A DNA stretch of 64,000 nucleotides from a bacterium (GTDB lineage: Bacteria > UBA8248), in assembly GCA_965207065.1 (NCBI GenBank), contig OZ242260.1:3552001-3616000 (forward strand), given 5' to 3'. Position 1 is the stretch's first letter, and each line of letters begins with the position of its first letter. Of the stretch, positions 1-64,000 are shown one piece after another. The notes beneath the pieces are model-generated. The model was not told where the DNA came from. It was given only the letters and a program-made list of their open reading frames with translations, and searched no databases. Position numbers and translations under genes: made by a program.

Positions 1-90
1 TGGGTTCGAATCTTTTTTCAGAATATCAATAAAATTTAACATTTATGATTCAGTTGTAATCCTGCCAGTAACAAACTAAAACCCGCTCCC

Positions 91-384
91 TCAAGTCCAC
101 CAGTCGACTGCGTAGGAACCGGCGAAGATAAGAGCGCCGAGTCCCAGGAGGCCCACGGCCGGCTTCGTCGCGCCGATGGAGAGCGCCCCCAGTGCGCCGC
201 AGAGCATCAGAGCGCCCGTACCCCACATGACCTTCACGACAATGGCCTTGGCGTCGATGACGTTCAATGGCCTGTCGTCGCCGGAATCATCTGCGGGCTT
301 CACTTCGGTTGTTCCTCCGCATGCGGCACAAGCATCACTGCCGGATATTTCAGCCCCGCATTCAGGGCAATGCGTCTCGGCCAT
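91..384 (-). CDS. Small zinc-ribbon membrane protein (CxxC...CxxC N-terminus, two C-terminal hydrophobic helices)
   Basis: In-frame ATG at 384 behind a purine-rich RBS (AGGAAG). Protein begins MAETHCPECGAEISGSDACAACGG and ends in hydrophobic segments. The longer track ORF start (579) is unlikely. Confidence 0.6.
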   Translation of the reverse strand: MAETHCPECGAEISGSDACAACGGTTEVKPADDSGDDRPLNVIDAKAIVVKVMWGTGALMLCGALGALSIGATKPAVGLLGLGALIFAGSYAVDWWT

Positions 385-584
385 GGCGTCTTCCTTCCTG
401 AAACGGATGGCGGATAAAAGGCATTCGTAAAGAGAGCGGGATTCTCTCACAAGGCGGGGGAAGGGGAAACGCGCCTGCAAATTCTCCTCCAGGAAGACGC
501 TCGCGCTTTTCGCCTTCGCGCGCCGTGTGTGATGATGAACAGGTCCATCCTGCTCACCAATAAAGCGAATGAGGAGCAACTGTC

Positions 585-1502
585 GTGCAATATGATATCG
601 ACCCCGAGCGCGTCGTCGTCACCGAGCCCGTGCCGGGTTCCGAATACCCGGTTCACCTGATGTACGTCGAACTGCTCGACGGCGTCTATGCGCCGGTAGG
701 TCTGAGGACGCCCGTTGGCGCTGGGCCGCACCCAACCGTATTGCTCGGGCGGGGGAACGGCGGGGGCGGCATGGCCTGGGTGCGCGAGGCGACCCGGAAC
801 ATGGGCTGCATCCAGGAGCGCCTGCTCGCGGCGGGCTACGCCTGCGCCTGGCTGAGGTACCGCGCAGAAGTGGAGCTCGGCTACAACAACGGCGGCCGCC
901 TCGTCGAGGACATGCGCCAGGGCCGCCAGCTCCTGAACCGCTCGCCGCTCGAGTATGAAGACGAGATCGCGATCATCGAATACATGAAGACGCTGCCCGA
1001 AGTGGACGGGGAGCGCATCGGCCTGATGGGCGTGAGCCACGCGGGCGAGATGATCCTCAAGCTCACATCTGAATACGGCGGCGCGCGCGCCTGCGTGGCC
1101 TGCGAACCGGCCTCCCATGAATTCCTCGACCTCTCACCGGACGATACCGCCTTCGTGAACGAGGAGACGCAGCTCAGAAACATCGAGTCCATGATGATGC
1201 AGGAGGTCGAGAAGGTGAGGGCGCGCATTAACGAAGCGTTGGCGCTCGAAAGAATAAGAAGTATTACAACGCCGATCCTCATCATGGGCCGGGATGAGGA
1301 TCACTTACAGGGCATCTTCCGCGCCACGTACGATCTGATGGTGCAGGCGGGGAGGGACGTCGAGTGGGCCTCATACGATCACCCGATGCACGGCTACATC
1401 TATCCCGAGCGGGGAGAGAACGGAGAATACGCCGTCGATGACACTCAGGAGGCGGCGATTGCGAAGTGCATCGCCTACTTGGACAAATACATGAAGAACT
1501 GA
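585..1502 (+). CDS. Alpha/beta-fold serine hydrolase (S9/dienelactone-hydrolase-like)
   Basis: RIGLMGVSHAG nucleophile elbow, candidate Asp (GRDED) and His (MHGY); GAGGAG RBS before GTG. Confidence 0.75.
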   Translation: MQYDIDPERVVVTEPVPGSEYPVHLMYVELLDGVYAPVGLRTPVGAGPHPTVLLGRGNGGGGMAWVREATRNMGCIQERLLAAGYACAWLRYRAEVELGYNNGGRLVEDMRQGRQLLNRSPLEYEDEIAIIEYMKTLPEVDGERIGLMGVSHAGEMILKLTSEYGGARACVACEPASHEFLDLSPDDTAFVNEETQLRNIESMMMQEVEKVRARINEALALERIRSITTPILIMGRDEDHLQGIFRATYDLMVQAGRDVEWASYDHPMHGYIYPERGENGEYAVDDTQEAAIAKCIAYLDKYMKN

Positions 1503-1580
1503 GCTATACTAAGGCTCATCAACGCTTCGTGAGCACGAGACGTTCCCGAACATCCGCCTTGATGCCGGACACCGAAACTC

Positions 1581-3041
1581 ATGAAATCCCAGACGAGAAT
1601 TTTTTCATGTCTTGTGGATGACTTTCTCAAAACCGATTCGCTCATCGTTCCGACTACGGAAAATCTCAGGCTGGTCATTTCCCGCATGGCGGAGACGGGC
1701 GCAACGTGCGTTCTCGTGACGGACGAGGAAAACAAACTTTCAGGCATTTTCACGGAGAAAGACGTGACGCGCCGCGTCGCGCTGCGGTGCGACGGCTCGG
1801 AATCCATAGAGCAGGTGATGACGTCCCGCGTCTACTCCGCGAATCAGGGAGACTACCTCTATCACACCATTGCGCGCATGCGCCGCCTCGGCCACCGGCA
1901 CATGCCCGTTGTGGACGACGCGAACCGCCCCCTCGGACTGCTCGACCTCCAGGACGCCATGGCCGTGGCGGCCTCGCATGTGGTGGAACACATCGACGCA
2001 CTCACGCAGGTCCCTGAACTCTACGGCTTGCAAGAGGTGAAAGCCGTGCAGACAGTCGTGGCGCAGGAACTGCTCGAGGACAACCTCACCGCGCCTGAAA
2101 TTCAGGCGCTGCTCACCCACGTGAACAACGACATCTACCGCCGCGTGGCCGAAAAAGTGACGGGGACCATCGAAGCAGCAGGCGGGGGCGAACCGCCCGT
2201 ACGATACGCTGTGATCGTCATGGGCTCGAGCGGACGGGGGGAGAACTTCATCAACCCCGATCAGGACAACGGCATCATTTTCGAAGACTATCCCGTGGAG
2301 CGGCACAACGAAGTCAACGACTACTTCATCCAATTCTCGGAACTGCTGACCTGGAACCTCGAAGCCATCGGCTTCCCCCTGTGCGACGGCAACGTCATGG
2401 CCACGAACCCGCTTTGGCGCAAATCGATTTCCGAATGGAAGCAGCAGACCCTGCGCTGGTTCCAGAAGAGGAGCACGTTCCAGGTGCAGCTGAGCGATGT
2501 CTTTTTCGACTTCGACACCGTTTCCGGAGATCTCTCACTGGGCCAGGAGTTGCGGAATCACCTCACGACTTTCGTGCAGAAAGAACCAGCCGTGCTCCAG
2601 GCGATGTTCCAGACCGAGGCCGACAGACACGTCGCTCTGGGCCTGTTCGGCATCCTGCGAACGGAAAAAACGGGAGAGGGCCTGCCGCAGGCAATCAACC
2701 TGAAGCACGGGGGCATCCTTCCTCTGGTCGGAGCGGTGCGGCTGCTCGCCCTGAAAGAGGGTCTGGAGGCCACCTCCACCTACGAGCGCATCCGCCTGCT
2801 GCACGAGGCGGGGATTTTCAGCAATGATGAGGTCGATGATTACACCGCCGCCCTGGAAAATATGACGTTTATGCTGCTGCGACAACAACTCAGGGACTAC
2901 AGGCGTATCCGGAAGGCGACGCGCTACGTGAGGAAGGCGGCAATCTCACGCAGGGAGAAGCAGGTCCTCAAGATGTCTCTCAAGGCCATACGCTCGCTCA
3001 AGGATCGGGTGCGGACGGAGTTCACCGGCGAGATTCTCTGA
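1581..3041 (+). CDS. CBS-pair + DUF294 nucleotidyltransferase-like signal protein
   Basis: CBS motifs (LSGIFTEKDV, RHMPVVD), NTase motif MGSSGRGE...DQDNG, GNVMATNPLW, and DUF294_C motifs INLKHGG/STYERI. Confidence 0.85.
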   Translation: MKSQTRIFSCLVDDFLKTDSLIVPTTENLRLVISRMAETGATCVLVTDEENKLSGIFTEKDVTRRVALRCDGSESIEQVMTSRVYSANQGDYLYHTIARMRRLGHRHMPVVDDANRPLGLLDLQDAMAVAASHVVEHIDALTQVPELYGLQEVKAVQTVVAQELLEDNLTAPEIQALLTHVNNDIYRRVAEKVTGTIEAAGGGEPPVRYAVIVMGSSGRGENFINPDQDNGIIFEDYPVERHNEVNDYFIQFSELLTWNLEAIGFPLCDGNVMATNPLWRKSISEWKQQTLRWFQKRSTFQVQLSDVFFDFDTVSGDLSLGQELRNHLTTFVQKEPAVLQAMFQTEADRHVALGLFGILRTEKTGEGLPQAINLKHGGILPLVGAVRLLALKEGLEATSTYERIRLLHEAGIFSNDEVDDYTAALENMTFMLLRQQLRDYRRIRKATRYVRKAAISRREKQVLKMSLKAIRSLKDRVRTEFTGEIL

Positions 3042-3056
3042 GACACTCTTTGTATA

Positions 3057-3674
3057 TCAGGATACGGGCGTCTTGAAGCGATCGAACACCCGCCCGAAGC
3101 GCCAGGCGTAGAACTCCACGCTCTCATACAGGCCGGCTCTGTTATAAGGTTCCTCCGCCCAGAATGCGCGCGCCGCCTCGATGTCGGGAAAATCGAACAA
3201 AAGCACGCTGCCGTTTCTTGTCTCGCCGTCGTCGGTGACCAGGGGGCCGCGCACCATCACCGAGTCGTCGTGCCCGGTCAGGTAGGCCTTGTGCTCTTCG
3301 TGCAGGCCCTTGCGGATCGCGCCCCCGTCCGCCTTGTCCAGGGCATGGACGTAGAATTGGAGGTTGCCCTCTTTGCGTGGGCAGTCGCGCCAGGAGTAGG
3401 GCACGGTGGCGCGCCAGCGATGTATGGAGGGCCGCTCCTGGATCCCCTCGATGATGAACGGCTCGTTCGCCACGTGCTCCTCCGCGGCGGAGCGGTCTGG
3501 AAGGTCCAGAATGCGGAAGCTGCCCAGTTCGAGCTTCTCGTCGTCGGTCAGGAACGGACCCGCGAAGCGCGTGACGTCATCGAACCCTTTCAGGTAATCG
3601 AGGTGCGCTTTTCTGTGAACGTCTCTTAGAGCGGCCGCTTCGGGCCTGTCGTAAATCTTGATGACGAATTCCAC
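3057..3674 (-). CDS. Tandem double YciI-domain protein
   Basis: Two repeats of D(R/K)...R...HxxYL...GP...GS...D...EP(F/Y); GTG start at 3674 with AAGGA RBS. Confidence 0.8.
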   Translation of the reverse strand: MEFVIKIYDRPEAAALRDVHRKAHLDYLKGFDDVTRFAGPFLTDDEKLELGSFRILDLPDRSAAEEHVANEPFIIEGIQERPSIHRWRATVPYSWRDCPRKEGNLQFYVHALDKADGGAIRKGLHEEHKAYLTGHDDSVMVRGPLVTDDGETRNGSVLLFDFPDIEAARAFWAEEPYNRAGLYESVEFYAWRFGRVFDRFKTPVS

Positions 3675-3870
3675 GGATGATTTCCTTCTGATGAGAAGCA
3701 AAAACGTGTCGGTAATGACGTTTCAGTCAACAGTTCAGACGCACGGATTCTAAGCGCGGAAGCGTCAGGCCGCAATGGACGCAGCCGAACACATTAGGGC
3801 TCTTGAAGAAGCTATCCTCAAGGGAAACCTCCCCATGGCGCATTCGCCGCCCTTGTCCGTAATACCATCT

Positions 3871-3950
3871 TCATTCCGAGTAGGCGCGCTTGCGCGCCGT
3901 ATCGAGGTAGCGCCCTTCGATACGCCGCCTTCGGCGGCTACTCAGGGTGA
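3871..3950. repeat. REP-like doublet (two inverted GC-rich hairpin units)
   Basis: ccGAGTAGgcgcgcttgcgcgcCGTATCGAgg followed by ccttTCGATACGccgccttcggcggCTACTCagg-type unit. The flanks GAGTAG/CGTATCGA are reverse-complemented in the second unit, and each unit has an internal hairpin. Confidence 0.7.
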
Positions 3951-4008
3951 GACAGATATGGTGGACAGGCAAAACGAGAGTTTGATGTGACTGATCAAGG
4001 AGCAGGAA

Positions 4009-4210
4009 TCACTCCCCCCTTGAGGGTCGGTCTCCCTCGGGGAAGACCGACAACGAGACAAGGGCGGAGCCCGCAGGCGAGTTGGTGGGGGGTATAATTC
4101 GGAGTGGCGATAAAACGCATTTTACCCCCCACCGAATCGGCCTTCGCACAAAACGCTCGGTCTCTTCGTCGGCTTTCCCCTCGGGAAGCCGACCCTCAAG
4201 GGGGGAGTGA
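4009..4210. repeat. REPIN/MITE-like 202-bp palindromic element
   Basis: Perfect 22-bp terminal inverted repeat tcactccccccttgagggtcgg (4009-4030) / ccgaccctcaaggggggagtga (4189-4210), plus internal hairpins and an inner IR ggtggggggta/taccccccacc. Confidence 0.8.
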
Positions 4211-4335
4211 AAGTCTTCTCTTCCAGGTCGGCAACTACTTCAAGGAGGGAGCAATTTCATCAGTTATTATCGAATGAGAAATCCAAATCCTACGTATGGT
4301 GGGGCTTTCTCAAACTCCTTTCGGGCAATTAGCCC

Positions 4336-5526
4336 TCACCCGTCGCAGCGGAACGCCTTCATCGGGAAGGTGTGCAGGGAGCGGAACCCCTCCCGGGTGA
4401 CGATCCCCATATCGCCCATCTGCACGCCCCGGCCTTCCGAGTCCATCGGGTTCGGCTGAATCACCATCACCATGTTTTCGCGGTACTTGAAATCGGCCGG
4501 CGGAGCGAGATAGTTCGAACCCCGGATGCCGATGGAGGGCTGGAGCAAGTCCGTGCCGAAGCCGTGGGCGAGGGAATCGTAGATCTGAAAACCCCTCTCT
4601 GGCAGCGGGTCCGTGGCCTCGAAGACGGCCTGCGCGGAATTGCCCGCCTTCATCGTTTTGCCCACGCCCTCGTACACCTCGACCGCAGCCTCGAGCAGCG
4701 CCTGATACGGAGGCGTCGGGTCCGCTCCGATAGTGAAGGTGCGAAGGCTCTGGCCCGCATAGCCATAATACGCTGCACTGATCTCCATGATGAGCACGTC
4801 GCCCACCTCAAGCTTTCGCCTCGTCGGGTTCTGCCAGGGGACGGGCGTGCGGGGATTCGCCATCGGCGTGGCCGTCACGAACTGCACCATCTGCTCGCCG
4901 CCCTGTTCCCGGAACGCGGCGGCCATCCGGCCCGACAGCTCGATTTCGGGAATGCCCGGCTTCGCGTGGGTGACGGCCGCCTCCATGGCGAGGTCCGTGA
5001 GCCGCGCCGCCTCGGTCAGCCACTCGATTTCCTCCTCGCTCTTTATCAGCCTTAAATCCCTGAATTTCGCGCTCACGTCCACCCACTGCGCCTCCGGAAA
5101 GCGCGATGTCAAATAGTCCATGTGCTCGAAGGGCAATAGAATCTTGAAGCGGGGGTTGATTCCCACCAGACCGATGCGCGCGTTCCCGAGCCCCAGGGCG
5201 TCGAGCTGGTCCGCCATGCGCTCGGGGTTGCCGTAAGCTCCGTGGCGCACGTCCTTGAAAATACACTGCATTTGCGCGTTATGAAGATGGTTGTAGAGAC
5301 CCGTGAACAGGGAAGGGAGGCCATCTTTCGGGAAAATCAGATAGCAGTGGTTGAAATCCCGGTAGCAGGATAGCCAGTAGATGTTCGCCTGAGCATTGCG
5401 GTTCGTGCCCCCCATGCCGAAGAACAAGAGAGTGTCCAGCCCTTCTTCTTCCATCAGGTCCTTCGCCGCCGCATGACGCCTGTTCATTTCTGCTTCCGAG
5501 AAACGCGGATACCAATCTTCTGCCAT
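4336..5526 (-). CDS. M24 (pita-bread) family hydrolase, creatinase/Xaa-Pro-peptidase-like
   Basis: N-terminal PRFSEAEMNRR, LRLIKSEEEI, KPGIPE, GDVLIMEI...GY...RT, AHGFG. Confidence 0.8.
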   Translation of the reverse strand: MAEDWYPRFSEAEMNRRHAAAKDLMEEEGLDTLLFFGMGGTNRNAQANIYWLSCYRDFNHCYLIFPKDGLPSLFTGLYNHLHNAQMQCIFKDVRHGAYGNPERMADQLDALGLGNARIGLVGINPRFKILLPFEHMDYLTSRFPEAQWVDVSAKFRDLRLIKSEEEIEWLTEAARLTDLAMEAAVTHAKPGIPEIELSGRMAAAFREQGGEQMVQFVTATPMANPRTPVPWQNPTRRKLEVGDVLIMEISAAYYGYAGQSLRTFTIGADPTPPYQALLEAAVEVYEGVGKTMKAGNSAQAVFEATDPLPERGFQIYDSLAHGFGTDLLQPSIGIRGSNYLAPPADFKYRENMVMVIQPNPMDSEGRGVQMGDMGIVTREGFRSLHTFPMKAFRCDG

Positions 5527-5643
5527 GTCGCCTCCTTGCGCGATAATCCCTCGTGCGAGAGAATAATAATGTCATCGGAAATTTTAAGTATGCGCGGCGC
5601 ATTATAGCGAGCGCACCGAGAATATACGACCGGGAGGAAGCAT

Positions 5644-6738
5644 ATGAGCATCATCGGCCATGGCGTGATTTCAAGAAAAGCGGGTGAGCGCACGGAAGTC
5701 GAGGAAATCGAACTCGACTCCCCGGGTCCGGGCGAGGTGCTGGTGAAAATCCAGGCCAGCGGCGTCTGCCACACCGATTTGCACTACAAACTCGGAAAAA
5801 TCGGGGATGAATTCCCCTATCTTCTCGGCCATGAGGGCTCCGGGGTCGTCCAGGAAGTAGGGGAGGGCGTATCCGACCTCGCCGTGGGCGACTACGTCGT
5901 CCTGGCCTGGCGCGCTCCTTGCGGCGTGTGCCGGTTCTGCTCCATCGGCCAGCCCAACCTCTGCGCCGCCAGCCTGAATGCGGCCTCCAAGATGCGGGGG
6001 AAAAAAGACGGCCAGGCTTTAAGTCCCTCCCTCGGCATCGGTACGTTCTGCACGCACACCGTCGTAGCCGCGAAACAGGCGGTGAAAGTACCCACTGTCT
6101 GTACGCCGGAGCAGGCCTGCCTCATCGGCTGCGGCGTCATGACGGGCGTGGGCGCCTCGCTCTACACGGCGCAGGTGAGGCGCGGGAGCAGCGTGGCGGT
6201 GTATGGATGCGGCGGCGTGGGCTGCAGCGTCATCATGGGGGCGAAAATGTCGCGCGCAGCGAAAATCATCGCCGTCGATATCGCCGACAACAAACTCGCC
6301 TGGGCGAGGGAGTTCGGCGCGACCGACGTCGTCAATGCGTCTGAAACAGACCCGGTGGAAGCGATCAAGGACCTCACCGGCGGCAACGGCGTCGATTATT
6401 CCTTCGAGGCCGTGGGAACACCCCAGACGCTCCTGCAGGCCATGTGGTCGCGCGACCTGGCCGGCACCTGCACGCTCATCGGCGTGCCGGCGCCCGACAT
6501 GATGATGGAACTGCCCATGCTCCAGTTCTTCGGCCTGGGCGGCGCGCTGCGCGTCTGCTGGTATGGGGATTGTCTGCCTTCCAGGGATTTCCCGCTTCTT
6601 GCCGACTGGTATGAAAAAGGAGAGCTGGACCTCGACCGAATGGTCACGAAAGTCATCGGTCTCGAAGACGTGGAACCCGCTTTCGAGGCCATGGAGCGCG
6701 GCGAAACCCTGCGGTCCGTCATCCGGAATCCGGATTAG
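5644..6738 (+). CDS. Zn-dependent MDR dehydrogenase, S-(hydroxymethyl)mycothiol-dehydrogenase-like
   Basis: GVCHTD, LGHEG, structural Zn CxxCxxC-x7-C, GCGGVG Rossmann motif, C-terminal WYGDCLPSRDFP signature. Confidence 0.85.
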   Translation: MSIIGHGVISRKAGERTEVEEIELDSPGPGEVLVKIQASGVCHTDLHYKLGKIGDEFPYLLGHEGSGVVQEVGEGVSDLAVGDYVVLAWRAPCGVCRFCSIGQPNLCAASLNAASKMRGKKDGQALSPSLGIGTFCTHTVVAAKQAVKVPTVCTPEQACLIGCGVMTGVGASLYTAQVRRGSSVAVYGCGGVGCSVIMGAKMSRAAKIIAVDIADNKLAWAREFGATDVVNASETDPVEAIKDLTGGNGVDYSFEAVGTPQTLLQAMWSRDLAGTCTLIGVPAPDMMMELPMLQFFGLGGALRVCWYGDCLPSRDFPLLADWYEKGELDLDRMVTKVIGLEDVEPAFEAMERGETLRSVIRNPD

Positions 6739-6807
6739 GCAATACAAACAATCACATGAGATAGTTCATGTATCTTACTGTTTATATGTCTTCTTGAAAC
6801 TTATTAC

Positions 6808-9696
6808 TTAATCGTCCAGTGCGTCGGCGAGCACCTCGGCGATGTGGAGCGCCTTCTTGCCGACGCCGGTTGAGATTTGCTGACGGCAGGAGACGCCGTT
6901 GGCGATAACCGCCGAATCTTCATCGCCTGCTCTGAGAGCCGGGAAGAGTTTCGTCTCGCCGATGGCGATCGAAATGTCGAAATGTTCTTTCTCGTAGCCG
7001 AACGAACCGGCCATTCCGCAGCAGCCCGAAGGAATCTGCGCCACCTCCAAATCTGGAATCATGCCCAATATCCCCAGGGAGGGGCCTGTGCCCACCAGGG
7101 CTTTCTGATGGCAATGGCCGTGGAAGAGGGCCTTTTGCTGTTTCGGGGTCTTGAATTTGAGATCCAGCTCACCCTTGTCATGCAGGTTCTGCAGAAATTC
7201 CTCGAGCATGTAGGAATTCTCCGCCAGGCGCCCCGCCGCATCACCCGCAACGAGGTCCGGATACTCATCCCGGAACGTGAGGAGACAACTCGGTTCGACG
7301 CCGATGATCGGAAGGCCCGCCTCTATCGCGGGAGCCAGCCTCGCAATGTTCTCCTCCGCCAGCTTCTGTCCCTCGCGCAAGAGTCCGTGCGATATCATGG
7401 GCCGCCCGCAGCAGCCCGTCTCCGCCAGCCCGACCTCGAAGCCGGCCGCTTCCAGCACCTTGACCGCGGCCTTACCGATCTCGGGGTAGTTGAAGTTCGT
7501 AAACGTATCGTTCAGGAACAACACTTTCCCCCGCGCGCCGACCCCGTTTCGAGCTGAAGGTCGGCTCTTGAACCATTCCTCGAATGTGGGCGTCACGAGG
7601 GGGGGGAGCCTTCTCCGCTTGTCGATGCCGAAGAACCTGTCCAGAAGCGTTCGCACGAAGCTGTTCCCGAGCGTCCAGTTCACGATGGGCGCGAGGGGGG
7701 CGCTCAGGCGATTGATTTGCGCGATGCGTCCCATCATTCGCACACGCAAGGGCACGCCGTTCTTGTCATAATAGGCCTGCAATACTTCGGCCTTGATTTT
7801 GGCCATATCCACGCTCGAAGGACACTCCGCCTTGCAGCCCTTACAGGAGATGCATAGGTCCATCACCTCATAAAGGCGTTCGCTGCCCAGATCCTCTCCG
7901 GGGATTCCGTTCGCGATGACTTCCCTGAGCGCGTTCGCTCGCCCGCGCGTGGAGTGTTCTTCTTCCATCGTCGCCTGGTAGGAGGGGCACATCGTCCCGT
8001 CTCGCTTGCGGCACGCGCCCACGCCGTTGCAAAGCTCGACCGCGCGCGCGAAGCCGCCGTCGCTCGAGAAATCCATGATCGTCGGTATCTCGGGCGTCTT
8101 GTAAGAGCCGTCGAAGCGCAGGTTCTCGGTGAAGGGGAGGGCGTGCACGATTTTTCCGGGGTTCATCCGGTTCTCGGGGTCAAAGAGCCGCTTCACCTCG
8201 ACGAACGCCCCGTAGAGTTTCTCGCCAAAAAACTTGGGCACCCACTGGCTTCTCGCCAGGCCGTCGCCGTGCTCTCCGCTCATCGCGCCGCCATATTCGA
8301 GCACGAGGTCCGAGACCTCCTCGGCGATGGCGGCCATTTTCTCGATTTCCTCATCTTCTTTGAGATTGATGAGCGGGCGCAGGTGCAGAAGACCCACGCT
8401 CGTGTGGCCGTAGTAGGAGGTTTCTGTGTCGTACTTCTTCATGATGGCTTCGAAATGCCGGTAATAATCCAGTAGATGCTCGGGGGAGACAGCGCAATCC
8501 TCCACGAATGCGCAGGGCTTCCAGTCCCCCCGGCGTCCCAGCAGAAATCCCAGACCCGCTTTTCGCATGTTCAGGCAGTCCTGCTTGTGGGCGGGGTCGT
8601 CCAGCGGAACGCGCGCGTAGCCGATGTTCTTTGTTTCCAGCTCATCGTGGAGGCGCCTGACTTTCTCTTTGGCCTCATCGTCGTCTTCGGCGAAAAACTC
8701 AATCGTCAGGAAAGAATCCGGATCGCCCACCACGAAGCTGCTCATGAGGCGCTGGGCTTCGAGGTTCTGCTTGGCGAGCTCGATGATCACCCGGTCGATG
8801 ATCTCTATCGCCGCCACGTCGTGGGCCAGGATCGTCGTGCTCGCGGCGAGAGCCTCCTCGATGCTGTGAAAATGAACCACGAGAACGCCGAGCGCTTTTG
8901 GCTTGGGGCACACGCGCACCTTGGCTTCCGTCACCACGGCCAGCGTGCCCTCGGCGCCCACCATGAGCTTGGCGAGGTTGAACGGCTGCGTATCTTTGGC
9001 GAGTTCATCGAGATTGTACCCGCTCACGCGGCGCATGATATTTGGGTAGCGGTCTGCAATCTCCACCCGCTGCTCGTCCACGATGTCCTTCAGCGCCTTA
9101 TGGAGCCTGCCTGTGCGCGAATCCTCTCGCATGATGTCTTCCAGAGACGCCGCGTCCAGGGGCCCGAAAGAGAAGGGCTCCCCATCTGCGAAATATCCCG
9201 AAACTTCGATGACGTGATCCACCGTCTTCCCGTAGACGATGGATCGCGAACCCGAAGAATTGTTCCCCAGCATGCCGCCGATGGTGGCGCGGCTGCTCGT
9301 GGAGGTATTGGGGCCGAAGACGAATCCGTGCGGGCTCAGGTAATCGTTGAAATGGTCCTGCACAAGGCCCGGCTGTACGCGCGCCCATTCCTCATCCGCG
9401 TTCAGTTCGATCACCTGGTTCATGAACTTGGAAAAATCGAGCACCAGCGCGTCACCCACCGTCTGGCCGGCGAGGCTGGTGCCGCCGCCCCGGGGCAGGA
9501 TGGCGGCGTTGTGCCTATTGGCGATTTGAAGTGTTTTTTGCACGTCGGCGTTCGTTTTCGGCAACACGACGCCCACGGGTTCTATTTCGTACATGCTTGC
9601 GTCGGTGCTGTATATTTTTCTCGTAAAGACGTCGAAACGCACCTCACCATCGATGGCTTCGCGTAATTCATCTTCAAGTGTTGCAGTAACTTCCAT
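6808..9696 (-). CDS. FAD-linked oxidase / 4Fe-4S / CCG-domain oxidoreductase (GlcD-GlcF fusion, YdiJ-like)
   Basis: PRGGGTSLAGQ, TIGGMLGNN, SGEHGDG, CNGVGAC, CISCKGCKAECP, CCG motifs, HGHCHQ. Confidence 0.9.
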   Translation of the reverse strand: MEVTATLEDELREAIDGEVRFDVFTRKIYSTDASMYEIEPVGVVLPKTNADVQKTLQIANRHNAAILPRGGGTSLAGQTVGDALVLDFSKFMNQVIELNADEEWARVQPGLVQDHFNDYLSPHGFVFGPNTSTSSRATIGGMLGNNSSGSRSIVYGKTVDHVIEVSGYFADGEPFSFGPLDAASLEDIMREDSRTGRLHKALKDIVDEQRVEIADRYPNIMRRVSGYNLDELAKDTQPFNLAKLMVGAEGTLAVVTEAKVRVCPKPKALGVLVVHFHSIEEALAASTTILAHDVAAIEIIDRVIIELAKQNLEAQRLMSSFVVGDPDSFLTIEFFAEDDDEAKEKVRRLHDELETKNIGYARVPLDDPAHKQDCLNMRKAGLGFLLGRRGDWKPCAFVEDCAVSPEHLLDYYRHFEAIMKKYDTETSYYGHTSVGLLHLRPLINLKEDEEIEKMAAIAEEVSDLVLEYGGAMSGEHGDGLARSQWVPKFFGEKLYGAFVEVKRLFDPENRMNPGKIVHALPFTENLRFDGSYKTPEIPTIMDFSSDGGFARAVELCNGVGACRKRDGTMCPSYQATMEEEHSTRGRANALREVIANGIPGEDLGSERLYEVMDLCISCKGCKAECPSSVDMAKIKAEVLQAYYDKNGVPLRVRMMGRIAQINRLSAPLAPIVNWTLGNSFVRTLLDRFFGIDKRRRLPPLVTPTFEEWFKSRPSARNGVGARGKVLFLNDTFTNFNYPEIGKAAVKVLEAAGFEVGLAETGCCGRPMISHGLLREGQKLAEENIARLAPAIEAGLPIIGVEPSCLLTFRDEYPDLVAGDAAGRLAENSYMLEEFLQNLHDKGELDLKFKTPKQQKALFHGHCHQKALVGTGPSLGILGMIPDLEVAQIPSGCCGMAGSFGYEKEHFDISIAIGETKLFPALRAGDEDSAVIANGVSCRQQISTGVGKKALHIAEVLADALDD

Positions 9697-9839
9697 TCAG
9701 TACCTCATTGATTATAAACAAGAAATATATCTGTAATTCATATAATACTTTAGGTCCGACGAACGTCTTCATGATATGCCAGACCTGTTATAGAGACAAG
9801 GGAAGTATCGCTCCATTGCGCCTGCGTCGCCACACTCGT

Positions 9840-9868
9840 TTGCCAAAGGCGAGGTCGCGCGTTAAGTT
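9840..9868 (+). promoter_or_regulatory. Putative sigma70 promoter for bioB
   Basis: TTGCCA-17 nt-TAAGTT ending ~30 nt upstream of the bioB start. Confidence 0.35.
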
Positions 9869-9900
9869 TTGGGCAGAAGCCCAATAGAAGGAATGAAGCC

Positions 9901-10896
9901 TTGAATTACCAAGAAATGGCGCGGCGCGCCCTGAAAGATGAAAAACCCGGACGTGACGAGGCGCTCTCCGTCATCAATGCGCCCGATGATGAAATTCTTC
10001 AGCTTCTGGACGCCGCTTTTTCAGTCCGTCGCCACTATTTCGGAAAGAAAGTGCAGATTCACTACCTCATCAACGCAAAGAGCGGCATCTGTCCTGAGGA
10101 TTGTGGGTATTGCTCGCAATCCGCCGTCTCAAGCGCTCAAGTCGACAGATACGATCTGGTGGATGAGGAGCAACTCTTCGAGGGTGCAGCAAAGGCCGAA
10201 GCGGCCGGTTCGAGGCGCTATTGCATCGTCATCAGCGCGCGGGGGCCGTCGGACGCGGAAATCGATAAGCTTTGCCGCGCCGTCTCCGAGATCAAATCGC
10301 GCCATGGCCTCTCCATTTGCTGTTCTCTCGGCTTACTGGAAGCCTCCCAGGCCGCCAGGCTGGGCGAGGCGGGCGTCGACCGCTTCAACCACAACCTCAA
10401 TACGAGCGCGCGCTATTATCCCCAAATTTGCTCCACCCACACCTATGACGACCGCATGGACACACTGGGCGCTGCGCGCGGGGCTGGAATGGAACTCTGC
10501 TCGGGCGTCATTTTCGGGCAAGGGGAGAGCGCAGACGACGTCATCGACGTTTGTGAGGCGCTGAACGCGCTCGCGCCTGAATCCATACCGGTCAACTTTC
10601 TCAATCCAATCGGCGGCACGCCACTCGAGGGAAGGCCGCTACTCGGTCCGCTGGCCTGTCTTAAGCTGTTGTGCCTGATGCGCTTTTACAATCCTCGTTC
10701 GGAAATTCGCGTCGCCGGTGGAAGGGAAGTCCAACTGCGGGAATTACAGCCTCTGGCGCTCTATCCGGCCAACTCGATATTCGTGGACGGCTACCTCACG
10801 ACACCCGGCCAGGAATCGGCCATGGCGCACCGCATGATTCGAGACGCGGGCTTCGAGCTCGACGTCGAAGGCCATACCGACCCGGTTTTTGCGTGA
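9901..10896 (+). CDS. bioB: Biotin synthase
   Basis: KSGICPEDCGYCSQS radical-SAM motif, FNHNLNT, CSGVIFG, SIPVNFL, RVAGGRE, ANSIF..YLTT. Confidence 0.97.
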   Translation: MNYQEMARRALKDEKPGRDEALSVINAPDDEILQLLDAAFSVRRHYFGKKVQIHYLINAKSGICPEDCGYCSQSAVSSAQVDRYDLVDEEQLFEGAAKAEAAGSRRYCIVISARGPSDAEIDKLCRAVSEIKSRHGLSICCSLGLLEASQAARLGEAGVDRFNHNLNTSARYYPQICSTHTYDDRMDTLGAARGAGMELCSGVIFGQGESADDVIDVCEALNALAPESIPVNFLNPIGGTPLEGRPLLGPLACLKLLCLMRFYNPRSEIRVAGGREVQLRELQPLALYPANSIFVDGYLTTPGQESAMAHRMIRDAGFELDVEGHTDPVFA

Positions 10897-10977
10897 CATA
10901 TAGTGATCAGGTAATATATTTATATTCAATATATTACACTTCATAATTGGATATATTACATTAACTAATGACCCGAG

Positions 10978-12202
10978 CTAATCCCTGAACTCATCTCGCA
11001 CTTCCGGCCCCGCCATGGCCACCCCGATAGGCTTGAGCACATGTAATATCCGTAGTGCGTCATCATGGAGCATTAACACCTCTTTGAGCCGCTTGTAAGC
11101 CTGCGGCGCTTCATCCGTATCCGCTCCACGAAGCACGACGCCAATATCCGTGACCCACTCATTCATCTGCTCGCGTGTGATAGCGCCTCCCTTGCGTATC
11201 ATGCGGCCCTTGCGCCATCTTTTTCTGCCTGCCGCCTTGGTTCTGCTCATCACCCGGCCGGCGCCATTGAACCGTGGAGAAGAGGAGAGATTTCGATCCT
11301 GGAGTATCCACACCCTCTGCTATGACGGAAATATCTCCCATGCTGCCGCCGATAAAACATTTCTGGCCGGGCCAGGCAGGTGTAGCGCCTTTGCGAACCA
11401 CGACACAGCGCATACCGTCGTGCTCTTCCTCCCAGGCGAAATTGTGGTGGTTATGCACTTCCCACTCAGACGCGGCGCCCAGGATATCGAGCACACGGCC
11501 CCCGACATAATCCCTTCCTGCATAGGCATAGCGTCCTGCTAGATTCATGGCGGCGAAATAGTCGTTCCCCAGGGGAGAGGAGAGAGAGAACACGGTGGCC
11601 CGGGCGTGCATCTCCTCACGGGCGGGGCTGTCATGAAAACGCCTGTTTTTGGCCAGATTCAAAAAGCCGGTGCATGTTTTGTGGCCAAAACCCCTGGAGC
11701 CGAAATGAATTCCGACCCAAAGCGCGTCGTCCACCTCGTCAACGAATAAATCGACATAGTGATTACCCGCGCCAATCGTCCCCAACTGCGAACGGGCCAG
11801 CGGCTTCAAATCCTCAAATTCGGGCATGATCTTCCATGTCGGGTCATCAAATAGCACATCGTCGATGGGTTCAGGATTTTTCCGGCCCATGCCGAATTCG
11901 AGGTTCTGAAATATTTCGTTCATGATCGCGGAGATTTCGGGACGCACGTCCGAGGCCCTCAGATTCGTTTTGATGGCTTTGTTTCCGCAAGCTATGTCAT
12001 AGCCTACGCCGCTGGGCGATACTGCGTTCTCATAGGCGATGATACCGCCGATGGGCATGGAATAGCCCAGGTGATGATCGGCGCACAGAGCGCCTGCTCG
12101 CGCTTCATCGTCGGCGAGACAGCACTCTATCTGGCGAAGAGCGCCTTCATCGACGGGATGCCCACGAATGGCAAGGGGTTTTCCTTGGAGGTGAGTCGTC
12201 AT
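10978..12202 (-). pseudogene. rtcB: RtcB-family RNA ligase interrupted by a +1 frameshift
   Basis: ORF 11159-12202 carries DHHLG, GYDIACG, GNHY, HFGSRG, HHNF, RKGAT. ORF 10978-11313 carries GAGRVMSR and DEAPQAYK. Removing one A at ~11267 restores STVHGAGR and a 407-aa protein. Confidence 0.85.
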
Positions 12203-12319
12203 GACTCATTCTATCATGCAGGGGAGTTCAAGAATAAGGGGCGCAAACGTCTCGGAATGTTATTTTACATAACATATCTTATCGTCATTATCTTGTGCGG
12301 CGAATTGCCGGGATTCCTG

Positions 12320-12991
12320 TTATTTGGCGGCTTTTTCGCTACCCAGCTTCGCTCGGATTTGCTCGGTTAAAAATGGGCTCTCAGGGTGTTTTTTACTTAA
12401 TTCCTCATAAGTCTTTCGCGCATCCTCCGCCCGGCCGAGTTTCTCCTGACAATCAGCTGTGGCGATATACAGATCTTCAGACGTGAGAAGGCTGCCTTTA
12501 TTGAGAATCGACTCCCATATCGGGATGGCTTCCGCGCAGGCTCCTTCCAGCATCAAGACGGATGCGATACCGCGCTTCGCCAATTCCTGGTCGGTCTCTG
12601 AAGAAATGCTGCTCTTCGCCACAAGCTCATATTGCGCCCGCGCTCCTTGGTATTCTTTTCTGTCGCGCAGCAAGGCTGCGAGATGTAGACGCGCCAGAAG
12701 ACCCGGACGAGAGCGTGGATATTCGTCGGCCACCTTTTGGTACGCGGCTTCCGCTGCTTCTCCCTGGCCGTCAGGGGAAGCGATTCTGGCCAATCCATAA
12801 GCCAAAGACGCTTTTTCGCGCGCGCGCTCATTCCACATGCGGTAGCCCACAAAAACAGCTGCCACTAAAATAACAACGCCCAGGCCCACATAAAGAATCT
12901 TTTGGTTCTCGATGAACCAGAGAACCACCTTTCTTCCATGTGTCTGCAGCGCATCCGGTTGACGAATATCTTTTCTGAATGTCCTGGCCAT
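12320..12991 (-). CDS. Membrane-anchored TPR protein (YfgM-like)
   Basis: Single N-terminal TM helix followed by helical TPR-like repeats (YQKVADEYP, YEELSKKHPES). Confidence 0.7.
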   Translation of the reverse strand: MARTFRKDIRQPDALQTHGRKVVLWFIENQKILYVGLGVVILVAAVFVGYRMWNERAREKASLAYGLARIASPDGQGEAAEAAYQKVADEYPRSRPGLLARLHLAALLRDRKEYQGARAQYELVAKSSISSETDQELAKRGIASVLMLEGACAEAIPIWESILNKGSLLTSEDLYIATADCQEKLGRAEDARKTYEELSKKHPESPFLTEQIRAKLGSEKAAK

Positions 12992-13213
12992 CTTGATATG
13001 ATCCTTAAGTAAAAAAAGCTGCGTATCCGCGTCAAAGGCTTCAAAGGAAGCGTATCAACTATTATCGCGTAAATTATTCTGAATCAAGACCTCTCGTACG
13101 GTTTGCGTCGTTGGGAATAAGCGGGCGTAGTACGAAAAATGGAATGGAGCAACCCGTCAACCGCTCCCCTAAACGCGAATTTGTGGAGTTGGGGAAACAA
13201 ATCCAGACGAGTT

Positions 13214-13636
13214 TCAACGGTCCTTATCAAGAATTTCCAGTATTTCCCTGAGTTCTTTTCGAACCCACGTCATATCGATGTTTTCCAGACTTGAGTTCTC
13301 AAACGGCAACAGAGGAGCGACTTCCGGCTTGGCATCGGCAATCTTTTTCTCCTTGTTCGCTTCTGCTCTCGCCGCTCTTTGCTTTTGAAGTTGCTTCTTG
13401 GCTCCAGCTATTGTGAAGTTCTCTTCGTACAACAATTGCTTGATCGAAAAAACGAGCTCCACATCTTTGCGGCGGTATATTCTTTGTCCAGAGTCTCCTT
13501 TCGCCGGACGAAGCATACGGAACTCACTCTCCCAGTAGCGCAACACATGGGGCTTCGTACCGGTCAATTCCGCCACTTCACCAATCTTGAAAAATAACTT
13601 GTCGGGTATTTTCGGATTTTGGGCAGTCTGGGCCAT
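13214..13636 (-). CDS. MerR-family transcriptional regulator
   Basis: [30 protein letters not shown]...GQRIY...[14 protein letters not shown]. Confidence 0.92.
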
Positions 13637-13646
13637 GTTCGACTCC

Positions 13647-14891
13647 CTATTTCCTCAACCTTCGGCGCACTACGATGGCATCTGAAAACCCGGCCGACCG
13701 GATTTTTTTCCTGAACGCCAAGGCCTGACTAAGGTTCGCGAACTTTCCGGTGCGAATTGTATAGAGCCGCCCTGTCCCACCACTTCGAACCCGGGAGGCA
13801 AGCCGACCACGAAAACCGGAATCCTCGACGCGATCCAGTAGAAGAGCAGCATCTTCTAAGTTTCTAAAACTTCCTGCAGCTACATTCCATTGATTATTCG
13901 AACGGTACACCTTGACCCCGATCTTTTTCTCCCTCGCTCTGCTTGCGAGAGCCCGGGCTTTACCAAGACTCGTAAACGAGCCGAGGCGCACCTCTGTAAT
14001 TTGAACACCGCGTCTCCTCGAACGGCTTGTGCTTGCAGCTCTGAATGCGGAAAACCCCTTGCTCTTCAAACGTTTCAAAAAAGAGGTTGCACAACGTTCG
14101 GTTCTGCAAGAAGCCACCTGAACGCTATAGTAAAAACCCCGAATCGCCTTTCGGGCGCTTGGTGCGTCTCTTCGAACTTTTGCTGCCGGCTTTTTCTTGG
14201 CAAGCTGGTTTCTGGGCGCCGCCTTCTCTTGCGGGGCTTTCTTCCCGGGCGTTTGCGCCGCCGGCATCGTTTCACGCCGTGGCTTCTTCATCTTTGGCGG
14301 AGTGACGGTCTTTTCCACCATGGCGGCAGCGGCTGTCGGTATCTTTTCAACTCGGGTTGGAGGCCTCGGTTTTTCCATCGTCGCCACAGCGGCGGTAGAC
14401 GCATTCCCTGGCTGTGCCGGAGACTTGGGTTGTCGACTCATCATCGGTGCTGCGGAGGTTCGCGGCGCATTCGCCTGCCGCGAAGGTTTGGGTCGTCCGG
14501 ATTGCATATTTCTACCCGGCGTGTCCCGGGATTTTTTTTCAACTTGTGAGCCTGCGGGCTGTGGAATCCGTCCAGGGGTGCCGGGAGCCTTTTGCGCGCG
14601 TTTCATTGCGCTTTTCATTTTCGCCAGTCGCATTTTCCTTTGCTGTTCTTGCTTCATGCGCTCTTTTTTGAGTTGCGCCGCCTTTTTCGTTTTGGGTAGC
14701 CACCAGAATTGATATCCCGCCCAAGCCACTCCACCCAGCATGACACATACGAACAGGATGACCATCAAGACATCGACGAAGCCGCCACTGCGGCGCTCAT
14801 AACTTCCCCCGTCGTCTCCAGAATCTCTCTCTGGCTCGTCTTCCCTATCCTCATCATCGCCTTCGAGAAGATTCACACCTTTTCTTGCCAT
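13647..14891 (-). CDS. SPOR-domain membrane protein (FtsN/DedD-like architecture)
   Basis: Acidic N-terminus, one TM helix, long Pro/Ala/Lys linker, C-terminal SPOR-like repeats (YSVQVAS...[20 protein letters not shown]). Confidence 0.75.
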
Positions 14892-14916
14892 TACAGGAAC
14901 CCTCTATATGCGAAAA

Positions 14917-17004
14917 TTATTCGCTCTCGCGGGCGACAGCCGCTTCAGAAATGATCTTTTCAGTAATCTGTCCCGGCACTTCCTCGTAATGAGAAAACTC
15001 CATGGAGAAATCTCCCCGATCCGCGGTCAGCGATCGCAGCGCCGGCGCATAGTTCAACACTTCCGCCATGGGAACCTGAGACTTGATGACCTGCTTGTCG
15101 CCGACACTGGGATCCATGCCAAGAACCCTGCCCCTGCGTGAATTCATGTCTCCGATGATGTCGCCCATGTACTCTTCTGGAACGATGATTTGCATATTCA
15201 TAATCGGCTCGAGAAGAGTAGGCCTGCACTCTTGAACACCTTTTTTGAAACCGAGAGAGCCGGCAATTTTGAACGCCATTTCAGAGCTGTCGACATTGTG
15301 AAAACTACCGTCATAAAGCGTGATTTTCAGATCTGTCACGGGGTAGCCCGCCAGGGTTCCAGAGTCCATTGCCTCCACAATCCCCTTCTCCACGGCCGGA
15401 ATGAATGTTTTAGGAATCGCTCCACCCACGATCTTGTCCACGAACTCGAACCCGCCTCCGCGCTGAAGCGGCTCAATCTCAAGCCAGGTGTCGCCAAACT
15501 GCCCTCGCCCACCAGTTTGTTTCTTGTAGCGGCCCTGCACCTTGATTCTGCCCTTAATCGTTTCCTTGTAGGGAACGCGGGGGGTCTTCATCTCTACTTC
15601 CACGCCATACTTGCGCTTGATACGCTCGACTATCACCTCGATATGCAAAACGCCCAGACCCGAAAGAAGCATCTCTTTTGTCTGAGGGTCACGGCTAACC
15701 GTGAGCGCAGGGTCCTCATCGCGCAAACGCGCGAGTGCCGTGCTGAGCTTCTCCTCATCACCCTTGCTCTTGGGCGCCAATGCGTAGGAGATGACGGGTG
15801 ACGGGAATTTGATCGGCTCGAACTCAACGGCGCCGGCCTCGTCGCAAAGCGTATCCCCCGTTCTCGTGGTTTTGAGCTTGGCGAGCGCAGCGATATCTCC
15901 CGGCACAAGTTTATCGGAAACGGGAGACTGCCCTTTCCCCTGGATGAAGAGCAAAGAACCGATTCTCTCCTTCTCCGATTGCGTGGTGTTGAGGACGCCG
16001 GTATCGGAAGACACTTCGCCTGAAATCACCCGGAAATAATTCAACTTGCCGGCGAAGGCGTCCACAACCGTCTTGAATACCAGGGCACGGAAAGGCTCGC
16101 CTGAATCCGCTTTGATGCTCACTTCTTCGCCGTTCGTGTTTTTCGCCTTGAATTCATGCGCTGAAGGCGAGGCGCCGAACTGCTCAATCGCTTGGAGAAA
16201 AAGATCCGTCCCTACGTTTTTCACACCACACCCGCATAAAACCGGCATGAAAGAACCTTCCTGAATCCCCTGACGTAATCCCTGGATAATCTCATCCGGC
16301 GAGAGTTCTTCTCCCTCCAGATACTTTTCGAGCGCTTCCTCGTTCGCCTCCGCCGCAAACTCGATAAGCTGCCCGCGGTACTCTTCATAGGCATCGGCAA
16401 GCTCCGCCGGAACGTCACTCTCCGCGCCTTTCCCATTCCCCTCCACCTCGTAGGTGTAAGCTTTCCCCGATATGAGATCGACGACACCATTGAAACCGGT
16501 TCCTGGATTCACGGGCAATTGCAACACCACGAGACGTTTGTCGATCGTCTTCTCCGCATATTCCATCGCGCGGCTTAAATCGGCTTGTTCATGATCCATC
16601 TGGTTCAGATATATGAATGTGCATAAACCCTCTTCTTCGGCCCAGCCCAGCACTTTTTCGGTAATCACCTTCGGCTCTGAATGCGCATTCAGGACGACGA
16701 CGGCGTTGTCACATGCATGAATGGCCGCAACGGTATCTGATATGAAATTCGAATACCCCGGCGTATCGAGAAGATTGAGCCGATGCCTGTTCCAGTTTGC
16801 GTAGGCCACTGCTCCCAGGATGGAAGAGTTTCGCTTCACTTCTTCGGGTTCGGAGTCGAGTATCGTGCTGCCGGCATCGACCTTTCCTTGCCTGTCGGTG
16901 CTACCCGAGGTGAAGAGGCAGGCTTCGATGAGGGAAGTTTTTCCGTTTCCTCCCTCTCCCACAAAAGCAACGTTTCGTATTTTTTCAGTTTCGTGCGCCG
17001 CCAT
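14917..17004 (-). CDS. fusA: Elongation factor G paralog (EF-G2-like)
   Basis: IRNVA, DTPG, YKKQTGGRGQFG, DGSFHNVDSSEMAF, LLEPIM. G1/G2/G4 motifs are divergent and the gene lies outside the str operon. Confidence 0.92.
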   Translation of the reverse strand: MAAHETEKIRNVAFVGEGGNGKTSLIEACLFTSGSTDRQGKVDAGSTILDSEPEEVKRNSSILGAVAYANWNRHRLNLLDTPGYSNFISDTVAAIHACDNAVVVLNAHSEPKVITEKVLGWAEEEGLCTFIYLNQMDHEQADLSRAMEYAEKTIDKRLVVLQLPVNPGTGFNGVVDLISGKAYTYEVEGNGKGAESDVPAELADAYEEYRGQLIEFAAEANEEALEKYLEGEELSPDEIIQGLRQGIQEGSFMPVLCGCGVKNVGTDLFLQAIEQFGASPSAHEFKAKNTNGEEVSIKADSGEPFRALVFKTVVDAFAGKLNYFRVISGEVSSDTGVLNTTQSEKERIGSLLFIQGKGQSPVSDKLVPGDIAALAKLKTTRTGDTLCDEAGAVEFEPIKFPSPVISYALAPKSKGDEEKLSTALARLRDEDPALTVSRDPQTKEMLLSGLGVLHIEVIVERIKRKYGVEVEMKTPRVPYKETIKGRIKVQGRYKKQTGGRGQFGDTWLEIEPLQRGGGFEFVDKIVGGAIPKTFIPAVEKGIVEAMDSGTLAGYPVTDLKITLYDGSFHNVDSSEMAFKIAGSLGFKKGVQECRPTLLEPIMNMQIIVPEEYMGDIIGDMNSRRGRVLGMDPSVGDKQVIKSQVPMAEVLNYAPALRSLTADRGDFSMEFSHYEEVPGQITEKIISEAAVARESE

Positions 17005-17103
17005 CTACCTCAACTCCTCTGTTATCAGCCCTTTGGCGACGTGACGTTTGGAACGGGCCTCGCGCCAGACTCGGTGATAAGTTCGAAAACAAGCATACCA
17101 CAA

Positions 17104-17132
17104 ATCCTGCCATTCAGAGTTCGCTTTGTCAA
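17104..17132 (-). promoter_or_regulatory. Putative sigma70 promoter for the EF-G paralog
   Basis: Minus strand TTGACA-17 nt-CAGGAT with extended TG. Confidence 0.45.
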
Positions 17133-17221
17133 TCAGATTGAAATACTTGCGGGGTATCATTAAAGCTGGGCATGAACTATGAAGATGTGCTTTCACCCCA
17201 AACTCTCGAAAATCCTTGAAG

Positions 17222-18589
17222 TTATCTCTTCGCCTTTCCACCACGTCTTCGCGGAGCGCTCTTCCCTCTTTGGCGAAAGCTCACCCGAAGCGGCGTACCC
17301 TCAAAATCGAACCGCTCCCTCAATCTGTTCTCCACATACCTCCCGTATTGCTCCACGGGGATTTGGCTTGCGAGACTCGCAAAGAGTATGACATGGGGCG
17401 GAAAAACGCCGCTTTGCGTGGAATAATACATCTTGGGACGCCGCCCTCCCGAAACGGTGGGAGGTGGGTGCGCATGAACGATTTCCGCCATCGCCCGGTT
17501 CAGTTGACCGGTGGAAACACGCCTGCCGTGAGATTCATGTATCTTTTCTACTACATCAAAAACACGCTCGCATCTCTGCCCTGTCAGAGCGGACACCGAA
17601 AGAACCGGTGCGAAATTGACGTGTACCAGTTTATCCTTGATCTCACGCACTTTCTCATCAAACGTCTTGCTCTCCTTCGCCAGGAGGTCCCACTTATTCA
17701 ACAAAATCGCGCAGGCTCGGCCGGATTCCTTGATGTGGCGTGCAATCTGCGCGTCCATTGTCCTTGGGCCTTCGGTTGCGTCGATGAGGAGCAGGGCGAT
17801 CTGTGCGCGTTCGATACTGCGATAGGCCATAATCATGCTCACCGCTTCCACCTGGCGCTTGCCAATCTTCCCTCTTCTCCTGATGCCGGCCGTATCCACG
17901 AAACGGTATGATTTCCCCTCTCGCACGCATAGGGAATCCACGGGGTCACGCGTCGTGCCCGGGACTGGACTCACCAGGGTCCGTTCGCTTCCGAGAATTT
18001 GGTTGACGAAAGAGGATTTTCCCACATTCGGACGGCCGACGACGGCGATACGGCGCTCATCCGTATCTTCTGCCTCCTCTGCTCCTCGTGCGCTCGAAGC
18101 GATGCGAAACGCCTCATCCATCACTTCGAACACCCCTGAGCCGTGCTCCGCCGAAACGGGCCATACTTCACCGAGTCCCAGTTGATGAAAATCCCATTCC
18201 GTCTCTCTCGCGCGCTTTGAATCTGATTTGTTCAAGATGAGCAGCACCGGTTTTTGCGAGACACGGACCATTTGCGCGACTTCGTGATCCCCAGGCAGGC
18301 GGCCCTCGATTCCATCAACAAGAAATAAAACGACATCGCTTTCCTCGATCGCAGCTGCTGTCTGTTCCAGAATTTTCGACAAGAACGGATCGCCTTCCAA
18401 AGCAGCGATACCACCCGTATCGACGGCAAGAAACTTTCTGCCTTCCCATTCGCCTTCGCCGTAGCGCCTGTCCCGGGTCACACCCGGCTCTGCTTGTACA
18501 ATGGCGTCCCGTCTGCCGATGAGACGATTGAAGAACGTGGATTTCCCCACATTCGGACGCCCTACGATTACGAAGACAGGAGAAGACAT
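17222..18589 (-). CDS. der: Ribosome biogenesis GTPase Der
   Basis: Two GRPNVGKS G-domains, DTGG/DTAG, KH-like C-terminus (RYVENRLRERFDFEGTP). Confidence 0.97.
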   Translation of the reverse strand: MSSPVFVIVGRPNVGKSTFFNRLIGRRDAIVQAEPGVTRDRRYGEGEWEGRKFLAVDTGGIAALEGDPFLSKILEQTAAAIEESDVVLFLVDGIEGRLPGDHEVAQMVRVSQKPVLLILNKSDSKRARETEWDFHQLGLGEVWPVSAEHGSGVFEVMDEAFRIASSARGAEEAEDTDERRIAVVGRPNVGKSSFVNQILGSERTLVSPVPGTTRDPVDSLCVREGKSYRFVDTAGIRRRGKIGKRQVEAVSMIMAYRSIERAQIALLLIDATEGPRTMDAQIARHIKESGRACAILLNKWDLLAKESKTFDEKVREIKDKLVHVNFAPVLSVSALTGQRCERVFDVVEKIHESHGRRVSTGQLNRAMAEIVHAHPPPTVSGGRRPKMYYSTQSGVFPPHVILFASLASQIPVEQYGRYVENRLRERFDFEGTPLRVSFRQRGKSAPRRRGGKAKR

Positions 18590-18615
18590 GGGAGTGTTCC
18601 CAAATGAAATGGTTT

Positions 18616-19926
18616 TTAGCGCCTCTGGGCGTTCTTCCTGGCGGCTCTAGAGCCGATGCCCACAAACCTCATGATACCTTTTGCGATACCTTCCGCAAGC
18701 GCCTGGCGGTATTTGGGACTGCGCATCCGTCGCGCTTCCTTTCGATTCGAGATGAACGCGACTTCAACCAAAATACTCGGCATCCGGGCGCCGAGCAGCA
18801 CGTAAAACGGCCCACGCTTCACGCCCAAATTTCGGATACCCCGATAACCTGGCTTCAGACGAGAGAGCATTGCTTGCTGAACCCGCTGTGCCAACTGCTG
18901 TGACTCCGTAACTTTCGACCGCAACCCCAGGTCGTTCAATATTTTTTGCAAATCCGTCATGCGCGCAAGCGTCGTCCCGCTTTCTCTGGCCGCCAGCCTG
19001 AGCGCCCTGCCCGACGAGGCCTCACTTAAAAGATAGGTTTCGATCCCGTGGATATGCCGTGAACGCGCGCTGTTCGCATGAATCGACACGAAAATATCCG
19101 CGTCATGTTCATTGGCGAACGAAGTCCTTTTGGATAGGGATATGTATCTGTCGGTAGTTCGAGTGAGATAGACCCTGTTACCGGGCAAGACGCGCCTCAG
19201 CACCCGTCTGGTCCTGAGGGAGATGTCGAGCGCGACTCGTTTTTCCCTCAAACCGGACAAACCGACCGCGCCCGGGTCCTTGCCCCCATGCCCGGGGTCC
19301 AAAACGATTCTGCCAAGCCTGTTACGAAATCTTTGAGACAAATTCATCTCGCGGCGCTTTAGCGTTTTTCGGCGAGGGGGCGCCCTGCGTGCTCGGTCGG
19401 ATTTTTTGGGTTCCGGGCGCTTTTTCCCTCCCCTCTTGGGAAGTTTCGAGATGACCCTGGTTTTCGCCCAAACGTCGATTACGATCCGTTGCGGACTCGG
19501 GAGGGTGAAAATTCGATATTTAACATCATGTTTTTTCGCGATATCGATCACGAGGCGTAGACGGTTCTTCCTCGGTTTGCCGAACCTGAGGCGGGATACG
19601 ATGCTTTTTCCCGGAGGAAATGTCGGAATTTGAACGCCTTGACCGATTCGCCCGCGAGGGAGATCAATAAAAATTCGAGAGGGTTTCCTCAAGACGTCTG
19701 ATTTGAAATCAAATACTTCGCGGTTCAATATAAAGACGATTCGCGCATAGTCCGGGGTGGAGAATTCTCGAACTCCAAGAATTCTCGCGACTGAATTTCT
19801 GGCGCCGAACGCATACCCCTCTCCTTGCATCCAGCAAACAAGAAAAAAAAACAGAATGACAATTGAATTCCTCAGCAGCCGTTTTATCTTTTCTCTTCTG
19901 AGAGTGGAGAACGAATTTCTGGCCAC
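18616..19926 (-). CDS. N-acetylmuramoyl-L-alanine amidase with AMIN domain (AmiC-like)
   Basis: LDPGHGGKDPGA, EK, FVSIHANS, PSILVEVAFISN; AMIN-like RLVID/RIVID repeats; basic-hydrophobic signal region. Confidence 0.92.
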   Translation of the reverse strand: MARNSFSTLRREKIKRLLRNSIVILFFFLVCWMQGEGYAFGARNSVARILGVREFSTPDYARIVFILNREVFDFKSDVLRKPSRIFIDLPRGRIGQGVQIPTFPPGKSIVSRLRFGKPRKNRLRLVIDIAKKHDVKYRIFTLPSPQRIVIDVWAKTRVISKLPKRGGKKRPEPKKSDRARRAPPRRKTLKRREMNLSQRFRNRLGRIVLDPGHGGKDPGAVGLSGLREKRVALDISLRTRRVLRRVLPGNRVYLTRTTDRYISLSKRTSFANEHDADIFVSIHANSARSRHIHGIETYLLSEASSGRALRLAARESGTTLARMTDLQKILNDLGLRSKVTESQQLAQRVQQAMLSRLKPGYRGIRNLGVKRGPFYVLLGARMPSILVEVAFISNRKEARRMRSPKYRQALAEGIAKGIMRFVGIGSRAARKNAQRR

Positions 19927-19971
19927 AGAAATCTCTCCCGTGGCGGGCGGCGTAACGGGTATGGAATAATT

Positions 19972-22460
<2,489 letters not shown>

Positions 22461-22756
22461 CTACAATCTCCCACAGGAATTGGAGGTCGTGATCAAATAA
22501 AACCGTACACCTCGCTAGACTAGATGCGTATTCCGGCGTCTTTTATCATTTCTTGAATTTAGACGGAAGCACGCGGGAATAATGTTGCTTTTTCGTAAAA
22601 CTCCATAAGCAAAAGTTCCTGTATGCGGGGCAGACAATTAAAAGATGTCGAACGAAATATTGTGACTTGGAAATTACCTGTTACTAGCAATAATATCGTT
22701 TATGGAATTTATATAAAGAGATGGGCTTCCAATCTCCCTCGCGGCATTACGAATCC

Positions 22757-23026
22757 CTATGACATTTCTCCAAAGCCGGTTCGAACCAAATCCGCTAGTT
22801 CCGCAACGGCTGCATCTTCATCTGGACCACACGCGCTGATCAGGAGCTCCGAGCCGGGGGTTGCCGCAAGCATCATGACACCCATTATGCTTTTACCGTC
22901 TACCTCCATATCACGAAATCGAACCAGAATTTCGCTCTCGAATTTACTCGACAACCTCACAAACTTGGCGGCTGCCCTCGCGTGAAGCCCCATAAGATTG
23001 CGGATGCTGACTTTTTGTTCCGCCAT
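22757..23026 (-). CDS. ptsH: HPr/NPr phosphocarrier
   Basis: GLHARAAA (His15) and DGKSIMG (Ser46). Confidence 0.93.
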   Translation of the reverse strand: MAEQKVSIRNLMGLHARAAAKFVRLSSKFESEILVRFRDMEVDGKSIMGVMMLAATPGSELLISACGPDEDAAVAELADLVRTGFGEMS

Positions 23027-23034
23027 GATGGCGT

Positions 23035-23457
23035 TTATTCCTCCTTGGCTGGGCGTTGTTTTACGGAATTGATCATCTCGCTCGGCTGGGCCAGGTTCCG
23101 CCTCCCATACTCCACCAAAAATCGCGCCGCCTCGGAGACGGTCTTCCCTTTGATAAACGACAATTTCAAGAGCATCGGCAAATTCACTCCCGTTACGACT
23201 TCTACCCCGGAATGGTTCAGCATGGCGAGAGCGGCATTCGTAGGGGCGCCTCCCATCATATCCGTCATAATAATCACGCCCTCGCCCGCATCTACCTCCA
23301 TCACCGCTTTTTCAATTTTCTCGGTAAATCCAGCGGGGTCGGCGTCAGGCTGCAGAGAGAGCGCTTTCATTTGCGTTGTCCCGGCTAGAACAGACTCAGC
23401 CGCATGCAGCAACGCATCAGGATAGTCTCCATGGCCGACGATCACCAAACCAATCAT
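23035..23457 (-). CDS. PTS mannose/fructose-class EIIA
   Basis: IGLVIVGHG, TDMMGGAPTN, VTGVNLPMLL. Confidence 0.93.
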   Translation of the reverse strand: MIGLVIVGHGDYPDALLHAAESVLAGTTQMKALSLQPDADPAGFTEKIEKAVMEVDAGEGVIIMTDMMGGAPTNAALAMLNHSGVEVVTGVNLPMLLKLSFIKGKTVSEAARFLVEYGRRNLAQPSEMINSVKQRPAKEE

Positions 23458-23488
23458 GCAGCGAAACCTCTTCTTTTCCTCTTCCCGG

Positions 23489-24430
23489 CTAACTCGTCGC
23501 CCCGAGAGCTATTTGAGCGGAGAGTGTCCGACTGAACTCCTCTGCAGAGAAATAACCCATTCTTTGCAGCAACAGATTCCTGGCCGCCACCTCGATGAGT
23601 GTGGGGATATTCCTCCCGGGAGCAACGGGAATTATCACGTGCGGCAGGCACTTTCCCAGGATGTTTTGGGTCTCGATGTCAATCCCAAGACGCTCGAAAG
23701 GCATATCCGGGGTCAAGGGAATCAACTCGACGATCATCTCGACGTTTTTTTCGTATCGAATCGCTACAACGCCAAAGAGATCTTTCAGGTTCAGAATACC
23801 CAGTCCCCTCACTTCTATGTGGTGTTTGAGCAATTCGGTGCTTTTTCCGACTAACTCATTCCCTCGCAACTGGATGTCTACCACGTCATCGGCAACGAGC
23901 CGGTGCCCCCGCGTGACCAGATGCAGAGCGCATTCACTTTTTCCAATACCGCTCTTGCCTTGAATGAGCACCCCCACACCATATAAATCAACGAGGACAC
24001 CGTGCAGTCGCGCATGCAAAGAGAGGTGCTCCTCGAGATATCCCGACAATCTCGGCATCAATTCCTTGCCGGGTAATCCTGAGATGATAATCGGTACGTT
24101 GGACTTATCAGACGCTTCCTGGATACTTGGGAAGATATCTTTCCCACCTGTGACCAACACCGCGCACAAGGGCAAGCGAAAATATTCACGCACGGCCTCG
24201 ATCCGCTTCTCTTCATCGAGGTCATCAAGAAAACGAACTTCCGTGCTACCCCATACCTGAATCCTGTCGGGATGTACAGCTTTCAGAAAACCGGCGAGTG
24301 GCAAACCATTTTTTTGAAAGTGCGTATGATTGATCTGGCGGTTCATGCCAGACTCGCCCGAAATTACGGACAACTTCAACTCTTCCCGCAAATCCGCATA
24401 CAATTGAGATACCGAGAGCTTGCTCATCAT
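23489..24430 (-). CDS. hprK: HPr kinase/phosphorylase
   Basis: HGVLVD, GKSGIGKSECAL, LVADD, IEVRGLGI, PGRN...IEVAARN. Confidence 0.96.
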   Translation of the reverse strand: MMSKLSVSQLYADLREELKLSVISGESGMNRQINHTHFQKNGLPLAGFLKAVHPDRIQVWGSTEVRFLDDLDEEKRIEAVREYFRLPLCAVLVTGGKDIFPSIQEASDKSNVPIIISGLPGKELMPRLSGYLEEHLSLHARLHGVLVDLYGVGVLIQGKSGIGKSECALHLVTRGHRLVADDVVDIQLRGNELVGKSTELLKHHIEVRGLGILNLKDLFGVVAIRYEKNVEMIVELIPLTPDMPFERLGIDIETQNILGKCLPHVIIPVAPGRNIPTLIEVAARNLLLQRMGYFSAEEFSRTLSAQIALGATS

Positions 24431-24672
24431 GTTCCTCGATGCTCTATACACCCGGGGGATTCATTGTCCGATCCAAGAGAACCAAATGAACATTTGTTAC
24501 GAAACAATCAAGATACGATGCTGCGTAAAGGAAAATGGAACGCCCTCCACCGGGGATAATAACAAATATATTTCAAATAACCCACGTATCCAGGAAGCAT
24601 CATCAGCCGCCCCTAGAAACCATGGAGTGCGTAGGTGAGAATTATAAGTCCATGCACGAACCGCAATGATTT

Positions 24673-26109
24673 TTATTGACGCATTTTGCGTCTTTTGCTG
24701 GTGGGAGAGATGCGCAGTTCTTTGCGGTATTTCGTCACTGTCCGCCTCGCAATCGCCACGTTGTTCTGTTTGAGTTTTTCCGCAATTTTCTGGTCAGTGA
24801 GCGGCTTCTCAGGGTTTTCCTCCGTCACCATTTTCTTGATGATTTCCTTTACGGCCAGCGAAGAGGTGCTCTCTCCCGCACTTGATTCCAACCCACTGTG
24901 AAAAAAATACTTAAGGCTCAAAACACCCTGTGGGGTATCCATATACTTGCCCGTCGTAACACGACTCACGGTAGATTCGTGCATCTCGATATCTTGCGCC
25001 ACATCCTTCAAGATCAGGGGCTTTAGGTGGCTCACGCCATGATCCAAGAAATCCTTCTGGAATCGCACAATGCTTCGACAAACTCTGAGAATCGTCTGCC
25101 TTCTCTGCTCTATACTTTTGACGAACCAGACGGCCACCCTCAACTTTTCCTCCAGATACTTCCGCGTATCGGGCGAGGTTCCCGATTTGTCGACTGCCAT
25201 GGCTGCATACTGAGAGTTCACACGCAGGAGTGGCAAACTGTCGTCATTGAGTGTCACCTCATATTCATCTCCTCTTTTGGTGACACTCACATCCGGGATC
25301 ACTATCTCCGCGCCTTGATCGGAAAAACGCAACCCCGGGCGAGGATCGAGACTCCGAATGATGCCGATGGCCTGAACGATGTCTTCCGCAGTAACACCGT
25401 TAACCTTGGCGAGTTTCCCATATTGAGGCTCACCTATATCCTCAATATTCTCTAGCACCAGGATTCTAGCCAAATCCACAAAACAACTGTTTCCGTTTGC
25501 AGGCAACTCGCTATTTTTCAGTTGGATAAGAAGGCATTCTTGAAGTGTCCTCGCAGCAACGCCAGACGGATTGAATCCCTGCACCAACGCCAACGCCCTG
25601 TTTGCCTCGCGAGGCCCAAGACCAACGTAGGCCGCCAACTCATCCACGTCAGCCTCAAGATAACCTTCCTCATTCACATTCCAGATAATTTGTTCAGCAA
25701 CCCTTGCTATCGGCTCGGGAGCCACCGAAAGACTCAATTGCCGCTCCAAGTGTTCATATAACGTATCGGGCCGCGTCAAGGTCTGTTCATGAGAGGGGAA
25801 ATCATCAGCGAGGGTTGGAGACGAAAAATCTTCAAAATTGTCTTGGATGATGTTTTCCCAATCAATCTCACCTCTTTCATCATTTTGATTTTCGGGAACA
25901 TCACCTCTCATTTCCGGCATCTCACCATCAACCACTTCTTTTTCTTCATCCTGAATTTCTTCCAACAAGGGGTTATTCAACATTTCCTGCTGAACGGCTT
26001 GCTGCATTTCCGTGCGGTTCAGAGGCAACAGGCCTATCGCCTGCCGCAACATGGTGGTCATGACAAGACGCTGCTCTGGCCTCATTGTCATCTTATGCTG
26101 CAAAGCCAC
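24673..26109 (-). CDS. rpoN: RNA polymerase sigma-54 factor
   Basis: Q/L-rich region I, HESTVSR, RpoN box ARRTVTKYR; GTG at 26109 with RBS. Confidence 0.97.
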   Translation of the reverse strand: MALQHKMTMRPEQRLVMTTMLRQAIGLLPLNRTEMQQAVQQEMLNNPLLEEIQDEEKEVVDGEMPEMRGDVPENQNDERGEIDWENIIQDNFEDFSSPTLADDFPSHEQTLTRPDTLYEHLERQLSLSVAPEPIARVAEQIIWNVNEEGYLEADVDELAAYVGLGPREANRALALVQGFNPSGVAARTLQECLLIQLKNSELPANGNSCFVDLARILVLENIEDIGEPQYGKLAKVNGVTAEDIVQAIGIIRSLDPRPGLRFSDQGAEIVIPDVSVTKRGDEYEVTLNDDSLPLLRVNSQYAAMAVDKSGTSPDTRKYLEEKLRVAVWFVKSIEQRRQTILRVCRSIVRFQKDFLDHGVSHLKPLILKDVAQDIEMHESTVSRVTTGKYMDTPQGVLSLKYFFHSGLESSAGESTSSLAVKEIIKKMVTEENPEKPLTDQKIAEKLKQNNVAIARRTVTKYRKELRISPTSKRRKMRQ

Positions 26110-26125
26110 GTGGATTCCCCTCACT

Positions 26126-26890
26126 TCAAAGACGAAATTTTTTGCCCAGATAAACATGCCGAGCTTTATCACTTACGGCAATTTTTTCCGGGGTGCCGGA
26201 TTCCAGTATACGCCCCTCATTGATAATGTATGCCCTGTCGGAAATTTGTAGAGCTTCACGTACGTTATGGTCCGTAATGATGACACCAATCCCACGAGCT
26301 TTTAAGCCCACCACTATTTCCTGAATGTCGTTAACCACGATAGGGTCAATTCCTGCGAAAGGCTCATCAAGCAGCATAAAAGTGGGATTTGTGGCCAATG
26401 CCCGAGCAATTTCTACACGCCTTCGTTCACCGCCGGAGAGAGCATATCCCTTCAAGGATTGAATGTGCTGGATATCCAAGCTCTCTAAAATTTCGTTTAA
26501 TCTCCTCTCGCGTTGGTCTGGATCACGCAAGACTAATTCAAGTACCGCCATAATGTTTTGCTTTACCGAAAGGCGACGGAACACAGACGCTTCTTGAGGT
26601 AGGTAGCTGATTCCCTTCTTGGCGCGTACATGCATGGGCTGACCGGTGATTTCTATGCCGTTCAAAAATATTTTGCCCGCATCTGGTGCTATCAACCCGA
26701 CAATCATATAAAATATCGTCGTCTTGCCTGCCCCGTTTGGTCCTAGCAAACCCACGATTTCACCAGGATGCACTTCGAGTTCCACGCCGGAGACAACCGT
26801 CCGGTCTGAATAGCTTTTCGTTAACTTAGTGGCCTGAACAGAAGCAGCACCTTCACGTCTTGCAGCACTACCATCGGTTCGCGTAGACAT
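26126..26890 (-). CDS. lptB: LPS export ABC ATPase
   Basis: [43 protein letters not shown]. Confidence 0.96.
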
Positions 26891-26894
26891 GAGT

Positions 26895-27488
26895 CTAGTT
26901 CGATTTTTTACGGCGGGGTGTCTCGCTGGAAGGGAAAAGAGTAACGTTGACTCTCTGGTCATCCGAGCCATGAACTATCGTTTTATCTTCTTTCAAATTC
27001 AATTCTATTTTGGCGCCGACTAACCGATTCTTTCCTTCCCATACGCGAGGGCTGCCCGTCAAGATTGCGATGCCGGTTGATTCTCGATATTCGAGTCGGG
27101 CAGCAGTGGCGAACCTTCGTTTTGCTTGATTCATCTCTACATTTCCGATGGCCACGATTCTATCGATTTCCCCCGCTCTGCCTTTTGGGGTTGGCTTTCG
27201 CTTGGAGCCGTATTGTTTGGTTTCCAGCGTATAAATTTCGAGGCGATTCGCCTTTAGTCTCATCTTCCCCTGGTTCGCTTCCACATTCCCGATGAACACG
27301 ATGAAATTCTTCCGACTGTTTACTTCCATTTTATCGGAGACAATGTGGATCTGTACCTGGCGGTTTAAGTGACCTTTTTTGTCTTTTTCCTGTGCAGATA
27401 AATTAGTGCCGCTCCACACCAAAAGACCTAAGAATATCCCCAGGCCAATGAGGGTAAGACGTATCAGGCGGTAGTTTTTCAGTTTCAA
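26895..27488 (-). CDS. lptA: LPS transport periplasmic protein
   Basis: Signal peptide, [27 protein letters not shown]; located between lptC and lptB. Confidence 0.88.
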
Positions 27489-27522
27489 AACAGCCCTCCA
27501 TCAGGGAATGGCCGTATTTTCT

Positions 27523-28134
27523 TTAGTTGGCGCGTGTCAGCTTTTTTCCCCTTTTCTCCATAAGGGAATGCCCGCTCCCACCGTATATCGTAGCGCTCAC
27601 TTTCTCCTTCAGCTTGTACTTCCCGATATCGGTATGCCCCTGTAGACCGGTTCCGACAAGACGAAAACGAGCCCCCTCCATTAAGACCTTCGAATCCGAA
27701 TCAATACGTTTCTCTTTTGAGTGAAAATACAAAGAATCTGTTTTCATCGAAACGCCATTAGAAGCCAGGATGGTAACATTTCCGCTGATTCTAATGTTCC
27801 GGCTTTCATTTTGCATGGTTCCTTCTTGAGCAGTCACATGCGATGGATCACCTTCATCCGAGTAAAACCGAAGCTTCAGGTTCTTAAGAATGGTCAAGCC
27901 TTTTTGGCGATAGACCTTGGCTGAGTCAGCCCACAACTCCCATTCCCTAACACCTTTTGTGTTCTGGACAACATGCATTTTATCTATGTTTAGGTCCGCA
28001 TCCGAGTTTGTGAGCGAAAATTCTCCTAAATGGAGTTGATGATTTGAAGAACCCAAGATGAAATAGGCAATAGTACCGCCCATCACGAGCAGAAAGCCCA
28101 GCAACACCGTTCTCAGCATCTTACGGAATAGCAT
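27523..28134 (-). CDS. lptC: LPS export periplasmic protein
   Basis: N-terminal TM, WELWADSA, GNV, TDSL beta-jellyroll pattern; synteny with lptAB. Confidence 0.85.
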   Translation of the reverse strand: MLFRKMLRTVLLGFLLVMGGTIAYFILGSSNHQLHLGEFSLTNSDADLNIDKMHVVQNTKGVREWELWADSAKVYRQKGLTILKNLKLRFYSDEGDPSHVTAQEGTMQNESRNIRISGNVTILASNGVSMKTDSLYFHSKEKRIDSDSKVLMEGARFRLVGTGLQGHTDIGKYKLKEKVSATIYGGSGHSLMEKRGKKLTRAN

Positions 28135-28324
28135 CGCAAACCTTCTGAAACACAGGCGGTATTCAACGACAGCACATGTCATATCTGTGATAAGAAACTC
28201 ATCCCTCCAAAGCCATGAAATTTATTTTCTCGTACTGGTTACATCTGTTACATCAAAGAAGATAAGCAAAAACAACGCCCTGTAAGAGTGCCACCCTTTA
28301 CTTTCTTTGTAAAGAAGAAATATT

Positions 28325-28738
28325 TCACGGACGGGAAATGTATAGGCGTCTACTTTCATCTTCCACAAACTCAAACTTGACGTGAGTCGATACAGAGAAA
28401 CGCCATTTTTCCACATGGTTAGGCCACTCAATTAAAACAAAATCACCCTGACCGATATGATCCCACAAACCCATTTCCATGAGGTCTGAATCTTTGGGAA
28501 GCCGATATAAATCGATGTGGTGAGTAGGGGGCAAGGTCGGATAATGGTGAATATAGACGAATGTGGGGCTTCTGATAATTTGCCCTTCTCCCCCCGGCAT
28601 CGATTCGATAAAACCTTTTGCAAATACTGTTTTCCCAGCACCTAAATCGCCATCGAGCAAAATGACCTCGCCGGGTCTCGATACTTTCGCCAAGCGAGCA
28701 CCCAGTTCGGCTGTTTGCTCTACCGAATCACTTTGCAT
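28325..28738 (-). CDS. tsaE: tRNA t6A biosynthesis ATPase
   Basis: GDLGAGKT, SPTF, HIDLYRL, IEWP. Confidence 0.95.
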   Translation of the reverse strand: MQSDSVEQTAELGARLAKVSRPGEVILLDGDLGAGKTVFAKGFIESMPGGEGQIIRSPTFVYIHHYPTLPPTHHIDLYRLPKDSDLMEMGLWDHIGQGDFVLIEWPNHVEKWRFSVSTHVKFEFVEDESRRLYISRP

Positions 28739-28751
28739 CTCAAAGGGAAAT

Positions 28752-30326
28752 TCAAACAGTTTCAGAATCTCCTGCCTCCATGAGCACTTTCCTTCTCGCC
28801 TTGGGAAGAGCCTGTAAAATATCAGTTGCCGTGATTCCGAGCCCGCCCACTTCCGAGGATGCCAATTCTCCAGACATGCCATGCAGATAAACCCCGCATA
28901 TCAAAGACCATTTTCGGGAAAGCCCCTGAGCGAGCAAAGCGCCAATAACCCCCGCCAATACATCTCCACTGCCTGCGGTGGCCATATTGGAATTTCCAGT
29001 GGGGTTGTACCAGATTTCTCCATCCGATGTGGCGACAATTGTTCCCCAGCCCTTTAAGGCGATGTCAAGATGATGGTGCGAGGCAAATGAGTTTGCGTGT
29101 GTAATGCGATCTTCTTGTACTTCTTGTGTCGATAGCCCAAGGAGCCTTGCCATTTCTCCTGGGTGTGGCGTCAGGATCAATTGAGCGAGTCTGCCGTCCA
29201 GGATAGTCAAATCCTGAGCAAGCGCATTCAGACCATCGGCATCAAGGACAACGGGTGCGCCAATGTGTTGGATGAGCAAATGGACAAGCTCAATAGTTCT
29301 CGGGTTCGTCTGAAGCCCGGGTCCTATCACCAAAGCATTCATGTCTTCTGAACGCTCAACGAGAAAATCGAATGCCGAGGCGTCAATCGATCCAGACTCA
29401 GTGGCCGGCAAAGACAACGTCATGATTTCAGGGTATTTACTCTCCACCAGGGGAGAAATACTTTCAGGCACCGCAAGCGTCACCCGGCCTGCGCCCGTGC
29501 GAAGGGCCGACATGGCCGTCATCAATGCGGCTCCTGACATACCGGGCGCGCCAGCTACCAACAAAAGATGGCCGGCATCCCCTTTGTGCGCATCAGGGCG
29601 TCTTTCTGGTAAATTCTCAGCCACATCCGAAGGTTCCGTAACGTGGAGTGAAATATCTTCTTCTTTCAGGCATTCATGCGGAATCCCGATGTCAAGAGAT
29701 ATGACCTCCCCCACATGCTCAGCCGCCGGCATGAGAAGATGACCCCGCTTGAGGGCGCCTAAAGCCAAGGTGGTCTTTGCGTTAATATATGGAAGTTCAG
29801 CCCTGCCAGTCGTGGAATCGAGTCCAGATGGCATATCAATGGCCACGATCGGTATATCGATGGCGGAAAGGATGCGGACGGCCTCCTCTGCAAGACCTCG
29901 GGCAGGCGGCCGAAACCCGGTTCCCAGAATGGCGTCCACTACCAGATCCGCATTTTTGCCCATCTCCTCCAACAGCGAGGTGTTATCCTCCGCCACCTCT
30001 AAGATGGGAATTCGCATCCTATCAAGCGATTTCAAAAAAACGCCCGGGTCACCTGTGACTTCTCTCAGAGGAAACAAAGTCGCGATATCGACATCGGCTC
30101 CTGCATTGAGTAAATGTCTGGCAACAACGAAACCATCCCCACCGTTGTTCCCTTTTCCGCAAACAATCAGAACACGGAGAGCGGCTCTGCCATATTTTTC
30201 CCAAATCTTTTGAGCGGATTTTAACCCTGCCGCCTCCATCAAACATGTGGAGGGAATCCCATATTCTTGAATTGCCCGGTTGTCGATATTCGACATTTCC
30301 TGGGCTGTTACGACGGGAATCGGCAT
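28752..30326 (-). CDS. nnr: Bifunctional NAD(P)HX epimerase/dehydratase
   Basis: GKGNNGGDG, DAILGTG, HKGDAG, IGPGL, TPHPGE, ATAGSGDVLAG. Confidence 0.96.
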   Translation of the reverse strand: MPIPVVTAQEMSNIDNRAIQEYGIPSTCLMEAAGLKSAQKIWEKYGRAALRVLIVCGKGNNGGDGFVVARHLLNAGADVDIATLFPLREVTGDPGVFLKSLDRMRIPILEVAEDNTSLLEEMGKNADLVVDAILGTGFRPPARGLAEEAVRILSAIDIPIVAIDMPSGLDSTTGRAELPYINAKTTLALGALKRGHLLMPAAEHVGEVISLDIGIPHECLKEEDISLHVTEPSDVAENLPERRPDAHKGDAGHLLLVAGAPGMSGAALMTAMSALRTGAGRVTLAVPESISPLVESKYPEIMTLSLPATESGSIDASAFDFLVERSEDMNALVIGPGLQTNPRTIELVHLLIQHIGAPVVLDADGLNALAQDLTILDGRLAQLILTPHPGEMARLLGLSTQEVQEDRITHANSFASHHHLDIALKGWGTIVATSDGEIWYNPTGNSNMATAGSGDVLAGVIGALLAQGLSRKWSLICGVYLHGMSGELASSEVGGLGITATDILQALPKARRKVLMEAGDSETV

Positions 30327-30328
30327 GC

Positions 30329-31057
30329 TCAGGCGGGGCCTACTCGTTCAATTATATTCGACATCTCGCGCACGGCTCTCTCAAAACCGACGAAAACAGA
30401 ATGTGAAACAATGCTGTGGCCAATGTTCAGTTCCTGCAGGTGGGGGAGTTGGGCCACAGCTTGCACATTGAGATAAGTGAGTCCGTGGCCTGCGTGAACG
30501 CCGAGGCCGAGGTCATGGGCCCGTATAGAAGCTTCGCTGAGCGAGGCCAACTCTTTTTCCTGAGAAAGTTCCCCCCTGGCTTCAGAATAAGCAGCCGTGT
30601 TCAGCTCCACGAAATCTGCGCTTAACTCTTTTGCGGCTTCAATTTGTTCGGGATGCGGGTCGATGAAAAGACTCAAGAGCAACCCGGCATCTCGCAGCGG
30701 CTTCATTAAACCGGCTATCTGTTCGATGTTGCCTGCCACATCCAAGCCGCCCTCGGTCGTTATCTCCTCGCGCCGCTCCGGAACAAGGGTAACCTGCTCC
30801 GGCTTCACATCAAGGGCAATGCCTTGCATCTCAGCTACAGGCGCCATCTCGAGGTTGAGCTTGCCCCGAACCACTTGGCGCATCAGCCTCAAGTCCCTGT
30901 CCTGGATATGCCTTCTGTCTTCACGAAGGTGAATGGTGATACCTATCGCTCCCACTCGTTCCGCGATGAGTGCAGCCGCCACCGGATCGGGCTCATTCGT
31001 CTTTCGCGCTTCACGGATGGTGGCGACATGGTCCACATTCACACAGAGTTTAGGCAT
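30329..31057 (-). CDS. pdxJ: Pyridoxine 5'-phosphate synthase
   Basis: [39 protein letters not shown]. Confidence 0.97.
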
Positions 31058-31169
31058 CTTTCTCCTCAACACCATAAGTCCAATACGATGCCAACAGGAC
31101 GGTCTCCTCCAGAGCGTCAGACTCCAGAGGCGCTTACATCTGCATCATAAATCGAAATATAGGGAGAAA

Positions 31170-33089
31170 CTAGGCTTGGCCGGGCGCCAGGTCAGTCGGC
31201 GAAGACTGCGGGTCATCACGAGGTTTTTCCTCCGGTTGTGGTGAAGCCGAAGTGTCTTGTTCGCCAACCTCGTCTTTACGCTTGCGACTCCTGGTAATCT
31301 GCCCGGTTTCCATCAAAGACTCGATATCTTTAAGATCGATGGTTTCATACTCGAGCAGCGCATTGGCGAGCAAATCGAGCTTGTCCCGATTTTCCTCAAG
31401 CAATTTATACGCTCTCTCATAACTCGACGAAACCATATTCTTCACTTCATTATCAATTTCAAGGGCCACCTGGTCGCTATAGTCCCTGTGTTGGGAAATT
31501 TCACGCCCCAGGAAGATTTGCTCATGTTTTTTCCCATATGCCAATGGACCGAGCTTTTCGCTCATCCCCCATTCACAAACCATGCTTCTCGCCAAGTCAG
31601 TCGACGTCTGGATGTCGGCTTTCGCACCTGTCGTTAATTCCTCAAAAACCAGCATCTCCGCCGCACGTCCACCCATCAGGCAAGCAAGCTGATTCGTTAA
31701 AAATGTTTTGTCGTTGCTATAACGATCTTCGAGAGGCGAAGACCACGTGCTTCCCAACGAAAAACCTCGTGGAATGATCGTCACTTTCTCGACGGGGTCC
31801 GTCCCCGGTATCAGCAATGAAACAAGGGCGTGCCCCGCTTCGTGATAGGCTGTATTTCTCTTTTCTTTTTCGCTGAGCGCCATGCTACGCCGCTCTTTGC
31901 CCATCAAGACTTTATCCTTCGCTTCCATCAGATCTTCATTTTCAACAGAACGTTTCCCCCGGCGCGCCGCAAGAAGTGCGGATTCGTTCAAAAGGTTCGC
32001 CAGATCAGCGCCCGCAAAGCGCGGAGTTCCACGCGCTATAAGATTCAAATCGACGGTTTCATCGAGCGGCACCTTCTCCGCATGCACTTTCAAAATCGCC
32101 AATCGGCCTTTTATGTCGGGCAGGGAAACCACAATCTGGCGGTCAAAGCGACCTGGCCGTAGGAGAGCCGGGTCCAACACGTCCGGGCGGTTCGTCGCCG
32201 CTATCAGGATGACCCCATCATTCGATTCAAAACCATCCATCTCGACAAGAAGTTGATTCAGCGTCTGCTCACGTTCATCGTGGCCGCCACCGAGTCCGGC
32301 GCCCCTATGACGCCCGACAGCATCTATCTCATCAATGAATATGATGCACGGCGCATTCGCCTTGCCCTGTTCGAACAAATCCCGAACTCTCGACGCCCCG
32401 ACCCCGACAAACATCTCCACAAAACTAGAGCCGCTTATCGAGAAAAACGGCACATCCGCTTCGCCCGCAATGGCCCGCGCCAGCAGGGTTTTACCCGTGC
32501 CCGGTGGGCCAACCATCAGAACACCCTTGGGAATACGTGCGCCCAGGCGTGTGAACTTTTGCGGATCGCGGAGAAAATCAACGAGTTCTTCGAGTTCTTC
32601 CTTGGCTTCCTCGATGCCGGCCACATCAGCGAACGTGATTTTTTTCTTCGCGGATTCGGGCATCATTCGTGCTTTGCTTTTACCAAACGACAGAGCTTTC
32701 GAACCACCCATTTGCATCTGGCGCATGAAGAAAATCCAAACGCCCAGCATCACCAGCATGGGCAGCCAACTCAACAACATATTCATATACCAGGAATTTT
32801 GTTCTACTGGCTGCGCCGTGATGCGAACACCTTTGGCCCTGAGGGTGTCGATCAATTTCGGGTCCTTGGGAGCGTGGGTATGGAAGGATCTACCGCTAAG
32901 GTAGCGACCCCGGATGTTGTCACCCTGGACTACAACTTCGCTCACCTGTCCTTCAGACACCGCTTGCAAAAAATCGCTATAAACAACCGTTCTATCCGTC
33001 GAGCGTGGGCTATTGAAGGCCTGGAACAAACCCACCATTATCAAGCCGATAATCAGCCAAAGCGCCAAATTCTTGTAAAATTGATTCAA
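31170..33089 (-). CDS. ftsH: ATP-dependent Zn metalloprotease FtsH
   Basis: Two TM helices, [17 protein letters not shown] motif, HEAGH; TTG at 33089. Confidence 0.98.
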
Positions 33090-33186
33090 AATGCATTCCT
33101 TCTTATTACGGGTGAGTATATCTCTAAACCCTGAAAACACGTTATCAAGATTTTTCCCATCCGTCTACGAGTTAAACTTCAAATCA

Positions 33187-34671
33187 CTAAGCCAACGAAC
33201 TTAAGAACTTACTATCTTCATTCTCTAGCAACGCTTTAAGGGTAACACCCCTCTTTTCATCCCCATCAAGCCGAAATTCCGCTGAAACCTGGTGCCCTAT
33301 GATCCATGCCACCTTATCTCCTACGGTCAGGAGTGGTATCCGACTCCTGACGGGTCTCGGTACTTTTTGTTCTATGAAGTAATCCTTGAGTTTCTTCTCT
33401 TTTGTTCGTCCCAAAGAATGGAATCGATCTCCATCGCGCCGGGTCCGGATACAAGCATCCACCCCCAGCTTTTCCAGATCAAAACGCGCCTCCCATGCCC
33501 CTTTCGTATGATGCGTGAAATCGCATGAAGCCTCTATTTCTAAACATAGTGAATGATGGACCGTCTTTCCTGGAATCCGCAGCTTTTTCTCCTCATCCAG
33601 CTTAGAGTCAATATGGGAACAACCGAAAATTAGACGGTCATATTCCCTTCTCGCTTCCAAGCCACCCGGCAAACTCAACACTGCTGAGGGCTTATCCCCC
33701 ATTGCCAGGCCTTCCAGGTCTTCAATCCATTTTCGCAGAGCACGCCTGCGGGCGTGAGCAGGCGATTCGTCCCTGAGCATGTTCAGCACCGAGCGCCAAA
33801 GCTCGGCTCTAAGCGATTGAGAGAGTTCTTGCACTTCACGTAAAGGAAAAACAATGAGCTCCCCATTATCTTCACGGATGAATTTCGCACTCAAATCCTT
33901 GGACATTTCATTTATGAAAGAGACAAGCGGGGCCGATATCTCTGCACTCTTGGCGATTCCGCTGACAGCCGCATCGCCTATATGTTCTCTTACGACTGGC
34001 ATAATTTTTTTGCGTATCCGGTTTCTAAGGCGACTCTCGTCTGCATTCGTTTCATCCTCGACCCAAGAGATGCCCTGAGCCTCCAAATATTCCAAGATCT
34101 CCTTGCGCGACACATTCAGCAAAGGCCGGATGATGTCGAACCCGTCTTCTCCTTTCGACGATAATGGGGTCCGCCACTTCATGCCTGAAATCCCTCTCAC
34201 GCCTGCTCCTTCAAATAAACGCATGAGCACGGTTTCAGCTTGATCATCTATGTTGTGGGCCAACGCGAGTGTATCGGCGCCAATCTCCTTGGCGACCGTC
34301 AGAAAAGCCAAACGTCTCGATTCGCGAGCAGCTCCTTCGAGTCCCAATTGCGCTATTCGAGACACACGAACATGCTCGCAACGAAAATCGATGTTGAATC
34401 GCAAACAGATCTGCTCGGCATGCGCAGCATCTTTTTTTGAAAGATCTCCACGGAGCCCGTGTTCTACATGAACAGCACACAAGTGTTGAGATTTCGGCAG
34501 GGTCGACTTTAAGGATAACAATAGAGCCGTGGAATCCGCGCCACCGGAAAAACCGACCAGCAAAGGGGTAGACTTGGCCTTATAAACAGATTTTTTGAGA
34601 CCCTTTCTCACCTTGGCTTCAAATGCTTTTTTGATCTTCAAAATAGTGGTTGGCGAGGCATCCGATATCAC
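33187..34671 (-). CDS. tilS: tRNA(Ile)-lysidine synthetase
   Basis: SGGADS, AH..DDQAET, IRPLL, RNRIR, TilS_C KKLKDYFI..KVP. Confidence 0.96.
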   Translation of the reverse strand: MISDASPTTILKIKKAFEAKVRKGLKKSVYKAKSTPLLVGFSGGADSTALLLSLKSTLPKSQHLCAVHVEHGLRGDLSKKDAAHAEQICLRFNIDFRCEHVRVSRIAQLGLEGAARESRRLAFLTVAKEIGADTLALAHNIDDQAETVLMRLFEGAGVRGISGMKWRTPLSSKGEDGFDIIRPLLNVSRKEILEYLEAQGISWVEDETNADESRLRNRIRKKIMPVVREHIGDAAVSGIAKSAEISAPLVSFINEMSKDLSAKFIREDNGELIVFPLREVQELSQSLRAELWRSVLNMLRDESPAHARRRALRKWIEDLEGLAMGDKPSAVLSLPGGLEARREYDRLIFGCSHIDSKLDEEKKLRIPGKTVHHSLCLEIEASCDFTHHTKGAWEARFDLEKLGVDACIRTRRDGDRFHSLGRTKEKKLKDYFIEQKVPRPVRSRIPLLTVGDKVAWIIGHQVSAEFRLDGDEKRGVTLKALLENEDSKFLSSLA

Positions 34672-34702
34672 CTGAAATATCCTCCCCTAAGCGGCGAGGA
34701 AA

Positions 34703-34779
34703 TGGTAGCGGCGGAGGGACTTGAACCCCCAACACTACGGATATGAGCCGTATGCTCTAACCGGTTGAGCTACGCCGCC
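34703..34779 (-). tRNA. tRNA-Met(CAT), elongator type
   Basis: GGCGGCGTAGCTCAACCGGTTAGAGCATACGGCT-CAT-ATCCGTAGTGTTGGGGGTTCAAGTCCCTCCGCCGCTACCA: 77 nt cloverleaf with encoded CCA. It has no C1 mismatch or triple G-C anticodon stem of fMet. Confidence 0.92.
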
Positions 34780-34944
34780 AGAATGCACCCCGTCAGGGAG
34801 ACTGCTTGGGTCGGAAGATGGCGAAAATAAACATGGCCGAGAGAATATAGAAAAAAACCTGTATGCCAATGTCATCCATGCGAAAGCCTACCATCAAGCA
34901 TAAATACCCCAAAAAGAGCAATATCAGAATTTCGATTTCACGCC

Positions 34945-35136
34945 TCATTTGTCATTTGCTCCCTGTTCTAGGCCTTCGGACGAAGACGGCATTTCCTTCG
35001 ATTGCGTTTGCTGTAACCTCAAGTCCGGTGAAAATTCCGGACAAAAAATCGCCCCGTTCGGTTCATTGCGATACTTCAGGCGGCAACCCTCTCGCCAAGC
35101 GCAAACAGCGCACTCACGAACTCCCTGGTAGGCCAC
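34945..35136 (-). CDS. Small four-cysteine hypothetical protein (63 aa)
   Basis: AAGGAG RBS then GTG at 35136; CAVCAWREGC...FCPEFSPD. Confidence 0.6.
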   Translation of the reverse strand: MAYQGVRECAVCAWREGCRLKYRNEPNGAIFCPEFSPDLRLQQTQSKEMPSSSEGLEQGANDK

Positions 35137-35318
35137 GCTTGAATATCTCCTTCCAAAATTCCGCCTCACTATCAGGAGCAAAATATAAATGCCTGGAACC
35201 GAAAACGTCAAGTTTTCTATTTTTTTCGGCTTTCCCTTCCCATGAACCCCAGAGCCGAACAGCACTTCATAGAAAATCCAAAAACAGCTTCAAAACAAAA
35301 ACCTGAAAACCCTGTGAA

Positions 35319-37031
35319 TTACCTGACGGATTTCATTTCTTCGGAAACCAGATTTTCCAAAAAAGATACCGACTCGCTAATCGCTACAAGTTGTGTTTCT
35401 CCCGTCCTTCTCGATTTTATCTCGATTTTACCTTCCTTGAGCCCCCGGGGTCCGATGACCGCTTTGTAAGGGAACCCGATGAGATCGGCATCCTTGAATT
35501 TCACGCCCGGGCGCTCATCCCTGTCATCAAGCGCGACATCCAGCCCTGCGGCCTCGAGCGAGTCGTAGATGTGGTTACAAACCTTCATGGTTTCATCATC
35601 CACTCTCACCGGAATGATGTCCACATGATATGGAGCGATAGGAGTCGGCCAGATGATGCCGTCCTCATCATGGTTCTGCTCTATCGCCGCCGCGACTGTC
35701 CGGCCGACGCCAATGCCATAACAGCCCATGACGATAGTGTGCGTCTCACCATTCTCGTCCTGATAGGTAGCGTCCAGGGCATCAGAATACTTGCAACCCA
35801 GCTTGAAGACATGCCCCACTTCGATGCCGCGCCTGATGCTGAGCATCGCCTCGCAATTGGGACAGGCATCTCCTTCCTGTGCAACAGTGAGGTCTGCAAA
35901 TACGCCTGCGGTGAAGTCACGACCCTCCCGAGCGCCTGTGTAGTGATAGTTCGTTTGATTCGCCCCGATAATAAGCCCTTCGCTATTTTCAATGGCGTAA
36001 TCCGCCACAAGCCGAACATCCGACAAACCCACAGGGCCTGCAAAGCCCACCTCAGAGTTTGTAAGCTTCTCTACCGTCTCGGCGTCGGCAAGCTCGATAT
36101 CCACCGCATCAAGCGCATTTTTCAGTTTGATCTCATTTAATTCCCTGTGGCCTGGAATCATAGCGGCCACCGGCTCACCATCAGCGACATATAAAAGAGT
36201 TTTTAACATGCGATATGGAGGCAACGAAAAGAATTCCGAAACTTCTTCTATCGAATGAGCGCCAGGGGTATGAACTTTTTCAAGTTCGCCACCCTCATTC
36301 TCGGGCAACTTCAAAGATACCGGCGATTTTTCCACATTCGCTGCGTACCCACACGAATCACATACGGAGATTGCCTCCTCGCCAGTATCAGCCATTACCA
36401 TGAACTCGTGCGAAAAACTCCCACCGATGGCCCCTGAATCCGCCTCCACAGCACTGAACTTCAGACCACAACGTTGAAATATTCGGGTATAGGCTTGCAC
36501 CATTTCTTCATAACTATTTTCCGCGCCCGCCTCGTCTCTATCAAAGCTGTAGCCGTCCTTCATCGTAAACTCCCGTCCACGCATCACACCGAAACGGGGC
36601 CTGATCTCGTCTCTGAATTTCGTTTGAATCTGGTAGAGATTGAGCGGCAAGTCCCGATAGCTCCTGACCTCGCGCGCCACCAGATCGGTGATTACCTCCT
36701 CATGCGTGGGACCCAGACAAAAATCACGCCCATGGCGATCTTTCAAGCGGATCAATTCTTTGCCATATACTTCCCATCGTCCAGTTTTTTGCCAAAGCTC
36801 GGCGGGATTCAGCGTAGGCATAAAAACTTCTTGCGCACCTGCGCGATTCAACTCTTCACGCAGTATCTGTTCGACTTTGCGCTGCACGCGTACGCCGAGG
36901 GGCAAGAGCGTATATACGCCAGCCGCCAATCGGCGGATCATGCCTGAGCGCACCATAAGAGTATGGCTGACGACTTCCGCTTCGGCGGGCGCTTCTTTTA
37001 ATGTGGGCAAAAACCCTCGTGAGAATCTCAT
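35319..37031 (-). CDS. proS: Proline--tRNA ligase
   Basis: LGPTHEE, FRDEIRPRFG.MRGREF, INS editing domain, GCYGIG, GVKFKDADLIG. Confidence 0.98.
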   Translation of the reverse strand: MRFSRGFLPTLKEAPAEAEVVSHTLMVRSGMIRRLAAGVYTLLPLGVRVQRKVEQILREELNRAGAQEVFMPTLNPAELWQKTGRWEVYGKELIRLKDRHGRDFCLGPTHEEVITDLVAREVRSYRDLPLNLYQIQTKFRDEIRPRFGVMRGREFTMKDGYSFDRDEAGAENSYEEMVQAYTRIFQRCGLKFSAVEADSGAIGGSFSHEFMVMADTGEEAISVCDSCGYAANVEKSPVSLKLPENEGGELEKVHTPGAHSIEEVSEFFSLPPYRMLKTLLYVADGEPVAAMIPGHRELNEIKLKNALDAVDIELADAETVEKLTNSEVGFAGPVGLSDVRLVADYAIENSEGLIIGANQTNYHYTGAREGRDFTAGVFADLTVAQEGDACPNCEAMLSIRRGIEVGHVFKLGCKYSDALDATYQDENGETHTIVMGCYGIGVGRTVAAAIEQNHDEDGIIWPTPIAPYHVDIIPVRVDDETMKVCNHIYDSLEAAGLDVALDDRDERPGVKFKDADLIGFPYKAVIGPRGLKEGKIEIKSRRTGETQLVAISESVSFLENLVSEEMKSVR

Positions 37032-37044
37032 CAATCAGATTTTC

Positions 37045-38295
37045 TTAGGAGTGAGTTACTTCAAATTGACCTTTTTCGTATTGCTCCGCAAGTTGCTCTA
37101 CGCGCTCAACCAAGTTTTTCTTGATGTCCTCATAGGATACCAGGCCTGACTTTTCGCCTTTCATGAAAATCAGAGCGCGCTTATGGCCGCCGGCCACACC
37201 GATGTCGGCATCTCTCGCCTCACCAGGACCGTTCACTTCACAACCCATGACGGCCACCGTGATGGGGGCATCGATATGGGCAAGTTCCTGCTCTACTTCC
37301 ATGGTGAGCTTATCCACGTCAATTTGAACACGTCCGCACGATGGACACGCGACAACATTCACGCCCTTTTGGCGTAATTTCAGGCTCTTCAGGATTTCGT
37401 AGCCCACACGCACTTCCTCCACCGGGTCCGCCGCCAAAGAAACGCGAATGGTGTCGCCAATGCCTTCCGAGAGCAGAATTCCCAGCCCGACAGCGCTTTT
37501 TATGCTGCCCGTCTGAAGGCTTCCACTTTCCGTGATTCCCAGGTGAAGAGGGTACTCGACGCGTTTCGACATCAATCGATAGGCCTTCACCGCCCTCGCG
37601 ACATCGGAAGCCTTTAGAGAGATTTTCGTATCATAAAAGTTGCGCTTCTCCAGCATGGCGACATGACGCAAGCCACTCTCAACCATCGCCTCAGGCGTTG
37701 CGCCGCCAAAGCGATCAAGCAGATGCTTTTCCAAAGAGCCGGCGTTCACGCCAACACGAATGGGCAAGCCGTGATCCTTCGCGGCAGCGACTACTTCGCT
37801 CACCCTTTCCTCCCCATTGATGTTGCCCGGGTTAATTCGCAAACAATCGATACCCGCATCCGCCGCCATCAGGGCATAGCGATGGTCGAAATGGATATCC
37901 GCAACCAAAGGCATCTCGGTTCGTTTTCTGATTTCATAGAGCGCGTTCGCCGACTTCTCGTCAGGAACGGCCAACCGCACAATCTCGCACCCGGCAGCTT
38001 CCAGCCGTTTGATTTGGTCTACGGTTGCTTCCACATCATGCGTGAAAGTGTTGCACATCGATTGCACTACGATGGGAGCACCACCGCCAATCTTGACGCC
38101 TCGTACTTCGAGTTGAGAACTTTTTCGCCGATTCAGCGGGAACAAAGACGGATCCGCGCAAGGCAACTCCTCGCCAGTTTCATCCGCACCAACCATCGGC
38201 AGGACAGTGTTGTTCTGCTCTTTGGGAGGCAAACCGATTCCTGCTATGGGTTTCGTGTAAAACACGTCGTCTGTAAATGGCTCAAACATTGCCAA
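37045..38295 (-). CDS. ispG: HMBPP synthase
   Basis: VQSM, VADIHF, RINPGN, RVGVNAGSLE, LHLGITE, GDTIRVSL, CPSCGR, MGCEVNGPGE. Confidence 0.97.
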   Translation of the reverse strand: MAMFEPFTDDVFYTKPIAGIGLPPKEQNNTVLPMVGADETGEELPCADPSLFPLNRRKSSQLEVRGVKIGGGAPIVVQSMCNTFTHDVEATVDQIKRLEAAGCEIVRLAVPDEKSANALYEIRKRTEMPLVADIHFDHRYALMAADAGIDCLRINPGNINGEERVSEVVAAAKDHGLPIRVGVNAGSLEKHLLDRFGGATPEAMVESGLRHVAMLEKRNFYDTKISLKASDVARAVKAYRLMSKRVEYPLHLGITESGSLQTGSIKSAVGLGILLSEGIGDTIRVSLAADPVEEVRVGYEILKSLKLRQKGVNVVACPSCGRVQIDVDKLTMEVEQELAHIDAPITVAVMGCEVNGPGEARDADIGVAGGHKRALIFMKGEKSGLVSYEDIKKNLVERVEQLAEQYEKGQFEVTHS

Positions 38296-38299
38296 ATCC

Positions 38300-39496
38300 C
38301 TATTTGCCTTTGGTGCTCTGAGAAGATGGTTTTGTTACGTCCTTCATTTTCCCTACTTGCTTCTCTTTTTTCGTTATCGCTGCCGGTACACTACCAAAAA
38401 GATAGTACACGCTGTCCTTATAGGTGGCAAAGATCATTAAACCGATGAGCAGAACAGTACCCACTTGCATGGCCATCTCCCGGACCCTGAGACTAATAGG
38501 TCTGCCACGCAAGCTTTCAATAAGCAAGAAAAAAATATGGCCACCATCGAGAACCGGAATCGGCAGCAAGTTCAAAATCGCCAGATTGACGCTGAGCAAA
38601 ATCGTAAACATGACAAGATAGCGAAATCCGCGCTGCGCCTGCTCTGCGGCCACCACAGAAATACGAATCGGCCCGCCAATGTCCGCAGGAATGGTCTTCG
38701 TCAGCATCGAATACAACGTAATGACCGTTAAGCTGGCGATGCGATAGTTTTGCTCAAAACCCTTTCCCAAAGACTCAAAGAAGCCGAAACGCTCGGTATA
38801 GGTGCCTTGACCGATACTGATGCCGATTCGGCCGTAACCTAAATCTTTGCCCGTCGAACTCATCGATGTCGGAACAATGGGCGTTTCAAAGGATTTGCGA
38901 CCGCGTTCCACCGTCAACACGAGTTTTTGATCGGCATTTTTTCGAACTATTTCGACAAGCTCGGACCATCTTTGAATTCTCGTCCCATCAATGGCCACGA
39001 TGTGATCGCCGGTTTCAAGGTTCGCTTTTTGCGCAGGCGTATCGGGCAAAACACCGCCTACCCACGTGCCAGGCACTGGAATACCACCAAGGTGCAATCC
39101 CCAACTGAGGAGTATCGCCAGGATGACATTAAACAAGGGTCCCGCTGAAATGACAGCCAATCGGTGACTCACAGGACGTAAATAGAAAGATTTCTCCGGC
39201 TCATCCGGCACTTTGGGCGCATCTGGATTGTCAGCTTGCGCTTCCGGGTCTTCTCCTACAAGCTTTACATAGCCACCCAAAGGGATTAGGGAAACGCGAT
39301 ATTCCGTCTCTCCCCGCTGGAAACCCCAGATACGACGACCGAAGCCCAAGGAAAATGTGGAAACGCCGATTTTGAGCCATTTCGCGACGAGATGATGGCC
39401 CAATTCATGGATAAAAATGAGTAACCCCAGAACCAGCACAGCCCAGAAAATCGTCTGCCCAAACCCCATCACCCAGTTTATGATTTGCATCGCCAT
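38300..39496 (-). CDS. rseP: RIP metalloprotease RseP
   Basis: HELGH, PLGGYV, AGPLFN, PDZ domain, NLLPIPVLDGG. Confidence 0.96.
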   Translation of the reverse strand: MAMQIINWVMGFGQTIFWAVLVLGLLIFIHELGHHLVAKWLKIGVSTFSLGFGRRIWGFQRGETEYRVSLIPLGGYVKLVGEDPEAQADNPDAPKVPDEPEKSFYLRPVSHRLAVISAGPLFNVILAILLSWGLHLGGIPVPGTWVGGVLPDTPAQKANLETGDHIVAIDGTRIQRWSELVEIVRKNADQKLVLTVERGRKSFETPIVPTSMSSTGKDLGYGRIGISIGQGTYTERFGFFESLGKGFEQNYRIASLTVITLYSMLTKTIPADIGGPIRISVVAAEQAQRGFRYLVMFTILLSVNLAILNLLPIPVLDGGHIFFLLIESLRGRPISLRVREMAMQVGTVLLIGLMIFATYKDSVYYLFGSVPAAITKKEKQVGKMKDVTKPSSQSTKGK

Positions 39497-39510
39497 TCTC
39501 GAATGATTCC

Positions 39511-40245
39511 TTATTTTTTACTGGCCGCACCGGCCGGCATTTGTAGAACTTCGACATTTGGCGGCACGATAAACTGAAATTCCTCTTTTGCGATTTTGAC
39601 GTTTTCTTTGACATTTGAAAACCGCAGGTGACTTTTGTTGCCTATGTTATCAATATAAGCCAAAGCAAGGATTCTGAAATTCTCAGGTTCCACCTCGAGC
39701 CACATCCGGCGAAACGCAGCACCCGCAGACTTCGGCTCCAAGCGAATACGATGGGGTTGACCGGCTTTCCAGATTCCTCCGCTTCGTCTGGCAACTCCAA
39801 TCTCTTCCACTGTGACATGAAAATTCTTCTTCAAATTCCCCTTGCCGGACAAAAATAACAATGGGGTGGCGCCTAATCCACTCCCCCCGTTATCGGAGAC
39901 CATAACCTGCCTGAAACGCGCAGTATAGAGCCAAAACGTACGACCATCGGAAACCATAACCTGCTTTTCAGGCTTGACATACTCCATGCGCAGTTTGCCG
40001 GGTTTCATCCACAAGAGGCTTCCGCTCGACGTCGTCGTTCGCCCAAGAGATTTCAATTCATTTTTCTGCTCGAAAGAGGCTTGCAGAGAATCGAGCACGT
40101 CATATTTTTTCTGCAGCTCACTGATTATTTTCTCCGCCTTCAGACGCGATTCTTCCGCTAGAGACGTACCAAGAGCGTATCCTTGCATGAGCGCGATAAA
40201 CAAAAAAACAACTGCCAGTCTTAAGAAGAAATCTGATTTGCGCAA
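39511..40245 (-). CDS. lolA: Outer-membrane lipoprotein carrier
   Basis: ASFEQ, KPGKLRMEY..P, VSDG, FQFIVPPNVEV; start uncertain. Confidence 0.87.
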   Translation of the reverse strand: MRKSDFFLRLAVVFLFIALMQGYALGTSLAEESRLKAEKIISELQKKYDVLDSLQASFEQKNELKSLGRTTTSSGSLLWMKPGKLRMEYVKPEKQVMVSDGRTFWLYTARFRQVMVSDNGGSGLGATPLLFLSGKGNLKKNFHVTVEEIGVARRSGGIWKAGQPHRIRLEPKSAGAAFRRMWLEVEPENFRILALAYIDNIGNKSHLRFSNVKENVKIAKEEFQFIVPPNVEVLQMPAGAASKK

Positions 40246-40270
40246 AACTTTTGTAATCCTCTTTGAATGA

Positions 40271-40924
40271 TTACTCCGAAACAGGCGAGATGAAACCGCT
40301 ACCCTCCTGATGAGCGTTCCCTGAATACTGCACAACACCATCGACGCAGTGAACACTCCCCTCGGCGATGAGCCTTACCGCCAATGGGTATATTCTGTGT
40401 TCATAACCGAGAATTCTCTCCGAAAGGGTTACTTCATCATCATGAGGTAACACCGGTACGGCGGCTTGTAAAATGATCGGCCCCGTATCCACTCCTTCGT
40501 CCACAAAGTGGACCGTGCAGCCAGTCACTGTCACACCAGCATCTAAAGCTTTTTTTTGCGCATGCAGACCAGGGAAACTCGGTAGAAGCGAGGGATGAAT
40601 GTTGATGATTTTCCCTGGAAAGCGACTTACAAACTCCGGCGGTAAAATCCGCATAAAACCAGCACAACAGATTAGATCGATTTCGCAATTTTCGATCTCA
40701 TCTCCCATCTTCAGGTAAAACCCTTCCTCTTTGGGTGCGAGATGTCTATGTCGTAATCCAGCTATAGAGGCGCGCTCAAGGGCGTACGAATTCCTTTTGT
40801 CACTCAGTACCAATACGACTTCCGCCGGAAAATCCGATTTCTGCCCGGCATCAATGAGGGCTTGCAGGTTCGACCCACGCCCAGAGGCCAAAACACCCAC
40901 TCGTAATCGTGTCCTTGCATGCAC
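40271..40924 (-). CDS. purN: Phosphoribosylglycinamide formyltransferase
   Basis: SGRGSNL, AGFMRIL, NIHPSLLP, GCTVHFV, DTGPII. Confidence 0.97.
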   Translation of the reverse strand: MHARTRLRVGVLASGRGSNLQALIDAGQKSDFPAEVVLVLSDKRNSYALERASIAGLRHRHLAPKEEGFYLKMGDEIENCEIDLICCAGFMRILPPEFVSRFPGKIINIHPSLLPSFPGLHAQKKALDAGVTVTGCTVHFVDEGVDTGPIILQAAVPVLPHDDEVTLSERILGYEHRIYPLAVRLIAEGSVHCVDGVVQYSGNAHQEGSGFISPVSE

Positions 40925-40927
40925 TAT

Positions 40928-41980
40928 TTATATGCCTTCAATGACGACGGAATGACCACCTTTGGGTTTTCTGACAACTTCGCCAACAACCGTGGGGCGT
41001 TCTCCTGCAGTTTTCAAACATTCGAGCACAGATTCAACTCGCTCCGACCTCACGAGAAAGACAAAACCCAAGCCCATGTTAAAAATGTGATACATCTCCG
41101 CGCTGTCAACCGGGCCAAACTCTTGAATCAATGAGAATATCTCAGGCATCACCCATTTTTCAGGATAAAATTTAGCCTGCAATTCATCCGGCATCACACG
41201 ATTTACATTTCCCGGAATTCCACCTCCCGTGATGTGCGCGATGCCACTAATCCCCTCATCTCTCCGAATGGAAAGAACCCCTTTCGTGTAAATTCTGGTC
41301 GGCTCCAATAATACATCTTCAATGGGAACGCCTAGCCTTTGCCCCGCCACATCCCGTGTTTCTTTTGATTCAAATATTTTACGTACCAAGGAATATCCGT
41401 TGCTATGAATTCCTGAAGAAGAAAGTGCGAGTATGGCATCGCCGGTCTTGACAGGTGTCCGATTGTCCAGGGTTTTGCGTTCAACCACCCCCACAGCGAA
41501 TCCAGCAACATCATACACGCCCGGCTCATACATGTTAGGCATCTCGGCGGTTTCGCCACCGAGGAGGGCGCATCCTGCCTCCCGGCATCCCAGTGCAATC
41601 CCGGATACGACTGCCTTCAAAACATGTTGATTGATCTTGCCTGTCGCAATGTAATCAAGAAAAAAAAGCGGTTCTGCTCCCATAGTCAGTATGTCGTTGA
41701 CGCACATGGCCACCAAGTCGACCCCGATGGAATCATGGCGCCCGAACTCTTGGGCCAAGAGTAATTTCGTGCCGACGCCGTCGGCGCCTGAAACAAGTAC
41801 AGGATCTTCATATTCCCCGCCCAGACGGAACAAACCCGCAAAATCCCCCGTCCCCTTCAGGATACGGTCACTTTGACCAACATGGGTGGATTTTACGATT
41901 TGGGCGATAGCCTGAACGAAACCCTCTCCCAACTCCACATCGACGCCCGCATCGCGGTATGTCAGACGGTCCTCATTCAA
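40928..41980 (-). CDS. purM: AIR synthetase
   Basis: YRDAGVD, DGVGTK, AMCVND, GGETAEMP, HSNGYS, HITGGG, FNMG. Confidence 0.97.
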   Translation of the reverse strand: MNEDRLTYRDAGVDVELGEGFVQAIAQIVKSTHVGQSDRILKGTGDFAGLFRLGGEYEDPVLVSGADGVGTKLLLAQEFGRHDSIGVDLVAMCVNDILTMGAEPLFFLDYIATGKINQHVLKAVVSGIALGCREAGCALLGGETAEMPNMYEPGVYDVAGFAVGVVERKTLDNRTPVKTGDAILALSSSGIHSNGYSLVRKIFESKETRDVAGQRLGVPIEDVLLEPTRIYTKGVLSIRRDEGISGIAHITGGGIPGNVNRVMPDELQAKFYPEKWVMPEIFSLIQEFGPVDSAEMYHIFNMGLGFVFLVRSERVESVLECLKTAGERPTVVGEVVRKPKGGHSVVIEGI

Positions 41981-42031
41981 TAGTGATGTTCCCTGATTTA
42001 ACAGGCGGAATCGAACGGAATGTACTCAAAA

Positions 42032-44167
42032 TCAGCCATGGACTTCCATCAATTTCTTGACTAAAGCTACATTATGTCGGTGTCCACTTCTCTCAGCGGT
42101 CACTTTTCCGCGGATGGGACGACCGGTTAAATACAGATCTCCTATTACATCAAGAATTTTATGGCGAACAAATTCATTGGAGAATCGCAATTGGGTATTC
42201 ACGACTCGCGATTTGTCTACAAGAATCACATTATCCCAACGACCACCTTCGGCCAATCCCATTTTCTCAAGCGACTCGAGTTCAGAGACAAAGCCAAATG
42301 TACGGGCCGGTGCGATTTCTTCTTGAAAACTCAATGCGTTCTTATGTTCATAAAGATATGATTGTTTCCCAATCGGCTTAGGATAATCGATGAGGTATGT
42401 TACAGAAAAAGAATCCGAAGGCTCTATGCGAATGTAACCCTTCTCGTCATTCGGTTCACCTACCTCATATACCTGGTCAACCCACAATTCCTCGCGTTTT
42501 TCTTTCTGATCTTCAATGCCAGCTTCTTCAAGCAAGCGACAAAACTCCACCGCAGATCCATCCATTACTGGTACTTCTTCACTCATTTTGACGAGTATAT
42601 TGCTAATTTTGTATGCGTGCAGCGCACTCATGAGATGCTCTATCGTTCGAGCCGTCACTGCTCCATTGCGCAAGTTTGTCGCATGGTTGGTGCCATCCAC
42701 GAAATCGACATTTGCCTTCACGATATCGGGGCTTGTCAGGTTGCCAAACTGAATTCCGCTCCCCGGCGGCAAAGGTTCGATGATTAATCCTGTCTTCAAC
42801 CCTGAATGAAGCCCCCGGCCGTACAACACGACACTTTTTGAAATACTCCTTTGATTTGTTTCCCTTAGGTTCGTCGACGCCGACGTTACGGGCTCTATAT
42901 TGTATGCTTTAATTTTTCGTTTTAAAGCCGGTTTCGTCATCCCCACCGCCTGGGCGGTTTTGAGGATATCCCAACCGTGCTCCTCCAAATGGAAGGAAAG
43001 GTATTGTCTCTCCCACTGGGTTCTGGCCAAATTAAAATTAGAAGGGGCGTCGTCTTTTGATGATGTGTGCGTCGCTAAATCAGAAGCTTCGCGTATCGCG
43101 TACGGCAAGTGGCTGATGTCAATCTCCGAGCCTTGCGATGAATATGCCGCTTTGGTCACCGCGCCTTTTAATTCAGCAATATTGCCCGGCCAGTCATAGT
43201 CTTCCAGAAGCGCAATGACATCCTCTGAAAATTCCTTTTCATACCTGTCAGCTTCCATGCATTCACTCAAAAATCTGTTGGCCAGCGGCAAAATATCCTC
43301 TTTGCGCTCGCGCAAAGGTGGCAGGTGTATTACATCAGCGCCTATTTTTGAGGACAAGGCTCTTACATAGGCCTTGTCATTCAGGGCACCCATATGATCA
43401 ACGGATACCATTAAACGCATTGATCCTTTCGTATGCCCGAGGAATCTCACAAGAAATATCTCCTGCTCCGCCATGGGCAGTTGCTCCAAACCATCAAGGT
43501 ATGCCGTCCCTTGGAAGGCATCAGGCAACAGCCGTTCCAAGACATTTTCCCATTCGCTTATTTCCGTCACAGGAAACAGCGAACGGCAATGAATCGGCCT
43601 AAATCCTTCTTCTTTCCGAATACCGTTCTTGTGAATCATCCTGGCAACAAAACGCTTCCCAGTACCTCTTTCACCTGCGATTAGCAAAGGGCTTAAATCT
43701 TTCGCGGCTTTACGTATGGCCCGTCGAACCTTTTGAATATTATTGCTATTTCCGTCAAGCATTACATCAACGACATCACTTGCCTTCAGTTCTTTGGCTC
43801 TTCGCGCTTGAACGGCGGAATCGACAATACGCAAAACCGCATCAATAGAAAGGGGTTTTTCAATGAAATTAAAAGCGCCTAACTTTGTCGCAGCTACGGC
43901 GGTTTCAATATTGCCATGGCCCGACATCACGACGACTTCGATATCCGCGTTCGATTCTTTCACTGCTTGCAAAGTCTTGATGCCGTCAATTCCGGGCATC
44001 CATACATCAACCAAAACCACATCCGGTGTTTCGGTTCGAACTAATTGAAGGGCTGTTTCGCCAGATTCGGCCCGCTCAACACGATATCCTTCATCGTGCA
44101 ATACATCTTCCAAGCTCGCGAGAATTTCGCGCTCATCATCGACGATAAGCACATGTCCCTTATCCAA
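42032..44167 (-). CDS. lpxC: Fusion protein: NtrX-like response regulator (REC + degenerate AAA+ + Fis-type HTH) joined to LpxC deacetylase
   Basis: One 711-aa ORF. REC motifs VDDE/LVDVWMP/SGHG/EKP; GERGTGK; WPGNIAEL; HTH; then QRSI...GRGLHSG, TIEHLMSAL, EVPVMDGSA, EIAPARTFGF, RHKILDVIGDL, SGH. Confidence 0.92.
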   Translation of the reverse strand: MDKGHVLIVDDEREILASLEDVLHDEGYRVERAESGETALQLVRTETPDVVLVDVWMPGIDGIKTLQAVKESNADIEVVVMSGHGNIETAVAATKLGAFNFIEKPLSIDAVLRIVDSAVQARRAKELKASDVVDVMLDGNSNNIQKVRRAIRKAAKDLSPLLIAGERGTGKRFVARMIHKNGIRKEEGFRPIHCRSLFPVTEISEWENVLERLLPDAFQGTAYLDGLEQLPMAEQEIFLVRFLGHTKGSMRLMVSVDHMGALNDKAYVRALSSKIGADVIHLPPLRERKEDILPLANRFLSECMEADRYEKEFSEDVIALLEDYDWPGNIAELKGAVTKAAYSSQGSEIDISHLPYAIREASDLATHTSSKDDAPSNFNLARTQWERQYLSFHLEEHGWDILKTAQAVGMTKPALKRKIKAYNIEPVTSASTNLRETNQRSISKSVVLYGRGLHSGLKTGLIIEPLPPGSGIQFGNLTSPDIVKANVDFVDGTNHATNLRNGAVTARTIEHLMSALHAYKISNILVKMSEEVPVMDGSAVEFCRLLEEAGIEDQKEKREELWVDQVYEVGEPNDEKGYIRIEPSDSFSVTYLIDYPKPIGKQSYLYEHKNALSFQEEIAPARTFGFVSELESLEKMGLAEGGRWDNVILVDKSRVVNTQLRFSNEFVRHKILDVIGDLYLTGRPIRGKVTAERSGHRHNVALVKKLMEVHG

Positions 44168-46424
44168 TGAAAGCCGTCCTTTGTTTTTCAGGTGTGATGT
44201 CCACAGTAGGCGCCAGAGGCAACGTTACACGGAAAACAGAGCCAACAGGATGGTTATCTCGCACGCCTATTGTTCCATTGTGATCTGCCACAATGCGGTG
44301 ACATATAGCCAAACCTAACCCGGAACCTCTATCTTTTGTCGAAAAGTAAGGCGAGAATATATGTCCTTTCATATCTTCCGATATACCCTGCCCCTGGTCG
44401 GCAACTTCAACAACTATCATATTTCTATCCATATTACTCCATGCTTGCAAATCTATCTCGCCATCAACTTCATGGGATTCGAATGCGTTTTCCAATAAAT
44501 TGATGAACACACGTTGCAACTGCTCGGGATCCGCCATGACAACTGCATTCCCGGTATCAATCTGCATCGAAAATTTCACGTTCCCTTTTCTGTCACGATA
44601 TAAATTTGCAACATCCTCAATCAGTGGAACAAACTCGCAAAGCCTTAATCTCGGCTCCGGCATTCGCGCAAACCGGCTGAATTCATTCACCATTTCAATC
44701 AGACTCGTTACCTGATTAATAATGGTATCGGTACAAGATTCGAATACTTCCGCAAAATCATAGGCTTCAATTTCAAATTTCCTTCTCATTCTCTGAGCGG
44801 AGAGCTGTATTGGCGTAAGTGGATTTTTGATCTCGTGCGCGATGCCACGAGCCACTTCCTGCCATGCGGCGACTTTTTGAGCCCGAATCAAGGCCGTCAT
44901 ATCATCAAACACAATGACGGCACCAAGCCTGCCACCATCCGCGCTTTTGAGAAGGGTCAAGCTCGCGCGCAACGTCAATACACGGCCATCAATCATGACT
45001 TCCACCTGCTCCGATGCGCTTTGGTGGTCTCGGTTTCTCATAGAACGCATCAACTGACGAACAGGCTCGAGATGTGCGCTTTCAAAAATTTCGCTGAACA
45101 ATCGTCCCACGGCGTTCTGGGGTTCTATGCTCAGCAACTCCCCTGCCGCTTTGTTTAGAATAGTAACGCGCCCTCGGCGGTTGATTGATATCACACCCGC
45201 TCCAATATTTTCGAGCATCGCTTCCATATATCTGCGCCTTCTGTCGATTTCCATATTGGACCGACGCAGGATTTCAGAAGATTCTTCAATTTTCTCTTTG
45301 TTAGCCAGCAATTCTTCCGTCATGCTGTTAAACGCGTTGACCAAAATTCCCACTTCGCCATCTGCTTGCGCATCCACGCGATGTTCCAGATCGCCATCCG
45401 ATACGGCCCTGGTGGCGTCTGCTAACTTTTCGATGGGAACCGTGATCCCGCGAGCGAGGTAGAAGCCAAACCATATGGCGGCAAAGAGAATGAGCAAGGT
45501 GACAACCAAGAAAGTGATGATGTAATTAGCTTTGATGGGATTCTTGGACAGTTCCAATTCTTTATAATTCACAAAGGAATCCGATATGCCTCTGATCTTC
45601 TCCACGAGCCTATCAGACACATATTTAGATACAACGATAAACCCCACCACTTTATTTTGAATCCTCAAAGGCGCCACGCCGTAAATAACATCACCTTTTT
45701 CCCAATTCTCAATACTCGATCGTGACTCCCCATCAATTACCTGATCCACGTATCCCACCAGTGGCGAGAACATTGCGCCTCGTCCTAAGCCAGGACGCTT
45801 GACCGATACAATCTCCTTCCGCTCTCTATCGTAGAGTTGGATAAAATCTACCCCCAGGCTCTTTCTCTCGGACTCCAATATTTTTCCGACAGCCTTAGGG
45901 TTTTCCAATGAATCGGGATGCGCTTTCTCCAACATAAGAGCTAGTCGACTGGCACTGAATAGCGCGTTTCGCTCCACTTCGCGATAATAGGTTTGAGCCA
46001 CTTCAAACGACCCTTTCAATGCTCTTTCCACATTCATGTTGAACAAGGCGTTGAAACTTTGGTTAATCAAACCACTAGCCACCACAAAAAGAGCTACTAC
46101 CGGAATGAGCGTAAAACCGACAAAAGCCAACACGAGCTTCAATTGTAAGCGCGAACGACCAGCGCCCGTTCTACCTTCGTAGTAAAGACGCACCAAGTTC
46201 TTCGCCACCAATAGAATAACCACCATGAGCAGAATGATACTCAGGTTCACTAGTGCAAAAACGACGACGTTGTTCAGTAATGGAACTCCCGGCTCAAGTT
46301 CCTTGAAATAAATCCAAGCCGTGAATGAAAGAGTCGCTATGATGATCAAAGCGATGAATGACCGCAGAAGTGTTCTCCGTCGTCGCAAAGAGGTTTCCTG
46401 ATTTTTCAATTGAGCTGGATGCAC
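44160..46424 (-). CDS. ntrY: NtrY-like sensor histidine kinase (TM-periplasmic-HAMP-PAS-HisKA-HATPase)
   Basis: AAWQEVARGIAHEIKNPLTPIQLSAQR is the NtrY-type H-box; NLLENA, DQGQG, PYFSTK, GSGLGL; overlaps the downstream gene by 8 nt. Confidence 0.88.
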   Translation of the reverse strand: MHPAQLKNQETSLRRRRTLLRSFIALIIIATLSFTAWIYFKELEPGVPLLNNVVVFALVNLSIILLMVVILLVAKNLVRLYYEGRTGAGRSRLQLKLVLAFVGFTLIPVVALFVVASGLINQSFNALFNMNVERALKGSFEVAQTYYREVERNALFSASRLALMLEKAHPDSLENPKAVGKILESERKSLGVDFIQLYDRERKEIVSVKRPGLGRGAMFSPLVGYVDQVIDGESRSSIENWEKGDVIYGVAPLRIQNKVVGFIVVSKYVSDRLVEKIRGISDSFVNYKELELSKNPIKANYIITFLVVTLLILFAAIWFGFYLARGITVPIEKLADATRAVSDGDLEHRVDAQADGEVGILVNAFNSMTEELLANKEKIEESSEILRRSNMEIDRRRRYMEAMLENIGAGVISINRRGRVTILNKAAGELLSIEPQNAVGRLFSEIFESAHLEPVRQLMRSMRNRDHQSASEQVEVMIDGRVLTLRASLTLLKSADGGRLGAVIVFDDMTALIRAQKVAAWQEVARGIAHEIKNPLTPIQLSAQRMRRKFEIEAYDFAEVFESCTDTIINQVTSLIEMVNEFSRFARMPEPRLRLCEFVPLIEDVANLYRDRKGNVKFSMQIDTGNAVVMADPEQLQRVFINLLENAFESHEVDGEIDLQAWSNMDRNMIVVEVADQGQGISEDMKGHIFSPYFSTKDRGSGLGLAICHRIVADHNGTIGVRDNHPVGSVFRVTLPLAPTVDITPEKQRTAFIG

Positions 46425-46427
46425 AAT

Positions 46428-47033
46428 TCACATTCCTTCAGAGCTAAATGTCTGGGAATAGCTCCAATCAGACTGCTTCCCCCAAAAAGCGAGTAAGTAA
46501 TTAAAGGGAAAAACAAAATCCACATGATTCAGCCGCGCTCTGATTTTTACATAATATCGACTATTTGGGGACAAGGTCTTCCCAGTGACAATGGGCGCGC
46601 CATTCAATTCACGCATCCAGTCCGTCATCTCACCTTGGCTTTTCGTCACTTTTCTCTCGATCTCTTTTTCACCTTCTTTGAGATGAAAAGTGTAAGTTTT
46701 TTTCAAGGCGCTATATTTCACTTGATGATGTAATTGCCGCGAGGTGACTTCCAAATCATAAATCAGCTTGCGAGAGCGAAGGAGACTTACATCAAAGATG
46801 AACTTCGTCGTCACACCACTATGAATAGCTTCCAACAGTTTTGGCGTAAATGCGCCCAATAGAGAACCAAAAACAAGCAACTGTCCATTCTTGTTAATTA
46901 CAATAATATCATTTACCCGGATCCCATCTTGGTTGTCTGTTGCGGCGAGCGCCGGCGCCACCAGAGCAAAAATTATACAGACCGCCAGGACAAGTTTCCT
47001 AAGAACAAATGTTTTCCGGGTGTTAGATAACAT
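46428..47033 (-). CDS. Exported protein, DUF4390-like
   Basis: Signal peptide (ALA-A), EAIHSGV...F...L...Y..L...Y pattern; immediately upstream of the NtrY-like kinase as in known DUF4390-ntrY-ntrX operons. Confidence 0.7.
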   Translation of the reverse strand: MLSNTRKTFVLRKLVLAVCIIFALVAPALAATDNQDGIRVNDIIVINKNGQLLVFGSLLGAFTPKLLEAIHSGVTTKFIFDVSLLRSRKLIYDLEVTSRQLHHQVKYSALKKTYTFHLKEGEKEIERKVTKSQGEMTDWMRELNGAPIVTGKTLSPNSRYYVKIRARLNHVDFVFPFNYLLAFWGKQSDWSYSQTFSSEGM

Positions 47034-47090
47034 ATGTTCCCCTCAGCCTTGAAATTCAATGTTATCGCATATGAAAAAAGCTCTCAATAC

Positions 47091-47113
47091 ATTGTATGAC
47101 TTCACTAACTTCA
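47091..47113 (-). promoter_or_regulatory. Shared motif copy 1 (TGAAGTTAGTGA-N5-TACAAT) upstream of the DUF4390-ntrY-ntrX/lpxC operon
   Basis: Matches 50296-50318 at 17 of 18 non-spacer positions, in the same orientation and at a similar distance from the start codon. Confidence 0.55.
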
Positions 47114-47144
47114 TGCTCACGCAGCACTTCCAGATGGTGCGCTG

Positions 47145-49844
47145 TTAACTAGTCCCACTTTTGGGGTTTTCAACGTTTGCCATGACCTTCCTGAGTTCAT
47201 ACAGGGCTTCGAGAGCTTGGCGAGGTGTCATGGAATCCGGATCAATACCTTTCAACAACTTTTCAATTTGTGATTCCTGACGTAAGAATAAAGGCAATTG
47301 CCCATTCCCCCGGCGATTTTCCAAAAAGGATTTTTCCTCGCTGGAACGGGAAACTGCTTCTGTACTTTCAAACTTAGAGAGCAAAGCCTTGGCACGGTCG
47401 ATCACCTCCTCCGGAAGCCCCGCCAACCTGCCAACCTGAATACCGTAGCTTCTATCGCAACTGCCATCGGTTACTTTTCGTAAGAAAACTATTTCATCAC
47501 CCCACTCTCGGACTTCGACCGTTAAGTTTTTCACACTGGTGAGCTCTTTTGAGAGTTCGGCCAGCTCATGATAGTGGGTCGCGAACAATGTCCTCGCCCT
47601 GTGACGGATCTCATTATGAAGATACTCTACAATTGACCAAGCGATGCTCACTCCATCATATGTGCTCGTGCCTCGCCCGACCTCATCCAGCACGATGAAA
47701 CTTCTCTGTGTAGACTCTTTTAATATGGTGGCCGTTTCCACCATTTCCACCATGAAGGTGCTTTGCCCCTCTAAAAGTCGGTCATGCGCGCCAACGCGAG
47801 TGAACACCCTATCCACTAGACCGATTTTTGCGCTCTTCGCTGGTACGAAGCTGCCAATTTGCGCCATTAGAATTATAAGTGCTGATTGACGCAGGTAAGT
47901 GGATTTTCCCGCCATATTCGGCCCTGTAATGATGAGGATTCGGCGATCGTCACGGATCGATAAATCATTCGGCACAAAAGCGATGCCAGGGTTCTCCGCT
48001 TCCATGACGGGATGTCTTCCCTCAATAATTTCAAGATCTGTAGAATCCAAAATCTGGGGTCTTACATATCCATATTTGCGTGCAACAAGCGCCAAGGACA
48101 AAACGGCATCTAGAATCGCTATTCTCTCGGCGGCGGCAAGAATGCGCTTGGCTTGTTGAGATATTTGCGCTCTTAATCGTCCAAAAAGCATAAACTCGAG
48201 ATGATGGGCTTTCTCCTCTGCTCCGAGAATGTCTTCTTCCATTTTTTTTAACTCGGAAGTGATGTATCGCTCTGCAGAAACGAGGGTCTGCTTGCGCGTA
48301 TATTCCATTGGCGCCTGCTCACTGAATCGTTTGGATATCTCTAGATAATATCCAAAAACGCGATTGAACCCGATTTTCAAAGGCAGTCCCGTTCGTTCTT
48401 TTTCCCTGTTTTCATAATCCTTGAGCCACAAATCACCCTCCTGCTGCGCCTTTCGCAACCTTGCAAGTTCCTGGTCATATTCAGTGCGAAAAATTCCACC
48501 CTCTCGAATCGAAACAGGTGGCTCATCCACAATCGCTTTATTCAGTTCCAACGCTACATCCTCGAGAGAATCCCACCCCCTCAAAACGGAATGAAACAAC
48601 TCAGCGGCCATCCCTTTGATCGCCTCATAAACCTCCGGCAACATAGTCAATGAGCCGCCAAGTCCAGCTAGGTCCCGTGCATTCGCAGTTTGAGAACCTA
48701 CGCGTCCCAGGAGCCGTTCGATATCTTGAATGGGCTCAATGACGTTTTTGAGCTGATTCAGGATATCGGTATTATTCACGAGTTCTTCTATGGATTCGGC
48801 ACGAAAATCGATGGCTTGTTTTTGAATCAATGGTGAAAGGACCCATTTTTTCAGCAATCGTCCTCCCATACCTGTCTGCGTCTCATCCAACAAACCAAAC
48901 AAAGTACCTTTTTTCCCACGATCCACCGCCGAGCGAGTGAGTTCTAAATTTCGCAACGTGGCTGCATCGAGAACCATAGTGTCTGAGAGGCGGGAAAAAA
49001 GCACAGGCTTGAGATGAGGGAAATTGCCAGGCTGGTTTTCTTTGAGATACGTCAAAATACCTACGGCGGAATCAACCGCAGACGGGTTCGTCCGAACACT
49101 CGCTTCATCAGGAAATATATTATCCAGGCTATTGAAATCAAGTGGTTCCTGAAAAGTGGCTGGCGGCCTTTTTTCAACATGAATGCTTAGTTCATCAATT
49201 TTGTTTTTCAACTCATCGGGCGGGGAAAATACATCTGGCAAGATGAGTTCGCGAGGAGAGAGTCTCTCCAATTGGTTGCAAATAAGCGTCTCGGCGGCAT
49301 CTCCTTCTACCTGAGTCGCACAAAACTCACCGGTCGAACTATCTAGCCATGCCATTCCCCAAAGCGCCTCACCTTCACTGGCCGATACGGTGATACCCGC
49401 CAAATATTGAGATTCCTTGCTATCAATTAACTTGAGGTCTGCAATCGAGGTGCCCGGAGTGAGAACGCGAGTCACCTCACGCTTTACCACTCCCTTGCTT
49501 TCTCCTGTGTCTTCCACCTGCTCGCAAATGGCGACTTTAAAACCCGCTTCCAGCAATCGCCCACAATAAGTGGAAGCCGAATGACAAGGCACGCCACACA
49601 TCGGTATGGGCCCTTTGTCATCACTCTGGCGCGATGTTAATGCGAGTTCCAGTACTTTCGCCCCGAGTTTCGCGTCTTCATAAAACATTTCAAAAAAATC
49701 ACCCAACTGAAAAAACAGCATCGCATCCGGATAACGTCTTTTCATTTCCAGGTATTGGCGCATCGCAGGAGATGGACCACGGTTCCTGTTTCTCGATGTA
49801 TTTTTTCCTTTGTTTGATCGCAGTGCACCTTTGGGGGGAGACAT
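47145..49844 (-). CDS. mutS: DNA mismatch repair protein MutS
   Basis: GDFFEMF, TGPNMAGKST, STFMVEM, DEVGRGTS, FATHYHEL, SYGIQV. Confidence 0.98.
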   Translation of the reverse strand: MSPPKGALRSNKGKNTSRNRNRGPSPAMRQYLEMKRRYPDAMLFFQLGDFFEMFYEDAKLGAKVLELALTSRQSDDKGPIPMCGVPCHSASTYCGRLLEAGFKVAICEQVEDTGESKGVVKREVTRVLTPGTSIADLKLIDSKESQYLAGITVSASEGEALWGMAWLDSSTGEFCATQVEGDAAETLICNQLERLSPRELILPDVFSPPDELKNKIDELSIHVEKRPPATFQEPLDFNSLDNIFPDEASVRTNPSAVDSAVGILTYLKENQPGNFPHLKPVLFSRLSDTMVLDAATLRNLELTRSAVDRGKKGTLFGLLDETQTGMGGRLLKKWVLSPLIQKQAIDFRAESIEELVNNTDILNQLKNVIEPIQDIERLLGRVGSQTANARDLAGLGGSLTMLPEVYEAIKGMAAELFHSVLRGWDSLEDVALELNKAIVDEPPVSIREGGIFRTEYDQELARLRKAQQEGDLWLKDYENREKERTGLPLKIGFNRVFGYYLEISKRFSEQAPMEYTRKQTLVSAERYITSELKKMEEDILGAEEKAHHLEFMLFGRLRAQISQQAKRILAAAERIAILDAVLSLALVARKYGYVRPQILDSTDLEIIEGRHPVMEAENPGIAFVPNDLSIRDDRRILIITGPNMAGKSTYLRQSALIILMAQIGSFVPAKSAKIGLVDRVFTRVGAHDRLLEGQSTFMVEMVETATILKESTQRSFIVLDEVGRGTSTYDGVSIAWSIVEYLHNEIRHRARTLFATHYHELAELSKELTSVKNLTVEVREWGDEIVFLRKVTDGSCDRSYGIQVGRLAGLPEEVIDRAKALLSKFESTEAVSRSSEEKSFLENRRGNGQLPLFLRQESQIEKLLKGIDPDSMTPRQALEALYELRKVMANVENPKSGTS

Positions 49845-49846
49845 AC

Positions 49847-50245
49847 CTAATCCAACTTCGAATCTCGGGGGGATAAGCTCATCTGAGGTTTGGAATCCGT
49901 TTGCGACGCGAGTTTATTACTTGAGGTGGCGGATTCCTCGGTTTGTGGATTTTCCATGGCAAGTAGCTTGCCGCTTTTCTCCCGCACTTCATCCAGATTA
50001 ATCTCCATCGTCTTTACTTCGCGCTTCAATTTTCCTATCTGGTTCCTGAACTTCAATCTGTCCAATGCCCCTCCAAGCCATGCAACCATGAAACCGCATG
50101 CAAACACGGCCAAAAGCACATAAAAAAGAGGCAAGTTGAAGCTGCCCTGATAATAGGCAACGGTCACCGGTTTCATGTTGATGACACCGAAGCTCGATAT
50201 CGCCAAAGCCAGAATCAAACCGATGATGAGTCGAAGACTACCCAT
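49847..50245 (-). CDS. lapA: LapA-family (DUF1049) LPS assembly membrane protein
   Basis: TM-FGVIN..V......F.LPL-TM (F..G) followed by a coiled coil, the usual LapA layout. Confidence 0.75.
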   Translation of the reverse strand: MGSLRLIIGLILALAISSFGVINMKPVTVAYYQGSFNLPLFYVLLAVFACGFMVAWLGGALDRLKFRNQIGKLKREVKTMEINLDEVREKSGKLLAMENPQTEESATSSNKLASQTDSKPQMSLSPRDSKLD

Positions 50246-50295
50246 ATCACCACCAAGTCCATAGGGTTTCAGATTTCAAAATCAGGGCGGAATTG

Positions 50296-50318
50296 ATTGC
50301 AGACTGTCACTAACTTCA
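50296..50318 (-). promoter_or_regulatory. Shared motif copy 2 (TGAAGTTAGTGA-N5-TGCAAT) upstream of lapA
   Basis: Counterpart of 47091-47113. Confidence 0.55.
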
Positions 50319-50446
50319 GGGTATCACCCACGCTCCACCGAGGACGAGCAACAGTTCATGATCTCTCATACGAGAAACGATGTGTAAATAACAGAAAATT
50401 TCTACGTCGTCGTGCCCACAATAATTTACTCAAGATTCTCCGGTTT

Positions 50447-50908
50447 TTATCGAGACAGCCATCCCCCGTTTAGCAGAAAGGCTATCCTTTTTTCTTCCTC
50501 ATTCATGCGTGCAGATTCAGGCTCAGTGTAATGATCATACCCCTTGAGGTGCAAAAGGCCATGCACGAGCAGACGTTCTGCCAGGATTCCGAAATCAACC
50601 GCCTCGGGCTCCGCCTGGCGAAACACCTCGTCCACGCAGATCACTATTTCTCCTAAAAATGCCTCTCCCTCTTTTGGTTCACCCACAACCGGAAAGAAGT
50701 CAGCTGGAGGAAATGCCAACACATCTGTTGTTTCGTCCTCCTTCCGATATCGAGAATTTAACGCACGCATCTCCTCGTCACGAATGAATACGACGCTGAA
50801 CCAATCATTTTCGGACCGAAGGGCTTTCCGTATGACGTCCAAACGTTTCCTCAGCGTTATGTGATCCAGCGCGAACAGCTTTTGCTCGTTTTTGATGAGG
50901 ACTTCCAT
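50447..50908 (-). CDS. ybeY: rRNA maturation RNase YbeY
   Basis: LNSRYR...TDVLAFP, LGEIVI, HGLLHLKGYDH. Confidence 0.95.
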   Translation of the reverse strand: MEVLIKNEQKLFALDHITLRKRLDVIRKALRSENDWFSVVFIRDEEMRALNSRYRKEDETTDVLAFPPADFFPVVGEPKEGEAFLGEIVICVDEVFRQAEPEAVDFGILAERLLVHGLLHLKGYDHYTEPESARMNEEEKRIAFLLNGGWLSR

Positions 50909-53291
50909 TTGCGGCCCCTTTCCTAGGAGCATCTTCTTGTCCTGGATAGTGAATCCGGTGATGATGAATGCCAACCAAAACGCGCATGAAAGCGTCTTGA
51001 ATTTTGCTTAAATCCCTGAGCGTGAGACTGCAATTATCCAATTGTCCCTCGACAAAGGCACTTTGGACGATTCTATCCACCAATGCGCTGAGGCGCCCGA
51101 GAGAATGATCCGATAGCGAATGTGATGATGCCTCCACCATATCAGCCAACATCAGGATGCCCGCTTCCCTTGTCTGCGGTCTGGGTCCCGGATAGCGAAA
51201 AAACTCTTCTGTCACGCCATCCCCGTTTAGCTTCTTCGCTTTTTCATAAAAATACTGAATTAAGGATGTGCCATGATGTTGCTGAATTAAATCGATAATC
51301 TCTTTGGGTAGTTGGTGGCTTCTGGCAAGTTCCACGCCCTCTTTCACATGGCTGATCAGGATGAGCGCGCTCATGTTGGGCTTGAGTCTATCGTGGCGGT
51401 TTTCCCGCCCCTGGTTTTCTATGAAATACTCCGGCTTCATCATCTTTCCGATATCATGAAAATATGCACCCACACGGGTGAGAAGCGGATTCGCGCCTAT
51501 CGCCTCGGAAGCCTCCTCCGCCAAATTGCCCACGAGAAGGCTGTGGTGATAAGTACCTGGCGCACTAACGACCATCTTTCTCAACAACGGGTGATTTTGG
51601 TCGGCCAATTCCAGGAGGCGCATATCGGTCGTAAGTTTGAAAATCGACTCCAGCAGGGGCATGGCCCCTGCCACGATAATGACGTTTGAAAGGCCGCCGA
51701 GCATGGCGATGGGAACATCCGTCCATTGCATAATCGCGGCACTGAAACCTTCCTGCACATTAAAACCCAGGGCCAGCGCAGCACCTAGCAAACCCAGGAT
51801 GAACGCCACCACAAGCACGGAAGTCCTGCGACGATATTCTTTCCATCGAATGGCCGCCAGCACACCGCCGCCCAAGGCTACGAGGCTGAAGTTGATGTGG
51901 TTCGGCAAAATTAGACCGGTCAGAACGGCGGAGAATACTGCCATCAGAACTGCTGATGAGCGTCCCTGTAAAACGGCAGCAAGAAGAGAAGCGGAGCAAA
52001 ATGGAATAATATAGTAAAATGAATGGAGTGGAATCCCACGGAAAGTTTCATGCAGCACTTCAGAGAAGAGAATACCCATTTTCACCAAAACAGCCTGGCT
52101 CAAAAGCAGTATTACAAATAGTGTTACGTTTTTTTGTGATGCCAAAAAACTCATGTCGTATTTCTGCACACAAATCCATGCCAGGACCAGCAAAATAAAA
52201 ATCACCAAAGCTGTTCCGGTGAAGTTACCAAGCACATGGCTTTGTCGATAGATTTTCTCCAGGCTCTTAAGTTTTATTATTTGTCCTTCGCTTAACCGTT
52301 CTCCCTCGCGGGCAATCATTTCCCCTTGCTTGAGCACCTCTGAAACAGGGGGAACGGAGGCCGCAGCCTTCTCTCTGCTCTCAAGTGTCGCCCTGTTGTT
52401 GAAAGTCAGCGTCGGTTGAACCATCTTCAAGATTTGGGAGACCAGCAGACCCCGAACACGCTGAGGAATTCTGTTGGATTCCTTTCGAGCTTCTTGCTTG
52501 AGCAGTTTATCGACCTGTCGAAGCTCCAGAGGATTCATAGATGGGCTAACAGATACGCGATTCCCCGTTCTGATATCGCGTGCTGTAATGCCCTTCGCGG
52601 CATGGGTGGCGTATAATCTTTTATCGCTCACAATTTGGCTCGAATATGCCACCTTCAACAGCTTGGCGATATCCTCCTGGATCCAGTTTGCGAATCTCTC
52701 ATCTCTCAACCAACCCGATAATTTCTTTGGAACTGCGCCACCCACCAGCTTATGAAATGCGCTCTCCGCCTTAAGGAAGACAGGCGTAGCGTACAATTCC
52801 TGATAAGCTTCCGACTCGGATAAAAGTGACGGGTTCTTCTGTTTGGCGCGTATGCTCAAATGCTCGGCTTTCACCTTCTCGATCTCTTTGTCTACCGTCC
52901 GTTGTATGGATTCAAAAGCGCCTTTCAGTTTGGTGAGGATAACTTGCGAAAGTTTGGTATCGATATCGTAACGCGGCAAGACTTTGTCTCTGGATGCTTG
53001 GCGTTTCGCATTCGTGGCGATCGGATCGACAACGCGCATATCTTGTGGGGCTTTAATATCCCTGGGAACGACATCTCCTGCCTCGAAAGACACACGAGGC
53101 GCCGATAAATCGGTTGTGAGCAGAAACGAGAGTACAACGGCAAGTGTTCCGCCCAGAATCCACGGATAAGCCCTTGTGTTGGCAAACGCCAGGGCATAAC
53201 CCGCGAGCGGTCGTCCCACCGACACCAATAGACGTAAAAAAATGTTTTTGGGCTTCCCGGCAGATTTTCCGACGCCGGCTCGATGGATCAC
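50805..53291 (-). CDS. 7TM-HD phosphohydrolase (PgpH-like)
   Basis: Large extracytoplasmic domain, multiple TMs, APGTYHHS, YFHDIGK, HHGT, YPGPRPQ, LADMVEA; phoH-HD-ybeY synteny. Confidence 0.93.
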   Translation of the reverse strand: MIHRAGVGKSAGKPKNIFLRLLVSVGRPLAGYALAFANTRAYPWILGGTLAVVLSFLLTTDLSAPRVSFEAGDVVPRDIKAPQDMRVVDPIATNAKRQASRDKVLPRYDIDTKLSQVILTKLKGAFESIQRTVDKEIEKVKAEHLSIRAKQKNPSLLSESEAYQELYATPVFLKAESAFHKLVGGAVPKKLSGWLRDERFANWIQEDIAKLLKVAYSSQIVSDKRLYATHAAKGITARDIRTGNRVSVSPSMNPLELRQVDKLLKQEARKESNRIPQRVRGLLVSQILKMVQPTLTFNNRATLESREKAAASVPPVSEVLKQGEMIAREGERLSEGQIIKLKSLEKIYRQSHVLGNFTGTALVIFILLVLAWICVQKYDMSFLASQKNVTLFVILLLSQAVLVKMGILFSEVLHETFRGIPLHSFYYIIPFCSASLLAAVLQGRSSAVLMAVFSAVLTGLILPNHINFSLVALGGGVLAAIRWKEYRRRTSVLVVAFILGLLGAALALGFNVQEGFSAAIMQWTDVPIAMLGGLSNVIIVAGAMPLLESIFKLTTDMRLLELADQNHPLLRKMVVSAPGTYHHSLLVGNLAEEASEAIGANPLLTRVGAYFHDIGKMMKPEYFIENQGRENRHDRLKPNMSALILISHVKEGVELARSHQLPKEIIDLIQQHHGTSLIQYFYEKAKKLNGDGVTEEFFRYPGPRPQTREAGILMLADMVEASSHSLSDHSLGRLSALVDRIVQSAFVEGQLDNCSLTLRDLSKIQDAFMRVLVGIHHHRIHYPGQEDAPRKGAANGSPHQKRAKAVRAGSHNAEETFGRHTESPSVRK

Positions 53292-53389
53292 GCGATCAAC
53301 CTCCAGAATCCTTCAAATATGAAGGGATTGTGGACGTATCGGCTATATGTGAACGCCCTCGGCTATGCAAGTACTCTTACAGAGTTCGC

Positions 53390-54334
53390 TTATAAACTGT
53401 GGGCCTCGTATGCAGAAACGATTTTTCTCACCAAGTGTGTGCGAACCACATCTCGTTCACTGAAATAGACGAAACAAACTTCCTGTAAATCTCCCAAGAC
53501 GTCTTTTGCATGAATCAGCCCGCACCCGGAGGTTTCGGGCAAATCAATTTGGGTAATGTCCCCTGTCACGATCGCTTTGCTCCGGGTACCGAGGCGGGTG
53601 AGGAACATTTTCATCTGCTCGGGCGTCGTGTTCTGCGCTTCATCCAATATAATAAAAGAATCATTCAGCGAACGACCCCTCATATATGCGAGCGGCGCTA
53701 TCTCTATCTCACCTCTTTGAATAAACCGCTCCACCCGCTCGAATTCCACCATATCGTTCAGAGCGTCAAACAACGGCCTGAGGTACGGATTCACCTTCTC
53801 TTGTAAATCACCAGGCAAAAATCCGAGCTTCTCCCCCGCTTCCACCACGGGCCTTGTCAACACGATACGAGCGTATGCCTTCTCTAACAATCCAGAAACT
53901 GCCATCGCCATGGCCAGATAAGTTTTCCCCGTTCCGGCTGGTCCTATTCCAAATGTAATCCCTTTTTCGCGAATCGACCTTATGTAATCGCTTTGGACCG
54001 GGCCTTTGGGAATAACGTATCGTTTCTTCGATGAAACCGATATCCGATTTGCCACCAAGGAGCGGAGCGTAACGTCTTGTTCCGCTGCAACGGTCTGAGC
54101 CAGTGTCTTGACATTCAACGGGTCGAAGCGAAATCCCTCGTCCACGCATTCCGTCAACTCATCCAGGAACAGACGGGCCCTCTCGGCGGCATCAGGAAAG
54201 CCTTCAATGACGAACCCCTCTGATGCAATTCTGATCTTTACGTCAAACGCCCTCTCTACGGCTTTGAGGGATTCATCCCGATTTCCAATAATATGAACCA
54301 GCCTTTCCGGCCCAGCCAGCGGGCTTGCAGACAT
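53390..54334 (-). CDS. phoH: PhoH-like ATPase
   Basis: GPAGTGKT, RPVVEAGEKLGFLPG, YMRGRSL, DEAQN, GDITQIDL; start uncertain (54334-54394). Confidence 0.95.
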   Translation of the reverse strand: MSASPLAGPERLVHIIGNRDESLKAVERAFDVKIRIASEGFVIEGFPDAAERARLFLDELTECVDEGFRFDPLNVKTLAQTVAAEQDVTLRSLVANRISVSSKKRYVIPKGPVQSDYIRSIREKGITFGIGPAGTGKTYLAMAMAVSGLLEKAYARIVLTRPVVEAGEKLGFLPGDLQEKVNPYLRPLFDALNDMVEFERVERFIQRGEIEIAPLAYMRGRSLNDSFIILDEAQNTTPEQMKMFLTRLGTRSKAIVTGDITQIDLPETSGCGLIHAKDVLGDLQEVCFVYFSERDVVRTHLVRKIVSAYEAHSL

Positions 54335-54411
54335 CCTAGTCGCCAACAGATTCAGGCTCCCCGTATCTACATGATTCGGCTTTAGAAAATCCAAGGTCCA
54401 TGCGCCATTTG

Positions 54412-54440
54412 ATCGTACGCCCCATAATTTCAGGCGTCAA
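54412..54440 (-). promoter_or_regulatory. Putative sigma70 promoter for the phoH operon
   Basis: Minus strand TTGACG-17 nt-TACGAT. Confidence 0.55.
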
Positions 54441-54474
54441 CAAAAGAACAGTTTTTTATTTTGCTTTTCATTTC

Positions 54475-55428
54475 CTATCCCCTCGGATGACTCTTGTCTA
54501 AAAGTCCCCGCAGTTTTTGCCTGTCCACATGCGTGTAAACCTCGGTGGTGGAAATATCCGAATGCCCAAGCATTGCCTGGATGGCCCGCAGGTCTGCCCC
54601 GTGATTAAGCAAATGAGTCGCAAAGCTGTGCCGGAATACATGGGGGCTCACGCCCTTGCCCACACCCGCTTCTTTCGCCCATTTCTTGACCCTCGCCCAG
54701 AATGCTTGACGGGTCATGGGTCCTCCCCGGCTCGTGAGAAATACATAATCCGACTTCCGGGCGCGCAGAAGGCTCAGCCGAGCGGTATCCAGATAATCCG
54801 CAATCATTTCTTTCGCTGTATCTCCTATGGGAACAAGCCGGGATTTATCTCCTTTTCCATGGACGATGCAAAATCCCGATTCAAGTTCAATTTGAATAAG
54901 CTTGAGTTGAATGATCTCGCTGACGCGCATGCCGGTGGCGTACAAAAGCTCGAACATGGCCCTGTCCCGAACCGCCTGCGGCGTTTTATCATCGGGCGCC
55001 AGCAATATCCTGGACATATCTTCTTGTGAAAGCGTCTTGGGCAAACGCTTCCATTTTGCTGGTTGAGTAATGTCCGCCGTAAAATCTTCCCTTATGTGCC
55101 CGTCGCGAACCAACAATCCGGCGAGCGCGCGAATGGACGCCAGGCGCCGCCGAAGCGTGGTATCTGATTTTCCCTTCTCCCGCATTTCCTTGAGATAATC
55201 GATAATGGTGTTTTTTGACCAATTCGCCGGCGAAGCATCCTCGTTTTCCTGCAGCCAACAGAAAAACGAATCGATGTCGCGCCCATAACTCTCCACTGTA
55301 TTCTGAGCACGACGACGCTCGATCAGGAGAAAATCCCTGAAAGTCCTTGAAATATCGACAAGGTGCGCATCAAGTGATACCCCGTTTGTTTTATTTTGAT
55401 CATCAACCGAAAACATTTCCTTCGTCAT
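54475..55428 (-). CDS. xerD: Tyrosine recombinase XerD
   Basis: LPKTL, RDRAMFELLYATGMRVSE, GKGDK, SPHVFRHSFATH, LGHSDISTTEVYTH, HPRG end; start uncertain. Confidence 0.93.
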   Translation of the reverse strand: MTKEMFSVDDQNKTNGVSLDAHLVDISRTFRDFLLIERRRAQNTVESYGRDIDSFFCWLQENEDASPANWSKNTIIDYLKEMREKGKSDTTLRRRLASIRALAGLLVRDGHIREDFTADITQPAKWKRLPKTLSQEDMSRILLAPDDKTPQAVRDRAMFELLYATGMRVSEIIQLKLIQIELESGFCIVHGKGDKSRLVPIGDTAKEMIADYLDTARLSLLRARKSDYVFLTSRGGPMTRQAFWARVKKWAKEAGVGKGVSPHVFRHSFATHLLNHGADLRAIQAMLGHSDISTTEVYTHVDRQKLRGLLDKSHPRG

Positions 55429-55445
55429 CACCGGATCCTCATTGC

Positions 55446-57110
55446 TCAGGATTTTCTCCATGCGAGGCGTGTGAAACGGCACCAGGATTCATACGAGGAA
55501 GCATCAATTTTTTTCGCCATGAATGTATAAAAGCAGGCAGCCAAGGACACCTCAAGCATGAGTAGCAGCGATTTGAGGAGCGACGAACCCTGCGCATCCC
55601 ATATTTGCAAATGAAGAAAATACGTAAGCAACCCCGTCAACACTCCAAGCGCCAGAAGCCTGCTCAGAGAACGAGCCAATTCTTGTTTCGGAAAATTGCT
55701 CCACTCACGCAAAATGCCTCTCAGCAGCAACACCGCATTCAAAGCACTTGCACAAGACGTTGCGAGTGCGAGCCCGATAAACCCAAGAGGGAACATCAAA
55801 GCGACACTGAGCACTACGTTCGTGAGCACAGCGATATTGGCGCACCTCACCGGAAAGCTCGTATTCAATCGAGCATGAAACACCCCGGCCAAAAGCCTCG
55901 TAACTCCAAAAAACATCAGCCCCACAGCATAGGCCTGCAATGCGGCCGCGCTTGCCGCAGTATGGTTTTCCGTAAAAGCGCCACGCTCGAAGATGACCTC
56001 CATAATCGGATGGGCTAAAACCATCAAGCCAAATGTAGAGGGGATGGTGAGGAACAACGTCAGACGTCCCGCTTCAAGCATAGCGTTGCGCTCGGAATCT
56101 ACAGATTCGGAATTTACTCTATTTTTCGCCGCATGATCAGACAAAACCGGCAAGACCGCGGACACTACAGCGAGGCTCAATATGCCATGAGGAAGCTGTA
56201 CCAATCGGTTCGCATAATAGAGATACGAAATGGAGCCTTCGGCCAGGAACGAAGCCAACCATCGATCGACAAGAACATTAATCTGAAAAATAGCGCCCCC
56301 GATGGCAGCCGGTCCCATGAGCGCCAAACATCTGCCGACACCCTCCACTCGCCAGGGGATGGAAGGAACCGGTAATATCTGTAATTTCGCCATGAAGGGG
56401 AGTTGGAAAAAGAACTGGACCGCTCCACCGATTACAACTGCCCAGGCGAGCCACCGAATGGCTTCTGCGCTGCTTACCCAATAACCCGCCAATAAAAGGG
56501 CGACGATGATAACCACGTTCTGGAGAGCGGGCGCGAGAGCGGGCACGAAAAAACGGCGCGCCGCGTTCAACATACCTGCTGCGACCGCCCACAGACCAAT
56601 AAAAATAATGAATGGAAACATGATTCTGGTTAGTTGCGCGGCGAGATTCAATTTCTCCGGGTTGCTCGAAAAACCTGGCGCCAGTGCTCTCATCAAAGGG
56701 TCAGCGAACCAAATCCCAATCGCGCAACCCGCACTTCCCGCGAAGACGAGAAACACCAACATCCCGCCCGCGAATTTATTTGCCTCTTTGGTCCCGGATT
56801 GTTCACGCACGTCGGAGTAGACGGGAAGAAACGAGGAACTCAGAGCCCCTTCCATAAACATGCGCCTGAAAAGATTGGGAATCGCAAATGCGACGAAGAA
56901 GGCATCGGCCATCATTGCGGCGCCAAAGAATTTGGCGATGAGCAAATCCCGGAAAAAACCCGCTACACGGCTGATGAGAGTCGCCAAGCTGACGGGACCC
57001 GCAAACCTGGAAATGCTCTCCTCCGACGGGGAATCGCCATTCTCTACCGGCGCATCGGCAAAAGTATTTTCTTCACGTCCTTGATTAGAGGATTCAGGTG
57101 GCGTGGTCAC
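55446..57110 (-). CDS. murJ: Lipid II flippase
   Basis: SRVAGFFRD, ADAF, PNLFRR..EGAL, YYANRLVQLP, FERGAF. Confidence 0.96.
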   Translation of the reverse strand: MTTPPESSNQGREENTFADAPVENGDSPSEESISRFAGPVSLATLISRVAGFFRDLLIAKFFGAAMMADAFFVAFAIPNLFRRMFMEGALSSSFLPVYSDVREQSGTKEANKFAGGMLVFLVFAGSAGCAIGIWFADPLMRALAPGFSSNPEKLNLAAQLTRIMFPFIIFIGLWAVAAGMLNAARRFFVPALAPALQNVVIIVALLLAGYWVSSAEAIRWLAWAVVIGGAVQFFFQLPFMAKLQILPVPSIPWRVEGVGRCLALMGPAAIGGAIFQINVLVDRWLASFLAEGSISYLYYANRLVQLPHGILSLAVVSAVLPVLSDHAAKNRVNSESVDSERNAMLEAGRLTLFLTIPSTFGLMVLAHPIMEVIFERGAFTENHTAASAAALQAYAVGLMFFGVTRLLAGVFHARLNTSFPVRCANIAVLTNVVLSVALMFPLGFIGLALATSCASALNAVLLLRGILREWSNFPKQELARSLSRLLALGVLTGLLTYFLHLQIWDAQGSSLLKSLLLMLEVSLAACFYTFMAKKIDASSYESWCRFTRLAWRKS

Positions 57111-57137
57111 AAATTTCCTGACACCAGGGCGGTGAGC

Positions 57138-57165
57138 TTGACAACCCTTTGTTCCGTGGTATTTT
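57138..57165 (+). promoter_or_regulatory. Putative sigma70 promoter for rpsT
   Basis: TTGACA-16 nt-TATTTT with extended TG. Confidence 0.5.
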
Positions 57166-57228
57166 ACCGAGGCTGTGAAACAGCCTCAAGAGAAACATTT
57201 CGACTATTTTCACGGAGAATGAAACAAA

Positions 57229-57486
57229 TTGCCACATATTCGTTCGGCTAAGAAGCGCAATCGACAGAATATCGTTCGCCGCACCAGAAACCGCGCAATT
57301 CGGACGCAGTTTCGCAATACCATTAGGCAGGTCTTGGTGGATAGCGAAGAAAACCCCGAAGAACTGTTGAAAAAAGCCCAGTCGCAACTGGACCGCGCAG
57401 CCACCAAAGGAATTATCCACAAGAAAACAGCGTCGAGACGCGCGGGAAGATTGGCCAAACGAGTTCATGCGGCATCTTCGAAATAG
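57229..57486 (+). CDS. rpsT: 30S ribosomal protein S20
   Basis: SAKKR.RQ...R..RN, LDRAATKGIIHK..ASR. Confidence 0.96.
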   Translation: MPHIRSAKKRNRQNIVRRTRNRAIRTQFRNTIRQVLVDSEENPEELLKKAQSQLDRAATKGIIHKKTASRRAGRLAKRVHAASSK

Positions 57487-58530
57487 CTAAACAACTTGGT
57501 GCGTCCCGCTTCGAGAGGAACGCACATCCACCAAAAACAGTTCCAATATCTGACGAGCGACCTTCGTGTCGCTTGTTCTCTTGAGCTTGCGATCCACTTG
57601 AAGCAGTTTCGCATACAGTTCGCGCAAATAGGCGGAACCCAGCCCCCTGACCTGTTTCTCAAGCCTTCTCCCCACAAAAGGTGGCAGACCCAACACTTGA
57701 GATATGCCCTGGGCGCCCCGGCCACTTCTTATCAAGGCCTTTGATATCGTCCAGCGCCGAATCAGATTGCGTAACAACCCGATGAACATGACGGGGTGTT
57801 CGGTTTCCATCATCCGGCGCAAGAGAACGAGGGTTCCATCCAAGCCCCCCTGGCTGATTGAATCACCCAGCTTGTAGAGCAATTCCTCTTTGGAGTGGCC
57901 GACTATTTCACGGATCTCCTCAGCGCCGGCAAGTGTTCCCGGCATTACATAAGAGGCGATCTTCTCGAGCTCGGTGCTAAGTCTCATCATGGAAGGCTTG
58001 ACCATTTCGACCAACATATCGGCGGCCTCTGGTCGCAACTCGAATCCCAACTCCACGGCGCGTCCATGAAGCCATCTCTTTAATTCTTCCCCTTCCAGGA
58101 TATCCACCCGACAATGCACGCTCGCCTTGACCAGGCGTTGGAAGAAAGTAGTGCGCATGTCGGCGCTCTCAATACAAAAAACCAAAACTGTGGATTCGGA
58201 CGGGTGATCGAGATAAGAGAGAAAGACGGATTCATCCCTCTCGGCCGGTCTGGTGAAATTGAGGATTTCGACGAGGCGCTTTTCCGCTATAAATGGCAGC
58301 GTCTGGGCAATAGTGATGATAGTGGGCGCATCGGCCTCGGCCCAGTCGAAACGATCATGGTTGAAATCTTCCGGACCATCCCCAAATACCTTGCGACGAA
58401 TAACGCGCAGGTACTCATCCCGCAAAAAGGAGTCTTTGCCTTCCAAAAGATATACAGGTTGCGTCGGTGCGTTTTGCACATCGGAGATCGCAGCGAGAGA
58501 ACTCTTCGGTTTCTTGCGACTCTTGGCCAA
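57487..58530 (-). CDS. holA: DNA polymerase III delta subunit
   Basis: PVYLLEG, TLPFIAEKRLV, ELEKI, D..LK; lptE-holA-rpsT synteny. Confidence 0.9.
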   Translation of the reverse strand: MAKSRKKPKSSLAAISDVQNAPTQPVYLLEGKDSFLRDEYLRVIRRKVFGDGPEDFNHDRFDWAEADAPTIITIAQTLPFIAEKRLVEILNFTRPAERDESVFLSYLDHPSESTVLVFCIESADMRTTFFQRLVKASVHCRVDILEGEELKRWLHGRAVELGFELRPEAADMLVEMVKPSMMRLSTELEKIASYVMPGTLAGAEEIREIVGHSKEELLYKLGDSISQGGLDGTLVLLRRMMETEHPVMFIGLLRNLIRRWTISKALIRSGRGAQGISQVLGLPPFVGRRLEKQVRGLGSAYLRELYAKLLQVDRKLKRTSDTKVARQILELFLVDVRSSRSGTHQVV

Positions 58531-58531
58531 G

Positions 58532-59068
58532 CTAAAAGCCCTCTAATACGAGGCTCACGACGTCTTTCGACAAAGAATCGGCCACTTGTTGATTGGCGTT
58601 CGAGCGGTTCGTGTCGCTTTGCGCTATAGATGATGAAACCGCGAATTCGGCATAGGACTCCAAGTCCTGATTGATAAGCAATTTCTTTCGCCCCTTGTCG
58701 CGCAGCCGTATTCGCGTACGCACAACGACACGGTATTCTTGAACCCTGTCGGCCCGAGTGAAGCCAATCGGAGAGAGGCGATAGTCGCGCAATACACCTT
58801 CGAGAGCGATGTCGGCATCGGGAGTGTCGGAAATCCGGAGGCGGCCGTCCCGCAAGAATCTACCTCTCATCGCTTTCGTAACGGCGCGTCCAAGGCCCGG
58901 CTCGTTCGTATGGTTCAGGAATGGTGATATCGAAATTGTCTGAACAGCTTTGAGGTTTTTGCGGCGTAAAGTTCCCTCAAGGTCGTAGCCACAACCCGCA
59001 ATCAGAAAAACGCACAGCAGGAGAGAGAAGCCGAACTTGTAATTCGTCCTCAATCGTATCCCTCTCAA
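58532..59068 (-). CDS. lptE: LptE-family lipoprotein
   Basis: Lipobox LIAG-C-GY, F.N.T.EPGL, EYR; upstream of holA. Confidence 0.85.
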   Translation of the reverse strand: MRGIRLRTNYKFGFSLLLCVFLIAGCGYDLEGTLRRKNLKAVQTISISPFLNHTNEPGLGRAVTKAMRGRFLRDGRLRISDTPDADIALEGVLRDYRLSPIGFTRADRVQEYRVVVRTRIRLRDKGRKKLLINQDLESYAEFAVSSSIAQSDTNRSNANQQVADSLSKDVVSLVLEGF

Positions 59069-59619
59069 ATCGAAACCTCCAGGGAAAGCTCACGATTCTT
59101 CACACTGCTAAAAGCAATTTGCTCACTCAGCATAACCAATGCGTCATATTTCTCATCATCCGGCTCACAAACAAGAATATCTACATCCCAAGGGTTTCCG
59201 ATGACGCCTCGAATGGCGCCGTTCATAATCTCCGTGGCCACTGGAGCAAAGTCATCAGGAAGCTGTGCGAAGCCGGAAACCTGCATTGACAAATTCTTCG
59301 CCGACGCTCTCATCATTCTTCCAAAAATATCCTTTGCATGCCGGTAGAGCCTTGTGAGGGTCAAGTCCTCCAAAGAACCGACCCCTGCGAACAATACATA
59401 CTCAGGCGCGAGTCGCCCCTTCGAGGCAAGCATGGCTTGCGACTCCCATGCACCGCTCAATTTGCCGCCCTCGACGAGATGGCTTACCTCGCTCTCAAGC
59501 AATTGGTCGATATGTCGCAGTCGCCCTTGAAACGGAAAATGCTCCACTGCGAACATGCAGACGGCGGCAAAACTTTTCACCTCATGCAGCCCTTGAGGAT
59601 ACAATCGAAGGCGGATCAT
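59065..59619 (-). CDS. Stand-alone peptidase M17 N-terminal (macro-like) domain protein
   Basis: PFQG....ID..L...VS.L...G..SG...L.....L....VLFAGVG pattern; no catalytic M17 domain; translationally coupled on both sides. Confidence 0.55.
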   Translation of the reverse strand: MIRLRLYPQGLHEVKSFAAVCMFAVEHFPFQGRLRHIDQLLESEVSHLVEGGKLSGAWESQAMLASKGRLAPEYVLFAGVGSLEDLTLTRLYRHAKDIFGRMMRASAKNLSMQVSGFAQLPDDFAPVATEIMNGAIRGVIGNPWDVDILVCEPDDEKYDALVMLSEQIAFSSVKNRELSLEVSI

Positions 59620-59620
59620 C

Positions 59621-60037
59621 CTAGACCGCCATTTTCTCTTGATAGAGACGGTCCAGAATGCCGTTCACGAATCCGGGAGCATTCTCCGGTCCATATCGCT
59701 TGGCCAGACGTATTGCTTCATCTATCGTGACCGCGGGCGGGATATCCGTGGAAAAATACATTTCGCAAACGCCCAGACGCAGTATGCTTCTCGATACGGC
59801 GTCCATGCGCTCGAGCGACCAACTCGCACTCGCTTCTGTGAGCAAATCGTCAATCTGCCGGTTTTTTTCCAAAATGAGTGCTATCAACCTATCGGCGAAC
59901 ATTTTCGACTTTTCATCCGCCGGATGCAGCCGCCAATAACGCTCTACCTCCTCCGGAGTGAGACTTCCGATACGATCTGCATGATAGAGGATATGAAACG
60001 CAAGCTCTCGTCCAGCCTTTCTGTTTTCCACTATCAT
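59621..60037 (-). CDS. nusB: Transcription antitermination factor
   Basis: R..GRE.A...[29 protein letters not shown]. Confidence 0.95.
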
Positions 60038-60534
60038 TTTCCCTCTTCGAGAACATCGTTCTCATCCTCATCCATTTTTGAAAACAAGTTGGCCATCTCC
60101 ACAGCGGCCAGAGCCCCCTCATATCCCTTATTTCCCATCTTTGTTCCCGCACGCTCGATAGCCTGCTCAATCGTATCCGTCGTGACGACGGCGAAAATGG
60201 TCGGCACCCCCGTCTGAGCACCCACTTGGGCGATGCCCTTCGTCGCCTCGGCACACACCAAATCATAGTGAGATGTCGCGCCCCGTATCACGCAACCCAA
60301 GCATACAATGGCATCGTATTTTTGCGATTTCGCCATCTTCATCGCGGCCGCTGGAAGCTCGAAAGAACCAGGCACCTGCACGTGCATAATATCGGATGTG
60401 GATACGCCGGATTGCCGCAAAGCCGTCTCGGCTCCCCGCACGAGGTGCGTCACGATAAAATCGTTAAAACGCGACGAGACGAGAGCGATCCGCAGGCTCC
60501 GCCCGTCCAAATTACCTTCCACCGGATTATCCAT
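60034..60534 (-). CDS. ribH: Lumazine synthase
   Basis: [29 protein letters not shown]. Confidence 0.97.
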
Positions 60535-60554
60535 TCCCTCTCCACATACGTTTA

Positions 60555-61787
60555 TTATGGACGCTGCAAGTAGGACTCCTTGCCATCCTTCCTCTTTTTT
60601 TGCAAAGACGGCAAGGGCGGCTCCATGTCCAACGCCACCCTGTCCTCAAGTTCGAGTCCATAGCCTTCGAGCGCCACAATCCGGCGCTCATCATTCGTCA
60701 TGATCCGAATCCGGCGCAAACCCAAATCCACCAGTATCTGGGCGCCTATGCCGTAGTCACGCAAGCCTTCGAACGGCGCGCTCTTGATTCCGATTTTCTG
60801 ACCCACCTCACGCATGTCGGCAGCCACCTTTTCTATTCTCGCGGACTCCTCTCCCATTAAATCGGGTTGCAGGAAAACCAACACCCCTTTGCCCGCTTCC
60901 TGAATTTTGGCCAGCGCGTTCTTGATTCTGACCGGACAATCAGAGCGTAAGAGCGCCAGCAAATCCCAAATGGCGTTCACCGGCTGCACTCGGATGTGAG
61001 TCGGCTCATCTGGATTTAACTCACCCATCACCAAAGCGGCGTGAATCCTTCCGCTGCTCTGGTTGTGGTACGCATATACTTTGAATGTGCCGAACGCCGT
61101 GGGTATTTCGGCCTCCTCCACACGCTCCACAAGGCGATCATGACGCATACGATAGGCGATGAGATCCTTTATGGTCACAAGGGACAAATTATTTTTTTCC
61201 GCTATTTTCCGCAGGTTCGGCAGACGCGCCATCGAACCGTCTTCATTCAAGACCTCGCAAAGAACACCCGCTGGCAGGAGGCCGGCCAGACGGGCCAAAT
61301 CCACCGTGCCCTCCGTGTGGCCCGCTCGCCTGAGTACGCCCCCGGGCTGCGCCCGCAGCGGAAAAACGTGGCCGGGCGTCACCAGGTCCGACGGCCTGGC
61401 GTCTTCCTGTATAGCGGTTTGTATCGTGTGGGCCCTATCGAAAGCGCTGATGCCTGTCGTAACGCCTTCGCGCGCTTCTATGGAAACCGTAAAAGCCGTG
61501 CCGAAAGCGGAGCCGTTATCGCCGCTGGGCACCATCATGGGAAGACCCAGAGATTCCACTTTCTCGGGCGTGAGCGCGAGACAAACCAAACCGCGCGCGT
61601 GTTTCGTCATGAAGTTGATTGCCTCGGGCGTCACCCTCTCGGCTGCAAGGATAAAATCGCCCTCATTCTCGCGATCCTCGTCATCCACGAGAATGACGAT
61701 GCGCCCCTCACGAATATCGCCAATCGCCTCTTCAATCGTGGAGAAAGGGCTCTCTCCGGAATCCTTTCCCTCCATCGGCTCAGGCAT
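60555..61787 (-). CDS. ribB: DHBP synthase fused to a degenerate GTP cyclohydrolase II domain (RibBX-like)
   Basis: [29 protein letters not shown] are intact. The C-domain keeps [13 protein letters not shown] but lacks the HSEC...CDC and EGRG motifs. Confidence 0.9.
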
Positions 61788-62430
61788 AGCCTTGCTCCCT
61801 TAGTTTCTCCATCGTGACGCCGCCTTGTATCCTCGATTCCGCGTGGGGAGTGAGCAACTTTTCCACGTATTTTCCGATCAAATCCGCCTCCAAGTTTACG
61901 ACAGCGCCGTCTATCTTCTCCGTAAGAGTCGTCTGTTCGCTCGTATGCGGGATGATGGAAACCGAAAAAGTTTCGTCGTCGCACGCCGCTACCGTCAAGC
62001 TGATTCCATCGACCGCAATAGAACCTTTATAAACGACATAGCGCATCACCTCCACCGGCGCCTCGAATGTGAGCCAAATCGAGTCACCTTCAGATTTTCT
62101 GCCCAAGATCCTGCCCACGCCATCCACATGGCCGCTCACGAGGTGCCCGCCCAAGCGTTCTCCCAGCGCCATGGCGCGCTCAAGATTGCAGCGGTCGCCG
62201 ACGGCCAGTTCCCCTAAATTCGTGCGCCTGAGCGTCTCGACGGATAAATCGGCCTCGAATTTTCTTTCGTCAAAATCAACCACCGTGATACAAACGCCAT
62301 TGAGGGCGATGGAATCTCCAAGCTGCACGCCATCCAATACACCTGGCGCCTCGATAGCGATTCGCGCGCCTTTGGCATCTTTATTCAGTGTACGAATTGA
62401 ACCCACTGTTTCTATAATTCCGCTGAACAC
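61780..62430 (-). CDS. ribE: Riboflavin synthase alpha chain
   Basis: MFSGII, GDSIALNGVC, NLERA, GGHLVSGHVD, KGSIAVDGISLT. Confidence 0.97.
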   Translation of the reverse strand: MFSGIIETVGSIRTLNKDAKGARIAIEAPGVLDGVQLGDSIALNGVCITVVDFDERKFEADLSVETLRRTNLGELAVGDRCNLERAMALGERLGGHLVSGHVDGVGRILGRKSEGDSIWLTFEAPVEVMRYVVYKGSIAVDGISLTVAACDDETFSVSIIPHTSEQTTLTEKIDGAVVNLEADLIGKYVEKLLTPHAESRIQGGVTMEKLREQGYA

Positions 62431-62434
62431 CTTT

Positions 62435-63580
62435 TCAATCCTCAATATCTTGCCAGATCGGTTTATTGAAATATCCTTGAATCAACAAATCATCGCCAAC
62501 AACTTCATGTGTTACATTAAATAGCCTCGGTAAAGATTGCAATTCCTTTTCATCAAGGCCTGTGACCGCGCCCGGCGCTTCGTGATCTCCAATCACCAGG
62601 GGAGCCAGGAAATAAAGGAGCCGATCCGCCAAACCTTCCCTGATGAAGGAACCGTGAACCCGCCCCCCGCCTTCCACGAGAATATGACGAATGCCGCGGC
62701 TTCCCAATTCCTCCACCAAAGGAGCCAGCGAAACCCGGTCCTGCGGGTTTGTTTCTACGCGGATGATTTCCGCGCCCGCTTCGCGCAATGCCTCTTCCTT
62801 GTCAAGTGGAGCGGCGGCCGTGGTCGCAATGAGAGTGGAACTCCCCTTCCGAGGCGCCAGAACCCTGGCGTGAGCGGGCGTCCTGAGCCTTGAATCCAGT
62901 ACAACCCTCAGCAACGGCTTGTCCTCAACTCCATCGGGCCGGGCCGTGAGCAAGGGATCGTCTTCCAGCACCGTCTCCACACCCGCCAGGATAGCGTCTA
63001 CTCTATTCCTCAAATGATGACCCGCGTTTCGCGCCGCCTCGCCCGTTATCCACCTGCTCTGCCCGCTTCGGGTAGCAATTTTTCCGTCCAGGCTCGCGGC
63101 GGCCTTGAGGGTAAGAAAAGGCCGGCCACATCGCCACCAGTGAAAATAGGTTTCATTCTGGCGCACCGCCTCAGCGGCCATTGTCCCGACTTCCACCCGG
63201 ACGCCTTGCGCACGTAAGTGTTCGAATCCTTTGCCGGAAACTTGCGGATTCGGGTCCGAGACGGCGGCGACGACGTGAGAAACACCCGCGGCCGCCACGA
63301 AAGGCGCACAAGGGGGGGTTCTGCCCTGGTGAGAACACGGTTCCAGTGTGACAATCAAGACGCCGCCTCGCGAACACTCTCCCGCTTCCTGAAGAGCCAG
63401 AACTTCCGCGTGCGGCTCCCCCGCCTTTTTATGCCAGCCCCGGCCCACTATCTCTCCGCGAGCATCGAGAACGACAGCGCCGACGAGCGGGTTGGGGCTC
63501 GTCCGCCCCTCCGCGTGCGCCGCGAGAGAGAGGGCTTCGGCCATCAATTCGTTTTTTCGCTCTTCGGAAAGTCGCACCAT
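62435..63580 (-). CDS. ribD: Riboflavin deaminase/reductase
   Basis: PNPLVGAV, HAE, TLEPCSHQGRTPPC, SLDGK, VEGG. Confidence 0.97.
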   Translation of the reverse strand: MVRLSEERKNELMAEALSLAAHAEGRTSPNPLVGAVVLDARGEIVGRGWHKKAGEPHAEVLALQEAGECSRGGVLIVTLEPCSHQGRTPPCAPFVAAAGVSHVVAAVSDPNPQVSGKGFEHLRAQGVRVEVGTMAAEAVRQNETYFHWWRCGRPFLTLKAAASLDGKIATRSGQSRWITGEAARNAGHHLRNRVDAILAGVETVLEDDPLLTARPDGVEDKPLLRVVLDSRLRTPAHARVLAPRKGSSTLIATTAAAPLDKEEALREAGAEIIRVETNPQDRVSLAPLVEELGSRGIRHILVEGGGRVHGSFIREGLADRLLYFLAPLVIGDHEAPGAVTGLDEKELQSLPRLFNVTHEVVGDDLLIQGYFNKPIWQDIED

Positions 63581-63596
63581 CAACGAGAAATTCCGC

Positions 63597-64000
63597 TCAA
63601 TGGATTTCGACCGTCTGGTATGAACCGTGTGTGATAGCGGCCTGGGCGGCGGCGAGCCTCGCAATCGGCGCCCGATAAGGCGCGCAGGAGACGTAATCCA
63701 TTTTCACCATGTGACAAAATTCAACCGACGTCGGCTCCCCGCCATGCTCCCCGCAAATGCCCACTTCGAGGTTCTCCCGTCTCGCACGGCCGCGTTCGAT
63801 GCCGATTTGAACCATCTCGCCCACACCCTCGCGATCGACGGCCACGAAGGGATCCCTGGGAATCAATTCCTTTTCGATGTATTTGGGCAGGAACCAGCCT
63901 GCGTCGTCGCGGCTCAAACCATAGGTCAACTGCGTGAGATCGTTCGTGCCGAAGCTGAAGAACTCCGCGCTGTCGGCAATCTCTCCCGCCAGGAGGCAAG
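63597..64000 (-). CDS. ppdK: Pyruvate phosphate dikinase, C-terminal part (truncated by the window edge)
   Basis: [46 protein letters not shown]. Confidence 0.95.

Follow-up and report, generated by a model that had tools for sequence, protein, structure and literature searches.

A response regulator fused in frame to LpxC as a candidate for direct phosphorylation control of lipid A synthesis

LpxC catalyses the step that commits the cell to lipid A synthesis and sets the flux through it, and it has long been an antibiotic target. To our knowledge, its regulation is well understood in enterobacteria only, as proteolysis involving FtsH, LapB and YejM. For other bacteria, a 2025 review describes it as largely open (PMC12444477). 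The stretch of DNA analysed here (the window, 64,000 nucleotides, part of a single-contig genome of 4.48 Mb) carries a gene in which a response regulator runs in frame into LpxC, and it raises the question of whether this fusion is real and what a phospho-receiver would do when attached to this enzyme.

The fused gene and its protein

The initial annotation described one uninterrupted frame of 711 residues with a receiver (REC), an AAA+-like domain, a helix-turn-helix (HTH), a short linker and a full LpxC domain, and the open reading frame together with the Pfam and NCBIfam matches bears this out (Table 1). The gene is a single unbroken frame of 711 aa plus stop; its start codon is TTG, and the start MDKGHVLIVDDE agrees with the N-termini of homologues in the alignment.

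Table 1. Coordinates of the fusion gene, its domains and the adjoining genes in the window.
Feature	Residues or length	Coordinates	Strand	Basis
DUF4390 (PlrP-like) protein, first gene of the cluster	201 aa	46428–47033	−	Pfam PF14334, 97.5 bits
NtrY-like sensor histidine kinase	754 aa	44160–46424	−	Pfam NtrY_N, HAMP, PAS, HisKA, HATPase_c
Fusion gene: REC, NtrX-type AAA+ with lid, HTH, linker, LpxC	711 aa	42032–44167	−	Open reading frame and domain calls
Receiver (REC)	6–114	43826–44152	−	Pfam PF00072 Response_reg, 104 bits
Degenerate NtrX-type AAA+ and lid	139–367	43067–43753	−	Pfam and motif reading
Fis-type helix-turn-helix	384–422	42902–43018	−	Pfam HTH_8, 20.1 bits, below the 22-bit cut-off
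Short tether from HTH to LpxC	423–438	42854–42901	−	Sequence reading
LpxC domain, complete	439–707	42047–42853	−	Pfam PF03331, 281.5 bits

The junction, which the initial annotation had marked for checking, is spanned by contigs from two runs of different studies, which cover positions 42000–44400 with no indels. One of these two contigs is identical to the window and may be its source. A contig from a metatranscriptome library bridges positions 42715–43193 of the gene; the RNA runs (X15 and X16) cover the gene in part, their uncovered parts are uninformative, and RNA libraries can contain DNA. A separate LpxC made from an internal start was considered and rejected, since the stretch from the HTH to Q439 contains no ATG, GTG or TTG in frame; an AGGAG at the junction sits 16 nt ahead of the next in-frame GTG, which already lies inside the LpxC domain. 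A scan of positions 40200–47400 for sigma-70 promoters and terminators gave fewer sites than shuffled sequences, and a promoter-like site inside the fusion gene (42926–42899, 9/12) was not above chance. The sigma-54 −24/−12 pattern had 8 matches in the window against 4.46 expected, a number reached in 9 of 100 shuffles, and none of the matches lies upstream of the DUF4390–ntrY–fusion cluster.

The PF03331 match spans model positions 1–267 of 268 (cut-off 27 bits), and the NCBIfam lpxC model TIGR00325 scores 238.2 bits, above its cut-off of 187.25. No Zn ligand (H511, H669, D673) or catalytic residue (E510, H696) is missing; E510 and H511 lie in TIEH, H669, K670 and D673 in HKILD, followed by D677, and H696 in SGH. 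E510/H511, H669/K670/D673 and H696 correspond to E77/H78, H237/K238/D241 and H264 of solved P. aeruginosa LpxC chains, and the catalytic and Zn residues are invariant across 75 sequences. The solved enzymes of P. aeruginosa, A. aeolicus and E. coli have the same full-length domain, with identical catalytic Glu/His, Zn ligands and Thr/Lys/Asp, but their 28 matched sequences are all stand-alone (267–312 aa), whereas here LpxC forms the C-terminal part of a regulator of 711 aa; one 400-aa solved chain matches from its residue 101. The fusion protein ends 4–5 residues past the end of the alignment to the solved LpxCs, so that approximately the last 25–30 residues of the E. coli enzyme (305 aa) are missing. 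The initial annotation was thus right that the protein lacks the C-terminal tail of E. coli LpxC, which FtsH uses for proteolytic control. Bifunctional LpxC/FabZ is also a fusion, but with a pathway enzyme, whereas the partner here is a signalling protein; its model NF009667 reaches 216.6 bits (cut-off 465) through the LpxC part only, and a FabZ domain is absent. Profile searches match LpxB at 277.6 bits and the C-terminal domain of LpxA at 86.5 bits elsewhere in the genome, and genes for LptC, LptA and LptB lie inside the window. By its motifs and profile matches, the enzyme is real and essential-looking, and it is predicted to be a deacetylase.

The receiver has all of its key residues, D10, D11, D54, S82 (S or T at this position in the alignments) and K104–P105. 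In alignments of 54 and 75 sequences, D10 and D11 are invariant and the phospho-acceptor D54 (LVDVWMP; codon GAT at 44006–44008) is at least 90% conserved, and K104 is invariant in the 54 sequences and at least 90% conserved in the 75. The motifs that the initial annotation had listed for the receiver and LpxC are all there, with little or no variation in the alignments. With an NtrY-like kinase adjoining, the receiver looks functional and is predicted to be phosphorylatable.

The best solved relative of residues 5–422 is NtrX (PDB 5m7n, 167 bits), which we take to be the Brucella protein; the entry is deposited as 'Nitrogen assimilation regulatory protein'. NtrX and the fusion have in common the order of REC, AAA+ and Fis-type HTH as well as a missing GAFTGA loop, and the partner kinase of the fusion has an NtrY N-terminal region. 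The fusion differs in the lost Walker B glutamate and in bearing a complete C-terminal LpxC, found in no characterised NtrX. Its best NCBIfam family is the NtrX family NF051870, at 261.3 bits, which does not reach the 600-bit equivalog cut-off; on these scores, the N-terminal part is NtrX-like, below an equivalog call. Within the AAA+ region, Pfam assigns Sigma54_activ_2 to residues 139–285 (50 bits) and AAA_lid_14 to residues 286–367 (74 bits), while Sigma54_activat matches residues 139–197 only. The Walker A motif is GERGTGKR, LDG stands at the Walker B position, lacking the Glu, and the GAFTGA loop is absent, so that both marks of NtrC-family sigma-54 activators, GAFTGA and the Walker B Asp-Glu, are missing. 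The same reading of 52 long fused forms finds Walker A in 49, the Walker B 'DE' in 4 and GAFTGA in none. Judged by these motifs, the AAA+-like domain of the initial annotation is specifically a degenerate NtrX-type module without the sigma-54 contact loop.

AlphaFold models of the 711-aa protein (pTM 0.55) and of a 445-aa short form (pTM 0.68) have confident domains and low-confidence linkers, their pTM being no more than moderate, and in neither of the two is a fixed REC–LpxC interface predicted. The HTH region is modelled as three helices at residues 377–421 (block pLDDT 79–93), and within the tether pLDDT falls below 50 at residues 429–433. A complex prediction of REC (1–125) with LpxC (436–710), with 75-row alignments for each and run without controls, gave a score of 0.01 (mark 0.32) and counts neither way.

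Copy number, spread and neighbouring genes

The fusion gene is the only LpxC match in its 4.48-Mb genome, which answers the initial annotation's query about a second lpxC. The same holds beyond this genome. In Nitrospinota, the phylum assigned to the window from the names of its homologues, 50 of 51 genomes have one LpxC each. The 45 whole-model LpxC matches of the phylum lie in frames of 646–755 aa (35), 432–538 aa (9) and 356 aa (1), and none of these 45 full-length matches is in a frame of stand-alone size. The fused frame recurs in all of the best 120 protein clusters, each with an LpxC domain, down to 40% identity and in several phyla. Besides Nitrospinota, the lineages with the fusion are, by label, Thermodesulfobacteriota, Acidobacteriota (Thermoanaerobaculia), Nitrospirota (Thermodesulfovibrionia), Tectomicrobia and Schekmanbacteria; each of 10 fusion-bearing genomes tested from other phyla has no LpxC match apart from the fused copy. 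Because the gene is the sole LpxC of its genome and the fused frame is found throughout the phylum and in all of the best 120 clusters, the fusion is confirmed as genuine and not an assembly artefact.

The initial annotation had allowed that the architecture might already be annotated in relatives, and many genomes do carry such proteins, machine-annotated as 'LpxC' or 'NtrX'. It also knew of no characterised example, and in the literature searched we found neither one nor a published description of a response regulator–LpxC fusion; the accessible part of the 2025 review of lipid A regulation (PMC12444477) does not contain the words fusion, fused or response regulator.

The fusion gene is the last of three in the order DUF4390, ntrY and fusion. 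The kinase matches NtrY_N just above the cut-off (23.5 against 23.2 bits), and the last 8 nt of ntrY, stop included, are shared with the start of the fusion gene. From this arrangement, the NtrY-like protein appears to be the cognate kinase, translationally coupled to the fusion gene and presumably its phosphodonor. The gene ntrY is also directly upstream in close relatives (L002–L005, L007 and L008), in the short-form Nitrospinota locus L006, and in two loci from other phyla (L010 and L019). Outside the Nitrospinota lineage, many of the fused genes stand without a kinase next to them; at eight such loci, the neighbours are ClpB-like proteins, peptidase M28, Hsp20 and methyltransferases or belong to no family. 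We predict that the DUF4390 protein serves the NtrY-type kinase as an accessory. The Bordetella protein PlrP, which also has DUF4390, is reported as the periplasmic third component of the NtrYX-family system PlrSR (PMC13001219), and PlrP, PlrS and PlrR follow the same order of DUF4390, kinase and regulator as in the window. PlrR-type regulators of betaproteobacteria differ in having no AAA+ domain and none has LpxC; the word LpxC does not occur in the accessible part of the PlrP paper (PMC13001219).

As for the proteolytic route, FtsH is encoded in the window (31170–33140), so proteolytic control is possible. The genome yielded no LapB equivalent: its best match to NF008757, which we take to be the LapB model, has 27 bits against a cut-off of 363. 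PF18073 has no match in the genome, but this model hits 10 of 14 control genomes and is unspecific, so its absence carries little weight.

Relatives with separate genes and the descent of the fusion

At unfused loci, the same kind of system is found next to lpxC. Of 34 unfused ntrY–regulator loci whose upstream flank reaches 4.5 kb or more, 12 carry a same-strand lpxC immediately ahead of ntrY or of DUF4390 and ntrY; a 13th lpxC-linked locus has less flank. Of the regulators at these 13 loci, 8 keep GAFTGA and 12 the Walker B 'DE'. A TGGCAC-N5-TTGC element lies 37–77 nt ahead of lpxC at 6 of the 13, against 0.45 expected by chance, and all six have GAFTGA-positive regulators; we read these as putative sigma-54 promoters. 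The arrangement is as published for S. fumaroxidans, in which lpxC lies directly upstream of the regulator operon (PMC3333781). In D. vulgaris, lpxC was the single mapped DNA target of DVU2934, whose kinase is DVU2931, with orthologues of DVU2934 noted in Acidobacterium and Geobacter (Rajeev et al. 2011, PMC3333781). We liken this pair to the fusion on its published description, but there the control is transcriptional and the genes are separate. NtrYX itself has been connected with lpxC: in R. sphaeroides without ntrYX, lpxC mRNA is reported to rise 8.8-fold and LPS to increase (PMC7240162), and NtrYX is described as inhibiting lpxC transcription in R. sphaeroides and C. crescentus (review, PMC12444477). 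The comparison of loci suggests that this system was linked to lpxC before the fusion came about.

In the LpxC tree (78 rows, LG+G4 in quick mode), a branch separates the fused LpxC domains (SH-aLRT 87) from an opposing unfused clade (21 rows, SH-aLRT 99). In the tree of N-terminal parts (40 rows), the fused ones are likewise set apart by one branch (SH-aLRT 100). SH-aLRT is the only support in these trees, and their roots are midpoint. REC-HTH-LpxC proteins (P0132 and P0134) and REC-LpxC proteins are nested within clades of long forms, and the branches with strong support require the 'short' label to change 10 times or more. The best 150 representatives at 50% identity include 23 short-form clusters and 15 long-form ones. 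The AAA+/HTH middle was thus lost repeatedly, leaving REC-LpxC. In six comparisons, four of which are independent, dN/dS is 0.02 in REC and 0.04 in LpxC but 0.19 in the AAA+ module and 0.14 in the HTH. Selection appears to keep REC and LpxC together, with the middle modules far less constrained.

What the fusion may do

Taken together, the sole LpxC is covalently attached to the regulator of a three-part envelope-sensing system made up of a DUF4390/PlrP-like protein, an NtrY-like kinase and an NtrX-like regulator. We consider it probable that control of lpxC by an NtrY-type system has moved here from transcription to direct phosphorylation control of the enzyme, with the mechanism being the part we infer. 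NtrY, modulated by the DUF4390 protein, would set the phosphorylation state of D54, and the receiver, by way of its long alpha-5 helix combined with an altered dimer or oligomer state or altered intramolecular packing, would determine what the tethered LpxC delivers, be it through its catalytic activity, its access to substrate or its stability. Lipid A flux would then be controlled post-translationally by a two-component signal in place of the LapB/FtsH proteolysis of E. coli. What the sequences establish is the domain layout and how widely it is kept, the single copy, the neighbouring genes and the distribution of constraint. Phosphotransfer from NtrY, the effect of phosphorylation on LpxC, its direction and its physical mechanism are all inferred from sequence comparison, which suggests that outer-membrane lipid synthesis is switched directly by phosphorylation. 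In CheB, a receiver is linked to a catalytic domain and phosphorylation changes enzyme activity. The natural REC-LpxC short forms have the same layout, but the CheB enzyme is unrelated to LpxC and an inhibitory REC–enzyme interface is not predicted for the fusion; we use CheB as a working analogy only.

The reading of the fusion as an artefact or a non-functional accident (a lost stop, a misassembly, or an inactive protein with LpxC supplied from elsewhere) could draw on locus L014, in a metagenome-assembled genome, where the REC part and the AAA-LpxC part lie in different frames. The same fused frame in the best 120 clusters and throughout the phylum, the independent contigs without an indel, the lack of a second LpxC in this genome and in 10 others, and the strong purifying selection all speak against it, and as far as the sequence data go, it is refuted. 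A more serious alternative, which we nevertheless regard as unlikely, is that the protein is mainly an NtrX-type DNA-binding regulator carrying LpxC as a constitutively active passenger; REC phosphorylation would then govern DNA binding alone, and the fusion would fix co-expression, stoichiometry or location. The HTH and the AAA+ lid are retained and are under purifying selection in the lineage of the window (dN/dS 0.14–0.19), so these modules still do something, possibly DNA binding; the HTH is modelled as a confident three-helix unit, Walker A persists in nearly all long forms, and relatives are known DNA-binding regulators of lpxC (PMC3333781). The GAFTGA loop and, in all but 4 of the 52 long forms, the Walker B 'DE' are gone, however, and the HTH and AAA+ have been lost many times with REC-LpxC kept, as the 23 short-form clusters attest. 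Such a short form leaves its receiver, phospho-site intact, with LpxC alone to act on.

It is very improbable, in our view, that LpxC serves as a sensor whose substrate or product occupancy is reported to the HTH, with gene expression responding to the state of the enzyme. The HTH is only about 15 residues from LpxC, and enzymes moonlighting as regulators are known in general, but the HTH is missing from the short forms and the top conservation of the receiver phospho-site would be left unexplained. Moreover, because this is the sole LpxC and all its catalytic residues are invariant, catalysis is the selected function of the domain. The initial annotation had offered both this feedback and a setting of LPS flux by phosphorylation of the receiver. 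The loss of the HTH in many lineages now counts against feedback on DNA binding as a general function; phosphorylation-set flux gains comparative support from the sole copy, the constraint on REC and LpxC, the repeated reduction to REC-LpxC and the coupled NtrY-like kinase.

Under direct phosphorylation control, the history would run as follows: an NtrY-partnered sigma-54 activator of lpxC transcription gained lpxC as a C-terminal domain, and after the fusion its transcription-factor modules decayed or were deleted. In a broader form, to which we give slightly less than an even chance, DUF4390-NtrY-NtrX would be an ancient lipid A homeostat that drives lpxC in several phyla through a sigma-54 promoter beside its own genes and was hard-wired by fusion in Nitrospinota and the other lineages named above; there a phosphorylation-gated committed step of LPS synthesis would replace LapB/FtsH proteolysis, and the repeated shrinkage to REC-LpxC would mark the completed shift from transcriptional control to control of the enzyme itself.

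For LpxC, being tied covalently to a phospho-receiver across a whole phylum would be a new regulatory principle. NtrYX was previously tied to nitrogen, redox and envelope phenotypes; the gene fusion, the conserved lpxC neighbourhood and the putative sigma-54 promoters before lpxC, in distant phyla, point to lipid A control as a core NtrYX function. The evolutionary series would lead from separate genes under sigma-54 through a fusion with decaying activator motifs and REC-HTH-LpxC to REC-LpxC, and so clear a record of control passing from transcription to the enzyme would be unusual.

Architecture and authenticity of the fused gene

The fusion of REC to LpxC is a real gene. The motifs claimed in the initial annotation are all present, namely D10 D11, D54 in LVDVWMP, S82 and K104-P105 in the receiver, and TIEH (E510 H511), HKILD (H669 K670 D673) and SGH (H696) in LpxC, where D677 is also found. 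The catalytic and Zn motif residues align to the identical E77/H78, H237/K238/D241 and H264 of the solved P. aeruginosa LpxC, and since the protein stops 4–5 residues beyond the end of this alignment, it lacks the C-terminal extension of ~25–30 residues of E. coli LpxC. The C-terminal part is assigned to lpxC by NCBIfam (TIGR00325, 238.2 bits vs. a cut-off of 187.25); a bifunctional LpxC/FabZ model, matched through its LpxC half only, gives 216.6 bits vs. a cut-off of 465.

Features of the fusion protein and of its surroundings in the window
Feature	Location	Strand	Remarks
Fusion ORF	42032–44167	−	711 aa, TTG start, zero internal stops
Response_reg	residues 6–114		104 bits (Pfam)
Sigma54_activ_2	residues 139–285		50 bits (Pfam)
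AAA_lid_14	residues 286–367		74 bits (Pfam)
HTH_8	residues 384–422		20.1 bits, cut-off 22 (Pfam)
LpxC	residues 439–707		281.5 bits, model positions 1–267 of 268 (Pfam)
DUF4390 gene	46428–47033	−	upstream of NtrY-like kinase
NtrY-like kinase	44160–46424	−	NtrY_N, HAMP, PAS, HisKA, HATPase_c
lolA	39511–40356	−
RseP-type site-2 protease	38300–39496	−
FtsH	31170–33140	−	656 aa
lpt/rpoN cluster	23489–28182	−	~14 kb downstream of fusion
lptC	27523–28182	−	lpt/rpoN cluster
lptA	26895–27488	−	lpt/rpoN cluster
lptB	26126–26971	−	lpt/rpoN cluster
rpoN	24673–26172	−	lpt/rpoN cluster
HPr kinase	23489–24451	−	lpt/rpoN cluster

Two runs belonging to separate studies yield contigs that cover 42000–44400 without indels; the first of these contigs is identical and could be the source, and the second carries 16 substitutions. 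The HTH/LpxC junction (42715–43193) is also bridged by a metatranscriptome contig of 490 nt, only a hint because RNA libraries can contain DNA. The best 120 clusters listed from a collection of 5.8 billion proteins, from 99% down to 40% identical to the fusion, carry PF03331 in all 120 cases and PF00072 in 116, under source names that include Nitrospinae/Nitrospinota, Tectomicrobia, Schekmanbacteria and Thermodesulfobacteriota.

The window genome (single contig, 4.48 Mb, 96% complete) contains exactly one LpxC match, the fusion, and encodes LpxB and the LpxA C-terminal domain outside the window. Since these and LptC, LptA and LptB are present, the organism is predicted to have an LPS pathway that relies on the fusion gene. 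An LpxC match was found in 50 of 51 species genomes of the phylum, the exception being 93% complete. The 45 whole-model matches lie in frames of 646–755 aa (35), 432–538 aa (nine) and 356 aa (one, from a 67%-complete assembly), and the other rows are contig-end fragments. In ten of ten fusion-bearing genomes of other phyla (completeness not stated), the fused copy is the sole LpxC match.

The N-terminal part and its kinase

Residues 1–422 have NtrX as top NCBIfam family (261 bits vs. an equivalog cut-off of 600), and the best solved relative of residues 5–422 is NtrX (5m7n, 167 bits); the classical Sigma54_activat model matches residues 139–197 only. Among 52 long fused proteins (REC-AAA-HTH-LpxC), Walker A (G..G.GK) is retained in 49, the Walker B Asp-Glu in four and GAFTGA in none; the window protein reads GERGTGKR and, at the Walker B position, LDG. 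Because the Asp-Glu and GAFTGA are gone, the fusion, judged by these motifs, cannot be a sigma-54 activator; rpoN is present in the genome, inside the window itself.

In the window's genus, dN/dS is 0.02 (REC) and 0.04 (LpxC) at the two ends of the protein, against 0.19 (AAA+/lid) and 0.14 (HTH) in between, values that are rough because dS (~0.9–1.1) is near saturation and that come from six pairwise comparisons in which L003/L007 and L005/L008 are duplicates. They identify the REC and LpxC ends as the selected core, with a middle that is relaxed, not dead.

The minus-strand order is mutS, DUF4390, NtrY-like kinase, fusion, purM, purN, lolA, rseP, with an 8-nt overlap of the ntrY stop and fusion start, and L007 and L008, the two close relatives for which long flanking sequence is available, share the order DUF4390-ntrY-fusion-purM. 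Genetic work in Bordetella shows that the DUF4390 protein PlrP belongs to the NtrYX-family system PlrSR as a third, periplasmic component (2026, PMC13001219). Given FtsH, lolA and the RseP-type protease nearby, the region is rich in envelope genes; a classical lptC-lptA-lptB-rpoN-HPr kinase cluster follows downstream.

Long forms, short forms and unfused relatives

A search of 1.84 billion sequences representing clusters at 50% identity, with the best 150 classified by domain HMMs, gave at least 15 long-form clusters (650–736 aa) and at least 23 short-form clusters (REC-LpxC, ~370–505 aa) among these 150. Counted with the latter are P0132 (491 aa) and P0134 (505 aa), which keep the HTH, have the AAA+ deleted and are read as intermediate architectures; the AAA-less betaproteobacterial NtrX/PlrR (PMC13001219) parallels them. 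Nitrospinota has short forms (L006, P0053, P0074), and so, by record label, do Thermoanaerobaculia/Holophagales, Thermodesulfovibrionia, Desulfocapsaceae and "Deltaproteobacteria".

In the LpxC-domain tree (102 rows, eight N-truncated AAA-LpxC fragments left out; built under LG+G4 in a quick search, supported by SH-aLRT only and rooted at the midpoint), a clade of 21 unfused LpxCs has support 99. Opposite it (support 87) fall all 37 long forms, 36 of 39 short forms and five "unfused" rows, at least one of which, P0144, is a fragment that retains part of an HTH. Short forms are nested within long-form clades, and strongly supported branches force at least ten changes of the "short" label. In the REC+AAA tree (147 rows), a branch with support 100 separates all 37 long forms, together with three shorter proteins resembling C-terminal fragments, from the rest. 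With arbitrary roots and supports from a quick search, both trees point to one main origin of the fusion followed by repeated internal deletion. The remaining REC-LpxC proteins, P0201, P0219 and P0227, have LpxC domains on a long separate branch far from the main fused side and a REC scoring only 62–66 bits against the fused-family profile, and may be an independent second fusion.

Among the 80 related loci listed, the fusion is long in seven and short in 12, another 55 are NtrX-like and unfused, and six are LpxC-only; L009 and L014, sorted as unfused, are actually fused forms, cut or frame-shifted. In L014 (3005–5667, a Thermodesulfobacteriota metagenome-assembled genome), a REC-AAA ORF (3005–4369) and an AAA-HTH-LpxC ORF (4006–5667) overlap in different frames, the cause being a frameshift or else a misassembly.

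In 34 unfused loci, ntrY immediately precedes the regulator and the upstream DNA extends for 4.5 kb or more; 12 of these have a same-strand lpxC 2.2–3.5 kb ahead of the regulator, in the order lpxC-(DUF4390)-ntrY-regulator, and L076, with a shorter flank, is a thirteenth such locus. They come from Desulfobacterales, other "Deltaproteobacteria", Acidobacteriota and Rokubacteria. Their regulators keep GAFTGA in 8/13 and the Walker B Asp-Glu in 12/13. In 6/13 loci, TGGCAC-N5-TTGC is matched at 9 or more of 11 positions 37–77 nt ahead of the lpxC start, vs. 0.45 such hits expected from the loci's own background, and all six (L027, L028, L048, L076, L083, L084) are GAFTGA-positive; L071 is not judgeable, the 5' part of lpxC being N. 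This suggests sigma-54-dependent transcription of stand-alone lpxC in Acidobacteriota, Rokubacteria and "Deltaproteobacteria". [quoted passage not shown]

A proposed shift from transcriptional to protein-level control

In the most economical reading, an NtrY-partnered activator would have controlled lpxC transcription, lpxC would then have become its C-terminal domain, and control would have moved to the protein itself; decay of the activator motifs and repeated deletion of the AAA+ and HTH modules would have followed. In the window protein, phosphorylation of D54 would be governed by NtrY jointly with the DUF4390 protein, and LpxC output by the receiver. Against such direct control stand the middle modules, still constrained in the window lineage, and the many fused genes outside it that are orphans without an adjacent kinase. 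Two orphan REC-LpxC genes of other phyla lie beside stress or proteostasis genes: in L020 (3002–5992) a ClpB-like double-AAA protein is encoded right against the start of the REC-LpxC gene, and in L015 (5438–5875) the neighbour is Hsp20.

Direct control by the receiver might operate through phosphorylation-driven dimer rearrangement, CheB-like relief of occlusion or phospho-dependent stability. AlphaFold models of the window fusion and the short form P0074 have confident domains (mean pLDDT 89.5 and 90.1; pTM only 0.55 and 0.68), a long alpha-5 helix (residues 108–131/134) and low-confidence linkers (365–376 and 429–433; 138–167 in P0074). The FtsH in the window also bears on the mechanism; in the window genome no LapB equivalent was found with NF008757, the LapB family (best 27 bits vs. 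a cut-off of 363), and PF18073, a model whose control was unspecific, had zero matches.

The architecture is already in databases, under automatic names. A full-text literature search, with most subscription journals outside its coverage, found no mention of an LpxC-receiver or LpxC-NtrX fusion, and the words fusion, fused and response regulator are absent from a 2025 JBC review of lipid A regulation (PMC12444477). The finding is of clear interest for research on LPS regulation and on NtrYX.
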